In this document: positions 1-54,953 of the stretch, piece by piece | Layout: every line of letters starts with the position of its first letter | How positions within the stretch are numbered: position 1 is the first letter of the stretch | Source: a virus | DNA length: 54,953 nucleotides | Virus record (IMG/VR): IMGVR_UViG_3300024991_000003 | Strand: one strand, 5' to 3' | The notes under the pieces: model-generated | What the model was told of the DNA's origin: nothing | Database searches by the model: none | Seen by the model: the letters and a program-made list of their open reading frames with translations, nothing else | Translations under genes and position numbers: made by a program

Positions 1-127
1 AGATGCAGCGTTGTGATGCACCATTGAGATAGCTTGATGATCGCTAGATCTGTTGCATTTGGACGTGATTAGCCCTGATAACCATATAGGCTAATTTGAC
101 CACTGGCTTGTTTCACACCCCCCCCCC
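1..127. repeat. Terminal duplication, exact copy of 54827..54953 (circular closure/assembly overlap or short terminal repeat)
   Basis: Read directly: both ends run agatgcagcgttgtgatgcacc...ggcttgtttcaca + 10 C; 127/127 identical. Confidence 0.95.
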
Positions 128-128
128 C
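118..128. repeat. C11 homopolymer tract
   Basis: cacaCCCCCCCCCCCtag read directly; non-coding; abuts the AT-rich block. Confidence 0.95.
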
Positions 129-130
129 TA

Positions 131-185
131 GAAATTTTGATAAGTTATATAAATAATAACGTTTATATATAACATATCATTTATC
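131..185. promoter_or_regulatory. Strongly AT-rich block (candidate DNA-unwinding element)
   Basis: gaaattttgataagttatataaataataacgtttatatataacatatcatttatc; almost no G/C; next to repeats and bent DNA. Confidence 0.4.
140..148 (+). promoter_or_regulatory. ATAAGTTAT 9-mer site (shared operator-like motif)
   Basis: Same 9-mer at 223..231 and 6058..6066; complement ATAACTTAT twice in each 48-bp repeat. Confidence 0.5.
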
Positions 186-222
186 AGATTTTCTACCTGA
201 TAGGGTGGGTGTAACAGGGATT

Positions 223-231
223 ATAAGTTAT
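223..231 (+). promoter_or_regulatory. ATAAGTTAT 9-mer site
   Basis: ttATAAGTTATaaac read directly; see 140..148. Confidence 0.5.
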
Positions 232-241
232 AAACGCCCCC

Positions 242-325
242 AAAATCCGAAAAACCCGTAAAATCGTCTAAAAACGCCCCCAAAAACCGCCAAAATCTGT
301 AAAATTTCCCCTAACCTCCAAAATC
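242..325. other. Helically phased A-tracts (intrinsic DNA bend)
   Basis: A4-5 runs start at 242, 250, 260, 270, 282, 292, 301 and 320, mostly 8-12 bp apart. Confidence 0.6.
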
Positions 326-344
326 CACCCTCAGGCGTAAATTT

Positions 345-392
345 TGATAACTTATATAACTTATCAAAATTTATCGCTCCCCCTATGTCAAA
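345..392 (+). repeat. 48-bp perfect direct repeat, copy 1 (contains near-palindrome TGATAAcTTATATAAcTTATCA)
   Basis: tgataacttatataacttatcaaaatttatcgctccccctatgtcaaa is identical to 442..489. Confidence 0.95.
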
Positions 393-441
393 CGCTATCG
401 ATCATACCATTCCGCAAGGCGCTTTTATGGGTCTCATAATC

Positions 442-489
442 TGATAACTTATATAACTTATCAAAATTTATCGCTCCCCCTATGTCAAA
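442..489 (+). repeat. 48-bp perfect direct repeat, copy 2
   Basis: Identical to 345..392; the two copies are 97 bp apart start to start. Confidence 0.95.
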
Positions 490-676
490 ATTACCGCACA
501 CACCTTGACAATCAAGCTCACAAACCCCATTGTCCAAATCAGGCCAAGCGCTACGGCGCATGACTGGCTCAGGTGGCACACCTTTAGAACCGGACAATAT
601 CGGGTAGTCCTAAATTCCCCCGGCGCGCAGCGATAGGCAAGGCTGCAAAACAGGCCCAAATTTCGGAGTAACCGAT

Positions 677-1261
677 ATGTATACCGCACCTCGCCACCCC
701 GATTACATCGCCCGCAAGCGATTTGCGCTTGCCGTCGAGCGCGCCGCGCGCCTTGATGCGATCAATGGCCATCCCAATAATTGCGGCGCATATGCGGCCG
801 ATAGCGTTCTCTATTATAACTATCGAGCGGCATATGCCCGCGCTCTGGCATGGAAAGCACATTGCAACGCTGAGATCGTGGCACAAACCCACGCCGCTAT
901 CATTGACGCGCAAATTTACATCGCAACGCTGCAAGTGGGGCATATCTGGCGCGGCACGTTGCCTGAGGCCTACGCGCGCTATCCGCACTCCAATTGGTTG
1001 CGCATGATTTGGAAGGCCACGGCGCAATCATGTTTGAATGACGTAACGGTTTACGCTCGTTGGGACGCATCAAACGCCATTACCCGTATCGAGCGCCGCG
1101 CGCCTACTTGGGTTTTCCATGATGGCCGATGCATGCCCCATATCTTGGCACAAGCGCCTAAAACCCGCATCAATGCCCGCTTCATGGGCGGCCATGATCC
1201 TATCTATGATATGCGGGCCGATTGCTTGAATTGGGCACTTATCGCATCTTGGACAATTTAA
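677..1261 (+). CDS. hypothetical early protein (194 aa)
   Basis: Track ORF; ATG 12 nt after GGAGTAAC (665..672); first gene after the control region; no motif recognised. Confidence 0.7.
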   Translation: MYTAPRHPDYIARKRFALAVERAARLDAINGHPNNCGAYAADSVLYYNYRAAYARALAWKAHCNAEIVAQTHAAIIDAQIYIATLQVGHIWRGTLPEAYARYPHSNWLRMIWKATAQSCLNDVTVYARWDASNAITRIERRAPTWVFHDGRCMPHILAQAPKTRINARFMGGHDPIYDMRADCLNWALIASWTI

Positions 1262-1276
1262 CGGAGTAACCACACC

Positions 1277-1699
1277 ATGCTTAAAATGCCTTTCACACCG
1301 TCCGAGCGTAAGGCCATTGATAAGGCTTTTGACGCCATCACTCATCTTTGCAGCGAAACAAATTGGAATGATGCACCCACATGGCGCGCAGGTATTGCTG
1401 CACTCCGCAAGGGTGGTAAACCAGCTTGCAAATGGGAATTGCGCGCAAGAGCCATCAAACCATGGTATCATGGCGCAACCGATTGGCAGGCTAATAAACC
1501 GCTGCATGATTGCCCGATTGATTATGCGCCGTGGTGTGTCCAATTGTGGGCGCTTGGCGCAATCCAGATGCGCGACAATCCTAGCAAGCCTGAGATGCAA
1601 GAGGTGCTGCAATATGCCCCTCAGGCTATTGCAGCTTATGACAGGGCGCGTGATGCATGGGGTGATACAATCACGCGCCGTGCTCATAAAGGGGAGTAA
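1277..1699 (+). CDS. hypothetical early protein (140 aa)
   Basis: Track ORF; ATG 14 nt after GGAGTAAC (1263..1270); its GAG-TAA end forms the next cassette. Confidence 0.75.
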   Translation: MLKMPFTPSERKAIDKAFDAITHLCSETNWNDAPTWRAGIAALRKGGKPACKWELRARAIKPWYHGATDWQANKPLHDCPIDYAPWCVQLWALGAIQMRDNPSKPEMQEVLQYAPQAIAAYDRARDAWGDTITRRAHKGE

Positions 1700-1704
1700 C
1701 AGCT

Positions 1705-2043
1705 ATGACTGTAACCTGCAAAATCCAGCCCGATGGCAATTTGCTCATTACCGCAAACAACGCAATGCGCAGTGAGATTGCCGATGCATTGCACTCAGGC
1801 CGGTCAAACGCCGCCATATGGGCAGACCTGCTAGAGCCTTACGCATGCAATGGCTCATTTGCCGATTGTGAGGGTCTGATAGCGCTTTGGGACGGCCCTG
1901 CCATTTGTGAATGGGTGGACTATACTTTAGCCGGTGACCCCGTCCCTATGGGCCGCATTTGGGCATTTATGCGATATGAGGTGGAGTGCCCATTGCAGCA
2001 ATTGGCGCGCTATGGACGTTGCATCTTTAGGGGTGTGCCGTGA
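1705..2043 (+). CDS. hypothetical early protein (112 aa)
   Basis: Track ORF; ATG 12 nt after GGAGTAAC (1693..1700). Confidence 0.75.
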   Translation: MTVTCKIQPDGNLLITANNAMRSEIADALHSGRSNAAIWADLLEPYACNGSFADCEGLIALWDGPAICEWVDYTLAGDPVPMGRIWAFMRYEVECPLQQLARYGRCIFRGVP

Positions 2044-2252
2044 TCCACACATACACGCATATTTGCATTTATCGCGATGGATCGCATACTATCGAGCGAG
2101 GTAAACCCATCGATAGTATGCGATTGGTCATGATGGATCACCGCAACAAAATCGGCAATCGGGCTGACTTCTTGGAGCAAATCAACCGCTGGAATAGGCA
2201 AGCCATTATCGGCAATCTATCCGGCCTCACTCATATCTACGTAGCGGAGTAA
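2040..2252 (+). CDS. hypothetical early protein (70 aa)
   Basis: Track ORF; GTG start overlaps the upstream TGA (GTGA); ends ..VAE-TAA inside the next cassette. Confidence 0.6.
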   Translation: MIHTYTHICIYRDGSHTIERGKPIDSMRLVMMDHRNKIGNRADFLEQINRWNRQAIIGNLSGLTHIYVAE

Positions 2253-2257
2253 CAGCT

Positions 2258-2620
2258 ATGACACATTTTGTAATCCATTCCAGCGGCCCCAATGGCGTTA
2301 AATTTGACGTTAACGCCATTCCGTCCCAATCGCCTAGCGCGCTATGGGACGGTGTGAATGAATGTTTCATTCGTCCCTGCCCCGAAGATATGGAGGCATT
2401 CCTTCCTTATCGCTGGCGCAAAGCATGGGAGCGCGCGGGGCGACATTTTTGGTTTGATAAGCATGGCGGTATCGATGCCGATACGGGGCGATACACCGGC
2501 ACAATCCCGCATATCACTTTGCTGGATAGGCGCGGCAAATTTCTCACAACGCTTTATGCCATCCCTAGCGCTGACTTTAACCCGCGCGCTATGTCATTTG
2601 CCCATATCAAACCGGAGTAA
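2258..2620 (+). CDS. hypothetical early protein (120 aa)
   Basis: ATG 12 nt after GGAGTAAC (2246..2253); C-terminal LLDRRGKFL resembles LFDGRGKYL in 4655..5035. Confidence 0.75.
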   Translation: MTHFVIHSSGPNGVKFDVNAIPSQSPSALWDGVNECFIRPCPEDMEAFLPYRWRKAWERAGRHFWFDKHGGIDADTGRYTGTIPHITLLDRRGKFLTTLYAIPSADFNPRAMSFAHIKPE

Positions 2621-2627
2621 CCACAAC

Positions 2628-2870
2628 ATGCATGATCCTAAAGCCATTCGCCTATTTGTCCGAGCAAGCCGAGAAGCGCCGCGCAATCGATACCTGCAAG
2701 CATCGCTGGACAATCTGACAAAGCACTATCTCAGCGGTCAATTTTGCAAGCTAAAGGCGCTGCGATTGCTGGCAAACAACGCGCGGGATTATGATCGCAA
2801 TGTTACGCCCCCCATTGCGCGGGATTTTGCGGATTTGGTATTGACCGCATGGCAAAATGGGCGCATTTAG
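2628..2870 (+). CDS. hypothetical early protein (80 aa)
   Basis: Track ORF 2358..2870 trimmed to the ATG 14 nt after GGAGTAAC (2614..2621); the upstream part overlaps 2258..2620 out of frame. Confidence 0.65.
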   Translation: MHDPKAIRLFVRASREAPRNRYLQASLDNLTKHYLSGQFCKLKALRLLANNARDYDRNVTPPIARDFADLVLTAWQNGRI

Positions 2871-2926
2871 CAGGCTCAATGCAACGCAAACCGGAGGCCA
2901 CACGGCCCCAAACGGAGTAACCGACA

Positions 2927-3184
2927 ATGACAAGTGAACTTTTCAAGGCAATGATCAAAACGGAAGCGGCATTTAACCGCGACAATCTTTCGCTTGAAAA
3001 GATGCGAATTGCAGATGGTGCGCGTAAAACGTATTATGATGCGCTCGAAAAGGCGCGCACCAATTGGCGGTCCGTTGTTCACAAAAATAAAGAAAGTGCA
3101 GAGGAAAACGCAAATGATACCGACGGAACGCATGAAGATGCGCTTTACTGGTTTGAAATTGCGGAACGCTCACTTGATTTTTAA
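2927..3184 (+). CDS. hypothetical early protein (85 aa)
   Basis: Track ORF; ATG 13 nt after GGAGTAAC (2914..2921). Confidence 0.7.
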   Translation: MTSELFKAMIKTEAAFNRDNLSLEKMRIADGARKTYYDALEKARTNWRSVVHKNKESAEENANDTDGTHEDALYWFEIAERSLDF

Positions 3185-3203
3185 TAGAACGGAGTAACCC
3201 CAA

Positions 3204-3422
3204 ATGCGTATCAAACTCATTCTCACGCTTGCCGCGATGTTTTCCGCCATCGGCGCGTATGTGTGGCACATCGCCACGATCACCAATCCCGCCCCGCGCC
3301 ATGCAATCATTCAAATCCTGCACGGTAATATTTATGTGCAGGATCACGATTTAACGCTGAACGATTGCGCGCAGCTTGTCACCCATTACCCCCATGCATT
3401 TTGCGCCAGCCAGCCGGAGTAA
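3204..3422 (+). CDS. small membrane protein (72 aa)
   Basis: ATG 13 nt after GGAGTAAC (3191..3198); N-terminal hydrophobic helix ILTLAAMFSAIGAYVW. Confidence 0.7.
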   Translation: MRIKLILTLAAMFSAIGAYVWHIATITNPAPRHAIIQILHGNIYVQDHDLTLNDCAQLVTHYPHAFCASQPE

Positions 3423-3427
3423 CCGCC

Positions 3428-3709
3428 ATGCATAAAGCAACCGCAAACCGCATCCGCCAAGAGGCCATCGCGCAGCTTGCCGCGCCGGTATTGGACTATC
3501 AAATCCACCCCACAAATATCGAGTTTTTTGATGCGCGCACCGGCCACACCATTAAGCGCGGCAAGCTGCACAAGGGTGAGACGTGGCATTCCTGCTATAA
3601 CCGCCTCATGCGCCCCAAGCCGTGGATCAGCATCCGCAAGGTCGGCGGCATCTGGCATTGGCGCATTGGTCCGATTGGTGGATCGCTTTACATGGCAAAG
3701 GGGCGCTGA
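3428..3709 (+). CDS. hypothetical early protein (93 aa)
   Basis: Track ORF 3365..3709 trimmed to the ATG 12 nt after GGAGTAAC (3416..3423). Confidence 0.65.
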   Translation: MHKATANRIRQEAIAQLAAPVLDYQIHPTNIEFFDARTGHTIKRGKLHKGETWHSCYNRLMRPKPWISIRKVGGIWHWRIGPIGGSLYMAKGR

Positions 3710-3710
3710 G

Positions 3711-3929
3711 ATGGCACATATTACCCGCCCTGAACGATATGAGGCTGCTATTTGGCGCGGCAATGGCTCAGATAGGTCGCGATGGGCAGTAGTAGGCCCG
3801 ACAGGCTGCTATACGTTCCCGTCCGCATATGGGCGCAAAAATGCGGAAAGGCTTGCCGCGCGTATGACAAGGGAAGCGGAGGCATATCAAGAGCGTTTGC
3901 TTGATATTTATATTGGGCCGCGCGCTTAA
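3711..3929 (+). CDS. hypothetical early protein (72 aa)
   Basis: Track ORF 3477..3929 trimmed to the ATG after aGGGGcgctgag; N-terminus MAHITRPE resembles MSHITRPD of 4445..4648. Confidence 0.6.
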   Translation: MAHITRPERYEAAIWRGNGSDRSRWAVVGPTGCYTFPSAYGRKNAERLAARMTREAEAYQERLLDIYIGPRA

Positions 3930-3940
3930 CGCTATTCTAG

Positions 3941-3966
3941 AGACACCCTTGCATGCAAGGGTGTCT
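3941..3966 (+). promoter_or_regulatory. Intercistronic perfect 26-bp palindrome (RNA hairpin) with conserved flanks
   Basis: agacacccttgcatgcaagggtgtct equals its reverse complement; flanked by TTCTAG (3935..3940) and TATGAGTAA (3967..3975), as at 5036..5080. Confidence 0.6.
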
Positions 3967-3996
3967 TATGAGTAACGTAAACCGGAGTAACCTAAC

Positions 3997-4308
3997 ATGG
4001 CACAACATATCTATCAGGTTGAATTGACCGACACATTTGGCGGCGAAGCTAATTATTCATGGGTTAACCGCGCAACCGTCCGCATGCCCGAATTGACGCA
4101 TTACGGTTATACGGGCGCTCCCGATGGATCATATGCCCGCGCAAACCGCGCATATAACCGCGAATTGATGCGCCGCGCAAAGGCGGCAATGGGTCTGACT
4201 GGTGTGCGCGGTGTCACTACACAATGCGGCGATGGCTTGGAATTCCGCCCTTACGGTCTCTTGCAAGTCATGTTTGTGACTTATGAGGATATGGCGGAGA
4301 CGTTTTAA
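3997..4308 (+). CDS. hypothetical early protein (103 aa)
   Basis: Track ORF; ATG 13 nt after GGAGTAAC (3984..3991). Confidence 0.75.
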   Translation: MAQHIYQVELTDTFGGEANYSWVNRATVRMPELTHYGYTGAPDGSYARANRAYNRELMRRAKAAMGLTGVRGVTTQCGDGLEFRPYGLLQVMFVTYEDMAETF

Positions 4309-4439
4309 TGGATAATCCCCGCGCAATTCTCGCCGCTCTGGCGCTCTTGCTCTTGGCAATGGTGGCGCTGCAATACATGGGTGTGGCAAGCTGCAACGGC
4401 GATGCACAATGCATTCGCGCCACCAATCAACCGGAGTAA
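4308..4439 (+). CDS. small membrane protein (43 aa), absent from the ORF track
   Basis: Hand translation MDNPRAILAALALLLLAMVALQYMGVASCNGDAQCIRATNQPE; TAATG overlap with the upstream stop; ends GAG-TAA in cassette 4433..4440. Confidence 0.55.
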   Translation: MDNPRAILAALALLLLAMVALQYMGVASCNGDAQCIRATNQPE

Positions 4440-4444
4440 ACGAT

Positions 4445-4648
4445 ATGTCACATATTACCCGCCCTGATGGCTCCAAGGTACATTGCTACGCGCCGGGGGA
4501 TGGTCATTTGTCCTACGCAGTGGGATGTGAGGGCAAGGCGCGATCCTATGACATAACAGATGATGGTGCGCGCCAGCTTTGCCCCAATGGTTGGGAAGTT
4601 TACAAAGATGGCCCTTATCATCGCGCGCGCCCCATCAAACCGGAGTAA
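4445..4648 (+). CDS. hypothetical early protein (67 aa)
   Basis: Track ORF 4409..4648 trimmed to the ATG 12 nt after GGAGTAAA (4433..4440); ends ..IKPE-TAA. Confidence 0.65.
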   Translation: MSHITRPDGSKVHCYAPGDGHLSYAVGCEGKARSYDITDDGARQLCPNGWEVYKDGPYHRARPIKPE

Positions 4649-4654
4649 CCCATT

Positions 4655-5035
4655 ATGATTTACAATGATCGTTTTGATCCTCGCATTATGCCCCGCTCTG
4701 GCGCACCGCGCGTTGTCGGTATCAAGTCCGAATATACCGAAACGATTGATGGTTACATTTGCCGCCGCTCTCGCGTTGTATATGCTATTTGTGGGTGCGA
4801 CTATGGATGGTTGCATACTGCCGGCGGCGATATTCGGACGTGGGGTAGTCGGTCCGGTGCAATGGCGCATTTAAAACGCCATATTCTGCCATTCGATTAT
4901 GGTGCGCGCCGCGACTATCGCAAAATCGATTTGTTTGATGGGCGCGGTAAATACCTTTGCAGCACAACATGGGCGCGCGATTGCAATGAAGCGCTAGACC
5001 ATTGCCACGGCGCATATAAGGCGCGTTTTGCATAA
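4655..5035 (+). CDS. hypothetical early protein (126 aa)
   Basis: Track ORF; ATG 13 nt after GGAGTAAC (4642..4649). Confidence 0.75.
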   Translation: MIYNDRFDPRIMPRSGAPRVVGIKSEYTETIDGYICRRSRVVYAICGCDYGWLHTAGGDIRTWGSRSGAMAHLKRHILPFDYGARRDYRKIDLFDGRGKYLCSTTWARDCNEALDHCHGAYKARFA

Positions 5036-5042
5036 TTCTAGC

Positions 5043-5069
5043 AGCGCCCTTGCCATGCGTAGGGGCGCT
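5043..5069 (+). promoter_or_regulatory. Intercistronic hairpin with the same flanks as 3941..3966
   Basis: agcgccc-N13-gggcgct; preceded by TTCTAG (5036..5041) and followed by TATGAGTTA (5071..5079). Confidence 0.5.
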
Positions 5070-5093
5070 ATATGAGTTATGGGAGTAACGACA

Positions 5094-5450
5094 ATGACAA
5101 CGCCAAAGACACTTACGCCCGCGCAACAGGCTTTGCTTGCGCGGGATGATTTGCATCATAGCGCCGTGGCATTTGCCGCCGCTTGCCGCGCATCGCGGGA
5201 ATGGAGTGAGATGTTTTCCCTCGCACTGGCTCGATACGGCAACCATGGCGCGGCCATTAGCGGTTGCGGGCGCAATCACTTCCCCGATCACGTTAAGGAC
5301 ACCTTGCGCGCTCTGGCACGTCGATGTGCGGAGCGTTGCGATACGGCCCACGCTGCGCGCCCTCACGGTGTCCGAGCGGCCACAATCCGTAAGCTAGGGC
5401 AAACTGTGGCAACGCGCGATGGCGTAGGCTTCTATGGGCCGCAACCGTAG
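5094..5450 (+). CDS. hypothetical early protein (118 aa)
   Basis: Track ORF 5079..5450 trimmed to the ATG 12 nt after GGAGTAAC (5082..5089); last gene of the array. Confidence 0.65.
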   Translation: MTTPKTLTPAQQALLARDDLHHSAVAFAAACRASREWSEMFSLALARYGNHGAAISGCGRNHFPDHVKDTLRALARRCAERCDTAHAARPHGVRAATIRKLGQTVATRDGVGFYGPQP

Positions 5451-5488
5451 GCCCAAACCGCCACAAATCCCCCGCTCCAAAGTAATAG

Positions 5489-5525
5489 AGCGCCATGCGG
5501 GTTAGGCATGGCGCTTTTTTGTTTT
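5489..5525 (+). terminator. Rho-independent terminator closing the early array
   Basis: agcgccatgc-gggttag-gcatggcgct (10-bp stem) followed by tttttgtttt. Confidence 0.8.
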
Positions 5526-5532
5526 GGCCCCC

Positions 5533-5553
5533 AGCGCCCGCCATAGCGGCCCC
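5533..5553 (+). repeat. 21-bp direct repeat, copy 1
   Basis: agcgcccgccatagcggcccc is identical to 5612..5632; CCATAGCG occurs three times in 5541..5627. Confidence 0.9.
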
Positions 5554-5611
5554 ACGGAGAGCAAGTAATGCATAGGCACCCATAACCCCCGCGCAACGCC
5601 AGACGCGCCAT

Positions 5612-5632
5612 AGCGCCCGCCATAGCGGCCCC
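5612..5632 (+). repeat. 21-bp direct repeat, copy 2
   Basis: Identical to 5533..5553. Confidence 0.9.
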
Positions 5633-5784
5633 CTCAACCTACCCGGTCTGGGGATGGTCCGGCACGTCCGGCATGCCTCCCTACGCCCCTTGACGCGCAT
5701 CATGTAACGCGCATCAAACCATTGAAAACATTGGGTTTTGCCAGCGATCGCAGGGCCGCGGCCACCTGATGTAATCGATTGTTG

Positions 5785-5804
5785 TGAACCTGAATTCAGG
5801 TTCA
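5785..5804. promoter_or_regulatory. Perfect 20-bp palindrome (operator-like)
   Basis: tgaacctgaattcaggttca equals its own reverse complement; non-coding, ~100 bp upstream of the iterons. Confidence 0.5.
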
Positions 5805-5899
5805 TATTTGACGAAAAATCCAATAAAATCAGTCACTTAGCCCCAAACTGTAACGGTTACATCAGAAAAATCGTTTAAAATCAATGGGTTACGGTTGCA

Positions 5900-6037
5900 G
5901 GGGCGGGAGAACCCCGATCAGGGGCGGGAGAACCCCGATCAGGGGCGGGAGAACCCCGATCAGGGGCGGGAGAACCCCGATCAGGGGCGGGAGAACCCCG
6001 ATCAGGGGCGGGAGAACCCCGATCAGGGGCGGGAGAA
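5900..6037 (+). repeat. Tandem array of 6 perfect 21-bp units plus a 12-bp partial 7th (iteron-like)
   Basis: ggggcgggagaaccccgatca at 5900, 5921, 5942, 5963, 5984 and 6005, then ggggcgggagaa at 6026; one GATC per full unit. Confidence 0.95.
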
Positions 6038-6042
6038 TGGAG

Positions 6043-6071
6043 TTGACCTGACCAATTATAAGTTATATTAC
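6043..6071 (+). promoter_or_regulatory. Putative sigma70-type promoter with the ATAAGTTAT site in its spacer
   Basis: TTGACC (6043..6048)-N17-TATTAC (6066..6071); ATAAGTTAT at 6058..6066; AGGAGAG then ATG at 6098. Confidence 0.45.
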
Positions 6072-6097
6072 ACTATCAAATATAGGAGAGCCTTCAC

Positions 6098-6553
6098 ATG
6101 GAAACGACACCGTTTAATACGACCGACTTTATCAAGACCCACGACGATGCGATTGCATACATTAAGGACGCTGTTGCTAGTGGTGACGATACATTGATCG
6201 AAAATGCGATCAACACGTTGCGCGCCGCTGAGATTGTTGACCCAACCCCGCCTGCAACCCCGTCCATTGGCGTGGGTGATTGGGTGGTATTTAAGTCACC
6301 CATTACCGCGCACAAATATGATATGGATCACTTTCAGGCGTCGATGGTCATTCAAGTTCGTGGATCACATGATGTACTGATCACCCACAATTACAAGGCA
6401 TGGTGGGTATCGCCAAAAGATTGCTATCATGCGTCGGGTGAACAGCGCGCAAAAGATATTGCAATGCATCTCAATGCGCTCGTCAAACGGACCATCGCTG
6501 CAATGGACATGATGTACGATCACATCGATGCGTATTTTGGAGAAGCCCAGTGA
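6098..6553 (+). CDS. hypothetical protein (151 aa)
   Basis: Track ORF with AGGAGAG SD; first gene after the iterons; the AVASGDDT motif recurs in 7889..8674. Confidence 0.75.
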   Translation: METTPFNTTDFIKTHDDAIAYIKDAVASGDDTLIENAINTLRAAEIVDPTPPATPSIGVGDWVVFKSPITAHKYDMDHFQASMVIQVRGSHDVLITHNYKAWWVSPKDCYHASGEQRAKDIAMHLNALVKRTIAAMDMMYDHIDAYFGEAQ

Positions 6554-6954
6554 GCCGCATCAAGTGGCACATTCATGGTACACCGGGGCCATGGAAAACC
6601 ACCGAGGACAAAACCAGTCCCGGCTTTTTCATCACACGTGCAGCCAACGGCAAGCAAATCTGCGTCAGCCAACAGCGCAACAGCGAGATGGGCCGCAGTA
6701 CCGATCCATCCCGGCGCGCAACGCTCGTCAACACCCGCGCCATTGATTTGGTGCCCGAGATGGTTGAAATGCTGCGCAAGGCACAGAATGCGCTTTACCA
6801 TGCTGGTGACAGTGCCACATTTCAAGCGGTAACTGACTTGCTACTTGATGTGGATTACCCACCTCCTGCACCACCGGGCATTAAAACCTGCAAGCGGTGC
6901 CTTACCGCCCATGTGCGCCGCAAGTGCCCTATTTGTTTTGGAGGTGTGTCATGA
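6550..6954 (+). CDS. Ead/Ea22-like phage protein with a C-terminal zinc ribbon (134 aa)
   Basis: GTG overlaps the upstream TGA; TPGPW motif then RAIDLVPEMVEMLRKA, as in Ea22-like proteins; CKRC..CPIC at the C-terminus. Confidence 0.5.
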   Translation: MSRIKWHIHGTPGPWKTTEDKTSPGFFITRAANGKQICVSQQRNSEMGRSTDPSRRATLVNTRAIDLVPEMVEMLRKAQNALYHAGDSATFQAVTDLLLDVDYPPPAPPGIKTCKRCLTAHVRRKCPICFGGVS

Positions 6955-7340
6955 CTGAGGAACGCCGCTTTTTCATTTGGCATGACGGTGGGTACATTAC
7001 ACCACCCAACTCGGACATTGTTGGATTTATTCGAGACAAATCCGTCCAAATCAACAATGTCAAACCGCGCATCCGCTGTCACGGTAAATCTACTTTCATG
7101 GATATTACGGGTGAGTTTTGCCCGTTTGAAGCAGCTCTGACGCGCAAGGTTTACGGTTGTATCACTGAGGCAATGGCGCATCATATTCGTAATGAATATC
7201 TCAAACATAAGGCTCTACTGCGCAGCCCCAACCGCCGCATTATGGCAGTGATGGGACTTGCTGAGTACGAGAAAATTCATCGCCGCTTAATTACGGAATA
7301 CGAAACATGTTATCCGGCAGTAAAGGATTGGGTACAATGA
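6951..7340 (+). CDS. hypothetical protein (129 aa)
   Basis: Track ORF 6897..7340 trimmed to the ATG after GGAGGTG; ATGA overlap with the upstream stop. Confidence 0.65.
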   Translation: MTEERRFFIWHDGGYITPPNSDIVGFIRDKSVQINNVKPRIRCHGKSTFMDITGEFCPFEAALTRKVYGCITEAMAHHIRNEYLKHKALLRSPNRRIMAVMGLAEYEKIHRRLITEYETCYPAVKDWVQ

Positions 7341-7429
7341 CCCTCTCGCAGCACATCAGGCAACTTGCCGCACACGCCACGCCGGGACCATATATGATTT
7401 ACGGTGAGCCTGACGTTGGTTTACCGTAA
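7337..7429 (+). CDS. 30-codon N-terminal fragment of a second Ea22-like gene, ending at an in-frame TAA
   Basis: Hand translation MTLSQHIRQLAAHATPGPYMIYGEPDVGLP*; ATGA overlap with the upstream stop; same frame as 7451..7717. Confidence 0.4.
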   Translation: MTLSQHIRQLAAHATPGPYMIYGEPDVGLP

Positions 7430-7450
7430 AGTCTTTTCGCTGGAACACCG

Positions 7451-7717
7451 ATGGAAAGCGGTTTTGGCCCAATGGAGCCGTTGCAAGGTTGTGACCTGAC
7501 ACTGGTTTCAGCACTCTTGCAACATTTGCCAGCAATTGTGGACGCCCTTGAGCTGGCCGAGCGGGTAGGCGATCCGGCGATGGTGGAGATTGTAAGAGAA
7601 GGCATCAAACGTATAGCCACAATGTACGGCATAGAGGTTGTCAAACCAAACCAAATATATGGAGAAATGGCAGAAAAAGTCATCTCTGATCTGAAAGGCC
7701 CCGATAATGCAGGATGA
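7451..7717 (+). CDS. Ea22-like C-terminal part (88 aa)
   Basis: Track ORF in frame with 7337..7429 across one TAA (7427..7429); LVSALLQHLPAIVDALELAE fits the Ea22-like C-terminal pattern. Confidence 0.5.
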   Translation: MESGFGPMEPLQGCDLTLVSALLQHLPAIVDALELAERVGDPAMVEIVREGIKRIATMYGIEVVKPNQIYGEMAEKVISDLKGPDNAG

Positions 7718-7889
7718 TCATCGCGTATTCACTCGCAAAGATGGCAGCAGGTTCATGGTGTTTCATAATGCTAATCGCCGCGCTTGGTTTTGGCAGAATA
7801 TCGATGATGAATATGACAATTCACCGCTTGGCCCATACGACAATTATCACGATGCGTTTGATGACGCATTGGATATTCAGGAGGATTGA
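7707..7889 (+). CDS. hypothetical acidic protein (60 aa)
   Basis: Track ORF; ATG overlaps the end of the upstream gene. Confidence 0.6.
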   Translation: MQDDHRVFTRKDGSRFMVFHNANRRAWFWQNIDDEYDNSPLGPYDNYHDAFDDALDIQED

Positions 7890-8674
7890 TGATGACTGTA
7901 CCCAAACTGGACGATGCCAAATTTTACTTAGCAATGGGTAAAATTGCTAAATTGCGACTTGAGGAAGAACCTACGCACAGCAATCTCTTGCGCACTGAGG
8001 CAGCGTTTGCCCGGTACATGATTGCAGTAAGCGATGCGATTGAGAGCTTTACTCCGATGGACCAATTCGTCCTCAAGCCCGATCCGTTCGCTGCCATCAA
8101 AAACGCTGTAGCCAGCGGCGACGATACCGCGCTGGCATCTGCTGTGGGCAATTACATCAGGGAACACACGCCGGTCGGGCAGCAAGCGTTTGGTGGGATT
8201 TCACCCGCTGACAAATTGTGCAGCCAGTCGCTATACGGTGAATGCGATGTCCCGCACGATACCATGCAGCCGGGACTTGCACCGATACCAATCCCCGGTG
8301 ATCCTGCACCAACCCACAATAATCAAGGTTGGTATCTCGGGCCATTCACCGAGCGCCCTGCTGTGTTGAAAGACTTTGGGCCGCAAACTGCTGTTCAGAT
8401 CATTGGTGGATCACCCTTACGTACTGTCGTCATAGCGATCAGTAGTGTTTATTGGCCAGAAGTCAAACGCTGGCGCATTGCACCCTACAATGGTCATGTT
8501 TGGAACGAATGCGGCACCGATGGTTTGATCCCAAAATGTCTCAATGCCACAGATAATGTGATGGTGATGTCAAAACATGGTGGCAAAGCCAGAGATGAAG
8601 CCCACCATGTTGATTGGCGCAATGTCAGATGGTGGTTGCTATGCATGAGATTTGGGTGGGAAATACCTGCGTAG
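7889..8674 (+). CDS. hypothetical protein (261 aa)
   Basis: The track start at 7886 is TTG; ATG at 7889 follows AGGAGG and overlaps the upstream TGA. Confidence 0.75.
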   Translation: MMTVPKLDDAKFYLAMGKIAKLRLEEEPTHSNLLRTEAAFARYMIAVSDAIESFTPMDQFVLKPDPFAAIKNAVASGDDTALASAVGNYIREHTPVGQQAFGGISPADKLCSQSLYGECDVPHDTMQPGLAPIPIPGDPAPTHNNQGWYLGPFTERPAVLKDFGPQTAVQIIGGSPLRTVVIAISSVYWPEVKRWRIAPYNGHVWNECGTDGLIPKCLNATDNVMVMSKHGGKARDEAHHVDWRNVRWWLLCMRFGWEIPA

Positions 8675-8750
8675 CCCGTTGCGTTCATCGCAGAACTGCG
8701 GTATATCTTTTGCGACGCTACAAGGGCGGCAAGATTAAGAGGGTGAGACG

Positions 8751-9005
8751 ATGAGTGATACACGCCCCTATCCCGAATTGCTAACGGAAGCTGAGAGCCA
8801 AGAATTGTTGACCATGGCGGAAAACCTTTGGGCGTACCTGCAAAGTAACAATCTCGGTGGCTATTCCAGCGGCAACCGCCCATTCTATATCGAATGGAAA
8901 TTCAGGGAAATCGTCGAACAATTCGGGCGGCGTGACACAGGCCTGCAATGGTCCAAAAACCAACTGGATGCGCACCCCGACAAACCGGAGAAAAATGATG
9001 AATAA
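8751..9005 (+). CDS. hypothetical protein (84 aa)
   Basis: Track ORF; SD aagaGGGTGAgacg before the ATG. Confidence 0.7.
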   Translation: MSDTRPYPELLTEAESQELLTMAENLWAYLQSNNLGGYSSGNRPFYIEWKFREIVEQFGRRDTGLQWSKNQLDAHPDKPEKNDE

Positions 9006-9174
9006 ATTGCTGGATGGTTTGGCGCTTGTAATCATCATGTATATGCTGATCGGTATCTGGATCGAGACATACAACTATGATGCGCACAAGCACACCACTT
9101 TTGCCAATATTTTCGGGGCATCAGGACTGGTGGTCATCGTCATCTGGGCAATCCTGCGTTTTAAAGGGATGTGA
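8995..9174 (+). CDS. small two-helix membrane protein (59 aa)
   Basis: Track ORF 8857..9174 trimmed to the ATG after ccGGAGaaaa; hydrophobic LALVIIMYMLIGIWI and GLVVIVIWAIL. Confidence 0.6.
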   Translation: MMNKLLDGLALVIIMYMLIGIWIETYNYDAHKHTTFANIFGASGLVVIVIWAILRFKGM

Positions 9175-9175
9175 A

Positions 9176-9724
9176 ATGAGTACCGATATTGTCTTGCATA
9201 TTCCTGATACCACCCGTTTGCGTGATACCATTGCTGTGGTTGAGCATTATCTCCCCAGCAGAGATGGCACACCGCCGCGTTGTGTATTTGTTGGGCAATG
9301 TAAATTGCCGGATGTTTACACTCTGAGTTACGCCAAATCGAATAAACGATGGATGGAAATTTTCGGAGACGGTGGGGCAATCATTATCCGCATCGTCCAT
9401 ATCACCCGGAAAAAGATGGAAGCAGCCCGAATTGTTTCAATCCGCCGCGATCAACACACACCGCGCCCTGAGTGCAATCTCATGGGTATGATGATGTTTC
9501 GCAAAACACGTGCGATCCGCAATTGCACCGATGGTACGATCTACCGGACGCAAGCAGAGGCGGCGCGATCTCTCGGGATCACACAGGCCAGCGTATCGAT
9601 GCATCTCAGCGGTAGAGTAGCAAGCGTCGGAGGTGGGCACATACTGGAATATGTGCAGAATGAAATACCGAAAGAAAACAAGGCAAATATCCCTGCATTA
9701 CATAAAATGGCACAGGAGATTTGA
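9176..9724 (+). CDS. putative DNA-binding protein with a NUMOD-like C-terminal HTH (182 aa)
   Basis: Track ORF 9077..9724 trimmed to ATG 9176; C-terminal YRTQAEAARSLGITQASVSMHLSGR resembles homing-endonuclease-associated HTH modules. Confidence 0.45.
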   Translation: MSTDIVLHIPDTTRLRDTIAVVEHYLPSRDGTPPRCVFVGQCKLPDVYTLSYAKSNKRWMEIFGDGGAIIIRIVHITRKKMEAARIVSIRRDQHTPRPECNLMGMMMFRKTRAIRNCTDGTIYRTQAEAARSLGITQASVSMHLSGRVASVGGGHILEYVQNEIPKENKANIPALHKMAQEI

Positions 9725-9727
9725 GCT

Positions 9728-9919
9728 ATGCCGGTATCGGTCTGGTGTGAATTTGTCTGTGCCAAATGTGCCAAAACCGGACATACAGGAAGACATGTCA
9801 TCGGCGGACGCATCCCTCTCATTGCGATGAGAGATCAAGCTGAACGAAATGGTTGGCATTTTACGCGAGATGATGCTTATTGTTCGCGTAAGTGTTTTGA
9901 CGCAGTGCAGGAGACTTGA
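9728..9919 (+). CDS. small Cys-rich (zinc-binding?) protein (63 aa)
   Basis: Track ORF; CEFVCAKC...CSRKC; preceded by junction CAGGAGATTTGAGCTATG. Confidence 0.6.
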   Translation: MPVSVWCEFVCAKCAKTGHTGRHVIGGRIPLIAMRDQAERNGWHFTRDDAYCSRKCFDAVQET

Positions 9920-9922
9920 GCT

Positions 9923-10252
9923 ATGGTAAATCCTGATAAGCACGCCATGGAAACTGCTAATAAACTGGCACAACGTATGGGCGGGCGTTTTGTGCCAAAT
10001 GATCCGATCACGATGCTTTTGGAGGAAATACCGAAGCTGATGGAACGTGCGGACATGGCGGAAAACATTGTTGACCGCATCAATGCACGAAACCAAATCG
10101 ACGCATTGCTTTGGGAAAACCTCTATTTTATCATGGATGCGCTGCGGAAGAGTGCATCTCTCAAGGTGAAAGCTGGTCAATATATTGCCGTAATCACGCA
10201 ATCTGAAAAAGAAGCGCTAGAAAGGATGAGAGATGCAACTCACCACACGTAA
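9923..10252 (+). CDS. hypothetical protein (109 aa)
   Basis: Track ORF; preceded by junction CAGGAGACTTGAGCTATG, 17/18 identical to the one at 9713..9730. Confidence 0.7.
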   Translation: MVNPDKHAMETANKLAQRMGGRFVPNDPITMLLEEIPKLMERADMAENIVDRINARNQIDALLWENLYFIMDALRKSASLKVKAGQYIAVITQSEKEALERMRDATHHT

Positions 10253-10499
10253 AAGAGCGCAATTGCAGCGACTGATTGACAGGGCTGTAAAATTAAATAA
10301 GCAGTATCATATTGCACTGCATGCGCTTGATAAGTGGTGCGAGGAACAGTATGGAGTTGCCCCGTCCGATGTTGATGCGGATTTCATCATTGATGCTATT
10401 TATGGCGGGTGCGGCGGTGGGTGCAATATTACTGCTGATCATTTTGACCGAGAGATGACCGAGAGTATGGAGCGAAACCCAAATGCAACTATGCTGTAA
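10233..10499 (+). CDS. hypothetical protein (88 aa)
   Basis: Track ORF; AAGGA SD; overlaps the upstream gene by 20 nt. Confidence 0.6.
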   Translation: MQLTTRKRAQLQRLIDRAVKLNKQYHIALHALDKWCEEQYGVAPSDVDADFIIDAIYGGCGGGCNITADHFDREMTESMERNPNATML

Positions 10500-10752
10500 T
10501 GCCTGCGGTAATTGGTTCAGGTCCGCACTGGCAGAAGCCAAACACCGCCACAATTTTCCCATCATGTGCAGCCGCAATAAGCGGTTTGAGAAATGGATGA
10601 AGGAGGTGCGAGGTGCAAAAATCACGCAAGCTGATAAGGATGCTGCCCATGCACTCGCTGATGACACCGATGCGCTGCATCTCGCTATAGCCCGTATCAG
10701 AGGTGAACAAACTGGGAAGGAGGTGCGAGGTGAAATACCAACAGAGACGTAA
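10483..10752 (+). CDS. hypothetical protein with an N-terminal CxxC..HxH motif (89 aa)
   Basis: Track ORF; CCNAC...HRH; KEVRG occurs twice, encoded by the repeated gaaggaggtgcgaggtg. Confidence 0.55.
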   Translation: MQLCCNACGNWFRSALAEAKHRHNFPIMCSRNKRFEKWMKEVRGAKITQADKDAAHALADDTDALHLAIARIRGEQTGKEVRGEIPTET

Positions 10753-10897
10753 CGGCTGTTGTGAATTTTATGATTGCCCCGGTCCTGCACAGGATCATTG
10801 TCCTGTAACAGATGGTTGCCACTGCCCGATTAATCATCTATTGTGGCGGCACAAAGAGGAGCAAGTCAATGATGAAATACCGGATCGAGATCGTTGA
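10730..10897 (+). CDS. small Cys-rich protein (55 aa)
   Basis: Track ORF 10703..10897; a GTG at 10730 follows GGAGGTGCGAG; CCEFYDCPG..HCPVTDGCHCP. Confidence 0.4.
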   Translation: MKYQQRRNGCCEFYDCPGPAQDHCPVTDGCHCPINHLLWRHKEEQVNDEIPDRDR

Positions 10898-11063
10898 GAT
10901 CGTCAGCAAGCAACGGCATCGCTTTATTGTCGATGCCGTTGATGCGAATGATGCTGCGGCTCAAGCGCATCAATTGCGGGTCAATTACCCACCATCATGG
11001 CTGATTGCTGGACAACTTGGCGAGGAAAACCCTGAGGAATTCCTCGCCAATGGTGGTTGGTGA
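10869..11063 (+). CDS. hypothetical protein (64 aa)
   Basis: Track ORF 10812..11063 trimmed to the ATG after GAGGAG. Confidence 0.6.
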   Translation: MMKYRIEIVEIVSKQRHRFIVDAVDANDAAAQAHQLRVNYPPSWLIAGQLGEENPEEFLANGGW

Positions 11064-11405
11064 TTAACCGGCCCAGCAAATTCCGCCGTTGTCACCGAGC
11101 GCGCCAATTTTGGCAGCAACGGCAGATGCGGTAAGAAAATAATTCCCACTCTGCAATTCCAGTTTCACCCAACCCTTGCCGAGCATTTTAAAAATCTTAC
11201 CAATATCGTTGACACTAAGAGATGTATATTCCACCGTCCCACGATAAATGGAACAATCGTCCCAAAGTACCCCGTCAAATGACCGCTTGGGTTTCCATAC
11301 ACCACCGCTGAGAGCAGTAAGCTGAAATTCTACCGCATCAATTCCGAGACACGGTAGCGATTTACCATCCCAATTCACAGGATGAATGGCTGTCAGATTA
11401 ACCAT
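11064..11405 (-). CDS. hypothetical protein downstream of the tail fibre (possible fibre accessory/assembly protein, 113 aa)
   Basis: Track ORF; its ATG overlaps the fibre stop (TGATG); function inferred from position only. Confidence 0.55.
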   Translation of the reverse strand: MVNLTAIHPVNWDGKSLPCLGIDAVEFQLTALSGGVWKPKRSFDGVLWDDCSIYRGTVEYTSLSVNDIGKIFKMLGKGWVKLELQSGNYFLTASAVAAKIGALGDNGGICWAG

Positions 11406-14400
11406 CAGCCAAACTCCGACCGCCAGCGGGCATAGGTTTCAAATACCAACTGGTTGCCTGTATCCGTCCAATGGATTTTATCGCTATAAAGCAGGCCCTG
11501 CGCATTAAAGTTGGTCTGGTCGAGGCGCAGCAGTGGGACGCCCAGCGATTTACAGACCGAGATCGCCACCCCAACGTAGGCATCAAATGCCGTTGCGGTA
11601 TAAACGCTTGACGCAAAGGTGGCATAATCCGGGCGCGACGGCGTAATCATTTCCACGCGCGAAGGATTGGAAGCTAGCAGCGCATTAAGCACCCGCGTAA
11701 GGTTTGTGCGATATGCAGCCAGACCGAGCGCCGTGGTGGCCTGCCCATGATAGAGCGCATCATTGGTCATCAGCGCCACCGTGTATTCGGGCGCGGCATT
11801 GCTGCCCTGACCGCTGATCGCCTGAGCCTGCGCGATGATAGATGTCAGCGCCGCTGTAGTGAAATCCTTGCACTGCCCCCCGCCATGCGCCTGCCGCATG
11901 TGCAGGATCGGCCCGAGCGTACCGCTGGCCGCGAGGACGGCAGGGCGGCGGATCAGACCGGTAAGCTCAACCGGGCCACCGCTGGCGCGAATGGCATAGG
12001 TGCCGCTGGCCGTCTGGCCGGTCGCGGAAGGACCGGTGTAGCTGTCCAAAACGGTCGTACCCGCCGCGCTGACCGTCTTATAATCTGTCCCGTTATACGA
12101 GAAGATCAACGACCCCGCGCCGGACTGTTGCGTATAAAACGCATCGACGAACGCATAGGCCCCGGTGAATGTCACCGATGCGCCATCAGCCAGAATGGTC
12201 GATTGACCAAGCGGGCCGTTGGTGCCCGCCGTGGTCGTTCCCGCGATGGTCAGGCCATAGAAAGCGGCGGTATCCGCACCCGTCCCGGTCACATCGCGAA
12301 TGACCGAGTTGGCTACCCCTTGCCATGGTGCAGCATCGGGGGCTTCCTCGGCATTGAGCCATGCCGAAAGCAATTGCCACCAGTGCTTTTGCATGCTGGT
12401 GGCATAGAAGTGCGCTGAAAGGCTGTCACCGATCAGTACCTTGGGTGAATTGCTCGACGCGCATTGCGCCATGGCCGAACGCACTTTAAGACGTAATGCG
12501 CCATCGGTAGGGCGGCGTGGGATCGGGTAATAGACACCATTGACGTAAATTTTACCTTCACCCCACAGACCCTCACCGTTGTATGGCAGACTGGTAACAG
12601 CAAAGGTTCCCATCGGCACGTGCGGTGTGGGATGTGCGGCACGTGCTGCAACAAATGCTGCGGTGCTGTCAGATGTGCCGGTATTATCCGCACCGGACAG
12701 CAAGCCGATACCTTCGGTAGCCATAGCTCGTGCAGCAGATTGTACCACATCAAGTGTGGCCTCTGCGCCAGATTGGCGCGGGCTGATACCAATGGCCACC
12801 TGCCAACCGATGCCGGTCTTGCTATTGGCAACGGCGGTTGAAGCGGTATTGGTGCCGGGGATGCCAGCAACATAGCGCAGTGATGATCCAGTCAATGTAG
12901 CAATGGATGTACCGGCATTTGCACCATAAATACCGATATACTGCCCAGCCGTAACAGGAATGAAGCAGGTAAAAGTGTTAACGCCGTTGACCAAGGTGAT
13001 GGGTGTTGCAGAAACAAGCGTAAACTGGTTCGATCCATTTTTGGTGGCAACAATGATTTTGCCGGGACCGGCAGCATTAACATGGCACGATACACTTACC
13101 AGACGTCCACTTTTAGCAACCGCTTGTTCGCTAAAAGTGGTATATCCACCTACAATGTTGTAGGTGAGTGCTGTTGCCGGATAAAGACCGCCGACATTGG
13201 TAGAACCGGTAATCTGATCCTGTAATTTGCCATCGGCTGCAATCGCGCGCGCAATCTCACCCGACTGTACCGTATAGGACAATGCGGGCAAGATGTTGGC
13301 CGATGTTGCCTTGGCGGTGTTTGTTGAGGGTAGGCCACTGGTGTAAGTCAGTGTGTTGCCGGTTGACCCTGTGGTGATGGAGAATGAACCAGCACTGTAA
13401 CACCCAACCCAATATCCAACGCCAACATAGGGGTTCCAATTGGTGAACGTATTGGCTCCAGAAGCCAGAGTTACGTCCTTGCTCTGTTGGATCGTGACTG
13501 TACCGTCACCATTATCAGCACAAACAACCAACGTGGCCGCAACTGATCCGGCTGCCGGATTGTAAACCGAGATACCTTTAAGTTGCCCCTCACTTGCAAC
13601 TTGAGAAGTTGCAAAGATCGTCAGGCCGTTGCCGCTGCCCGTAGTGCCCGCGACGGCAGGATAGGTGCCGCTGGTGGTGAGCGTACCATTAACTGCGGTA
13701 TTCACCAGCGCAATCGCAGTGGTATTGGTCGAAACACTGGACAGCAGCGCATCGATGGTGTTGCTATTGCCAGTGATCTTATCGATAACCTTACCGGAAA
13801 TCGACCACCCAAGCTGTGCTTGATTGGTGCTGGTTTTTGCAGTACCACCGCTGGTCGCAGAGCCGGGAAGGCCAACGGTAAACCACGCTGCGCCACTGAT
13901 CCCATTGTTCACACCGAGAATGCTTGTTGCAGCGTAAGCGGCAAGGAATTGACCTGCGCTGATACGCGGGTTCCAAGTGGTGATAGTATTGGCACCGGTG
14001 GTTAATGTTACCGCCTTGGTGAGCGGATTGCCTGCACTATCGTTTACCACCCGAACGGTGCCATCACCATTGATGGCCACAATCGCCAGCGTTGCAGCCC
14101 CGCCAGCCGTAGCATAGACCGATGCACCGACCAAAATGCCAGAGATCGCAAAAGGCGTCTGGGAAAATACGGTGACATTATTGATGAAAGCACCATTGCC
14201 GACCGTTGCCGGATAAATGCCACCCGTCCCGGCCAAACCATCCTTGGTAATGGTCAACTGTGCCAGACCAAACGGGGACGTGGCAAGTGCTGCGGCATTG
14301 TTGCCCCACGCGCCAAGGCTCAGCCCATCGCTGGTGGGTGCGTAAAAATTGCGACCAACCGGAATTGTATTAACCGTGGCGGTTGGAATAGTCGCGCCAG

Positions 14401-14812
14401 TAATCCCGCCTGACAGCAGCGAGAGAGTTGGCGCACTGTTGCTGGTCGAGAGGCCGGGATTGTCAATGCGAACTTGCGCAAGTTTCCCATCGCTTCCGAT
14501 TTGATAGGACCACTGAAAACCTTCCGGTCCACCTGAGGTGGCACCAACATACCAACCCGGTGTACCGCCTGATCCCGTTGCAATTCCGCCGCTGATCCCG
14601 GTCACTTCATGAGGTAATGCAACGGGTGTCGTGCCCAGAGTGTTTTGGATCGATGCTGCAACGGTGGCATTCGCGCTAGCAATGATCAAATTTTGCAGCG
14701 GTGCAGATAGCACTGCAAATGCATCAATCACACCCTGACGATCAGGTTTCCAATTCGGCTGAGGCGGATCACCAAAAAGGGCAGTACGCAGCATTTCAAC
14801 GGGATCGGTCAT
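11405..14812 (-). CDS. tail fibre/tailspike with three internal ~140-150-aa repeats and a C-terminal SGNH/GDSL hydrolase domain (1135 aa)
   Basis: G/T/A/N-rich beta-type sequence; YPA..NGDGTV..G(A/V)NT..WNP module three times; SGNH blocks LIGDSLS, MTNDAL and DKIHW in the C-terminal third. Confidence 0.75.
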   Translation of the reverse strand: MTDPVEMLRTALFGDPPQPNWKPDRQGVIDAFAVLSAPLQNLIIASANATVAASIQNTLGTTPVALPHEVTGISGGIATGSGGTPGWYVGATSGGPEGFQWSYQIGSDGKLAQVRIDNPGLSTSNSAPTLSLLSGGITGATIPTATVNTIPVGRNFYAPTSDGLSLGAWGNNAAALATSPFGLAQLTITKDGLAGTGGIYPATVGNGAFINNVTVFSQTPFAISGILVGASVYATAGGAATLAIVAINGDGTVRVVNDSAGNPLTKAVTLTTGANTITTWNPRISAGQFLAAYAATSILGVNNGISGAAWFTVGLPGSATSGGTAKTSTNQAQLGWSISGKVIDKITGNSNTIDALLSSVSTNTTAIALVNTAVNGTLTTSGTYPAVAGTTGSGNGLTIFATSQVASEGQLKGISVYNPAAGSVAATLVVCADNGDGTVTIQQSKDVTLASGANTFTNWNPYVGVGYWVGCYSAGSFSITTGSTGNTLTYTSGLPSTNTAKATSANILPALSYTVQSGEIARAIAADGKLQDQITGSTNVGGLYPATALTYNIVGGYTTFSEQAVAKSGRLVSVSCHVNAAGPGKIIVATKNGSNQFTLVSATPITLVNGVNTFTCFIPVTAGQYIGIYGANAGTSIATLTGSSLRYVAGIPGTNTASTAVANSKTGIGWQVAIGISPRQSGAEATLDVVQSAARAMATEGIGLLSGADNTGTSDSTAAFVAARAAHPTPHVPMGTFAVTSLPYNGEGLWGEGKIYVNGVYYPIPRRPTDGALRLKVRSAMAQCASSNSPKVLIGDSLSAHFYATSMQKHWWQLLSAWLNAEEAPDAAPWQGVANSVIRDVTGTGADTAAFYGLTIAGTTTAGTNGPLGQSTILADGASVTFTGAYAFVDAFYTQQSGAGSLIFSYNGTDYKTVSAAGTTVLDSYTGPSATGQTASGTYAIRASGGPVELTGLIRRPAVLAASGTLGPILHMRQAHGGGQCKDFTTAALTSIIAQAQAISGQGSNAAPEYTVALMTNDALYHGQATTALGLAAYRTNLTRVLNALLASNPSRVEMITPSRPDYATFASSVYTATAFDAYVGVAISVCKSLGVPLLRLDQTNFNAQGLLYSDKIHWTDTGNQLVFETYARWRSEFG

Positions 14813-14912
14813 GGCGGCTCAAACTCCTTTAATTTCCAATCTAGCAGGGATTTTTGACTTGATAAAGGCACATTAATCTGACAGGGTGGTCAAGTTTTAT
14901 GAGGGGTATTTT

Positions 14913-15158
14913 ATGGCTGACAAGAGGTTTGACGATTTGATGTATTTCATCGGGAAACGCATCGCATCGTTGAAGGTCAACGGTCGTGTGTCGGTTCGCG
15001 TTTGGCTTACTGAGCCAGATTTTAATTTGATGCGCAATCATCACAGTATTCCAAGCAAAAATACCAAATGGACGGTTTACGGTTTACCGGTGCAAGAGGA
15101 TAATATGTTGCGTCAATCCAGAGTTGTTTGCGAGGATGGCTATGCGAGTAAAATATGA
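14913..15158 (+). CDS. hypothetical protein (81 aa)
   Basis: Track ORF 14886..15158 (GTG) trimmed to the ATG after GAGGGG. Confidence 0.6.
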   Translation: MADKRFDDLMYFIGKRIASLKVNGRVSVRVWLTEPDFNLMRNHHSIPSKNTKWTVYGLPVQEDNMLRQSRVVCEDGYASKI

Positions 15159-15285
15159 TGATCATGGCGGATGGCTCCATTTTCCCAACGGTGCTATCGT
15201 GCAGGTACGTGATGAGACAATCGATAAACTCATCGCCGCGCGTAATGAGTATTTGTGGGAACAAAAGCACAGGGGGAAACGATGA
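15142..15285 (+). CDS. small protein (47 aa), absent from the ORF track
   Basis: Hand translation MRVKYDDHGGWLHFPNGAIVQVRDETIDKLIAARNEYLWEQKHRGKR; GAGGA SD; its TGA overlaps the next ATG (ATGA). Confidence 0.5.
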   Translation: MRVKYDDHGGWLHFPNGAIVQVRDETIDKLIAARNEYLWEQKHRGKR

Positions 15286-15482
15286 CATTGCCACCCGATA
15301 AGATAGGCGATCAAGGTCAACGATACTTCATTGAAACATTCGGTTATCCGAAGCCCAATCAATGGAACAACGCAGCATATTGCACTCATGCTGATGACGC
15401 TAAGGCATTGGCAAAAGGATTGCGGTTGATCCCCAGCGTTAAGGATGTGCGGATCACTGATCGGGCAGAGGTGCGCAAATGA
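15282..15482 (+). CDS. hypothetical protein (66 aa)
   Basis: Track ORF 15255..15482 trimmed to the ATG after AGGGGGA. Confidence 0.6.
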   Translation: MTLPPDKIGDQGQRYFIETFGYPKPNQWNNAAYCTHADDAKALAKGLRLIPSVKDVRITDRAEVRK

Positions 15483-15685
15483 CACAACGCCTAATCGATA
15501 TTCGCGAGGAAGCACTCAGCCACGTCCAAGTCGCGGTTGCTGAAATTCTCGCCGCAAACGGTAAGATGCAGAGTGCGCTCAAACCGCTGTTTGAAGAAAT
15601 GGACGGTATTGAGGCACCAAACAGTTTCAAGGCGGCAATCATTCGCGATATTTTCGCCAAACTTAATGAGGGGGTTGGAGCGTGA
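15479..15685 (+). CDS. hypothetical protein (68 aa)
   Basis: Track ORF; ATGA overlap with the upstream stop. Confidence 0.65.
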
Positions 15686-15897
15686 GTAAATTTATCCCAC
15701 TCCATATCATAGCCGAAGCTAAATACAAACTTGGCGACCTGTTGCAAAAGAAATCCGGTGCTGCTTGGCACGGCACTGTTGTTGGATTTTACAGCACTGC
15801 GTTGACGCGCATTGGCTATTGCATCGAAAGCAGCAGGGAACCGGGCAGCGTCCAGCTTTACCCTGAAAGTGCGCTTGAACCTTGGGACGGTAACTGA
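15682..15897 (+). CDS. hypothetical protein (71 aa)
   Basis: Track ORF; GTG after GGAG; GTGA overlap with the upstream stop. Confidence 0.6.
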
Positions 15898-16187
15898 TGC
15901 GCCAGCAACTCAGCAAGAGGCAGCATGAATGTCTCCAATTCGCCAGCGAAGGATATAACGCGACCGAGATCGGCAAGCTGTTGGGCATTTCCCCACGCTC
16001 TGTTGAGGTTCACCGGGCATTTGCCAAGAAAAAACTCGGTGCAGCTACGATCAGCCATGCCATGATGATTTTCAATTATTCACATGGTTGGCCGCAGTAT
16101 GGTGAGGACATTGCCGGAATTGTCACCGAAGAACAATGGCGCGCGTTGCAGGTTGCAATGGCAGCAAGACACGGATTGGAGTTGTAA
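15897..16187 (+). CDS. LuxR/GerE-type HTH transcriptional regulator (96 aa)
   Basis: LSKRQHECLQFASEGYNATEIGKLLGISPRSVEVHRAFAKKKLG matches the LuxR C-terminal HTH pattern. Confidence 0.8.
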   Translation: MRQQLSKRQHECLQFASEGYNATEIGKLLGISPRSVEVHRAFAKKKLGAATISHAMMIFNYSHGWPQYGEDIAGIVTEEQWRALQVAMAARHGLEL

Positions 16188-16190
16188 AAT

Positions 16191-16859
16191 ATGACACACA
16201 TTATGCTTGATCTCGAAACATGGGGCAATCGTCCCGGCATGGATTTGTGCAGTATTGGCGCTTGTGTGTTTGATCCCGAAACGGGATTTGTCGCAACGCG
16301 CAACAGCGGCGGCACATTTTATGTTGCGGTGGATAATCCAATCATCAATACCTGCGATTACTGCGGTGATGGGAAATATACCGGGCTTCCGGGTGATGCC
16401 TGTGAAAATTGTATGAATACTGGTTTTTACCACGGTGAGCCTGAATATAAATACAACCTGCAACGCGATCCCGGCACTGTCGCATGGTGGAATGAGCCGG
16501 AACAAGCCGAAGCGACCAAGGCGTTCGCTGATCCGGTCGATTTGATGGATGGGCTGGTGCTGTTTACCAAATGGTTTCTGTCCATGGGTTGCACCCACAT
16601 CTGGGGCCATGGTGCGCATTATGACGTGCCCATTCTCGGTGCGGTCTATCATGCTCTCGGCAGCAAGGAACCGTGGCACTATCGAGCGCCTCGCGACACC
16701 CGCACCATTTTCGACGCAGCGGGCATCTCAGACCATCCAGCGCATCTGGCGGCTCATGCGACCGGGACGCATCATAATGCGCTGGACGACGCTCTCTGCC
16801 AAGCTGCGGCGGTCTGTGATGCATGGGGTCGTATCCATCGGTGGGATGACGGCAAATGA
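16191..16859 (+). CDS. DEDDh 3'-5' exonuclease (DnaQ-like fold) with an inserted CxxCxGxG zinc finger (222 aa)
   Basis: Exo motifs LDLET, HGAHYDV and HHNALDDA; insertion CDYCGDGKYTGLPGDACENCMNTG between Exo I and Exo II. Confidence 0.75.
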   Translation: MTHIMLDLETWGNRPGMDLCSIGACVFDPETGFVATRNSGGTFYVAVDNPIINTCDYCGDGKYTGLPGDACENCMNTGFYHGEPEYKYNLQRDPGTVAWWNEPEQAEATKAFADPVDLMDGLVLFTKWFLSMGCTHIWGHGAHYDVPILGAVYHALGSKEPWHYRAPRDTRTIFDAAGISDHPAHLAAHATGTHHNALDDALCQAAAVCDAWGRIHRWDDGK

Positions 16860-17059
16860 GCGAGATGCCTCAGCCCATGCGCCTTGAGTTGTATCGCTTT
16901 GAGAGCGCCACAGAAGCCCGCATGATCCGCCACAAGGCGATTGCTGATGGATTGGTTAGCCGAGGTATGTGTACGAGGCAATCACCCCGAACGCTCCTAT
17001 TGCGCCTGACCGAGGCAGGGCGGGCATGGTTGCTTGACAGGGGCGTCAAGGTGTCTTAG
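16856..17059 (+). CDS. hypothetical protein (67 aa)
   Basis: Track ORF; ATGA overlap with the upstream stop. Confidence 0.6.
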   Translation: MSEMPQPMRLELYRFESATEARMIRHKAIADGLVSRGMCTRQSPRTLLLRLTEAGRAWLLDRGVKVS

Positions 17060-17091
17060 CAAGGCATTGTTGCTTGTGCAGGTAACAAAGG

Positions 17092-17128
17092 AAACCCCCG
17101 GAGGCCGTTGAAAACTCCGGGGGTTTTT
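17092..17128. terminator. Rho-independent terminator between convergent genes
   Basis: aaacccccggag-N11-ctccgggggttt (12-bp stem) then tt(t)gc; sits between the 17059 (+) and 17136 (-) gene ends. Confidence 0.8.
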
Positions 17129-17135
17129 GCTGCGT

Positions 17136-17549
17136 CTAGCGTTCAATCACGTCACCCAAACCACCTTTAGGGACGGGTGCGATCTCACCGGTCAAATTTG
17201 GGCCAAGCACTGCCATTTGAAATACCGGATGCACAACGCGCTGTGGGCTGCACAGCATACTGAGACGCAAAACACCGCCATTTTGCAGCGCCTTTATCTC
17301 GTCCTCACTCATCCGATAAATGCTGTGAAGTTTCACCATCCCCGTCAGTGTGTCGAGTTCGGGTTGGACGTAGATCGTCAGACATTCACCGTCCAAATCT
17401 TCTACCCAATCACGCGGTTTGCCGATGGGTGTTGCGCCGGGGAAATCACATATTTGCATTGAAAATTCCACTTCCATCAGAGCAATGAATGTACCACAGT
17501 TTACCATCACGCCAATATTGGCGTGATGCTTCGTATGTCTTTCCATCAT
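17136..17549 (-). CDS. hypothetical protein (137 aa; start uncertain)
   Basis: Track ORF downstream of the primase gene; an internal ATG (MQICDFPG) has a better SD (GGAAGTGGA). Confidence 0.55.
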   Translation of the reverse strand: MMERHTKHHANIGVMVNCGTFIALMEVEFSMQICDFPGATPIGKPRDWVEDLDGECLTIYVQPELDTLTGMVKLHSIYRMSEDEIKALQNGGVLRLSMLCSPQRVVHPVFQMAVLGPNLTGEIAPVPKGGLGDVIER

Positions 17550-17597
17550 TGCGACTATTAAAAGTTTTGGCTAATGCTGTTGCCCTAGCGTAGGTCA

Positions 17598-19901
17598 TCA
17601 AACGTATCCCTGTGCTGGCCCATATCCCGCAGGATCGGCATAACCATTACAATAAAACACTGTGGCGCGCACTTCTGCACTCTCTTGGAACCATGGGCGC
17701 GGCGCTCGACCACAATCCTTATATCCCATTTCAGCCAAACAACGCCCGATAGCATCAAGCGAGGGTGTACGCACCAATGCCCCATCCGCCTTTACTTTAC
17801 GCAGGACGGCAAGGCTCGATACCCAGCCATTTTTGAAGCCGTCCAAGCCATCATCAATCCCCTCAGCGATACAACGCTCAAGCGGGCTGCGACCTGCAAT
17901 AACGGCTTCATCCCAACTGGTGGTTTTGGGTGCGCGCATAGGAATAGCACCACGCTCAATTTGATAATGTGTCATAAACCACTCAGCAACCGCAGCGGCA
18001 CCACCAGCATCAAGCCAGTCATACAAGCACTTGAAATAGTGTTCGCCCATCTGGCGATCCAACAAATCCTGTGCGGTCTGGATCGGGCTGAAAAAGATTG
18101 CAAAGCGACGACCATTCTTGTTGACTGGGACGGCATCTTTATAATTGGTGAAAAACCCCCAATTAGCAAAGTTGTCCTCAAGCTGCTGATCGACACCCTT
18201 GGACTGCACTTCGATGCGGAATTCAGAGATCATCGGTTTCAGTACTTCGATCAAGTCGCGGCGATCATCCACCTTGATTTCATCGGCAAGGATGAACAAT
18301 TTGTTGCGCATCCAGCCGTTGAATTGCGAACCTGATGCCGTCAATTCCTTGGCATTGGGAAAATAGACATAGCTTTGACCGATGCAATGAGTAATGATGC
18401 GTTTGATCACGCCTTTACCTGCACCTTCCGCGCTCTGGATCACAAATGACCAAGGAATTTTGTGCCCCGGATATTTGATATTGTGCGCGAGGTAATCCAA
18501 CAGAATGCGCTGATCTATCGGGTCAGGCAGCAGCATCGCAATGTGACGCAAAAACGGTGTCACATCTCCCGGCGCACGTTCAATATGCGCAGGCTTATAG
18601 GTGTTGATACCGATGCGTCCCATATCGTCAGTAATCCATTCGCCATGCGGTTTACTTGGCAAAAAACGAATATGATCGACCTTGGGAATTTGAAACAATG
18701 TGCCGCGCGTGGCAGCCTGCCATGCCTCATTACTCGTTTTGCCGCCGCTAGTGACAATAAACAGCTTACCACCGTATTTAGCGTTAAATTGATTGGAATT
18801 GAGAAAACGCCCATCAGCATCCATAATTAAGCCGAGGTTGATGACATATGTGCAACCTTTAAACCATTCAGCTTGCTCAAGATGTGTCAAAAATTCACCG
18901 CTGCAATCCAGCGGTTGCGGCCCCGGCATTTCCGGTACGTCTGATGGAGTATTCGCAACAGCAGTGCTTCGCTTTTTCTCACCGAACGACATGAACGCTT
19001 GCAATGTCGGGACGCGGCGAACAACGCTGTGCCACCCCAATTCAGTGTTGCGAATACTGTCCCACTGCTTGAGGTTTTCGCCCTCATCGTTTTTATCGTA
19101 ACGAGCGCACCAACGCGCCCACATTTCGTAAAGCGTTTCCGGGCTGGCTAGTGACCAACCGGCTTGTTTGATGCCGCTCGTAAGCGCGATCCATTCATAA
19201 CGATCAAGCGCATTGGGATCGACTAAATCGAGAGCGCGTTGCAACCATTCCAGTGATGGCGCAGCTAATTCAGGATCACCCAATTCGTGGCGCGTACCAA
19301 TTCCGCCATCGATCACCAATACGCCTGCCGTTGCAGCCTCAAGGTGTTCAACCGTCAGCGGTACACCATACCCTTGCAACGCATGACAGGTGACAAGATG
19401 CGGCTCACCCTTGAGGTGATAAAATCCCGGCAGACGCATAACGCGCGTTGGATCGATGACGTTCTTGTCACCGTTGAACAACTGGCGCAATTTACGCTGC
19501 ACCAATTCAAAACGTTCGTTGCCGACATATGCTTGGACGGGCCAATATACGTGATACTTGTTGGGTGATGAGTTGACGCAAAACCAAGGTAGCGGGTTAA
19601 ATTCCGATGCGCGCGCAAGTTGCTGCGGCGCATCAATCCCGTCCAAGTCGGCATAGTTTGCGCGACAATAGGCTACGTTTTCCAACATACGCCCAACGCC
19701 ATCCATGATCGATGGTGTTACAAAGATGCCATATCCTTGGTTGTTTTGCTCAACCAACCACTGCCAGCATTCGGCCAATGTCCCACGGCGCGGGCGCGCA
19801 GGAATATCCTTGAGTTGATCATGAATGGCCCGGAATTCTTGTACTTGCTCAGTACCAAGCGCCGCCAGATAAGATGCGGCCATCTCATACGATTGTGTCA
19901 C
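17598..19901 (-). CDS. bifunctional DNA primase-polymerase / SF3 helicase (767 aa)
   Basis: Prim-pol motifs YGIFVTP, DLDGID and KYHVYWP; central PriCT-like segment; C-terminal NTPase with GAGKG and LFILADE; GTG start. Confidence 0.85.
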   Translation of the reverse strand: MTQSYEMAASYLAALGTEQVQEFRAIHDQLKDIPARPRRGTLAECWQWLVEQNNQGYGIFVTPSIMDGVGRMLENVAYCRANYADLDGIDAPQQLARASEFNPLPWFCVNSSPNKYHVYWPVQAYVGNERFELVQRKLRQLFNGDKNVIDPTRVMRLPGFYHLKGEPHLVTCHALQGYGVPLTVEHLEAATAGVLVIDGGIGTRHELGDPELAAPSLEWLQRALDLVDPNALDRYEWIALTSGIKQAGWSLASPETLYEMWARWCARYDKNDEGENLKQWDSIRNTELGWHSVVRRVPTLQAFMSFGEKKRSTAVANTPSDVPEMPGPQPLDCSGEFLTHLEQAEWFKGCTYVINLGLIMDADGRFLNSNQFNAKYGGKLFIVTSGGKTSNEAWQAATRGTLFQIPKVDHIRFLPSKPHGEWITDDMGRIGINTYKPAHIERAPGDVTPFLRHIAMLLPDPIDQRILLDYLAHNIKYPGHKIPWSFVIQSAEGAGKGVIKRIITHCIGQSYVYFPNAKELTASGSQFNGWMRNKLFILADEIKVDDRRDLIEVLKPMISEFRIEVQSKGVDQQLEDNFANWGFFTNYKDAVPVNKNGRRFAIFFSPIQTAQDLLDRQMGEHYFKCLYDWLDAGGAAAVAEWFMTHYQIERGAIPMRAPKTTSWDEAVIAGRSPLERCIAEGIDDGLDGFKNGWVSSLAVLRKVKADGALVRTPSLDAIGRCLAEMGYKDCGRAPRPWFQESAEVRATVFYCNGYADPAGYGPAQGYV

Positions 19902-20071
19902 CCTTTATTCCCCCGCAGCCATGCATCCAATTCCTCTACCGACCAACGCCGGGGATTTGTGCCCTCAAGCGGCTGTACGGGGAAGCGCCCGCTTTTCAAC
20001 TGATTGTAAAGGGTGCGCCGGGACACGCCTATGTGCCGTGCCACGGCGGCAAGTTGGAGAGTTTTAGCCAT
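19898..20071 (-). CDS. AlpA/excisionase-type HTH protein (57 aa), absent from the ORF track
   Basis: Hand translation MAKTLQLAAVARHIGVSRRTLYNQLKSGRFPVQPLEGTNPRRWSVEELDAWLRGNKG; its TGA overlaps the primase GTG (GTGA). Confidence 0.7.
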   Translation of the reverse strand: MAKTLQLAAVARHIGVSRRTLYNQLKSGRFPVQPLEGTNPRRWSVEELDAWLRGNKG

Positions 20072-20140
20072 GGCGGTTTGCTACCTCACCGCCCGGTCAG
20101 GTGTCAATCACAGTTTTGCGCACAATTGCACACTTTTCGC

Positions 20141-20168
20141 TTGACCAGCAAAAATGGCGGATTATCTA
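20141..20168 (+). promoter_or_regulatory. Putative promoter for the 20154..21844 block
   Basis: TTGACC-N16-TATCTA in the divergent gap; if real, the CDS start moves to ATG 20181 or 20196. Confidence 0.3.
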
Positions 20169-20471
20169 GGTTGGGACGATATGGGGAGATTGAGCATGCG
20201 CGTACTGGAATGGCTTTGGAGCGCAGGAAACGCACTCAAGCGCGAGAAAGAGCGCAGCGCCGCCTTGCATGAGCAATTGCACAAGAGCAATGAGATGCTG
20301 ATGGAATGCGCAGAAGCTGCTACGTTGGTTTCCATCAACCGCAATGGGCGGCAAATCGTGCTGACATTCATACGTAACGGTGAAATTTACCGCATGCATT
20401 GTTACGCAGCTATTGACTTTAACATTGCGCAATGGCAGAGATTGCTGGTGGATAAGGAGCTGCAATCATGA
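20154..20471 (+). CDS. hypothetical protein (105 aa or shorter)
   Basis: Track ORF; ATG 20154 has no SD; ATG 20196 follows GGGGAG. Confidence 0.6.
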   Translation: MADYLGWDDMGRLSMRVLEWLWSAGNALKREKERSAALHEQLHKSNEMLMECAEAATLVSINRNGRQIVLTFIRNGEIYRMHCYAAIDFNIAQWQRLLVDKELQS

Positions 20472-20857
20472 CAATCTATTACCGACTGATTGATAGCAAA
20501 GATTGTCACGGTCAGGCTGTCATTAGCACCGTTCAGTTTGTGGTGATCAAGGAAACACCAAAGGGTGTTTGGATTGCCAATCAATGGATGGTTAGGGAAA
20601 ATTGGCCAACATTGGTTGAAAAACACAAGCACTTCATTCTCCATGATGCACGACGCAAATATGCATACCCAACATGGGAAGAAGCGCGACGAGGCTACAT
20701 CCATCGCAAGCAGTCCCAAATCAAACATGCTGCTGCGGCGCATGATAACGCCAAAGAGCGTTTGATGATTGCGCAAAAGCTAACGGAATATAAACCTACG
20801 GTTGAGGGGCAGCGGGACTTGTTGTTCGATCAGACTGCACTGAAACCCTTGTTTTAA
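20468..20857 (+). CDS. hypothetical protein (129 aa)
   Basis: Track ORF; ATGA overlap with the upstream stop. Confidence 0.7.
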   Translation: MTIYYRLIDSKDCHGQAVISTVQFVVIKETPKGVWIANQWMVRENWPTLVEKHKHFILHDARRKYAYPTWEEARRGYIHRKQSQIKHAAAAHDNAKERLMIAQKLTEYKPTVEGQRDLLFDQTALKPLF

Positions 20858-20869
20858 GGAAACCAACCA

Positions 20870-21142
20870 ATGATCGAAGAATTCAAAGGCTTCAAGTCCA
20901 GTGATGGGCAAATTCACACTGTTGAATATGAAGCATGGAAGGCAGAATTCTCCATCTGGCTCAAAAAGCATGGTGTGGACAATGCAGGTATCGTCGCGCA
21001 GATTGTCAAGGCGGTCGATGACGGCAAACCTGATACACTTAATACTTTGCGCCAGATCATTGATGGCATGGCAGCGGCAAGCGCGCCCAAGATCATCGCC
21101 GCAACGATTGAGGTGGCCATTCCCACAGCGGAGTTGAAATAA
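20870..21142 (+). CDS. hypothetical protein (90 aa)
   Basis: Track ORF; AAGGA SD. Confidence 0.7.
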   Translation: MIEEFKGFKSSDGQIHTVEYEAWKAEFSIWLKKHGVDNAGIVAQIVKAVDDGKPDTLNTLRQIIDGMAAASAPKIIAATIEVAIPTAELK

Positions 21143-21143
21143 G

Positions 21144-21428
21144 ATGACATATACCGCCAGCGGCAAACAAGTCCTATGCAACGGCAAGCATTTTGCTGAT
21201 GCTGCAACACCCGGCACGGCGCTGGAAATTGCAGAGGCCATGCGACGATATGACGCTGAGCGATATGAAACTAGTTGCTTATCGGTGCCTGACCTGTTTG
21301 ATACTCAGCAGGATTTACCGCCGCCGATCAATGATCATACGCGCCGTAGATATAGCGATGAGATCGTGTGTACCTGCGGCAAGCGATGGGATGTGAATGA
21401 TGAGCCGCCAAGCTGCTGCGCAGGGTGA
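21144..21428 (+). CDS. hypothetical protein (94 aa)
   Basis: Track ORF; GGAG SD upstream. Confidence 0.65.
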   Translation: MTYTASGKQVLCNGKHFADAATPGTALEIAEAMRRYDAERYETSCLSVPDLFDTQQDLPPPINDHTRRRYSDEIVCTCGKRWDVNDEPPSCCAG

Positions 21429-21606
21429 TTGCTTCATTCCGTGGCGCTGGCAAGGGCCACCATGGGCTATCAAGCAATCTGGCCCTTGGACGATCACCGA
21501 TAGCAATGGTGGCGCACACCTCATCCTCTGGTATTTCAACCGGCCTTACGCACACGCTAGCGAGGCCATGATTGAGAAGATTTTCAATGATCAGCTACAA
21601 CTTTAG
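21397..21606 (+). CDS. hypothetical protein (69 aa)
   Basis: Track ORF; overlaps both neighbouring genes. Confidence 0.5.
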   Translation: MMSRQAAAQGDCFIPWRWQGPPWAIKQSGPWTITDSNGGAHLILWYFNRPYAHASEAMIEKIFNDQLQL

Positions 21607-21844
21607 CCGTCCTGGCAGGCTCCCGACTACGCAAACATTGGTGCGCTATCACGCTGAGGCAGATCGCTTCTATTTTCGGGAATTGGATGCCAATGGTGGT
21701 CTGTGTCGGTCTGGCATCGTTGACCCGGCTGATTTGCCGATTGAGGTTGAGGATGCTGCGCGAGACGCAGAATGGCGCAAGGGCAGTCACAACCGATATG
21801 TTTATTGGAAATCTGGCCCTGCCAGCATATTGGATGATCAATAA
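21587..21844 (+). CDS. hypothetical protein (85 aa)
   Basis: The track start at 21572 is TTG; the first in-frame ATG is 21587 (MISYNF..). Confidence 0.55.
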   Translation: MISYNFSRPGRLPTTQTLVRYHAEADRFYFRELDANGGLCRSGIVDPADLPIEVEDAARDAEWRKGSHNRYVYWKSGPASILDDQ

Positions 21845-22137
21845 CCCTGCATGAACCCAATCTTGTCCGCTTCTGACAAGTCAGCAACAGCATAGTGCCG
21901 CGCTACGATTAGCTGCGGCACTATTACTGCATCACGACGCCGTACAGCTTCACGTGCGATAGCGTCACGCATGTTTTCGCTCGATCCGAAGTGATAGAGG
22001 ACTGCACCATGGGACAGGCGGATTTCCTTGCCGATCCGGCGCGCGGTCGCAAGAGACGCATCCATGCGCCAGAGCGCGAGGCCAGTCTCAATGATGGTCG
22101 CTTTGACCGTCTCGCCATGGGAATTTGTCTTACGCAC
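21838..22137 (-). CDS. TetR-type HTH protein lacking a ligand-binding domain (99 aa)
   Basis: TIIETGLALW..TARRIGKEIRLSHGAVLYHFGSSENMRDAI fits the TetR N-terminal HTH; GTG start; last gene of the operon. Confidence 0.6.
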   Translation of the reverse strand: MRKTNSHGETVKATIIETGLALWRMDASLATARRIGKEIRLSHGAVLYHFGSSENMRDAIAREAVRRRDAVIVPQLIVARHYAVADLSEADKIGFMQGY

Positions 22138-22525
22138 GTCTCACAATCCTTAAAGCATCCTGAGGGTCTGTCACAAACCCAGCAAAACCGCAAGCATCTT
22201 TGACAAGGCGGTGAAAATTTGCTTGAGCTTGTCCCCTCTTGTCACCGGGTGTCAAATGCCAACCCGGTTTTTTGATCTCAAGTGCAGTGAATACGCCAAG
22301 ATAATATCCAACCATGTCGCCGGTAATTAGTGTTGGTGTGATCCCGATGAGATCGCTTGACTTGAATTTTTTATTTTGTTGTTCACTTTCATTGCAAAGC
22401 CCGTAGCGGATAAAGTTGCCATACTCATCTTGATAGGCACCACTATTATTGCGCCACATTTGTCCCATCGTTGCCTCGATAAAGACTTGACGGGTTTGCT
22501 GTTGTGTGAGGCTCTCAGATGCCAT
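22130..22525 (-). CDS. VRR-NUC domain nuclease (131 aa)
   Basis: Track ORF 22130..22675 trimmed to the ATG after AGGAGA; ..SDLIGITP...FTALEIKKPG...QAQANFHRLVKDACGFAGFV fits VRR-NUC. Confidence 0.65.
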   Translation of the reverse strand: MASESLTQQQTRQVFIEATMGQMWRNNSGAYQDEYGNFIRYGLCNESEQQNKKFKSSDLIGITPTLITGDMVGYYLGVFTALEIKKPGWHLTPGDKRGQAQANFHRLVKDACGFAGFVTDPQDALRIVRRA

Positions 22526-22895
22526 CGTGCATTCTCCTAACAATGCAGGTTGCGGCATTTCCCATGGATTGCGCACAACGCATCGCTTTTTCAAATTGTC
22601 CTCGGTTGATCGCTTTGATCCAATTTTGATGATTTGCGTGAAGTGCCATGACGTACATACTAGTCTCAACCGCACCAGCTTGCACAGCCAGTTTACGCTT
22701 ACTCATTGCAATGTCAAAATGCTCCCAACTGGCATCCATTCCGATCTCACAATCACCGTTCGGGCGCTGAAACCACTTGATTTGGACGCCAATCTTGCTG
22801 GCCATGGCAAACAATTCCTCGCGGGTATCAGCCCACATATGGCACATTTTCATGCGCCCATAGGATGCCTCCATGTTATCGACATAGACGGTCAT
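22515..22895 (-). CDS. DUF4031-like protein (126 aa)
   Basis: The track start at 22898 is TTG; ATG at 22895. MTVYVDN...KMCHMWADTREELFAMASKIGV..KWFQ fits the DUF4031 N-terminal pattern. Confidence 0.55.
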   Translation of the reverse strand: MTVYVDNMEASYGRMKMCHMWADTREELFAMASKIGVQIKWFQRPNGDCEIGMDASWEHFDIAMSKRKLAVQAGAVETSMYVMALHANHQNWIKAINRGQFEKAMRCAQSMGNAATCIVRRMHDGI

Positions 22896-23248
22896 CAAAA
22901 CTGAAACTCATAAGGCAAACTGACATTCATCGGTGCATAATTAAACATCGGTGCAATCTGTGATGGTCTGTATCCTGCCAATCCGCAACCAATCGGTGTA
23001 ACCCTGAAACTATCCTCAGGGTGTTTGTGCGCATAATCCAAGAATGCCAGCACAAAATGGTGAATGAGCGGCAACGGTAGGACGGGCATTCGTTTTTTAC
23101 CGAAACCCTTGGTGGGGATCGCATAACTATTGCCTTGCCGTCCCCACCCGACACCATAAATTGCGCCATGGTTTTGCAATGCAAACAACGCTGCACCTTT
23201 ACCATGTCTGCCCGCTAAATTACTACCAAATACAAACACCTCAGCCAC
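22895..23248 (-). CDS. A1S_2505-like phage non-structural protein (117 aa)
   Basis: VFVFGSNLAGRHGKGAA...GNSYAIPTKG signature recalled for that family; GTG after GGAGGTG. Confidence 0.45.
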   Translation of the reverse strand: MAEVFVFGSNLAGRHGKGAALFALQNHGAIYGVGWGRQGNSYAIPTKGFGKKRMPVLPLPLIHHFVLAFLDYAHKHPEDSFRVTPIGCGLAGYRPSQIAPMFNYAPMNVSLPYEFQF

Positions 23249-31109: not shown

Positions 31110-33150
31110 TCTCTGGCCAACCTATGACGTTGAGAGCTTCCCGAATTGCTTCCTAGTGTCTGCCGAATTGCTGGGGTCCGACCAATGTAGCACATGGGAG
31201 ATCAGTGACTTTCGCGATGATCGCCGCTCATTGCTGGAATGGCTTTACTGGCTCAAAGAGAATGAGACGATTTCCATCGGTTTCAATAGTGTAGCATACG
31301 ACTATCAAATGGTGCATTATTTCATGATGCATCCGAATGCTACGGCTGCTGAAATGTATGCCGAAAACCAGCGCATCTTTGCTGCGCGGCAAGTGAACAA
31401 ATTTGCCAGCATTCCGCATTGGAAAAGAGTGATCCCGCAATTGGACCTTTTTTTAGTGCATCATTTTGATAATAAGGCCAAGACTAGCAGCCTCAAAGCG
31501 CTTGAAGTAAATATGCGCTCTCGTCGGGTGCTTGAGAGCAGTATCCCGTTTGGCACCGTCCTGACCGAACGCCAGATCAATGAGGTGATCATCCCTTATA
31601 ACGTTTGGGACGTCAAGGAAACCAAGCGATTTGCATTTTACTCCAAAGGTGCGATTGAATTCCGCATCGGTATGATCGAAGAATTCAGCATTGATGTGCT
31701 GAATTATAATGATACCAAAATTGGCAAAAAGATGCTGGAAAAGCGTCTTGGTGAGGATATTTGCTACACGCGCGATGCGAATGGCAGAAAACAGAAGCGC
31801 CAGACCATCCGCCGCACCATTCCGCTCAAAGACATCATCTTTCCATACATCTTTTTTGAAAACCCGGAATTCCAACGCATTCTTGATTTCAAAAAAGCAC
31901 AGGTGTTGCGCCCTGAGGATTTGGAAAATCCTGAGGCGACGATTAAGACCAAGGGTGCATACAAAATTCACGCCCACGTTGGTGGTTTGGATTTTCACTT
32001 TGGGACGGGCGGCGTCCATGCTTCCGTGGATCGCAAGGTGTTTCGCGAGGGCGCTGGCTATGGCATCCATGATATTGACGTGGAAGGTCTATACCCGCGC
32101 GTTGCCATCGTGAATTTGCTGGCACCTGAACACTTGGGTGAACGGTTCATTGTGGAATATGCCAAAATTCCAGAGGAACGCAAACAGCATGCTAAGGGCA
32201 CCTACAAGAATGGTGCTTTGAAACTAGCTGCAAACGGTGCATGGGGTGAAAGTAACAATGAGCATAGCGTATTTTACGATCCCAAATACGCTATGACGAT
32301 CCCGATCAATGGGCAACTTATGATTACGATGTTGGCAGAACGATTGGTCAACGTCCCTACGCTCAGTCTGATCCAAGCCAATACGGACGGTATCACGTAC
32401 ATGGTCCATGATGACTATGTGCCGATGTGCCGCGAGATCGAAAAGGTCTGGCAGGATTATACGATGCTGAAACTCGAATACGCTCAATATCAGAGCATGT
32501 TTATTCGTGATGTAAACAATTACATCGCTGTGAAGAAGGCCAAGCCGGGCAGCAATAATCCTGAGATCAAACTCAAGGGTGCGTATTGGACGCCTGACCC
32601 TCTGAATTATGCTGAGAGCATCAGTAACGCATCACCGCCTTGCTGGTACAAGGATTTGAGCAATATCGTATCAGTGCGCGCCGCTGTTGCCGCAATGGTC
32701 TGGGGCACTGATCCTGAACACTTCATCAGATGCCACACCGATCCATTTGATTTCATGATCAGGATCAAGGTTGACCGCAAAAGCCAACTCACGCTCGGCA
32801 ATGAGGTAATCCAATCAACCAGCCGCTATTATGTAGCAAAGAACGGTGCGCCCATGGTCAAAATCAGCCCACCACCTGAGGGCCATCATATCGGTCAATA
32901 TCGTCGCAAACCCAAAGTGACGCTGGCGGAATATAACGCCGTGATGGCGCAAACAGGTGGCGCATGGGATGAGCGGGTTTGCACTGGTAAACCCGATAAG
33001 CCGAATAGTTGGGGCACTTATGATATGCGCCGCACAGCGATTGAGGCCGGTTGGAACGTTGCCGAGTGCAATGATGCGGATAACTTTAGATTTGACAACG
33101 TGAATTATGATTATTACGTTGCAGAAGCTAAGAAGCTGATCATCAGCTAA
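31102..33150 (+). CDS. DNA polymerase with an N-terminal DEDDy exonuclease and B-family-like palm motifs (682 aa)
   Basis: YDVESF, FNSVAYDYQM and YNVWDV (Exo I-III); DIDVEGLYPRV (A), KLAANGAWGES (B), QANTDGITY (C); GTG 31102 after GGAG (track ATG is 31051). Confidence 0.8.
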   Translation: MNDLWPTYDVESFPNCFLVSAELLGSDQCSTWEISDFRDDRRSLLEWLYWLKENETISIGFNSVAYDYQMVHYFMMHPNATAAEMYAENQRIFAARQVNKFASIPHWKRVIPQLDLFLVHHFDNKAKTSSLKALEVNMRSRRVLESSIPFGTVLTERQINEVIIPYNVWDVKETKRFAFYSKGAIEFRIGMIEEFSIDVLNYNDTKIGKKMLEKRLGEDICYTRDANGRKQKRQTIRRTIPLKDIIFPYIFFENPEFQRILDFKKAQVLRPEDLENPEATIKTKGAYKIHAHVGGLDFHFGTGGVHASVDRKVFREGAGYGIHDIDVEGLYPRVAIVNLLAPEHLGERFIVEYAKIPEERKQHAKGTYKNGALKLAANGAWGESNNEHSVFYDPKYAMTIPINGQLMITMLAERLVNVPTLSLIQANTDGITYMVHDDYVPMCREIEKVWQDYTMLKLEYAQYQSMFIRDVNNYIAVKKAKPGSNNPEIKLKGAYWTPDPLNYAESISNASPPCWYKDLSNIVSVRAAVAAMVWGTDPEHFIRCHTDPFDFMIRIKVDRKSQLTLGNEVIQSTSRYYVAKNGAPMVKISPPPEGHHIGQYRRKPKVTLAEYNAVMAQTGGAWDERVCTGKPDKPNSWGTYDMRRTAIEAGWNVAECNDADNFRFDNVNYDYYVAEAKKLIIS

Positions 33151-33163
33151 GGGAGTACATCAC

Positions 33164-33358
33164 ATGGCACGATATATGCGCGTTACCGCACTCAAAGATA
33201 CGACCGCACCTTATACGGTCGGCAAGGAATACGAGTGTTTACCGCTTGACCTACCGCCAATCTTTGATGAACAATTCAATATCGTTGACGATGATGGTGA
33301 TATTGTGCCCATTTTTCTCGATGATCCCGAAATCGAATGGGAGTATCTGCCGTCATGA
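33164..33358 (+). CDS. hypothetical protein (64 aa)
   Basis: Track ORF; GGGAG SD. Confidence 0.65.
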   Translation: MARYMRVTALKDTTAPYTVGKEYECLPLDLPPIFDEQFNIVDDDGDIVPIFLDDPEIEWEYLPS

Positions 33359-33540
33359 GGTTCAAGCGTATCCGCCGTATCCTCTTTCGTCTGGCACTGA
33401 AAGGATGCAAACAAAACGATCCCAAAGCCGAGGCATATGCGCGCAGCGTCATGGATCGAGAGGGCGGCATCATTGAGGATGAAATCAGGATGCGGCGGGC
33501 GCTTAAATTGGAATACTTTTTGCTGCAATTGATGGATTAA
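33355..33540 (+). CDS. hypothetical basic protein (61 aa)
   Basis: Track ORF 33337..33540; the ATG at 33355 overlaps the upstream TGA (ATGA). Confidence 0.55.
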   Translation: MRFKRIRRILFRLALKGCKQNDPKAEAYARSVMDREGGIIEDEIRMRRALKLEYFLLQLMD

Positions 33541-33824
33541 CGCGGCGCCGCGTTAACCATCATCTCACATTGCGAAAAAATAGAGATGGCATCAGCCATT
33601 CGACCATTGGCCTTATCAAGCTGGCCGGTCTGCATCATAAATGCACCGGCCCACGCTTTCACCTGATCGCCAGAGCCATCAGGAAGTGGCGCACCATCGA
33701 CGCCCTTTTTCCACCCCTCAGGGATGAGTTTGCTGCACTGCGCAGGCGGGGTCGTTACGATAGGCCGGTTGCGTACACACCCCGGCAAGCACAGCACGAC
33801 GCACATCAGCAGGATTTTGCGCAC
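33537..33824 (-). CDS. o-spanin (outer-membrane lipoprotein, 95 aa)
   Basis: GTG after AGGAG; signal peptide plus lipobox RKILLMCVVLCLPG|C; starts inside the i-spanin gene in another frame. Confidence 0.7.
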   Translation of the reverse strand: MRKILLMCVVLCLPGCVRNRPIVTTPPAQCSKLIPEGWKKGVDGAPLPDGSGDQVKAWAGAFMMQTGQLDKANGRMADAISIFSQCEMMVNAAPR

Positions 33825-34083
33825 GATTGATCTCCTGTACAGTTTGATTGGTTGCCTTGTCCACCAGCACCTCAGCCTGAGCGCGGCTCTCAACAGTCTC
33901 AACTGCTGCGCTGCCAGCCTCACCATATGCCCCAGCGACCGCCGCAGAATGCTTCACCTGTGCGCTGGGGCCTGAGGGCCATGCCAACCAGATAAGCAGC
34001 CCCAGAAGCGCCACAGCCGCCACAATCAGTACCGGCATCGCCAGACGTGGGCCAAACTTGCGAATGAGCCATGCGTAGATCAT
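33718..34083 (-). CDS. i-spanin (121 aa)
   Basis: N-terminal TM helix PVLIVAAVALLGLLIWLAW then a periplasmic helical region; ATGA-coupled to the upstream gene; overlaps the o-spanin. Confidence 0.7.
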   Translation of the reverse strand: MIYAWLIRKFGPRLAMPVLIVAAVALLGLLIWLAWPSGPSAQVKHSAAVAGAYGEAGSAAVETVESRAQAEVLVDKATNQTVQEINRAQNPADVRRAVLAGVCTQPAYRNDPACAVQQTHP

Positions 34084-34361
34084 CGTGTGTTACCCCAAAA
34101 GGACAGGCCACGGCGGGCGATATGCAGGTAACGCAAGCTACCGTAGGTGATGAGCATAGAATGTGCCATGATGAGCGTTGTGGTGAGGCCGCTTGCTGAT
34201 AGATAGGCTGCGAAGCGATCCACACCAAAAAGGCCCATTGCGACACCCAGCGCCCAAATATTGAGCGCTTTCATGCGCCCGTTTTGGAGAACTGAGGGAA
34301 CGGCGCGATGCAACGTCAAAGCCGCAAGCAACAATTCGATAGCCGCCAAAAGAGCGTTCAT
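34080..34361 (-). CDS. holin/antiholin-like membrane protein (93 aa)
   Basis: About three hydrophobic helices; GGGGAG SD; lies between the holin and the spanins. Confidence 0.55.
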   Translation of the reverse strand: MNALLAAIELLLAALTLHRAVPSVLQNGRMKALNIWALGVAMGLFGVDRFAAYLSASGLTTTLIMAHSMLITYGSLRYLHIARRGLSFWGNTR

Positions 34362-34363
34362 GA

Positions 34364-34780
34364 TTATTTCTCCCCCGGCAGCTTGATTTTGTTCGGCAGG
34401 TCCGAAATGCGAGTAGTAGCGGTTTTGCCGAAACCAATGGTTGCCTCAGCAACAAACCGGGACAAACCGCCGCCGATACCCATGACAGCCTGCAACGGAA
34501 ATTCAGCAATCATTTTGACATGCTTGTGAAGCAATGCGAACATGATTGCCGCAACCAAACCGAGAAAGATAGTGGTCCAGACCGAGAGCCTACTATCAGG
34601 CTCAGACATGATCATGATACCGTAGGAACAACCGAGGGCGATAACTAACCCACCAAGGAAATCAGGAAGTGGGGCGGTGATGCCAAGTGCGACCACCAGC
34701 CCCGCTAAGATCAGTTTAAGCTCAATCCCGGTCATTACTTGCCCCTTGCCCTTGGTCGCTAAGGGGCCTTGATAAGGCAT
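34364..34780 (-). CDS. putative holin (138 aa; alternative start at M16)
   Basis: 3-4 TM helices directly after the endolysin gene; a second ATG at 34735 follows AAGGGG. Confidence 0.6.
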   Translation of the reverse strand: MPYQGPLATKGKGQVMTGIELKLILAGLVVALGITAPLPDFLGGLVIALGCSYGIMIMSEPDSRLSVWTTIFLGLVAAIMFALLHKHVKMIAEFPLQAVMGIGGGLSRFVAEATIGFGKTATTRISDLPNKIKLPGEK

Positions 34781-34786
34781 AACCGG

Positions 34787-35473
34787 TCAGGACGCAATTG
34801 CTCTCGCAAATTTGCGGTGATAGTCAAATTGCTCGTAGCCGGGGCCGTTATATGCCTTGACGAACGGGCGGCAACTATCGGGGTCATTCGCAACACAGGC
34901 TCTCAATTTGTCCTTGAGGCCATTCTTCTCAATAAAGCGCACATATGCCTCAAGGTGTGCAGCTTCACCGCTGATCATCGTTACAGCCATGTCAAATGCG
35001 CTGGCATATCCAAGAAATCGAGCGTTACCACCCATGATTTGGAACGCACCCCATGAGCATGCCTGAAACGCTGCATCGGGATCGAGCGCGCATGCCGCAG
35101 CCAATTTTGTCCATTGAACGCTGAGAGGGCCATAACCACCGGGACCATAGGGGCCACCGGAGAGATCGGGATTGCTCAAATTGAAACGGTTTGGCGGCGT
35201 CGTTGCAGCGGCAAACTTATGACGCTCAAAAAGGATTACCGGGCGCGATTTGTTGTCAAAAGAACCACGAGGGCTTTCACATGTGATGCTGGCATTGATG
35301 TGCCCAACACTCACACCCAAGCGATCAGCAGCAGCCTTTTTATCGGCTTCACTAAAATGTGTTGCGTTTGGATTGGAAAAATGCGCAAAAAGCGCATCGG
35401 TTGATTTTGCACCAAAAACACCATCGGGTTTTACACCCAGAATGGTTTGCAGATCAGTGACGCTCATGCTCAT
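34787..35473 (-). CDS. endolysin: PG-binding domain + N-acetylmuramidase (DUF3380-type) (228 aa)
   Basis: LGVKPDGVFGAKSTDAL (PG_binding_1); ILFERHKF, SWGAFQIMGGN and AYNGPGYEQFDYHRK match the muramidase family. Confidence 0.85.
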   Translation of the reverse strand: MSMSVTDLQTILGVKPDGVFGAKSTDALFAHFSNPNATHFSEADKKAAADRLGVSVGHINASITCESPRGSFDNKSRPVILFERHKFAAATTPPNRFNLSNPDLSGGPYGPGGYGPLSVQWTKLAAACALDPDAAFQACSWGAFQIMGGNARFLGYASAFDMAVTMISGEAAHLEAYVRFIEKNGLKDKLRACVANDPDSCRPFVKAYNGPGYEQFDYHRKFARAIAS

Positions 35474-35481
35474 ATTGCACC

Positions 35482-37578
35482 TCAGGTTACGGTTACAGAA
35501 ACAGGGCCAGTAGGTGTAGAGGATGTACCGTCAGCAGTGCGCGCTACAACCCAAAAATACTTGGTGCCAGTGGTGGTAGTGTAATTGTAGGACATTACTT
35601 CACCCAAACCACCGGGAATGTTGCCGACAACTTTACTTGCCGATCCAAATGATGTACTGGTGCCCATCCAGAGATCAATGTAGGAAAATGCTGCACTTGT
35701 TGGATTTCTCCAACCAATCGTTGCAACACCGCTACCAGCGGCAACACCCGTTAGACCTGTGGGGGCACTGATTGGTGTTGCAGTGGTAAATGTGACAAGA
35801 CTTGACCAATCGCTCACCGTAATACCGCCGATACGTGAGCGATAGCGAATATAATATTCGATCCCATCTGCCACAACACCGCTGATAGCAAAATAATTGT
35901 ACATATCAACGGTCATGTAAATCCATAGACCACTCGCGTAATCACTGACGCGAATGTACTGGAATTCATAAGCTTTACCGTAAGCATCAGGCGGATCGAA
36001 CTGCACCTGAATTGTATTGTCAATCTGTGTGAAAACAAGACCAGTGGGAAGTTCAACAACCAATGCTGCGCTCCCGCTGCTGTTGACCACAGGCTTAGGC
36101 TTTTCTTCACCAGCAAGCAGCGTCCAACGATTTACATCCACCGGGACCAAGCCAACCTGACAAGTTGCACCAGCCGCATCGATCTCAACCTGACTGGCAA
36201 CTTCATAATCACCAGCAAACGCATTATCGTAGTCGAGATTGATAATGCGTTCATGCATGCATGCCAGACCGCGCAAAAGCGTAGTAGGTGCGAGTTTCTG
36301 CAATGGCTGATTGCGCATGCCAATGGCTTTAGCAATCCGCATCGCTTGATTGTGATCTTGGATCGCAGGAATATCAATCGTCAAAAACGTTGCAGCCGTA
36401 CCGGCAATGTAATAGTTAGGATTGTACCATGCCGCTGATGGCTGCAAAGCATAAGCTGCATCGGGGTCAGAATACCGGACAATTACACCCTGCGTCTCGC
36501 TTTCACCGTCAAGGGCCTCAAGGCTTTCCATCGCGAGAATGTCGCGATTGCGACTGAGAGATACCGTTGGTGTATAATAATAACCACAACGTGACCAATA
36601 ACGACCGTCACTATCAAATACAATTTGACCATCCATGGTTGCGAGGATCGATGCTTCTGCTTCACCGCGCTCCTGATCCTCAGGAATTGAAACATCGCAA
36701 CGATAGCGCGTATGTGATCCGTAAGCGCCTACCACCGTTTGATCGCATATGTCAGCCATCTCTCCTACTCGCGTCCAATTGATGCTGCTTTCGGGTTTAT
36801 TGCGACCATAGCGATGAGTGCGAAAACGCGCCCATACTAAGGCTGAATTGCGCGTAAATTTATAGGTGGTAGGATCACCCAAAACTTGAGTATTGTCGCG
36901 AGGATCATAACAAAAATTATAATTACCAACGATTGCGACATTCGGTTCACCAAGACCCAGAGGGCCGCGCCACTTGTACCACTTATAGCGACCCTCAGTT
37001 TTCATGCCGAGACAACGCACAACGGTATATGTTGTTCCAACAAGCAAATGGTCATCTGTCCATTGCGCAAAATAAGACCGGAATGCTGCACTCGGGAACG
37101 GTGGGACGGGGTTGCTCATCGTGTGAGTTGCAGTGTAAAGCCAAATGTGAGTATTACCGGCACCATCATATGTGACAGCCTCATTGTTATCATTGAGGCG
37201 AAACGCTTTGCTTTGTACCGCACCACTCCCATCAACGGTGACAGGCAGGTCATCCAGATAATAACCGGCGATACTGTCAATCGGCGCATCACCGTGAACG
37301 ACAATATACCAAAGATCAGCATTACTGGCAAATTCAGCAAACACCGTAGCACCACCGGTCTTGCATTTGCCAGCATGAAAGAAGCGCGGTGCCTCAGCAA
37401 TTCGCACGTTGATCTTTTCTTGAGTAGCAGAGGATTTGCTACCGAACAATGCAAAACCGATGATGGCACCGATAGCCAAACCGAGAAATACACCGACAAC
37501 AGGTCCAAACAAAACAGTCGCAACCACGGCAACAGCGATGGTGATGATTGCTTGAAAGATTTTCTTCAAGACTGACAC
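35482..37578 (-). CDS. central tail fibre/host-specificity (J-like) protein with an N-terminal TM segment and a C-terminal FN3 domain (698 aa)
   Basis: Last and largest gene of the tail-tip set; FN3-like PTGLTGVAAGSGVATIGWRNP at the C-terminus; the track start 37593 is TTG, and GTG 37578 follows GGAGAG. Confidence 0.7.
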   Translation of the reverse strand: MSVLKKIFQAIITIAVAVVATVLFGPVVGVFLGLAIGAIIGFALFGSKSSATQEKINVRIAEAPRFFHAGKCKTGGATVFAEFASNADLWYIVVHGDAPIDSIAGYYLDDLPVTVDGSGAVQSKAFRLNDNNEAVTYDGAGNTHIWLYTATHTMSNPVPPFPSAAFRSYFAQWTDDHLLVGTTYTVVRCLGMKTEGRYKWYKWRGPLGLGEPNVAIVGNYNFCYDPRDNTQVLGDPTTYKFTRNSALVWARFRTHRYGRNKPESSINWTRVGEMADICDQTVVGAYGSHTRYRCDVSIPEDQERGEAEASILATMDGQIVFDSDGRYWSRCGYYYTPTVSLSRNRDILAMESLEALDGESETQGVIVRYSDPDAAYALQPSAAWYNPNYYIAGTAATFLTIDIPAIQDHNQAMRIAKAIGMRNQPLQKLAPTTLLRGLACMHERIINLDYDNAFAGDYEVASQVEIDAAGATCQVGLVPVDVNRWTLLAGEEKPKPVVNSSGSAALVVELPTGLVFTQIDNTIQVQFDPPDAYGKAYEFQYIRVSDYASGLWIYMTVDMYNYFAISGVVADGIEYYIRYRSRIGGITVSDWSSLVTFTTATPISAPTGLTGVAAGSGVATIGWRNPTSAAFSYIDLWMGTSTSFGSASKVVGNIPGGLGEVMSYNYTTTTGTKYFWVVARTADGTSSTPTGPVSVTVT

Positions 37579-37964
37579 GGTGCAACTCTCCAAGCAAAAA
37601 CTACATCAACCAAGCGCCGGGACAACTCGATTACCCCTCGCTCCCCTCTTACTGCTATTCCCGGCCCGGTGCAAAGACCACCGATCAAGTCACCATCCTT
37701 GAGGCGGATCACTACCATATCGCCCCGGCGCGCATCCTCAGGTGGGCAGCGAGGAAAACCGGCCAAATCAATCAAGCCCTGAGGGCCACCATAAGCCGCC
37801 ATGATGGCCTTGGCCTTCTCTTGAGTATGATATAGCCCCCGCCATCCTTTCCCTACGTCTGCACCCCCTGCGGCGGCTGCATAGGCACCTAAGGACATGA
37901 GGCAGTCGGTCTGGCCATATGCAAATCGGCTCTGACGCCATGCTTTAAGGGTTTGGTCGATCAC
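37566..37964 (-). CDS. tail-tip protein in the lambda K slot (possible NlpC/P60-like; 132 aa)
   Basis: Position before the J-like gene; FAYGQTDC motif could hold a nucleophile Cys; GTGA overlap upstream. Confidence 0.45.
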   Translation of the reverse strand: MIDQTLKAWRQSRFAYGQTDCLMSLGAYAAAAGGADVGKGWRGLYHTQEKAKAIMAAYGGPQGLIDLAGFPRCPPEDARRGDMVVIRLKDGDLIGGLCTGPGIAVRGERGVIELSRRLVDVVFAWRVAPCQS

Positions 37965-38620
37965 GGCAGGGTATAAGTCCGATTGGCAAGTGTCGCCACA
38001 AATTCACAACCACGATCCAACGCTATACCCAATTCAGCCGCCCGCCGCTTTTGCATCGTATCGGTATAAGTGCCGTTGGGCTTTTTCCATCGACCAAAGT
38101 TTGCATCCTTGGTCGTTACCGATATGACATATTTGCGCTGCAATGATTTACCGTCATTGCTTTCGATCTTTTCGGAAAACTTGGGTGAGAACATCGTGAG
38201 TTCTTTGAAGGCGATATAAGGTGTACTGATGCGCAATGCTTCATCGACCTTGAATATGGCCATGTAACACCAAAGAGATCGACCGTTGACCCGCCATTGT
38301 TCAGCCTTTAATTGCTCATAGGTTTCCCTCACGTCTTGATCGGGCAATTGCGGAATTTCCAGCGAAAACTCATAAGTCGCACTCGTCCCATCACGACCAT
38401 CTTGAATAGCTGGTGCAGTGTGATAATCATTCCCGTTTGGGCCAACGGTGCCGAGCCATTCCTGATTGTCGGAAGTGATAAGTGTTCCTTGACCCTTCCA
38501 AATATGCAATGGCGCACCATTGAAATCATAAAACCACAAAGGTCGGGACACTACTCGAATGTCATCGATACTATCGGCTGGGCCGTAATATTGATCCAAT
38601 GTTGTATAAAAATCACTCAT
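37961..38620 (-). CDS. minor tail protein (219 aa)
   Basis: Second gene after the tape measure; function from synteny only. Confidence 0.55.
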   Translation of the reverse strand: MSDFYTTLDQYYGPADSIDDIRVVSRPLWFYDFNGAPLHIWKGQGTLITSDNQEWLGTVGPNGNDYHTAPAIQDGRDGTSATYEFSLEIPQLPDQDVRETYEQLKAEQWRVNGRSLWCYMAIFKVDEALRISTPYIAFKELTMFSPKFSEKIESNDGKSLQRKYVISVTTKDANFGRWKKPNGTYTDTMQKRRAAELGIALDRGCEFVATLANRTYTLP

Positions 38621-39296
38621 TGATGATTACCTCCATCAATGTGATCTTTGGCATCTGAATTAGGCCCGCCATATCTGCATCATACGTCGCGAGAATATCA
38701 TTCTGATTGGCAATCTGACCGGTGAAATAAGGTCGATTAAACGCATTGTCACCAACCGCAATGTTAGCCCTTACAGGCGGTGAAACATCAAGTTGATATT
38801 TCGATCCGCCAAGTGCGGTCACCTTGTTGATCATGTAAGCACTGTGTTTATGACCAATCAAATGACCGCGCGAAAAAATTGCACCATACGCTGCGGTATC
38901 GACTGTAACCTTAGAAGTACCCTTGAGCGACACAGCACCAAAAGTTAATGCCAGATCGCCCATCCAATTTTGACCATTGGACCAAGGTGAATTGTTATCC
39001 CACGGCACACCGTCATTCGTCGATCTACCTCCCGCAATCTGCGGTGTCGGTGCCAGTCTGACGCGCAGGATTTTACCTGATCCCTGAGACATGAGCCAAC
39101 TGGTTTCCGGGTAATCCCATTCGTTAACCTGCATCGCCGGTTGAATATCGAGATGTGCAAAACCACCCGGCTCATACGTCATGATGCGCGCACCACCGGT
39201 GGTAAATCCCCCGGCAGATGAGGTGCCGGGGGTATAAAATAATTGCTTCTCGATTGGAAAATTCGGGAAGTCAAAAATTTCATCGGTAATAGCCAT
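38613..39296 (-). CDS. distal/minor tail protein (227 aa)
   Basis: Immediately follows the tape measure (TGATG overlap); function from synteny only. Confidence 0.55.
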   Translation of the reverse strand: MAITDEIFDFPNFPIEKQLFYTPGTSSAGGFTTGGARIMTYEPGGFAHLDIQPAMQVNEWDYPETSWLMSQGSGKILRVRLAPTPQIAGGRSTNDGVPWDNNSPWSNGQNWMGDLALTFGAVSLKGTSKVTVDTAAYGAIFSRGHLIGHKHSAYMINKVTALGGSKYQLDVSPPVRANIAVGDNAFNRPYFTGQIANQNDILATYDADMAGLIQMPKITLMEVIINE

Positions 39297-41839
39297 CAGG
39301 AAAGCGCCCCATCGCGTTTGAATTGAGCAAGAATTTGCGGCATACTGCGTTTCATTTCCGCCTTGGTTTGTTCAGCGCTGCGCTTATTCAACGCTATCAC
39401 GTCCTCACTGCTCATTACACCGTTGAGATTGTGAACGGTGTTGAATGTGACAGGCATGGTGATGTTTTGCCCTCCACGTGATCCTTGGCTATACAATTGG
39501 ACGCCGAGATTGCCGTCACTACCTCGGGTCAACGGCAAGATCGCTTCCGGTCCTGCCTCACCCATCACACCGTGACCGCCTGCATAGTTGAACGGTGTTG
39601 CGCTCGATACGACACCACCGGTTGCATATCGCATGACATTACCACTCCCGTCAAACGCATTGCCGTTCGCGCTGAACAAAGTCTTAAAGATGCTACCAAT
39701 TCCACCACTCGCCTCAGCAGCAGTACCACTGCCGGGGAGCAATACGTTGAGAAGCAAATCAAGACCCTTATCGAGCAAACGATCAATGATCTTATTCAGG
39801 GCATTTAGCGCCGCATCACCGAATGCATCCCATGCATTTTTTCCGTTGCGCAATCCATCGACAAACTCTTTACCGAAATCCTTGGCAAGGCCCTTGTAAC
39901 CATCCAACGATTTCTTGTTATCGTCGATGGTCTTTTTCAGTTTGTCATATCGAGCGGTTGCTTGAGCAACCTTCAATGCCTCATCGCCAATAGATGCCTG
40001 CAAAAGGGGATCAGTAGTGTTCAGACCCTTGGCGCGGGCAGCAGCGTAAAGCCGCGCTTCTTCTTTGGCGTAAGCCAAGGCTTCACCCTGTAAATAAAGC
40101 TGTGCCGTCTCATCCTTGATACCTTGAATGCGCTCATCACTGCTGCGCTTCATTTGCTCGTCAAATGTCTTGCGATCCATCGCAACCTGTGCATCAGCCG
40201 CAGCATTTGCCCCACCATTAATCGCCGCCATGAGCTTGGCATCCTTGGACGGGTCGAAGCCTTTTTCAACTGCTGCGGCAATTCCCTCAGCCTGAGCGCG
40301 GGCAAAATACAAAGCACGACCGTACAAGCCGATTTGATCGGTTTCAGCCTTAATGGCCTCGACACGCTTGGCGCTGCCAGTGGCAAGATCATCCATCAGC
40401 TTGAGATATGCACCGGCCTTAGCCACCTCAGTCATCTTGTTGGCGCGCTGTTGCAATTGCACCAATTCAGCAGCGCCAATCTTGATACCGCTATCCTGCG
40501 CCTTATTATACAATTCCTGAAAATATTTTGCACTCTCAAGCGCATCACCGCGCTTACCGATAAGGCTATTCTCAGCCTCCATGACGGCAATGCGCTGATC
40601 AGCACCTTTAAGCACATCCTCAAACTTCATTTCAGGTGTTTTAGCCTTGCTGCTATGTTGTTTATGTTGCTTGGGAGGTTTGGTAAATTCCGTATCGACT
40701 TGACCGCTCTCCAATCCTTGGAGAGCCTTGTCAAAAGTTGTTTGATTTGCCACCTCCATGCCGTAATTGGCAACTGCGCTCGCCAATTCACCAAAGCGCG
40801 CAGCGGTGATTTTACCGCTGCGTTGCAACATATCAAGCTGACGTAAAGTTACATCGGTGGTTGCTTTACCTGCCGACAATGCACCCATGATATTGGCTTC
40901 TGGGTTTTTCTTATTCCAATCCAAACTGTATGCTTCACCCGTCCCCGGCCCACCGATGATCCCGAAATGACCCTCTGTTGACTTGTTTATGACGGTCTTT
41001 GCTTCCATTGCTGCAACCTGCGACTTTACGCGCGCAACAAGCAATTGTGCTTTTGCCAAATCCAAAAGCGCCTTATTCTGTTCCTTTACTTTTCCGGTAG
41101 TTTCATCGATCACATCCTTGAGGATGTTTTGTGCATCATGAATACCGTTACTGGCAAACTTGACCTTATCCAGTGCTTTGGCCATCTCATCGGCAGCATC
41201 ACCGGCACCAAAAAACTTCACCGCCAACTCAATAAGCCATGCTACCAGTGCTACAACACCGATGGTCACAAGCGATACAGGGCTGAACACTTGCTTGAGT
41301 GCTGCACCGATTGCACCAAGACCAGCACCACCTGAAAAAGCGGCACTCAATTGCGTACCCTGCTGCAATGCGATAAGCAGCGGGTTCATCCCTGCTGCTG
41401 CCGTAACACCGATATCTTGAAACTGTGCGGCGATGTTGGCCGGGGTGGCTTGGACGCGATTGAGGTTGTCGTTTGCAGCATCGCCCATACGCTTCAATTT
41501 GGCAGCAGCGGCGTCCGCTGCATTACCGGTGGCATTGATGCCCGACGCTGCCTTACTTGCTGCCCCAGAGGCATTATTGAGGCCCGCAGCAGCGGCATTT
41601 GCACTCGCTGCGGTCTTACCTGCACCAGCAGCAGCTTTGTCGGCAGCATTTGCTGCATTGGTCAACCCTGCTGCTGCCTGATCAGCCTTGGTGCCAGTTT
41701 GCTTGATCGCATCCCCGGCTTTCTTGGCCGCCTGCGCGACCTTCTCACCGGACGGTACAAGGGCATCGAGATCAGCCTTCGCCGCCTTGATGCCGCTCGT
41801 ATCAGCCTCAAACCCTACCTTAGCGATCTCATTTGCCAT
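39296..41839 (-). CDS. tape measure protein (847 aa)
   Basis: Longest tail gene; A/K/Q-rich helical sequence; follows G/G-T; start trimmed from 41899 to ATG 41839 (MANEIAKVG). Confidence 0.85.
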   Translation of the reverse strand: MANEIAKVGFEADTSGIKAAKADLDALVPSGEKVAQAAKKAGDAIKQTGTKADQAAAGLTNAANAADKAAAGAGKTAASANAAAAGLNNASGAASKAASGINATGNAADAAAAKLKRMGDAANDNLNRVQATPANIAAQFQDIGVTAAAGMNPLLIALQQGTQLSAAFSGGAGLGAIGAALKQVFSPVSLVTIGVVALVAWLIELAVKFFGAGDAADEMAKALDKVKFASNGIHDAQNILKDVIDETTGKVKEQNKALLDLAKAQLLVARVKSQVAAMEAKTVINKSTEGHFGIIGGPGTGEAYSLDWNKKNPEANIMGALSAGKATTDVTLRQLDMLQRSGKITAARFGELASAVANYGMEVANQTTFDKALQGLESGQVDTEFTKPPKQHKQHSSKAKTPEMKFEDVLKGADQRIAVMEAENSLIGKRGDALESAKYFQELYNKAQDSGIKIGAAELVQLQQRANKMTEVAKAGAYLKLMDDLATGSAKRVEAIKAETDQIGLYGRALYFARAQAEGIAAAVEKGFDPSKDAKLMAAINGGANAAADAQVAMDRKTFDEQMKRSSDERIQGIKDETAQLYLQGEALAYAKEEARLYAAARAKGLNTTDPLLQASIGDEALKVAQATARYDKLKKTIDDNKKSLDGYKGLAKDFGKEFVDGLRNGKNAWDAFGDAALNALNKIIDRLLDKGLDLLLNVLLPGSGTAAEASGGIGSIFKTLFSANGNAFDGSGNVMRYATGGVVSSATPFNYAGGHGVMGEAGPEAILPLTRGSDGNLGVQLYSQGSRGGQNITMPVTFNTVHNLNGVMSSEDVIALNKRSAEQTKAEMKRSMPQILAQFKRDGALS

Positions 41840-42661
41840 TTCGTGCGCGCCTTGCTTTCGGTTTGGGCGTCTGTGTCTCGCGCGCCCTGCGATCAGCATC
41901 GCGCGCTTGGAACGCCTTCACTTCCTCTGCCGTCTCCCGGCAGAATGCTTCATCCATAGCGCACAGGATAGCATATTCGGTGGGATAGACAATCAGGCCC
42001 ATGCTTTCGCACCATGCCCTGAACTCGGTGGGAGCAATTGGTATTACTGTACCATCTTTAATGCGCAAAAGCGTATTGGACAGTGCAAAATACCAATTCC
42101 AAAGATAACGATAAGCATCCGGTATTTCCACCTCAGGCGGATTTAAATCACCTTTGCCGAACCTTTCGTTGTACTCCCGCCGAGTTTCACCGTCCTCCCT
42201 CTTGGTGTCATATCGACACTTTATTTCAATCGCTTCGACAAGATCGAGTTTTACTTGGCGAAAAAACTTTCAGTTTCCGAGATTTCGGCATTGATTTGAT
42301 CGCCAAACCACCGCATTTTTTCCTCAGAAAGAATGGCGCGGACATTCGCTGGAATGTATTCGGGCACTTCACCCTTGTAAGTGGGTATATCATCATCATT
42401 GCCGGTCGGGCTGTACCAATTCCAGCCGCGAATGGCAGTTTGCAGAATTTTGATGCGGTTTTCTTCAATGTCAGCCGCCTTCATCGCCTTGTTCTTTTGT
42501 TCAAGACGCATGCGCTCATCAGTAATCGAGCGCTTTACGCGCGTCAAAAGAGGATCATCAATCGAGCAAACCGTAACGGAAATACCGAGTTTTAGGCCAG
42601 TACCCGGATGGATGATTTCAACGTCACGCAATTGCGGATTGATGTTGGAAATGTCAGCCAT
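41829..42661 (-). CDS. tail assembly chaperone G-T fusion made by a -1 frameshift
   Basis: The frame of track ORF 41829..42131 stays open (46 codons translated by hand) back to T_TTT_TTC at 42260..42266, two codons before the G stop. Confidence 0.7.
42251..42661 (-). CDS. tail assembly chaperone G (136 aa)
   Basis: Between the major tail and tape measure genes; start trimmed to the ATG after GGAGA (MADISNIN). Confidence 0.75.
   Translation of the reverse strand: MADISNINPQLRDVEIIHPGTGLKLGISVTVCSIDDPLLTRVKRSITDERMRLEQKNKAMKAADIEENRIKILQTAIRGWNWYSPTGNDDDIPTYKGEVPEYIPANVRAILSEEKMRWFGDQINAEISETESFFAK
42260..42266 (-). other. -1 programmed frameshift slippery heptamer T_TTT_TTC
   Basis: The minus strand reads agT TTT TTC gcc aag taa; X_XXY_YYZ in the G frame. 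Confidence 0.7.
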
Positions 42662-42738
42662 GTTGAATTTTCTCCACAAAAAAGGGTGTTGGGAACCTGC
42701 CCCAACACCCGGAATTTGTCAACCCGGTCAAATAATGT

Positions 42739-43266
42739 TTATGCGGGGACGGGATCGACGATAATCTGCTCCTGATTGAGGCCAAGCGTGAACACCTCAA
42801 GGTCGAAATCCTCAACCTGACCATTGGGGGTCTTGGGGCCACTGATGATGCCACGATTGTAGACGATGGTGGGGGTGCTGGCGGGATCGGCATCGGGAAA
42901 ATCGCTGCGCAAAATCTTGAACGCATAGTTCAGATTGGTTTTGGCGATGGTGCGCAGCAGGTCTTGACCGGCATCCTCGGGATCGCGCGCCACCTCGATC
43001 TCAGGCGAACCGGCGTTGCTGACGCCCTTGGCATGTTGTGCGAACTTGGTGCCCCACGTATTATAATTGACGATATTGGTGCTGGTGCCGGTTTCACCGA
43101 CGCGACCGACACCGCCAACCTCAACCCATGTCAGCGCGGCAAAGGCCGTCGCATTCAGATCGTCAGGCTGCGGCGTTGCGCAGACAAACAGGCGCGAACC
43201 GGCATTGGTGTTGGCGAAAGCAGCCGCAGCCGAAAAGCTGGCGGCGATGGCGAGAATTTTGCGCAT
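42739..43266 (-). CDS. major tail protein (175 aa)
   Basis: Track ORF 42739..43539 trimmed to ATG 43266 (AGGAAAGG SD); position before G/G-T; RLFVCATPQP..LTWVEVGGVG pattern of siphovirus tail tube proteins. Confidence 0.7.
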   Translation of the reverse strand: MRKILAIAASFSAAAAFANTNAGSRLFVCATPQPDDLNATAFAALTWVEVGGVGRVGETGTSTNIVNYNTWGTKFAQHAKGVSNAGSPEIEVARDPEDAGQDLLRTIAKTNLNYAFKILRSDFPDADPASTPTIVYNRGIISGPKTPNGQVEDFDLEVFTLGLNQEQIIVDPVPA

Positions 43267-43282
43267 CAGATTGTGGCCTTTC

Positions 43283-43681
43283 CTAACCGCGATTGTAACG
43301 CTGATAGCGGATTGTCCAAGGGTACAGGGTTTCTTTGCCCATTTCAAGGGGACCGTTGAAATTCGGCTCCATGAGCAATTGCAGCCCGTTTGCAAGCGTC
43401 CCCTTGGGGAACAGCGGCAAAATATTCTGTTCCATGTAATCCATCGGACCATATGCGCCCTGATCATCGTTTGGCCAATGGAGAATGATCCTGAACGCTC
43501 CGGTATCGTTGTTCTGACCGTTCCAGAAAAAGTTACCATTAGTGGGCAACCACACTAATTCAATATATTTCTGATCGTCAGGAACCGGCAGAATGCGCCC
43601 AACATACTTCACCGGTATATCAGGGTTAGCTGCGACAATGATGCCTTGGATTTGGCTGAGAATGCTACGGTCTGCGCTCAT
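43283..43681 (-). CDS. tail terminator/tail completion protein (132 aa)
   Basis: Immediately upstream of the major tail gene; ATGA-type coupling; function from synteny. Confidence 0.5.
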   Translation of the reverse strand: MSADRSILSQIQGIIVAANPDIPVKYVGRILPVPDDQKYIELVWLPTNGNFFWNGQNNDTGAFRIILHWPNDDQGAYGPMDYMEQNILPLFPKGTLANGLQLLMEPNFNGPLEMGKETLYPWTIRYQRYNRG

Positions 43682-44103
43682 TTTCCACCTTTGAGTTTGT
43701 CAGCATTGCGCGATACGATTTCCTTCCATCGCGCAAGTGAAGTTATCACGAAACCGTCATACAATTCTCGAACCTCGGCATATTTTGCTGTCCACCCGAA
43801 ATAAAAAACATCACCGACCTTCAATTTCGCTAGGACGGTGATGAGTTGTTCGCCGCTCCATTGATATTGACCCAGTTTTGCTCCATCAGGGCGAATGGCT
43901 TCACCCGTTGGCATGGCACCAATGTTAGCCATGCCTGATCTCCGCAGAAATCCGGTATCAACTCGCATGCGACCGCCTTTTGCCATGGGCACTTGCATAT
44001 TGTCCTCAATCAACTCTTGCAAACTGTTGCGCATGCAAGCAAGCATGACTTCCTCGCCACGATCAGCGATAGCCTGCAATTGTGCGGCAAATTCAGAGGC
44101 CAT
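43678..44103 (-). CDS. HK97 gp10-like head-tail connector protein (141 aa)
   Basis: RVDTGFLRRS matches the gp10-family DTG.LR.S signature; trimmed to ATG 44103. Confidence 0.6.
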   Translation of the reverse strand: MASEFAAQLQAIADRGEEVMLACMRNSLQELIEDNMQVPMAKGGRMRVDTGFLRRSGMANIGAMPTGEAIRPDGAKLGQYQWSGEQLITVLAKLKVGDVFYFGWTAKYAEVRELYDGFVITSLARWKEIVSRNADKLKGGK

Positions 44104-45109
44104 ATCCCCAATCCACTTTGGTTTTTGCGCGACAACGACAACCGATGCGTTCCGAAGCTGGTGCGCCCAAGGACGCATCGCCGGGGTACATCATCTGACT
44201 TCCATCCGCCGCAACAAATGGTTCATTCATCCCAACGATTTGACCATTGAGCAATTGGTGCATGTGCCTTACGTGCGTATCGCCAACGGTATCCCATTCA
44301 CGGCTTACGGCTCCCGGTTTCACCATACCTTGAGCGACAACCTGCCTTACAGCCTCATAGTCAGATGCGTTCTGTGAAAATCCAATTTCAGTTATCGCAA
44401 TCTGATCGCCGCGATATTTCAAAGCATTGTCGCGGTAGCGATAAACCAGTTTATCAATGGTATCAGCGTTGAGAGGCTTACCGCTTTCAAATGCCTTGCG
44501 CACCGTGCTATCAAAACGCGCATCGCGTAGTGCTAGCTTGAAATAGGTTTCATCGCCAGTTTGCAGTTTGGCCCGCACTGATCGGGACCAACCTTCCTGT
44601 TGACCGGTGATACCAACAACACCACCTATGCGTTTGCCGGTTGTTTGATCGATCCGCCCAACAATATCCAGCGCCACAGACCGAGGATTGCGCCCCTGCT
44701 GCATCCCATCGGTCATGGTGTTGCGAATGACAGTGCGAACGTCATCGGTAATCGCAGTGACCAAATCGCTTGATTGATCTCGCAAAAACTTCTCAGCTAC
44801 CGGATCACGCATGTTGAAGCGAAACACCATAGTCCCGAATGGCGTTTTAATCTTGGCCGGAAACTCACTAACCTTTACATCGGCAAATTGTTCATACACA
44901 TTTTCCAGTGCATTTTGCATCGGCCTGAACACCGGATCAGTGATATTCAGCAGCACATAAACCTTATTGAAATCACCCGCTTCAATTGCATCGGCAATCT
45001 CAGCAATCACAACATTATCCACGATCCCCGAAATGGACAGCAAAAATGCGTCCCTGATTTCAGGTGCCATGAATGCAATGATCGCTTTGATTTTCTGCTG
45101 AGGTGTCAC
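44093..45109 (-). CDS. head morphogenesis protein, SPP1 gp7 / Mu F-like (338 aa)
   Basis: C-terminal REWDTVGDTHVRHMHQLLNGQIV...PGD...IGCRCR matches the Mu F/gp7 domain; GTG after AAGGAAG. Confidence 0.75.
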   Translation of the reverse strand: MTPQQKIKAIIAFMAPEIRDAFLLSISGIVDNVVIAEIADAIEAGDFNKVYVLLNITDPVFRPMQNALENVYEQFADVKVSEFPAKIKTPFGTMVFRFNMRDPVAEKFLRDQSSDLVTAITDDVRTVIRNTMTDGMQQGRNPRSVALDIVGRIDQTTGKRIGGVVGITGQQEGWSRSVRAKLQTGDETYFKLALRDARFDSTVRKAFESGKPLNADTIDKLVYRYRDNALKYRGDQIAITEIGFSQNASDYEAVRQVVAQGMVKPGAVSREWDTVGDTHVRHMHQLLNGQIVGMNEPFVAADGSQMMYPGDASLGAPASERIGCRCRAKTKVDWGYGL

Positions 45110-45110
45110 A

Positions 45111-45497
45111 TTACTTCCTTGCGATCACAGTCCAAGCAACAACGGTGCCTGCGGACGGCTGACGATGGATTTCCACAATCTTTAGTTTGGTGGCCCCGTC
45201 AAGCGTAAAATACCCTTGCGGTTGAGGTTCGACGATCCCACCAGCAAAATGAATTTCCTGATCGGTTGCAAGAATGCCTGAGTTGTTCAGAAACTTGAAC
45301 GATACACCTCGCGCCGTGGCACCGGGCAACGGTGTGATGCTGACATCAGGTGCGCCGGGGTTATCCGCAGGTCCGTTACCCGGTGTCTCGATGACATAGC
45401 GGATTTCACCCTGATTAAACTTCTCAAACAGCCCTTGTGCTGTTTTCTGCATTTTTTGATAAAAATTTTGCGCCACGTTAATTCTCCTGTTGACCAT
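45111..45497 (-). CDS. hypothetical virion-module protein (128 aa; alternative GTG start at 45476)
   Basis: Track ORF; the internal GTG follows AGGAGAATTAAC. Confidence 0.55.
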   Translation of the reverse strand: MVNRRINVAQNFYQKMQKTAQGLFEKFNQGEIRYVIETPGNGPADNPGAPDVSITPLPGATARGVSFKFLNNSGILATDQEIHFAGGIVEPQPQGYFTLDGATKLKIVEIHRQPSAGTVVAWTVIARK

Positions 45498-45558
45498 GCG
45501 GTGAAACGTCGCTAATCAACAATTCGTCATCACGACAACCACTCAAGGAGCATATCAC

Positions 45559-46002
45559 ATGGCCACCAAGGCTTCCACCCCCAAGGTTGCGGCTGATGCC
45601 GCTGCCGTTGCCGTTGCATTTTCGATCACTTCGGCGCTCAAGATCGACCTGCCGGTCAAGGAAAGCAAGCGCGGCAATCCGACCAAATATCCTTTCGAGA
45701 CGCTGACCGAAGTCGGCACCTGTTTCGGCGTCAAGGGCAAGACCGCGAAGAACCTGTCCAGCGTGATCAGCGCCGCCAATCGTCGGGCTGTTGTGCAGGT
45801 CAAGGACGCACTCGGCAATCCCGTTTTCAACACCAAGACCATCGACGTGGGCGGCGTGTCGCAGACGGTTCCCGACACTGAAAACCCCGTCACGAATGTG
45901 ACCGCCAAGTATCGAGCCATCGACGTGGATGATGCCGTTCGCGCTGCGATCAAGGGCACCGTTCTTGAAAATTCGGATACGCTGGTTCAGCGCATCATCT
46001 GA
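45559..46002 (+). CDS. opposite-strand moron protein, function unknown (147 aa)
   Basis: Only + strand gene inside 33537..54224; own AAGGAG SD; followed by hairpin 46035..46060. Confidence 0.7.
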   Translation: MATKASTPKVAADAAAVAVAFSITSALKIDLPVKESKRGNPTKYPFETLTEVGTCFGVKGKTAKNLSSVISAANRRAVVQVKDALGNPVFNTKTIDVGGVSQTVPDTENPVTNVTAKYRAIDVDDAVRAAIKGTVLENSDTLVQRII

Positions 46003-46034
46003 TCAACATCGGCCGGGCAAATCGATAAACATGT

Positions 46035-46060
46035 AAAGGGCGGGGTAATTCCCGCCCTTT
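46035..46060. terminator. Bidirectional hairpin between the moron and the adaptor gene
   Basis: aaagggcggg-gtaatt-cccgcccttt (10-bp stem), A-run/T-run on either side. Confidence 0.65.
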
Positions 46061-46553
46061 ATCGTTGCAGCCCCGCACTCAAACTTCCACCCAATGCAGG
46101 GCGAATGATTTCATAAAGTACCTGATCCACCGCTTGAACCTGCAATTGAACATCGCGAACACCAAGCGTGGTGTTGTATTTCACCATCATTGCACCATTG
46201 ATAGATGCTTCGGTGAATTCAGGTCGTGTGAAATTGACCGTCAATGCGCCGGGATCATCCAAATGAATGCGCGCCGCCTCATATGTTGCATTCTCAATCT
46301 GCACCGGGACTGTGAGATAGTCGATATAATAGCCGTAAATATCGCTGGCACCCCTGCGTGGCCATTGACGCAATTGAAGCCGCCCATTGGTCTTGAGGCC
46401 CGGAAATACGCTGCGATAGCGACTATCCAACCATTCGGTAGCAGTGAGAAGCGCAGCGCTCACAAGCGCATCATCTGTGCTGTTGGCGGCGGTCATATTC
46501 CGCTCTGCCAGATAAGCCCGAAATCCATCGGGCGTACCGTAACGCTCTGTCAT
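46059..46553 (-). CDS. head-tail adaptor (gp6-like / DnaT-like domain family) (164 aa)
   Basis: The track start 46568 is TTG; ATG at 46553. DDALVSAALLTATEWLDSRYRSVFPG...QLRQWPRRGA pattern recalled from head-tail connector proteins. Confidence 0.5.
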   Translation of the reverse strand: MTERYGTPDGFRAYLAERNMTAANSTDDALVSAALLTATEWLDSRYRSVFPGLKTNGRLQLRQWPRRGASDIYGYYIDYLTVPVQIENATYEAARIHLDDPGALTVNFTRPEFTEASINGAMMVKYNTTLGVRDVQLQVQAVDQVLYEIIRPALGGSLSAGLQR

Positions 46554-46565
46554 CGTTGTTAACCC

Positions 46566-46601
46566 CAATAGAAAAGGGCGGCAGAATTAACCGCCGCCCT
46601 T
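46566..46601 (-). terminator. Rho-independent terminator (minus strand)
   Basis: The minus strand reads aagggcggc-N10-gccgccctt then ttctatt. Confidence 0.65.
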
Positions 46602-46625
46602 CAATATCACGCCTGTCAGGCTATG

Positions 46626-46955
46626 TCATGCCTGAGGTGCAGCCAGCGCCATGATCGCGGCCCATGCTTCACCCTCGGTGGCATAGCCGTTGTCGCTGTC
46701 AAGGCCGGGATAAACGACTTTCGTCTTGGTCGCATCCACAGCATAAAACCGGGTGGCATCGCCGCGCCCGGTCTTGTCAACCATGAGGCCGGTCGGAACC
46801 GGGCTGTTGGTGGTTTCAATGGGATTGGTGGCGGGCGAAACGTTGGCATCATCGAACAACTCCCATGCGGTGGGGTTGGTGTCATAGTCAGACTTATTGA
46901 TGCGCAGAGCATTTCCATCCTCACCTTTTACGGTGACGGTGGGCAGAGTTTCCAT
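46626..46955 (-). CDS. hypothetical protein after the capsid gene (possible decoration/accessory protein, 109 aa)
   Basis: Track ORF bracketed by two terminators directly downstream of the major capsid gene. Confidence 0.5.
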   Translation of the reverse strand: METLPTVTVKGEDGNALRINKSDYDTNPTAWELFDDANVSPATNPIETTNSPVPTGLMVDKTGRGDATRFYAVDATKTKVVYPGLDSDNGYATEGEAWAAIMALAAPQA

Positions 46956-46997
46956 GGTGTTTCTCCTGTTGGAAACGGGAATTTATCAGATTGGTCA

Positions 46998-47033
46998 GAA
47001 AAAGCAAATGGGGCGGTGATTAAACCGCCCCAT
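46998..47033 (-). terminator. Rho-independent terminator after the major capsid gene
   Basis: The minus strand reads atggggcgg-tttaatca-ccgccccat then ttgcttttt. Confidence 0.75.
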
Positions 47034-47040
47034 CCGATCA

Positions 47041-48264
47041 TCAGCCCAGCAGGAGCGCCATGTGTTCGCGCTTGGTCACTTTCCAGCCCCAAGCACAGGC
47101 GATCTCATACCTGATCTTGCGATAGCCGGGATAGACGCCGAGTTCGTACATCATGCCCGAACGCGGATCGACAACGATCTGCCGGTCAAGAGCAAGATCA
47201 CCCTCATTCGGCAGTGCGGGCAGACGCGAGGCCAGCACCATGGCATTGCTGGAAAAGCCCACGTTGGCCGTGTAGCTGCCCAGACGGGTGATAGCCGTTG
47301 CCGAGGCCGGAATGGCCACAAGCAGCCCCGGCGCAGAGATCGTGATGGTGCCGCCGTTGGACGTGTCGCTGTCGCCCGTAACGACCACATACTTGTTGGG
47401 ATCGCCCGCAAACTGGATCACGTCACCCGGCAGGAACGTCCCGGTGCCCGCCGAAGCAAGAGTGATCGTCGTCGCACCGACCGCATAGCCCGCACTGTTG
47501 GTCGTCGCGCTGGCAGCGGTGCCCGCAATGTGATACCCGGCTTGCCCGCTTTCCTTGTAGGAAATACCGTGCAGTTCGACCAGTTCGCCCTGACGCAGCG
47601 TCATGACCTGACCGGCTTCATTGGCCTTGGTCAACTGCGTATTGGTGCGCAGATTGGCACCGGTCGAAGTCGAAATGATGCAGGAGCGGCCCACACCGGG
47701 CGCACCATTGTCATCCAGAATTTTGCGAAGCTGCGCGCTGTCACCAACGCCGGAAGCGAACGGAGTGGTGCCAGCGGTGCCATAGGCGCGCGAAGCCCCC
47801 AGCATGGCCGCACCGGCAAGATCAGCCTCCATTTCGTTGGTCAGCGAACGGAAACCCTGAGCGATCAGGTCCGCCTGCACCGAGAGGACGCCGGGACCGA
47901 AATTCAGGCCGCGCGCTTCTTCACCGACGATGCCGAAGTCGGTGAAACGGCTCTTGCTGATCGTCAGATAGTCATAGCCGATGGTCTTGTCAGCCGGGTT
48001 CGGAACCTGCATCGCAGGCGTCACGTCGCCATTCGAGGCGGGCGGCGCGATGTGATAACGGGTCTGCTGACCCACGGCGGCACGTTCAGCGGTCGCGGAG
48101 CGGCTGACCGAGGGAATGAAACCCACCAGTTCACGCGAAACCACGTCGAGCGCCGCGTAAATATCGGGGATCAGGCCAGTCAGGGTGTTGGCATAAGCAT
48201 ACGCGGCAAGGTGGCCGATCATCGGACCCTGACGCGAAGCCAGCATGGCTTGCATCTTGGACAC
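47041..48264 (-). CDS. major capsid protein (407 aa)
   Basis: Position after the scaffold gene; size; own promoter and terminators; N-terminal pattern recalled from P22-coat-like HK97-fold proteins; GTG after CCGGAGAATAAC. Confidence 0.8.
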   Translation of the reverse strand: MSKMQAMLASRQGPMIGHLAAYAYANTLTGLIPDIYAALDVVSRELVGFIPSVSRSATAERAAVGQQTRYHIAPPASNGDVTPAMQVPNPADKTIGYDYLTISKSRFTDFGIVGEEARGLNFGPGVLSVQADLIAQGFRSLTNEMEADLAGAAMLGASRAYGTAGTTPFASGVGDSAQLRKILDDNGAPGVGRSCIISTSTGANLRTNTQLTKANEAGQVMTLRQGELVELHGISYKESGQAGYHIAGTAASATTNSAGYAVGATTITLASAGTGTFLPGDVIQFAGDPNKYVVVTGDSDTSNGGTITISAPGLLVAIPASATAITRLGSYTANVGFSSNAMVLASRLPALPNEGDLALDRQIVVDPRSGMMYELGVYPGYRKIRYEIACAWGWKVTKREHMALLLG

Positions 48265-48371
48265 AGTTATTCTCCGGGTTATGGAAGGGTTTTGATGCGC
48301 TTTTGGCGCAAAAGGTTCCGATCATCCAATCAGAACAACGCAGGGTCATCCAACCCGGAAGCGTTGAGCTT

Positions 48372-48399
48372 AAATTATTCATCTTAACGCTTGTGTCAA
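48372..48399 (-). promoter_or_regulatory. Strong sigma70-type promoter for the capsid gene
   Basis: The minus strand reads TTGACA-N16-TAATTT immediately after terminator 48402..48443. Confidence 0.55.
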
Positions 48400-48401
48400 T
48401 A

Positions 48402-48443
48402 CAAAAAAATACCGCGTGATGCGGGGGATGCATCACGCGGTAT
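48402..48443 (-). terminator. Rho-independent terminator after the scaffold gene
   Basis: The minus strand reads ataccgcgtgatgc-atccccc-gcatcacgcggtat (14-bp stem) then ttttttt. Confidence 0.85.
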
Positions 48444-48507
48444 AGTTCGGGAGAGTTCCCCTCACATCAAGGAACAATGTGGGCTTTACCGCCCGGTTAA
48501 ATCATTG

Positions 48508-49320
48508 TCAATCGACAATCGTGATTTCACCCTTGCTTGCAGCCTGTGCAGCGCGGGCCTGCTCTGCAATGGGCAGAGCATTGAATTCCGAACGGCGCAT
48601 TTGCTTGTTTCCGCCGCGCTGACCACCCTGACCACCACCACCGGCCCCGCTGGCGTTGGGAGCGCGCAAGATTTGATCCTTGTGCGGGTAGCCTTCAACG
48701 ATAATCTCGAAGGCTTCATTGAGATCAGCCAATTCACCGTAATTTTTCTTGGAAAAGACCTTGTTGCCGCTCAGGTCATAGGGGACAACCTTGCCATCCT
48801 CGACCTTGAAATTCTTGCCGATGACAGCCTTGAACATCTCACCTGGCACCGCAACGCGATCAGCGATGAATTGGCTGCTCGAAAAAGCGCCGTCGATCAG
48901 CATATTGTTGACCTGCTGTTGCAGCGTCGAAATGGTCGTGTCTTTCTCGGCAAGCTGCCCGGTAAAGCCTTGCTGGATTTCCTGCCGAACGCGATCAACC
49001 TCGCCCGCATCGATCAACGTTTTGTCGTCGATCTTTTTCAGCTTTTCCATCGCATCCTTGGCAGCGGCAGGATCAAGACCCTCGAACACCTTGAGCGCTT
49101 CCTCAGCCTTTTCAGCGCGAATGCGGTTGTCGCGCGCTTCGCCCATGGTGCGGGCAATCGTATCGCCCTTTACCGATTGTTCGGTTCCGTTGGCGATGAT
49201 GATCGGATTGCCGTTGGCATCAACCACCAAATTGCCATTCTCATCCTTTTTCCACGTTCCGTTTGGATCGAACGCCATCGCAGCCACCGAAGTCAGCAGC
49301 GCAAACTTGAAAAGACGCAT
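48508..49320 (-). CDS. scaffolding protein (270 aa)
   Basis: Between the portal and capsid genes; helical charged core (RIRAEKAEEALKVFEGLDP..), G-rich linker, basic C-terminus. Confidence 0.65.
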   Translation of the reverse strand: MRLFKFALLTSVAAMAFDPNGTWKKDENGNLVVDANGNPIIIANGTEQSVKGDTIARTMGEARDNRIRAEKAEEALKVFEGLDPAAAKDAMEKLKKIDDKTLIDAGEVDRVRQEIQQGFTGQLAEKDTTISTLQQQVNNMLIDGAFSSSQFIADRVAVPGEMFKAVIGKNFKVEDGKVVPYDLSGNKVFSKKNYGELADLNEAFEIIVEGYPHKDQILRAPNASGAGGGGQGGQRGGNKQMRRSEFNALPIAEQARAAQAASKGEITIVD

Positions 49321-49355
49321 GTTTCACCCTTCCTTGATAAAATTTGACACTATGG

Positions 49356-50936
49356 TCAATCTTCGGGATTGTCAACCTGTTGAGTGAGATCGGGGCCATC
49401 GGACGGTGTTGCGGCAAGCAAACGCGCTTCCTCTTCTACGGGGTCAAAATCGGGCGAATAAACACCGCGCCGCTTCATCTCAGCCCAATAAGTCCAACGC
49501 GACAAATCACCCTTGTCGCGGTCAGCGCGCAATGAGGTGAGAGATTTGTCGTCGTAAAACTCGTCAAACTCTGTGTAAACATCCACCGAAGGTTCAAATT
49601 CAATCTGCATATATTCAATGGTGAGTTGCAATGCTTTCTCAAGCGCATTTTGCAGACCAATCGCCCATTGTTTGATTGCACTCTTGGCTTTGCCTGCTGC
49701 AACCTGCGTCGTCTCTTTGGTAAGGTTTTGACTGCTTGTCGTCAGCGGTTGACGACCCAATTCCCGCAATTCCTTGATCGTTGCTTCAATATCGGCAGCG
49801 AGAAACTTCAAGCTCTCGGCGGACGGCTCGATATACTCCCACTTGCCGAACTTGCCATCGCCGGTGGGAGGCGCATAGAGGATGCGATTGGGGCCAACCC
49901 GTACCGGAATAGGTTTACCCGCCTGATCGCGCTCAGGAGTGACGCCGCTGGCTGAGAGCATAGGATAAGCAGTCAGCGTCTTGGCAAACTTGAGGCCGCT
50001 CTCCTGCTGATACAACTCAACCTGCAAATCAGCGGCATCCTGCATTGCCGGAAATACACGCCACGTCCTGCCATCACGACGCCCGGTGATAAATGGAACA
50101 AGTGGTATTTTGGTGATGGAGAGTTGCACCTCAGTGTCAAGCACGTATGCAGTTTTGGTTTCGTTATTCATCGTGCCGCTGTCACGATAGACCTTGCATG
50201 TAACCGTACCATCATTGAGACGCTCAAACTCGCGAATGTGGTTCGGTTCATCGCCGCTGCCCGGTTCAAGGATGCGAACAAATGTCAGTGTTTCAACGCT
50301 GTTGATCATCTTGGATTTGACGATGAGCATATTGCTTGCGAGAACGCGCGACCAATACGGGCGATAACCTGCGGCCTTGAATTGCTCAAGTGTGGTAACG
50401 CTGGGATCGCGCACCGGATAATCAACGTAAATCCAGTCGATAGCGCTATTGATGCCGTTAAAGAATACAGCATTTGAAAAAACGGTCAGGTCACTGCCCG
50501 CACCATCAACATCATCCTCGAATGCATCGATCTCAGCAACGGTGTCATCGTTTTTGATGCACACCTCACGCTCAAAAGGCTTCGCTGCCAGACTTTCGAC
50601 AATATCACGGTAAACATTGGTCATCTTGGTCAGACTGAGACGAAAGTCATATTCAATCTGATCTTCCATCGTGAAACACGGCAGGAATTCCGTTCCACCG
50701 AGACGCATCGCATCGATACCGTCAATAATGCTGGTGGTTTTGTCCCAATAATCGCACATCGCTGCAATGTCGGGTGCGCGCTTCAACATCACATCGTTAT
50801 TGGTGATCCGCGTCGAATTGGCGCGCTTTTGATTTTCGCGCACAATTGCCGCATCCTGCGGGGTTTGCAGATAACCCCCGTCAACCGAGACATATGCCAC
50901 CCCGGCAGTGCTGGACTTAAGAGCAAATTTAACCAC
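49356..50936 (-). CDS. portal protein (526 aa)
   Basis: Directly after terL; size; track ORF 49356..51008 trimmed to the GTG after GGAGG (overlaps the terL end by 8 nt). Confidence 0.75.
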   Translation of the reverse strand: MVKFALKSSTAGVAYVSVDGGYLQTPQDAAIVRENQKRANSTRITNNDVMLKRAPDIAAMCDYWDKTTSIIDGIDAMRLGGTEFLPCFTMEDQIEYDFRLSLTKMTNVYRDIVESLAAKPFEREVCIKNDDTVAEIDAFEDDVDGAGSDLTVFSNAVFFNGINSAIDWIYVDYPVRDPSVTTLEQFKAAGYRPYWSRVLASNMLIVKSKMINSVETLTFVRILEPGSGDEPNHIREFERLNDGTVTCKVYRDSGTMNNETKTAYVLDTEVQLSITKIPLVPFITGRRDGRTWRVFPAMQDAADLQVELYQQESGLKFAKTLTAYPMLSASGVTPERDQAGKPIPVRVGPNRILYAPPTGDGKFGKWEYIEPSAESLKFLAADIEATIKELRELGRQPLTTSSQNLTKETTQVAAGKAKSAIKQWAIGLQNALEKALQLTIEYMQIEFEPSVDVYTEFDEFYDDKSLTSLRADRDKGDLSRWTYWAEMKRRGVYSPDFDPVEEEARLLAATPSDGPDLTQQVDNPED

Positions 50937-52659
50937 TGTAACCTCCAACAACCACCGTCGATCCCGGCTCTGGTGCCGGAAAATAAGCCATAATCGCAGC
51001 GTCCGCAAGGTTTGGCGAACGAGTACCGTTAGGTTTCTTATCCACGATCATACGCAAACCGGACGATTTACCCTCAGTCGGTTGTGCCAGTTCCTTCAGA
51101 AGCTGCATGAGCATGGGGCAACCGCTATCAAATGAGATCAATTCATCAGCAGGATAAACGTCACCGAAGGTGATTGCGCGCCACGTTTTATAAACCCGAG
51201 TACGGAAGGCCCACCATGCTTGAGCCTTCATGTTGCCGAAGAAATCTTTATTGAGCGCAGATTGATCGTCATCTTTAATGACGCGATAGAATGGATTTAC
51301 AACACCTGAACCCGCATTCCACGGCTTAAAATTGATTTGATTGCGCGATACAATGCCATCGTCAACCAGACGATTGTACTCAGCCTTTACTGTGCTGCCT
51401 ACACCAATGCTATCGTATTCCAAATCGATGCGGTTATTGGTTCTGATCTCACGTAATGCAGAGATAGCACGACGTGTCGTTATACCTGCGTCCCGTTCAC
51501 CCCACTCATGCGCGCTACGCAAAATGATCCATTGGCGCGCCACGATGGCGTTACGGTCAAGCCCCTCATCAGCAATATCAAGTCCTGCTGCCCACATGTC
51601 AGGCGGCGGTATGCGCAGATAAGGAACCTTGAGATGCGCATCAATACATGCCGTCAACCATTCATATTTGATGATGGTATTAAGGACGGCAGCGCTGTAA
51701 TTGCGATCCACCTCCTGCGCAAATACGTGCTGCATCCCCTCGCGCTCTGCGCGAGCTTTACGAGCGTCATACCATTCCTGCGTCTTTTCCGGGTGATCAC
51801 GCCAATCAAGAATAAATACCCGTACCATGCCACGCGGGTATTCGGTTACAGTCGGTTCCCATACCATGCCACCCTCGCGGCGGCGATGGAAAACATTACC
51901 GAGGCCATTGACGCTGGAAATGTCAATCTGAACATCAGTGTTATCACCGAGCGCGGCCTCAATCTTTTCAGGTCGCTCGTAGTGAGCGCTCTCATCCTTC
52001 CAGAAGCGTGATTTACGACCACCGCGCCCGATATTATCGCCGCTCTCACCCGCAATGACCGCACCATTTGCAGGGTTGATCAGTTTGCAAAACGTTGAGT
52101 GTTCACGCCATTTGAAACCTTCCGGCAACCAAATATCCGGCAGGCGTCGGATAAGCAGGCGGATTTTCTCAAAGATACTATCGGGATCACCGAGTTTATC
52201 AACCAACTCCTGTTTACGACTGCCCCACCCCGTTGCATCATCGGGCAGAAACAACCAACACCACACACTGTAGGCGCAACCAATCCACGATGCACCCATA
52301 TCGCGGCACTTCTCAACCAATCCATTCTCACTATCGCGCCGCAATTGCTCAACGTAAGTGATGAATTCCTCTTGCCGTTTGAAAAACACAAACGGCATCC
52401 ATTTTACTTTACCTTTACGCGGGTTATAGGTGTCCATCCATTCCATAATAAATTGGGCTGGATGGGTGCTGTAATATTCCCGCGCTGACTTGAGCATGGT
52501 GCTATCGCGTCGTAGCAAATCAAGCGTCTGGATACGCCATGCATAGACTGCCCGGTAATCGAGTGACGGCCATTCCTCATGTGTCAGGGCGCGTGGACGC
52601 CACGGCTTTAATACCGGTGCGCGAGGTGCAAAAAGATCAGCATTGGTATCGATAAACAT
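50929..52659 (-). CDS. terL: terminase large subunit (576 aa)
   Basis: Size and position; ATPase region ..LVEKCRDMGASWIG.. and C-terminal nuclease-type region typical of phage TerL. Confidence 0.85.
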   Translation of the reverse strand: MFIDTNADLFAPRAPVLKPWRPRALTHEEWPSLDYRAVYAWRIQTLDLLRRDSTMLKSAREYYSTHPAQFIMEWMDTYNPRKGKVKWMPFVFFKRQEEFITYVEQLRRDSENGLVEKCRDMGASWIGCAYSVWCWLFLPDDATGWGSRKQELVDKLGDPDSIFEKIRLLIRRLPDIWLPEGFKWREHSTFCKLINPANGAVIAGESGDNIGRGGRKSRFWKDESAHYERPEKIEAALGDNTDVQIDISSVNGLGNVFHRRREGGMVWEPTVTEYPRGMVRVFILDWRDHPEKTQEWYDARKARAEREGMQHVFAQEVDRNYSAAVLNTIIKYEWLTACIDAHLKVPYLRIPPPDMWAAGLDIADEGLDRNAIVARQWIILRSAHEWGERDAGITTRRAISALREIRTNNRIDLEYDSIGVGSTVKAEYNRLVDDGIVSRNQINFKPWNAGSGVVNPFYRVIKDDDQSALNKDFFGNMKAQAWWAFRTRVYKTWRAITFGDVYPADELISFDSGCPMLMQLLKELAQPTEGKSSGLRMIVDKKPNGTRSPNLADAAIMAYFPAPEPGSTVVVGGYSG

Positions 52660-52661
52660 GG

Positions 52662-53165
52662 TTATTGCGGATAATCGTCGCGCGTCATAAATGCCGCAAC
52701 AGTGTGCAGCAAACCTACCTGCCCATTGTGATCATATTGCCCTGCCTGATACCATCCGACCGGAGGAATGGTCTTACCGTCCTCTTCGGGCGTATCAGAA
52801 AACACCACAATGACATGTTTCGGGTTGCGTTTGCCGCTGCGAATGTCATCCAGCGCGATCTCAAGTGCAGTGACGGGGTTATGCTGCTGCGTCCCCTCCA
52901 TCGTTTTCCAACGCTTGCGAGTAAACTCATCCACAGACGCGGGCGGACTATCGGGTAGCGCCGCTACCATGGCCTTGACCATTTCCCGCGCTTGTTCGGC
53001 GTTCAAGAGGTTTGTGCCAATCGGTGTTCTGCGATACTGACAATCTGTGCCGAGATTGCCAATAGGATCGAATGTAATCCCACCATCAGGGCTGAAATTC
53101 TCAGGCAACGCCCAACCGAGAAATTGCTTTACCATGTGGTCAATCTGTTTGTCGGTTAATTGCAT
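52662..53165 (-). CDS. hypothetical protein between terS and terL (167 aa)
   Basis: Track ORF; no motif recognised. Confidence 0.65.
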   Translation of the reverse strand: MQLTDKQIDHMVKQFLGWALPENFSPDGGITFDPIGNLGTDCQYRRTPIGTNLLNAEQAREMVKAMVAALPDSPPASVDEFTRKRWKTMEGTQQHNPVTALEIALDDIRSGKRNPKHVIVVFSDTPEEDGKTIPPVGWYQAGQYDHNGQVGLLHTVAAFMTRDDYPQ

Positions 53166-53341
53166 GCTTCACTCCTGCAATCAATGATACGGCGGCATGA
53201 TCCACACGTTACCTTACCACTCATATGCGTTGTCTCATTGGGGTTGCGCTTTTTAAGCCCACAAAGCGTCCCGTAAGTCTGCCAGCGCCCATCTTTGTCG
53301 CGCAAATGAACCACAGCATGAATAATGGGTGTGCGCGGCAT
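53156..53341 (-). CDS. small zinc-ribbon-like protein (61 aa)
   Basis: Track ORF; C..C...CGSC..C cysteines. Confidence 0.5.
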   Translation of the reverse strand: MPRTPIIHAVVHLRDKDGRWQTYGTLCGLKKRNPNETTHMSGKVTCGSCRRIIDCRSEACN

Positions 53342-53346
53342 GTGCT

Positions 53347-53949
53347 TTACCCCTCCAAATAGCGCTGATAAGCGTCTGCTGCGGCCTCAGGTGTGGTATC
53401 GGCAGGCAATGCCGCAGCATTCTCAGCCTGTTGCGCACGATAATGCGGGTTATCGGGGTTCCACATGCCAATATACTCACCTGCCAGTTTAATGGCGGTG
53501 AGTTTTTCGTGAAATCCAACCTTGATCTTGGTCTTTCCCTCACCCCATTTGCCGCTCGTCTCGATCTCAAGCGTTTTGATAGCCGACAACTGCTCTCGGG
53601 TGCATTTTGCCAACGTAAAGTAGGGATTTCCATCATCGTCATAGGCAATGTAATCACCCATGTTTGCCGTTGCGATATTGACAGTTTCCCTGATGATCTT
53701 TTGGGCTGTCAACTCCTGCGCAATGGCGATGCTGTTGACCCTCTCGGTGATCGCAGCAAGGACCATGGGCTTTTCCATCATCCCACGCGACCATGAGACG
53801 ATCTCGTTTTGCACCTCAACCCGGCGCGCAGCCACACTGATCGGCTCTTTCGCGCGAGTACCCGCCCCCTCGATATGATGGACGGCGTTATCCACGAAAG
53901 CCCGCTCAGTCGGGGTCAATTGTTCATATGCGGATCGAAGAAAAACCAT
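53347..53949 (-). CDS. terS: terminase small subunit (200 aa)
   Basis: LTPTERAFVDNAV.. N-terminal HTH-like region and ..IKTLEIE....KIKVGFHEKLTAIKLAGEYIGMW fit the Terminase_2-type TerS. Confidence 0.75.
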   Translation of the reverse strand: MVFLRSAYEQLTPTERAFVDNAVHHIEGAGTRAKEPISVAARRVEVQNEIVSWSRGMMEKPMVLAAITERVNSIAIAQELTAQKIIRETVNIATANMGDYIAYDDDGNPYFTLAKCTREQLSAIKTLEIETSGKWGEGKTKIKVGFHEKLTAIKLAGEYIGMWNPDNPHYRAQQAENAAALPADTTPEAAADAYQRYLEG

Positions 53950-53984
53950 AGCACCCCGGATATGTCATCGATCCGGGGGACGTG

Positions 53985-54224
53985 TCAACTGCGCTCGGGT
54001 TGCCATGTGTTACGGCGGGTGGGCGACAACTCACGTTTACGATCACGTAAAGTCTGCAAAGTCTCACGCGCGGTAGTGATATTGTCGCGGCATATCTTCA
54101 TCGCATGATTGATCGCGTCGATCTCTGTTTCAAATGGTTCGCCTCGCGCCCAATCAGTTGCATCAGGTGGTGCTTCGTAAATTATAAATCCACCAACCTG
54201 ATTGCTCTCAACATACCATGGCAT
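53985..54224 (-). CDS. hypothetical protein, first gene of the late operon (79 aa)
   Basis: Track ORF 53985..54380 trimmed to the ATG after ccGGAG (MPWYVESN..). Confidence 0.5.
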   Translation of the reverse strand: MPWYVESNQVGGFIIYEAPPDATDWARGEPFETEIDAINHAMKICRDNITTARETLQTLRDRKRELSPTRRNTWQPERS

Positions 54225-54275
54225 GCGTATCAACTCCGGTAAATGTACTGTGGCTGCTGCGGGTGATGTAACAAA

Positions 54276-54295
54276 TTTTGACACAGTGGTCAAAA
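54276..54295. promoter_or_regulatory. Inverted repeat carrying face-to-face TTGAC(A/C) -35-like elements
   Basis: ttttgac-acagtg-gtcaaaa; + strand TTGACA and - strand TTGACC (then N17-TACATC) overlap the repeat. Confidence 0.45.
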
Positions 54296-54670
54296 AGTTA
54301 AATCTGAAAAATTTGCGCAATGTGTGTTTGACCCATGCCGCCCCGTAGAAGGGGGTAGGGGGGTCCAACGCGCCCCACACAACGCCACAATCCCAACGCC
54401 CCTACGTTACCCCGTCTCATGCGTTCGACGCGCTGAGAGGGCCGCATATCGCATCCTTGGGCATATCCAGCGCCCGGTTTGTGCCCTCGCGTGTGAGGCA
54501 GGCGCACAAAGGCCCGCCTGCCAGCGTCTCTATGGGCTTGCTGGGGCGTGTGTGGCCTCTGGTGGGCCTCAGGTATGGGGAAGGGCGCTAGAGGCGCTGA
54601 GAGGGCCGCGCTGGGGCAACCGTGGCATATCTAGCAGGTATGTTGCAGCATCGGGCAATCGCTGGGGTGC

Positions 54671-54864
54671 GATGCAGCGTTGTGATGCACCATTGAGATG
54701 GTGCGATGCGATCATGGCAGAGATGCAACGTTGAGATGCGATCACGGCAGAGATGCAGCGTTGTGATGCACCATTGAGATGGTGCGATGCGATCATGGCA
54801 GAGATGGTGCGATGCGATCACGGCAGAGATGCAGCGTTGTGATGCACCATTGAGATAGCTTGAT
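54671..54864 (+). repeat. Nested GATGC/GATC repeat array
   Basis: The 51-bp unit at 54671..54721 is identical to 54752..54802; its first 29 bp recur at 54828..54856; 11 GATGC words counted. Confidence 0.9.
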
Positions 54865-54953
54865 GATCGCTAGATCTGTTGCATTTGGACGTGATTAGCC
54901 CTGATAACCATATAGGCTAATTTGACCACTGGCTTGTTTCACACCCCCCCCCC
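54827..54953. repeat. Terminal duplication, exact copy of 1..127
   Basis: See 1..127. Confidence 0.95.

Follow-up and report, generated by a model that had tools for sequence, protein, structure and literature searches.

A reiterated start site in a block of ORFan genes

The window, by which we mean the whole 54,953-nt stretch of DNA analysed here, represents a 55-kb phage of alphaproteobacteria. It contains a plus-strand block of 15 small genes of unassigned function (Table 1), a count that takes in an open reading frame with a GTG start (2040-2252) that was called in one contig only. The block is probably an early one, judging by map position and gene make-up: it is divergent from the terminase genes, follows a leader rich in repeats, is made up of small ORFans and is closed by a terminator. 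Thirteen of its 15 proteins have no homolog in about 150 related loci, while the structural genes match 37-115 loci, and no paralogy was found among the 15 (BLASTP, E <= 1e-3).

An earlier sequence-only reading had listed 12 copies of GGAGTAA in this block, and all 12 positions prove exact and on the plus strand. They fall within 665-5088; outside these 12 positions, that strand has zero copies in 55 kb. The distance from the start of the motif to the ATG of a called gene is 12, 13 or 14 nt at every site, as that reading had it, and independent gene calls on public metagenome contigs from this phage place a start at all 12 ATGs. When both strands are counted, the window holds 14 copies where 2.28 are expected, a number that 0 of 100 shuffles reach; the remaining two copies, on the minus strand within plus-strand genes (8049 and 31638), are at chance level. 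The two 17-nt identities that had been pointed out (2606-2622 with 4634-4650, and 1693-1709 with 2246-2262) are both real.

GGAGTAAC is present at 11 of the 12 sites and GGAGTAAA at one (4433); the full unit is C-GGAGTAAC-C, about 10 bases, with identity between phages extending up to 19-20 nt. Bases outside the search pattern are conserved as well: across 23 sites in three phages, C is found at position -1 in 18, at +7 in 22 and at +8 in 18. GGAG, the purine-rich core complementary to the 16S anti-Shine-Dalgarno (anti-SD) sequence CCUCC, is invariant at all 12 cassettes and lies 8-10 nt from the ATG, which is normal Shine-Dalgarno (SD) spacing. The cassettes have A/C-rich flanks, and a 3-5 nt spacer mostly of A and C leads to AUG, often AUGAC; predicted RNA accessibility is marginally higher than at other ribosome-binding sites (RBSs; 0.52 vs 0.46, p = 0.05-0.09). 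By sequence reasoning, the nucleotides on either side of CCUC in the 16S 3' tail offer no pairing to UAACC or the -1 C, a comparison made with canonical and alphaproteobacterial tails, which may not be the host's own; the conserved bases are not all accounted for by anti-SD pairing.

GGAG followed by TAAC precedes 0 of the ~49 other window genes examined, which use varied SDs, and the cassette is missing from late genes for which high expression is expected. TAA follows an RBS-positioned GGAG in 12 of 13 cases in the window, compared with 17 of 548 (3.1%) in 1.57 Mb of other phage loci (binomial p about 1e-17), and TAA lies within the spacer of 12 of the 15 early genes vs 9 of 49 others (p = 2e-5). 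As a measure of uniformity we asked how many ORF starts at most have a single 8-mer in common at -20..-3; the answer is 11 in the window against a median of 3 for 144 locus strands. Near-variants are rare, sites being either exact or unrelated. Position, spacing and block specificity are in this sense directly established, and the sequence-only reading was right that a fixed SD-containing module marks gene boundaries in this putative early block, that it is not a coding constraint and that its density is unusual.

The cassette precedes every one of the 12 early genes that do not overlap their predecessor at start and stop; the three genes without it are overlap-coupled (GTGA at 2040, TGA-n-ATG at 3707-3713, TAATG at 4306-4310). 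Only two of the 12 cassettes have a hairpin upstream, and a scan for sigma-70-like promoters gave 10 sites where 8.8 would be expected, and these bore no consistent relation to the cassettes.

Table 1. Coordinates of the putative early block, its cassettes and its RNA structures.
Feature	Position	Strand	Start codon	Stop-start gap (nt)	Remarks
Putative early block	677..5450	+			15 small genes of unassigned function
Cassette 1, cGGAGTAACc	665..679	+	ATG 677 (12 nt)		First gene of block, no upstream gene
Cassette 2	1263..1279	+	ATG 1277 (14 nt)	15	Intergenic; upstream stop 1259-1261
Cassette 3, gGGAGTAACa	1693..1707	+	ATG 1705	5	TAA 1697-1699 stops gene 1277-1699 (..KGE)
Cassette 4	2246..2260	+	ATG 2258		TAA stops ORF 2040-2252 (..VAE); 17-nt identity with cassette 3
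Cassette 5	2614..2630	+	ATG 2628	7	TAA stops gene 2258-2620 (..KPE); 17-nt identity with cassette 11
Cassette 6, archetype ACGGAGTAACCGACAATGAC	2914..2929	+	ATG 2927	56	Intergenic; 20-nt identity with a cassette of phage L021
Cassette 7	3191..3206	+	ATG 3204	19	Intergenic
Cassette 8	3416..3430	+	ATG 3428	5	TAA stops gene 3204-3422 (..QPE)
Two-tier RNA hairpin, AATTCTAG-stem-TATGAGTAA	3929..3978	+			No U tract; divides block
Cassette 9	3984..3999	+	ATG 3997		Intergenic; gene W11 (phrog_22729); hairpin 3929-3978 upstream
Cassette 10, variant GGAGTAAA	4433..4447	+	ATG 4445		TAA stops gene 4308-4439 (..QPE)
Cassette 11	4642..4657	+	ATG 4655	6	Gene W14; TAA stops gene 4445-4648 (..KPE)
Second hairpin	5031..5081	+			Homologous to 3929..3978; no U tract; directly 5' of cassette 12
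Cassette 12, gGGAGTAACg	5082..5096	+	ATG 5094		Intergenic; hairpin 5031-5081 upstream
Intrinsic terminator	5487..5527	+			12-bp GC-rich stem and T run; end of block

Cassettes in related phages

C-GGAGTAAC-C also occurs in the same block of three diverged relatives (large terminase, TerL, 57-75% identical), in which almost all early genes differ. L021 has seven cassettes, mostly after gaps of 24-82 nt and following the same rule as in the window; in L010 the cassette precedes four of seven genes and in L125 three or four of 11. The window, L021 and L125 have ACGGAGTAACCGAC(A)ATGAC in common, an identity of 19-20 nt within early blocks that otherwise have no DNA similarity. This conservation across phages is, again, directly established. 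In W14 orthologs from four phages the order of SD then stop is kept in differing flanking sequence, and variants such as GGAGTGAC keep the stop with a changed sequence.

Other relatives carry uniform cassettes of their own at the same map position: ATTGGAGG six times in L113, GGAGGGTT six times in L202, AAGGAGTAATGAA in L123 and CGGAGCGA in L201. The sequence-only reading had noticed neither the full length of the unit nor its presence in diverged phages, nor these differing cassettes. In P106B and RHph_X2_24, the closest cultured relatives, early SDs are mostly varied, and a uniform cassette is therefore not universal in the family. As a sporadic RBS, GGAGtaac is found in unrelated proteobacterial phages: in loci L168, L190, L179 and L183 and, according to published gene tables, in KL1 and AH2 (PMC3483164).

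The built-in stop and translational coupling

The earlier reading saw in the cassette a module for termination-reinitiation. Stop-start distances of -8..+10 nt are taken as predictive of coupling, which is reduced or nearly abolished at larger gaps such as 15-67 nt (PMC10666635). The six junctions where the TAA of the cassette is the upstream stop have gaps of 5-7 nt and fall within this range; the other six cassettes, one ahead of the first gene and five behind gaps of 15, 19, 56, 58 and 67 nt, do not. Of 32 cassettes from six phages, 13 (~40%) supply the upstream stop with their TAA, no more than a random frame would give (one-third, p = 0.24). Termination-reinitiation would, on these figures, account for part of the cassettes only. 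The three clearest coupled genes (2040, 3711 and 4308), whose overlapped junctions also fall within the range, are without a cassette, which is therefore mainly a stand-alone initiation site.

Gene turnover and possible recombination

That the cassette could drive shuffling of genes had also been proposed, and here the support is indirect. The cassette outlasts complete gene turnover, and repeats at initiation regions extend into the first codons of unrelated genes: W10 and W13 have the start codon and seven codons in common (24/26 nt), L202 genes g4 and g7 have 28 nt in common, and there is a 24-nt repeat in two copies in L010 and a 45-nt repeat in three copies in L021. Between the sister phages L202 and L203, an indel of a single gene resolves at their own cassette, to within about 12 nt. 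Turnover, repeats and this one indel are directly established. The indel belongs to another lineage, with another cassette sequence than the window's.

The window phage itself offers no breakpoints, all its contigs being at least 99.9% identical to one another. Breakpoints would in any case tend to fall at cassettes, since there is hardly any other intergenic space here and since selection removes recombinants with broken genes; the L202/L203 indel is therefore consistent with cassette recombination, not decisive. Nor can recombination alone explain the same 9-10 bases beside orthologs that are 35-55% identical in protein. Their retention needs direct selection on bases without a known SD or stop role.

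What keeps the cassette uniform?

The explanation we favour, and to which we give an even chance of being right, is that a hypervariable ORFan operon uses one standard cassette for translation initiation, kept uniform by selection together with recombination between copies. C-GGAG-UAA-C-C, a 3-5 nt spacer and AUG would constitute the standard start module of the putative early operon, with GGAG as Shine-Dalgarno core and the cassette as ribosome entry for each non-overlapped early gene. The UAA directly behind the SD would serve as a built-in stop, such that an upstream gene in the UAA frame (about 40%) terminates 5-7 nt short of the next AUG, close enough for coupling. The block is a hypervariable ORFan array: from one related phage to another its genes turn over entirely, and the cassette persists. 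The cassette would be kept uniform by purifying selection for a functioning start site and also by recombination or duplication between copies, by which genes may be moved, deleted and replaced as cassette-bounded units. We infer both the translational role of each cassette base and the part of recombination as homogenising force in the window phage itself. Since diverged relatives with different genes in the block keep it, the cassette looks like a standard plug-in start and a likely recombination point, not an ordinary ribosome site.

A different scenario, which we consider doubtful, is that the cassette is a class-specific signal: a trans-acting nuclease or repressor, from phage or host, would read GGAGUAAC(C) so that early mRNAs are inactivated or repressed together, by analogy with RegB/S1 cleavage or RegA repression in T4 but with another site and an unrelated protein. 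Such a reader would fit a cassette confined to one gene class and missing from highly expressed late genes, the retention of C at -1, +7 and +8 (without SD or stop role) across phages at TerL 57-75%, and the apparent inability of canonical and alphaproteobacterial 16S 3' tails to pair with UAACC. There are precedents, too: the T4 RegB/S1 target is an 11-nt extended early SD, GGAGRAYARAA (PMC1702504), and RB69 RegA SELEX yielded UAA triplets (PMC3014915). However, the window site, GGAGUAACC, has C at positions 8 and 9 and breaks the RegB/S1 consensus; no RegA- or RegB-like family, and in particular no RegB-family endoribonuclease, was found in precomputed Pfam assignments for the called genes or in scans against PHROGs (20 proteins) and Pfam (20 more); and no anti-cassette RNA was found in the window genome. 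The uniform cassettes of relatives are quite different, GGAGTGAC-type variants keep the stop and change the sequence, and cassettes that vary in this way are easier to reconcile with a general design than with a single dedicated reader. That a sequence-specific factor reads GGAGUAAC(C) and switches the ORFan early class off or on post-transcriptionally strikes us as unlikely; the factor would be either a host protein associated with the ribosome or a nuclease or repressor of a kind other than RegA and RegB. If there were such a factor, the uniform lineage-specific cassettes across this phage family would be operator sites co-evolving with their reader, and any gene placed behind a cassette would join the early regulon automatically.

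Imagine instead that the cassette is simply the best RBS for the host, at which each gene has arrived on its own under selection for maximal early translation, and that the sequence has no recombination or regulatory role. Sporadic use of GGAGtaac in KL1, AH2 and the four loci named above would then make sense, as would the A/C-rich, slightly more accessible flanks and the different uniform cassettes of different host groups. Yet highly expressed late genes of the same genome lack it, and exact convergence over 9-20 nt at 12 unrelated genes would be surprising when GGAG and spacing alone are known to matter. The rarity of near-variants also argues against independent origins, and within-genome repeats into first codons point to copying rather than convergence, so that we regard this scenario as improbable. 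Finally, a paralog array left by tandem duplication of one ancestral gene along with its RBS is essentially refuted and scarcely credible, and so is chance clustering: the longer identities in some pairs (17 nt within the window and 24-45 nt within relatives) would suit duplication, but none of the 15 proteins resembles another, other phages have the same cassette before different genes, and the copy number lies above all 100 shuffles.

If the favoured account of a standardised initiation cassette is correct, a ribosome-site cassette of ~10 nt would be a constant socket for interchangeable ORFan genes. It would provide a simple, sequence-defined system for studying how phages build and renew host-takeover gene sets, and for asking which bases around the SD core matter beyond rRNA pairing. 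The cassette could also mark the early class in uncultured relatives and flag true ORFan start codons, and operon design in alphaproteobacteria might use it as a portable RBS that brings its own stop.

Comparison with known systems

Short conserved gene-boundary sequences have been proposed to guide module exchange in lambdoid phage mosaicism; these are sporadic and not one reiterated RBS. The likeness lies in short shared sequences at gene boundaries guiding module exchange, the difference in a single cassette found at 12 of 15 junctions that doubles as a working ribosome site. Coupled junctions (PMC10666635, PMC6728339) are matched by the six places where the upstream stop lies inside the downstream RBS and by the three further overlaps (stop-start distances of -4, -1 and +1). 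Unlike at such junctions, only half of the cassettes coincide with a stop, TAA is kept where nothing ends, and the sequence is identical between junctions, which coupling does not demand. RegB/S1 sites likewise combine a GGAG-type SD with extra conserved 3' bases, and they too sit in early-gene initiation regions and are rare in middle and late genes, but the 3' part of the window cassette is UAACC, with C where RegB sites exclude it, and the host class differs.

Closest in design are the promoter-early stem-loop (PeSL) cassettes of T4-type phages, between copies of which recombination has been demonstrated as mini-circles (Arbiol et al. 2010, PMC2839356; Comeau et al. 2014, PMC4122927). In each case a short conserved cassette recurs among small ORFan genes of a hyperplastic early region and exists in lineage-specific versions, and a PeSL, like the cassette here, has at its 3' end the SD and start codon of the gene that follows; two window cassettes are even preceded by a stem-loop. 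In PeSLs, recombination between copies inserts, deletes and replaces genes, a behaviour that the window cassette may share. By contrast, the conserved unit here is the initiation region only (about 10-20 nt), without a sigma-70-like promoter and usually without a stem-loop terminator, and it includes a fixed stop codon and stands at nearly every junction in one operon rather than heading separate transcription units. If our reading holds, the PeSL idea, established in T4-type myoviruses that infect gammaproteobacteria and vibrios, would also cover siphoviruses of alphaproteobacteria and an element that consists of nothing but the initiation region. By this analogy, the window cassette resembles a minimal, RBS-only counterpart of the T4-type PeSL.

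A uniform ribosome-site unit in the putative early block

The sequence-only reading had described a GGAGTAA-based translation-initiation cassette before 12 of the 15 early genes. All 12 plus-strand copies lie exactly where they had been placed (665, 1263, 1693, 2246, 2614, 2914, 3191, 3416, 3984, 4433, 4642 and 5082), each followed 12-14 nt later by the ATG of a gene that was also called, independently, in public contigs, and the six cases in which the TAA is the upstream stop codon, along with both 17-nt identities between copies, are as described. The window as a whole contains 14 copies where 2.3 are expected, a number not reached in any of 100 shuffles; the two additional copies lie antisense within plus-strand genes. 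The motif is not equally common away from start codons, since every plus-strand copy precedes an ATG and the density is far above that of shuffled sequence. Eleven of the 12 early copies read GGAGTAAC, while the ~49 genes checked outside the block use varied Shine-Dalgarno (SD) sequences (AGGAG, GGAGG, AAGGA, GAGG), never GGAG followed by TAAC.

One simple explanation might be that we are looking at a generic form of ribosome-binding site (RBS). GGAGtaac is indeed an occasional RBS in other phages (PMC3483164), and its use there is sporadic. However, in other phage loci, 1.57 Mb in all, a GGAG at the RBS position is followed by TAA just 3.1% of the time, compared with 12 of 13 here (p ~1e-17), so that a generic form does not suffice as the whole explanation. 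Counting how many ORF starts have one and the same 8-mer at -20 to -3, the maximum is 11 in the window and seven in a relative with the same cassette, against a median of three across 144 locus strands. Separately, CGGAGTAACCGACATGAC, an 18-mer, is also found at the head of a conserved gene of ~277 aa (MTSVSTINVPFHG...), carried by ~26 prophage contigs of low GC content (34-42%; L162-L194, IMG/VR). About 26 of the 33 IMG/VR matches to the 18-mer come from this one gene, and we discarded them as a coincidental match multiplied by homology and unrelated to the phage family.

Conservation extends beyond the search pattern: across 23 sites in three phages, C is found at -1 (18/23), +7 (22/23) and +8 (18/23). 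This extends the unit to C-GGAGTAAC-C; a short, mostly A/C spacer and ATG, often ATGAC, come next. The proposed fixed module is thus real but longer than first stated. It precedes all 12 early genes that are not start/stop-overlapped with their predecessor; the three overlapped junctions (see table) account for all three genes that lack it. A conserved mini-hairpin, CGG-AGUAA-CCG, was rejected because, judged by eye, -1 and +9 do not covary, as expected if sequence rather than structure is conserved; mini-ORFs ending at the intergenic TAAs were rejected with only one case seen (ATG 2879, 13 codons).

Coordinates of features in the window and occurrence of cassettes in related phage loci
Feature	Position or locus	Strand	Details
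Putative early block, 15 genes	677-5450	+	divergent from terminase genes
Overlapped junction, no cassette	2040	+	GTGA
Overlapped junction, no cassette	3711	+	TGA-n-ATG
Overlapped junction, no cassette	4308	+	TAATG
Two-tier RNA hairpin	3929-3978	+	z = -5.2, no U tract; 5' of cassette 9 (3984)
Two-tier RNA hairpin	5031-5081	+	z = -3.9, no U tract; 5' of cassette 12 (5082)
Strong intrinsic terminator	5487-5527		closes early block
Leader	130-540
Perfect 48-nt direct repeat	345-392, 442-489		in leader; with near-palindrome TTGATAACTTATATAACTTATCAA
Partial inverted copy of 48-nt repeat	132-152		in leader; third copy
Phased A-tracts	235-335		in leader; every ~10 nt
Candidate early promoter	504-532		TTGACA-N17-CATTGT
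21-nt direct repeat	5533-5553, 5612-5632
20-nt palindrome	5785-5804
Perfect 21-nt tandem repeat	5898-6037		6.7 copies of CAGGGGCGGGAGAACCCCGAT
71-aa gene	15682-15897	+	R67-type dihydrofolate reductase family (PF06442, DHFR_2)
1135-aa ORF	11405-14812	-	no Pfam match
Terminal identity	1-127, 54827-54953		127 nt
Poly-C run	118-128		at end junction
Same cassette	L010		TerL 75% identical; 4 copies
Same cassette	L021 (= L077, L169)		TerL 60%; 7 copies
Near-identical ~45-nt intergenic units	L077 6868-6912, 7955-7999, 8244-8288		ACGGAGCCCTCTAGGCGGCTCTACATACGGAGTAACCGAC(A)ATGAC before three unrelated genes
Same cassette	L125 (= L175)		TerL 57%; 4 copies
Own uniform early cassette	L113		ATTGGAGG, six copies
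Own uniform early cassette	L202		GGAGGGTT, six copies
Own uniform early cassette	L123		AAGGAGTAATGAA; L123/L124 AAGGAGTAATGAAYTATGCAAAA three or four times
Own uniform early cassette	L201		CGGAGCGA, also given as CAACAACGGAGCGA
Own uniform early cassette	L195		GGAGTGA + AGGAGGAAA

A constant element among changing genes

The block lies 3' of a repeat-rich non-coding leader, and we infer its early status from its layout. No two of its 15 proteins are similar, which rules out an array of paralogs. For 13 of them, ~150 related loci contain no homolog; structural and packaging genes, by contrast, match 37-115 loci. PHROGs matches of the early proteins are to families of unknown function only. Because most of these proteins lack homologs and the early blocks of related phages have hardly any similar DNA beyond the cassette, we take the cassette to be what stays fixed in a hypervariable array of ORFans.

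The two hairpins within the block are homologous, sharing AATTCTAG, a GC-rich stem and TATGAGTWA, and partition it into 10 + 4 + 1 genes; they could be processing or stabiliser sites, by analogy with the RNase III sites of T7 early mRNA. In the leader, the phased A-tracts suggest bent DNA and, together with the repeats and the promoter candidate, may represent the operator/promoter architecture of the block. A second repeat region (5533-6037) separates the early block from the gene block that follows; its tandem repeat resembles an iteron or origin and varies in copy number among metagenome contigs of the same phage.

Given the end overlap, the window is a phage genome of ~54.8 kb that was assembled as a circle and is represented once in linear form; public metagenome collections include several contigs with at least 99.9% identity to it. 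Rhizobium phages vB_RglS_P106B and RHph_X2_24 (genus Rigallicvirus) have large terminases (TerL) 61% identical to that of the window, and contigs carrying related terminases were binned with Aestuariivirga, other Alphaproteobacteria, Sulfitobacter, Yoonia and Cypionkella. On these grounds this is a siphovirus-type phage, most likely with an alphaproteobacterial host. TerL-anchored searches gathered ~125 related loci; scanning metagenome contigs for the small terminase (TerS), and viral contigs for the early proteins W01 and W14, gave no match.

Three relatives carry the same cassette at the same place and with the same 12-13 nt spacing, and L168 and L190 (~56% GC) have two to three copies each. 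The window, L021 and L125 have a 19-20 nt string, ACGGAGTAACCGAC(A)ATGAC, in common, and yet the four main phages show no DNA similarity across their early blocks beyond the cassette and two short coding patches. The predicted hairpin of the 45-nt unit in L021 is not thermodynamically significant (z = -0.7). Early SDs of the closest cultured relatives are mostly varied, P106B and RHph_X2_24 being weakly cassette-bearing. Several further relatives have uniform cassettes of their own at the same map position, on the early-block side, nearly all with a stop triplet in the spacer. Since several relatives are organised in this way, a uniform early initiation region is a recurring family trait whose sequence is lineage-specific.

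The role of the stop triplet

The cassette had been read as coupling termination to reinitiation. This holds up for part of the set: where an upstream gene ends at the TAA, the next ATG follows after 5-7 nt, inside the stop-start range of -8 to +10 nt taken as predictive of termination-reinitiation (PMC10666635). However, that applies to only 13 of 32 cassettes in six phages, a share that does not differ from the third that a random frame would give (p = 0.24). Elsewhere the stop-start gap is 15-67 nt, or there is no upstream gene, and the cassette must presumably recruit ribosomes independently. At the same time, TAA occurs within -12 to -1 of 12 of 15 early genes but 9 of 49 others (p = 2e-5); it is present in all counted cassettes of L113, L202 and L123 compared with 35-47% of other SD-led starts (p = 0.03-0.10), and variants such as GGAGTGAC alter the base but retain the stop. 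A stop triplet just 3' of the SD is thus a consistent design feature. We read the TAA as a built-in terminator that would make the cassette a self-contained junction, with coupling whenever frames happen to coincide; on this reading the TAA is not what the cassette exists for.

Possible recombination at the cassette

A further proposal was that the cassette, as a ready-made microhomology, could drive gene shuffling. Copies within a genome share longer identities, and these often extend past the start codon into the opening codons of genes that are otherwise unrelated. The early genes W10 and W13 (3708-3733 and 4442-4467) match at 24 of 26 nt, covering the start codon and the next seven codons (M-A/S-HITRP), and have nothing else in common; this looks like a recombination junction just within coding sequence. 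Similarly, L010 has a 24-nt repeat in two copies, L021 a 45-nt repeat in three, and genes g4 and g7 of L202 have 28 nt in common (MIKY). Mean left-flank identity is 1.96 nt within phages versus 0.77 nt between phages, a difference that homogenisation of copies within a genome would produce.

The lack of similarity between early blocks precludes breakpoint mapping among the four cassette-bearing phages; L202 and L203 (80-89% identity in patches) are the only relatives close enough. They differ by one whole gene. At the L203 junction, sequence upstream of the ATG resembles the extra gene's initiation region and sequence downstream resembles the next gene (35/40 nt), so the indel resolves no more than ~12 nt from the cassette, where a single clean hybrid remains. 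Such an outcome would be predicted by recombination between cassettes and is consistent with it, albeit in a sister lineage with a different cassette. We consider the case supportive rather than decisive, because there is little intergenic space other than cassette, and junctions of this kind would also be favoured by selection for intact genes.

A possible dedicated reader

Alternatively, the early cassette might be read by a class-specific factor. In favour of such a reader, UAACC and the -1 C, confined to one gene class, are conserved even though they would neither pair with the 16S 3' tail nor be needed for termination; they persist beside orthologs only 35-55% identical in protein. Predicted RNA accessibility of cassettes is only marginally above that of other RBSs. 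There are analogies in T4, whose early SDs carry the 11-nt RegB/S1 site GGAGRAYARAA (PMC1702504), and in RB69, whose RegA selects UAA triplets (PMC3014915). However, the cassette falls outside the RegB consensus, with C at positions 8-9; precomputed Pfam hits, a PHROGs scan of 20 proteins and a Pfam scan of 20 more revealed no homolog of RegA (translational repressor) or RegB (endoribonuclease), and the genome encodes no anti-cassette RNA. For these reasons a dedicated reader stays a minority hypothesis, which we regard as unlikely. Two further ideas were dropped. Extended anti-SD pairing fails because the 16S tail offers no partner for UAACC, and mimicry of 16S helix 45 because the alphaproteobacterial helix has GUAGCC instead of GUAACC.

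Comparison with known systems

The cassette is a real feature; the first observation is confirmed and its interpretation partly supported. New here are the near-monopoly it has in one block, the fact that it persists while genes turn over completely, and the lineage-specific uniform cassettes seen across the family. Among described systems, the promoter-early stem-loop (PeSL) cassettes of T4-type phages come nearest. Copies of the PeSL recur between ORFans where the early region is hyperplastic, their 3' end supplies the SD and start codon of the following gene, and their role in modular shuffling is demonstrated (PMC2839356, PMC4122927). Our cassette likewise repeats among ORFans in a hypervariable block and ends in the SD and start of the next gene. 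It is nevertheless not a PeSL, because it has no promoter and mostly no stem-loop, occupies nearly all junctions of one putative operon, and has a fixed stop built in. By analogy, it plausibly works like a minimal PeSL.

Follow-up and report, generated by a model that had tools for sequence, protein, structure and literature searches.

A perfect 21-bp tandem array at an early promoter of a tailed phage as a candidate multiplied regulator-binding site

The array of perfect 21-bp repeats in front of the second early operon of this phage is better described as seven 12-mers (14-mers including the preceding CA) and six 9-bp spacers, and we read it as a set of tandem sites for a candidate regulator of that operon, probably an activator. 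We give this reading, which is drawn from sequence comparison, about an even chance. It draws on the position of the array directly upstream of a promoter-like element, on the conservation of the motif and of its register to that promoter in a relative whose spacer sequence is not conserved, and on differences in copy number between assemblies of otherwise identical genomes. Tandem arrays of sites at promoters and origins are already known, and the novelty is a modest one, namely a two-site operator that appears to have grown into a perfect, copy-number-variable minisatellite. Should this interpretation hold, (CA)GGGGCGGRAGAA and the adjoining promoter would provide a defined cis-element for dissecting the timing of early-gene expression in a phage group (Rigallicvirus relatives with ~55-kb genomes) that is large, mostly uncultivated, and probably infects alphaproteobacteria.

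The window (the whole stretch of DNA that was analysed, 54,953 nt) encodes tailed-phage proteins (small terminase, 53347–53949; large terminase; DUF4055 portal; tape measure) and replication-type proteins (family-A DNA polymerase, Gp2.5-like SSB, DUF2800 nuclease, and SF2 helicase), together with a P4-alpha-like primase-helicase of the RepB-primase/PriCT_2/DUF5906 type at 17598–19901. The phage is apparently virulent. No relative at the DNA level was found among GenBank phages. Of the cultured phages, RHph_X2_24 and P106B, Rhizobium phages of the genus Rigallicvirus, come closest, with polymerases 51–54% identical to that of the window and a similar genome size and layout. A tail-fibre-like protein of 1135 aa shares 79% identity with a protein from a prophage of Novosphingobium sp. 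1748. Because the closest cultured phages infect rhizobia and the tail-fibre-like protein resembles that of Novosphingobium, the host is probably an alphaproteobacterium and perhaps a sphingomonad. The homologues of the 1135-aa protein are tail-fibre genes in unrelated phages and the Novosphingobium prophage, and they gave no help with the synteny of the array.

Structure and setting of the array

The array was reported by Tandem Repeats Finder as a period-21 repeat at 5898–6037 with 6.7 copies, 100% matches, and a score of 280, by far the strongest perfect repeat of the window. The 21-mer GGGGCGGGAGAACCCCGATCA is found exactly at 5900, 5921, 5942, 5963, 5984, and 6005, and the first 12 bases of it recur as a seventh copy of the 12-mer at 6026–6037, in exact agreement, at every start, with the six perfect units and 12-bp seventh of the first-pass annotation. 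On neither strand of the window does GGGGCGGGAGAACCCCGATCA occur elsewhere with up to three mismatches, nor did 100 shuffles give any match; the 12-mer itself is likewise found nowhere else in the 55-kb window (chance expectation, ~0.004 per locus). The six spacers between the seven sites are identical (CCCCGATCA). As a side observation, G4-C-G3 runs recur on the top strand at 21-nt intervals, with loops of 1, 13, and 1, which gives this strand G-quadruplex potential.

Genes at 677–11063 are all on the + strand and almost all ORFans, and the array region splits them into two operons, the second of which extends from 6098 to ~11063. The array is set in a 647-bp non-coding region, one of only two large ones in the genome, between the terminator of the first operon and the Shine–Dalgarno sequence (SD) and ATG of the gene at 6098. 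The features of this region are as follows.

5487..5527, + strand: strong intrinsic terminator with a 12-bp stem and a T-run, ending the first early operon (terminator scan, inverted repeat)
5533..5632, + strand: GC-rich segment with the exact 21-nt direct repeat AGCGCCCGCCATAGCGGCCCC at 5533–5553 and 5612–5632
5785..5804, no strand: perfect 20-bp palindrome TGAACCTGAATTCAGGTTCA (inverted-repeat search)
5813..5839, + strand: conserved box GAAAAATCCAATAAAATCAG with an IHF-consensus core AATCAGTCACTTA (5827–5839)
5849..5861, no strand: palindrome TGTAAC-G-GTTACA, part of the inverted repeat 5766–5777/5854–5865
5865..5891, + strand: the box repeated (84%), likewise with an IHF-consensus core, AATCAATGGGTTA (5879–5891)
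5898..6037, + strand: array of seven identical (CA)GGGGCGGGAGAA sites starting at 5900, 5921, 5942, 5963, 5984, 6005, and 6026
6043..6071, + strand: promoter-like element, TTGACC (6043–6048), 17-bp spacer, TATTAC (6066–6071)
6084..6553, + strand: SD AGGAGA (6084–6089) and first gene of the second early operon (6098–6553, 151 aa, an ORFan)

Read from the array into the operon, the order is (CAGGGGCGGGAGAA - CCCCGAT) x 6 - CAGGGGCGGGAGAA - TGGAG - TTGACC - 17 bp - TATTAC, followed by the SD and ATG. The assignment of the array to the front of the second early operon is thereby borne out (TTGACC at 6043–6048, SD and ATG downstream, non-coding setting), with the correction that the distance from the array to TTGACC, previously given as 6 bp, is five bases (TGGAG). 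The TTGACC-17-TATTAC element is not called by a generic sigma-70 scan, because its −10 hexamer ends in C, without the usual final T. Its spacer contains the palindrome TATAAGTTATA (6057–6067), which is found otherwise only at the left-end early promoters at 140–461 (12 matches against 1.2 expected); because it carries this palindrome, the promoter is probably a regulated one of the early class. TTGACC-type early promoters recur in two more distant complete relatives (L037 and L039), where the repeats upstream of them are different. On the far side of the array, an AT-rich tract (5780–5899; GC, 32–40%) adjoins it directly and holds the IHF-consensus matches. The consensus WATCARNNNNTTR has only two matches in the whole window, both within the boxes at 5813–5891. 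For the 151-aa protein encoded at 6098–6553, a search of 5.8 billion proteins gave no homologue other than the protein itself, neither Pfam nor PHROG gave a match, and the AlphaFold models of the two flanking ORFan products (pLDDT, 42 and 46) were too poor for use.

Conservation of the motif and its promoter register

Relatives of the phage were retrieved by a search with the large terminase (TerL), which revealed a large family with genomes of ~50–57 kb. Most of their contigs stop in repeat-rich DNA beside terS, and only that of L012 (TerL, 84% identical to that of the window) spans the first early operon and reaches into the equivalent intergenic region; the comparison is accordingly one with a single informative relative, the remaining contigs stopping earlier or being without the motif. 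In L012, the motif CAGGGGCGGAAGAA is present twice, 23 bp apart, in the order CAGGGGCGGAAGAA - CCCAACCCT (N9) - CAGGGGCGGAAGAA - TTTTC - TTGACC - 17 bp - TATTAC, followed by an SD and ATG. The core GGGGCGGRAGAA is identical at 11 of 12 positions between the two phages, and in both of them the proximal 12-mer ends 5 bp before TTGACC-17-TATTAC. In contrast, the sites are separated by CCCCGATCA in the window and by CCCAACCCTCA in L012 (9 versus 11 bp between 12-mers). The GGGG...CCCC mini-dyad and the GATC that the first-pass annotation had pointed out in each full unit are both present in the window, but they are located in the spacer, and that of L012 has neither a GATC nor a CCCC dyad. The 18-kb L012 locus contains no further copy of the 12-mer.

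The surroundings of the motif are also comparable. In the window, the terminator is followed by the GC-rich 21-nt repeats, two copies of GAAAAATCCAATAAAATCAG, the palindrome TGTAACGGTTACA, the array, and the promoter, and in L012 by a perfect GC-rich tandem repeat (39 bp x 3.1), GAAAAACCCAACAAAATCAG, two copies of the palindrome ATGCAATCGATTGCAT, and the motif pair. Both phages thus have in common an architecture of terminator, GC-rich repeats, IHF-like box, palindrome, direct repeats, and promoter. The terminator has a homologue at the same place in L012 and in another relative (L015); the 39-bp repeat of L012, at a position equivalent to that of the 21-nt repeats, has a similar GGGCCATAGC core; the box is identical at 18 of 20 positions and holds the same relative position; the two ATGCAATCGATTGCAT palindromes lie where the window has the palindrome at 5849–5861; and a motif related to TATAAGTTATA, ATATAAG, is found at both corresponding places. 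The gene downstream of the promoter is unrelated between the two phages, and therefore the conserved element belongs to the promoter and not to a particular gene. Only two proteins of the first operon (2628–2870 and 3428–3709; ~51% identity, no family assignment) are common to both.

As L012 keeps the motif, the offset, and the promoter without keeping the spacer, the functional unit is most simply the 12–14-mer in a fixed promoter register. A motif position fixed relative to the promoter and conserved in a relative, and a motif retained while the intersite sequence changes, are the marks that we take to distinguish a regulator-binding array, and both were found in L012. Among the options listed by the first-pass annotation, that of a cooperative regulator array gains support from this motif pair, its 5-bp offset to the same promoter, and the unconserved spacer.

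Further collections were also searched. Near relatives by DNA or protein were found neither in the GenBank phage set nor, with the flanking genes or the primase as query, in IMG/VR, and no similar non-coding array is present in the cultured relatives P106B and RHph_X2_24. The exact two-unit array pattern had no match in viral or genome collections, and pairs of the 12-mer were found only as unrelated, mostly coding repeats in GC-rich bacteria and in one unrelated viral contig. A metagenome scan with a loose pattern (12-mer, 3–7 nt, TTGAC) gave only chance matches among the matches listed, and the literature yielded nothing specific.

Copy number in assemblies of the same phage

The identity of its first and last 127 nt marks the window as a k=127 assembly closed into a circle, the genome measuring ~54.8 kb. 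If the true array were longer, 140 bp would be the shortest in-phase array (at least 127 bp) that a k=127 graph can emit. Six units and a partial seventh thus hold for the letters as assembled, but not as a count, given the k=127 assembly and the variable copies in other assemblies; the true number of units may be larger, and a collapse of the assembly graph may account in part for the absence of mismatches among the internal copies.

The protein of the gene at 6098–6553 is encoded also on other contigs from independent samples, of which eight were fetched, all being assemblies of the window phage (100% identical to the window over 1–13.8 kb). Six of the eight begin or end inside the array, keeping 55, 55, 30, 30, 8, and 3 nt of it, the pattern expected when a tandem repeat exceeds the k of the assembler (k=55, k=31) and the contig is interrupted there. 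The other two (L001 and L002, both assembled with MEGAHIT) cross the array with 35 bp, composed of two 12-mers and one spacer (1.67 units), and L001 additionally shows a deletion of the 79 bp separating the two exact copies of the 21-nt repeat (5533 and 5612). Because both contigs correctly resolve the 51-nt repeats at 340–490, we think that the short two-site alleles are real, a collapse by MEGAHIT being the other possibility. The long allele comes from at least three independent samples (window, L003, and L004), in which it is either assembled outright or implied.

The locus therefore behaves like a minisatellite, with 2, at least 3, or at least 7 sites in otherwise identical genomes. Variable arrays in near-identical phages had been named beforehand as an observation that would count against a functional array, and as far as copy number is concerned they are indeed found, at an identity extending up to 13.8 kb; this variation argues against a required fixed copy number, but not against a functional motif. 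There is also a practical warning for metagenome-assembled phages, in that the copy number of such an array is set by the k of the assembler and contigs break there.

Candidate regulator and competing readings

In the reading that we prefer, (CA)GGGGCGGRAGAA would constitute a 12–14-bp direct-repeat site, and we infer that it is recognized by a sequence-specific DNA-binding protein. The proximal copy would lie at about −52 to −41 of the promoter, if transcription starts ~7 nt past the −10 hexamer, with the further copies placed every 21 bp, or two helical turns, and hence all on one face of the helix. The protein is assumed to bind cooperatively in a head-to-tail manner and would most likely activate by recruitment of RNA polymerase, activation being favoured because the sites abut but do not overlap the core promoter and lie on one helical face. 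The second operon would thereby gain its own (delayed-early) control, acting on top of the TATAAGTTATA operator common to the left-end early promoters; the TATAAGTTATA palindrome in the promoter spacer would then be a separate, putative repressor operator, and the IHF-like sites and palindromes upstream may be part of the same conserved control region. It is possible that the ancestral state consisted of two sites, as in L012 and in two assemblies of the window phage, and that slipped-strand or unequal pairing between the two sites duplicated a unit of 12-mer plus 9-bp spacer. Slippage is suggested because an array of n full units and a terminal 12-mer is exactly the structure that it predicts, and the array would then show how a two-site operator can become a perfect minisatellite. 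Extra copies would add sites and push the upstream elements off by whole helical turns, and the copy number may tune the strength of the promoter.

Candidates for the binding protein are found among the stand-alone helix-turn-helix (HTH) proteins of the phage, which are of the GerE/LuxR type (15897–16187; E-value, 4e-12), the HTH_17/AlpA-like type (19898–20071, just upstream of the primase-helicase), and a further HTH protein (9176–9724). Exact-match scans gave no bacterial regulon with paired sites, which mildly favours a phage-encoded binder over a host factor. Exact-match scans also found no other promoter with the 12-mer motif, and thus no regulon that would corroborate a transcription factor.

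Seven contiguous 21-bp sites beside an AT-rich tract with IHF-like sites would also fit an iteron-type origin of replication, and the two roles can coexist. In that case, which we regard as possible though less than likely, the 12-mers would be bound by a phage initiator (either an unrecognised protein or an origin-binding part of the primase-helicase at 17598–19901), the AT-rich tract next to the array, bent by IHF, would be the place of melting, and the adjoining promoter might either be under the control of that initiator or serve to activate the origin through transcription. Such an origin would be the first to be mapped for this phage group. The geometry is appropriate, with seven head-to-tail repeats of 21-bp period where at least three repeats of 17–22 bp in a ~21–22-bp phase are looked for; the tract at 5780–5899 holds the only two IHF-consensus matches of the genome, the site occupies one of the only two large non-coding regions, the phage has a replication module of its own including the P4-alpha-like primase-helicase, and the cumulative GC skew dips weakly to a local minimum at 6–7 kb. 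However, the skew tracks gene orientation, no DnaA box with up to one mismatch is present in 5451–6097, and the Pfam/PHROG search of the scanned ORFs identified no Rep-like gene in either early operon, in agreement with the earlier remark that no Rep- or ParB-like gene is recognisable nearby. The origin option of the first-pass annotation retains its repeat geometry, AT-rich tract, and IHF-like sites, but is left without a Rep gene and a DnaA box. The adjacent gene is an ORFan that is not conserved in L012, where the motif is. L012 has only two sites, in the exact −35 register, a requirement for a promoter element but not for an origin, and two-site alleles apparently exist in the window phage itself. 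Furthermore, a better positional candidate for ori or pac is given by the imperfect 24–25-bp arrays beside terS (window, 54671–54856; L013, 24 bp x 8.6; L014, 25 bp x 5.4), whose position is kept in the relatives while their sequence has diverged, and which behave more like iterons or pac than does the array at 5898–6037.

The variation in copy number can be explained without a function of the added units, if the array is a neutral minisatellite driven by slippage, in which at most two promoter-proximal sites matter and the extra copies are recent and non-functional. All copies are identical, L012 manages with two sites, contigs that are 100% identical over 6–13.8 kb of flank differ only in the array copies and in one 79-bp repeat-mediated deletion, and the other perfect tandem repeat in the region of L012 (39 bp x 3.1) suggests that the region is prone to duplication. 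We nevertheless consider this explanation unlikely, as the added sites are intact conserved motifs on the same helical face that would be bound if the protein exists, and as the long allele occurs in at least three independent samples (assembled or implied); it concerns the extra copies only and has no conflict with regulator binding at the core sites. The opposite view of the same variation, that the array is a phage contingency locus in which rapid expansion and contraction by whole binding sites, in 21-bp steps that leave the helical phase unchanged, would generate clonal subpopulations with 2 to at least 7 sites and a different level or timing of the operon, as a bet-hedging switch, is a speculation that we rate as quite unlikely.

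Two other readings are far less probable. Type Ib/II centromeres with a second role as operators typically carry contiguous direct repeats beside a promoter, and the geometry of the array would fit such a centromere-like or operator array of a partition system in a phage with a plasmid-prophage lifestyle. This is very improbable, because no ParA, ParM, ParB, ParR, integrase, or telomerase-like gene was found among the genes scanned, the stretches of Rigallicvirus that were fetched have no annotated partition or integrase gene (only one ‘excisionase and transcriptional regulator’ beside the primase), and the first genes of the operon are ORFans that are not conserved along with the motif; the centromere option proposed earlier, lacking ParA, ParB, ParM, and ParR alike, has found no support. 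The array could instead act in transcribed form, as a structured leader or decoy RNA or as a template for a repeat peptide, (RGGRTPI)n from the ORF at 5884–6051 or (QGRENPD)n from that at 5895–6197, since frames stay open across the array owing to the divisibility of 21 by 3, and a weak promoter-like match at 5801–5829 could read through it; we find this scarcely credible, with one promoter-like match found against 1.7 expected by chance. The predicted RNA fold is no better than that of shuffled sequences (z = −0.27) and has no Rfam match, so a structured RNA was rejected. A repeat peptide was rejected as well: the ORFs are without a Shine–Dalgarno sequence, one of them starts with TTG and overruns out of frame into the next gene, and the change of the spacer to 11 bp from 9 bp in L012 breaks the reading frame. 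We also rejected a Dam/SeqA or P1-pac-like cluster of GATC sites, on the grounds of 360 GATC genome-wide (observed/expected, 1.01), none in the L012 spacer, and a probably alphaproteobacterial host; this host group is not known to have Dam and SeqA. By inspection, no alphaproteobacterial LexA box (GAAC-N7-GAAC) is present.

Among known systems, tandem promoter-proximal activator sites are represented by the contiguous 20-bp OmpR sites F1–F3 and C1–C3 ending by the −35 hexamer, the pho boxes of PhoB, and the lambda CII repeats at −35. The phage array resembles them in being composed of direct, non-palindromic repeats in helical phase with the proximal site abutting the −35 hexamer, in the cooperative head-to-tail binding that would be expected, and in a conserved motif and register with drifting spacers, whereas it differs in having seven identical copies instead of 2–4 degenerate ones, an unrelated motif sequence, and a copy number that differs between otherwise identical genomes. 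The gamma origin of R6K contains seven 22-bp iterons, flanking IHF sites, and an AT-rich segment, and the IncQ oriV contains 3.5 perfect iterons of 20–22 bp. With these, and with pSC101 and P1 oriR/incA, the array shares a ~21–22-bp period, head-to-tail orientation, a partial last copy, an adjoining AT-rich tract with IHF-like sites, and a promoter beside the repeats. Unlike theta-replicon iterons, it has no Rep gene or DnaA box, is reduced to two sites in L012, and keeps a conserved −35 register, in an apparently virulent phage with a polymerase and a primase-helicase of its own. R1 parC, bound by ParR, and the omega heptads of pSM19035 are likewise contiguous short direct repeats at a promoter, cooperatively bound by a small protein; the phage has no partition genes, however, and its repeats, at 12–14 bp in a 21-bp period, are longer and flank the promoter on a single side.

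Contingency loci include the TAAA tract of Neisseria nadA, located between IHF/NadR sites and the promoter, and the 7-bp repeats of Haemophilus hmw. As in these tracts, the phage repeat is upstream of the −35 hexamer, between an IHF-like site and the promoter, and varies in copy number among clonal genomes, but its unit is a whole putative binding site of 21 bp (two helical turns) and not a short tract that changes the spacing. A striking formal resemblance is seen also to the 21-bp repeats of SV40, which lie between ori and the early promoter and contain Sp1 GC boxes (GGGGCGG), in that 21-bp units with GGGGCGG(R)AG lie directly upstream of an early promoter and beside an origin-type region; the virus and factor there are eukaryotic, and the likeness is one of analogy only, not of homology.

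Genome closure and the arrays beside the small terminase gene

The first and last 127 nt of the window (1–127 and 54827–54953) are identical, and therefore the window represents a complete phage genome, about 54,826 bp long, that was assembled at k=127 and closed into a circle. Features close to its opposite ends are contiguous. Tandem arrays are found at the same position, between the small terminase gene (terS) and the left-end early promoters, in the window and in the contigs of two relatives (L013 and L014).

Window 54671–54856: imperfect array, 81-bp unit, 2.4 copies
L013 1–207: array, 24-bp unit, 8.6 copies
L014 1–136: perfect array, 25-bp unit, 5.4 copies

The 81-bp array of the window is equivalent to about five units of about 25 bp with the core GCGATCAC, which is present also in L013. 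The position is common to these phages with the units being different, and the array region is the usual end point of the relatives' contigs. The arrays are candidates for a pac site or an origin, and evolve in a more iteron-like manner than the perfect 21-bp array upstream of the second early operon. A homopolymer run is also found in the non-coding DNA between terS and the early promoters: C10 at 120–129 of the window, and G14 in another relative (L015, reverse complement of 3833–4609).

The contigs of this phage represent at least eight samples and four sources (ENA, JGI, Logan), and all show 100% identity with the window, over lengths of up to 13.8 kb. For an environmental phage, such clonality across samples is unusual, and may reflect related samples or very recent spread.

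Palindromes, IHF-like boxes, and length polymorphism around the early promoters

The palindrome TATAA(G/C)TTATA occurs 12 times in the window (1.2 expected), exclusively in the left-end early promoter region (131–490) and in the spacer of the promoter following the 21-bp array (6057–6067). A 51-nt segment carrying two of the palindromes is exactly duplicated at about 340–390 and 437–487. The palindrome is probably the operator for a shared early-gene repressor.

Upstream of the 21-bp array, a 20-nt box fits the extended form of an IHF-type site, namely an A-tract followed by 8 nt and WATCAR-N4-TTR.

5813–5832: IHF-like box GAAAAAYCCAAYAAAATCAG; second copy (84%) at 5865–5883

The box is kept in both the window and the relative contig L012. 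Six unrelated IMG/VR contigs (L187–L192) also carry it in their non-coding DNA, in one case directly upstream of a TTGACT promoter. A further 48 contigs of bacterial or archaeal genomes (L193–L240) have it as well; about a third of these are labelled alphaproteobacterial, and several sites in the latter group immediately adjoin the ends of tRNA genes.

In the same intergenic region, L001, another assembly of this phage, differs from the window (5533–5632) by the loss of exactly the 79 bp that separate one copy of an exact 21-nt direct repeat from the other, the remainder being 100% identical. The intergenic region of the array thereby shows length polymorphism mediated by repeats at a second place. 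At the equivalent place, L012 has a perfect tandem repeat of 39 bp (3.1 copies).

Two further genes

The window also contains the following two genes.

11405–14812, minus strand: 1135-aa protein, flanked by the early region and the replication module and remote from the tail genes
15682–15897, plus strand: 71-aa ORF, match to the R67-type dihydrofolate reductase family (PF06442, E = 1.7e-20)

The 1135-aa protein is 78–80% identical to a protein encoded after the baseplate genes in two Mu-like myophage contigs (L184 and L185), and shares 79% identity with the protein that ends the tail module in a prophage of Novosphingobium sp. 1748 (L186). It is probably a tail fibre or receptor-binding protein exchanged horizontally, and provides a clue to the host. 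R67-type (type II) dihydrofolate reductases are the plasmid trimethoprim-resistance enzyme family, and the match of the 71-aa ORF is unusual in a phage genome.
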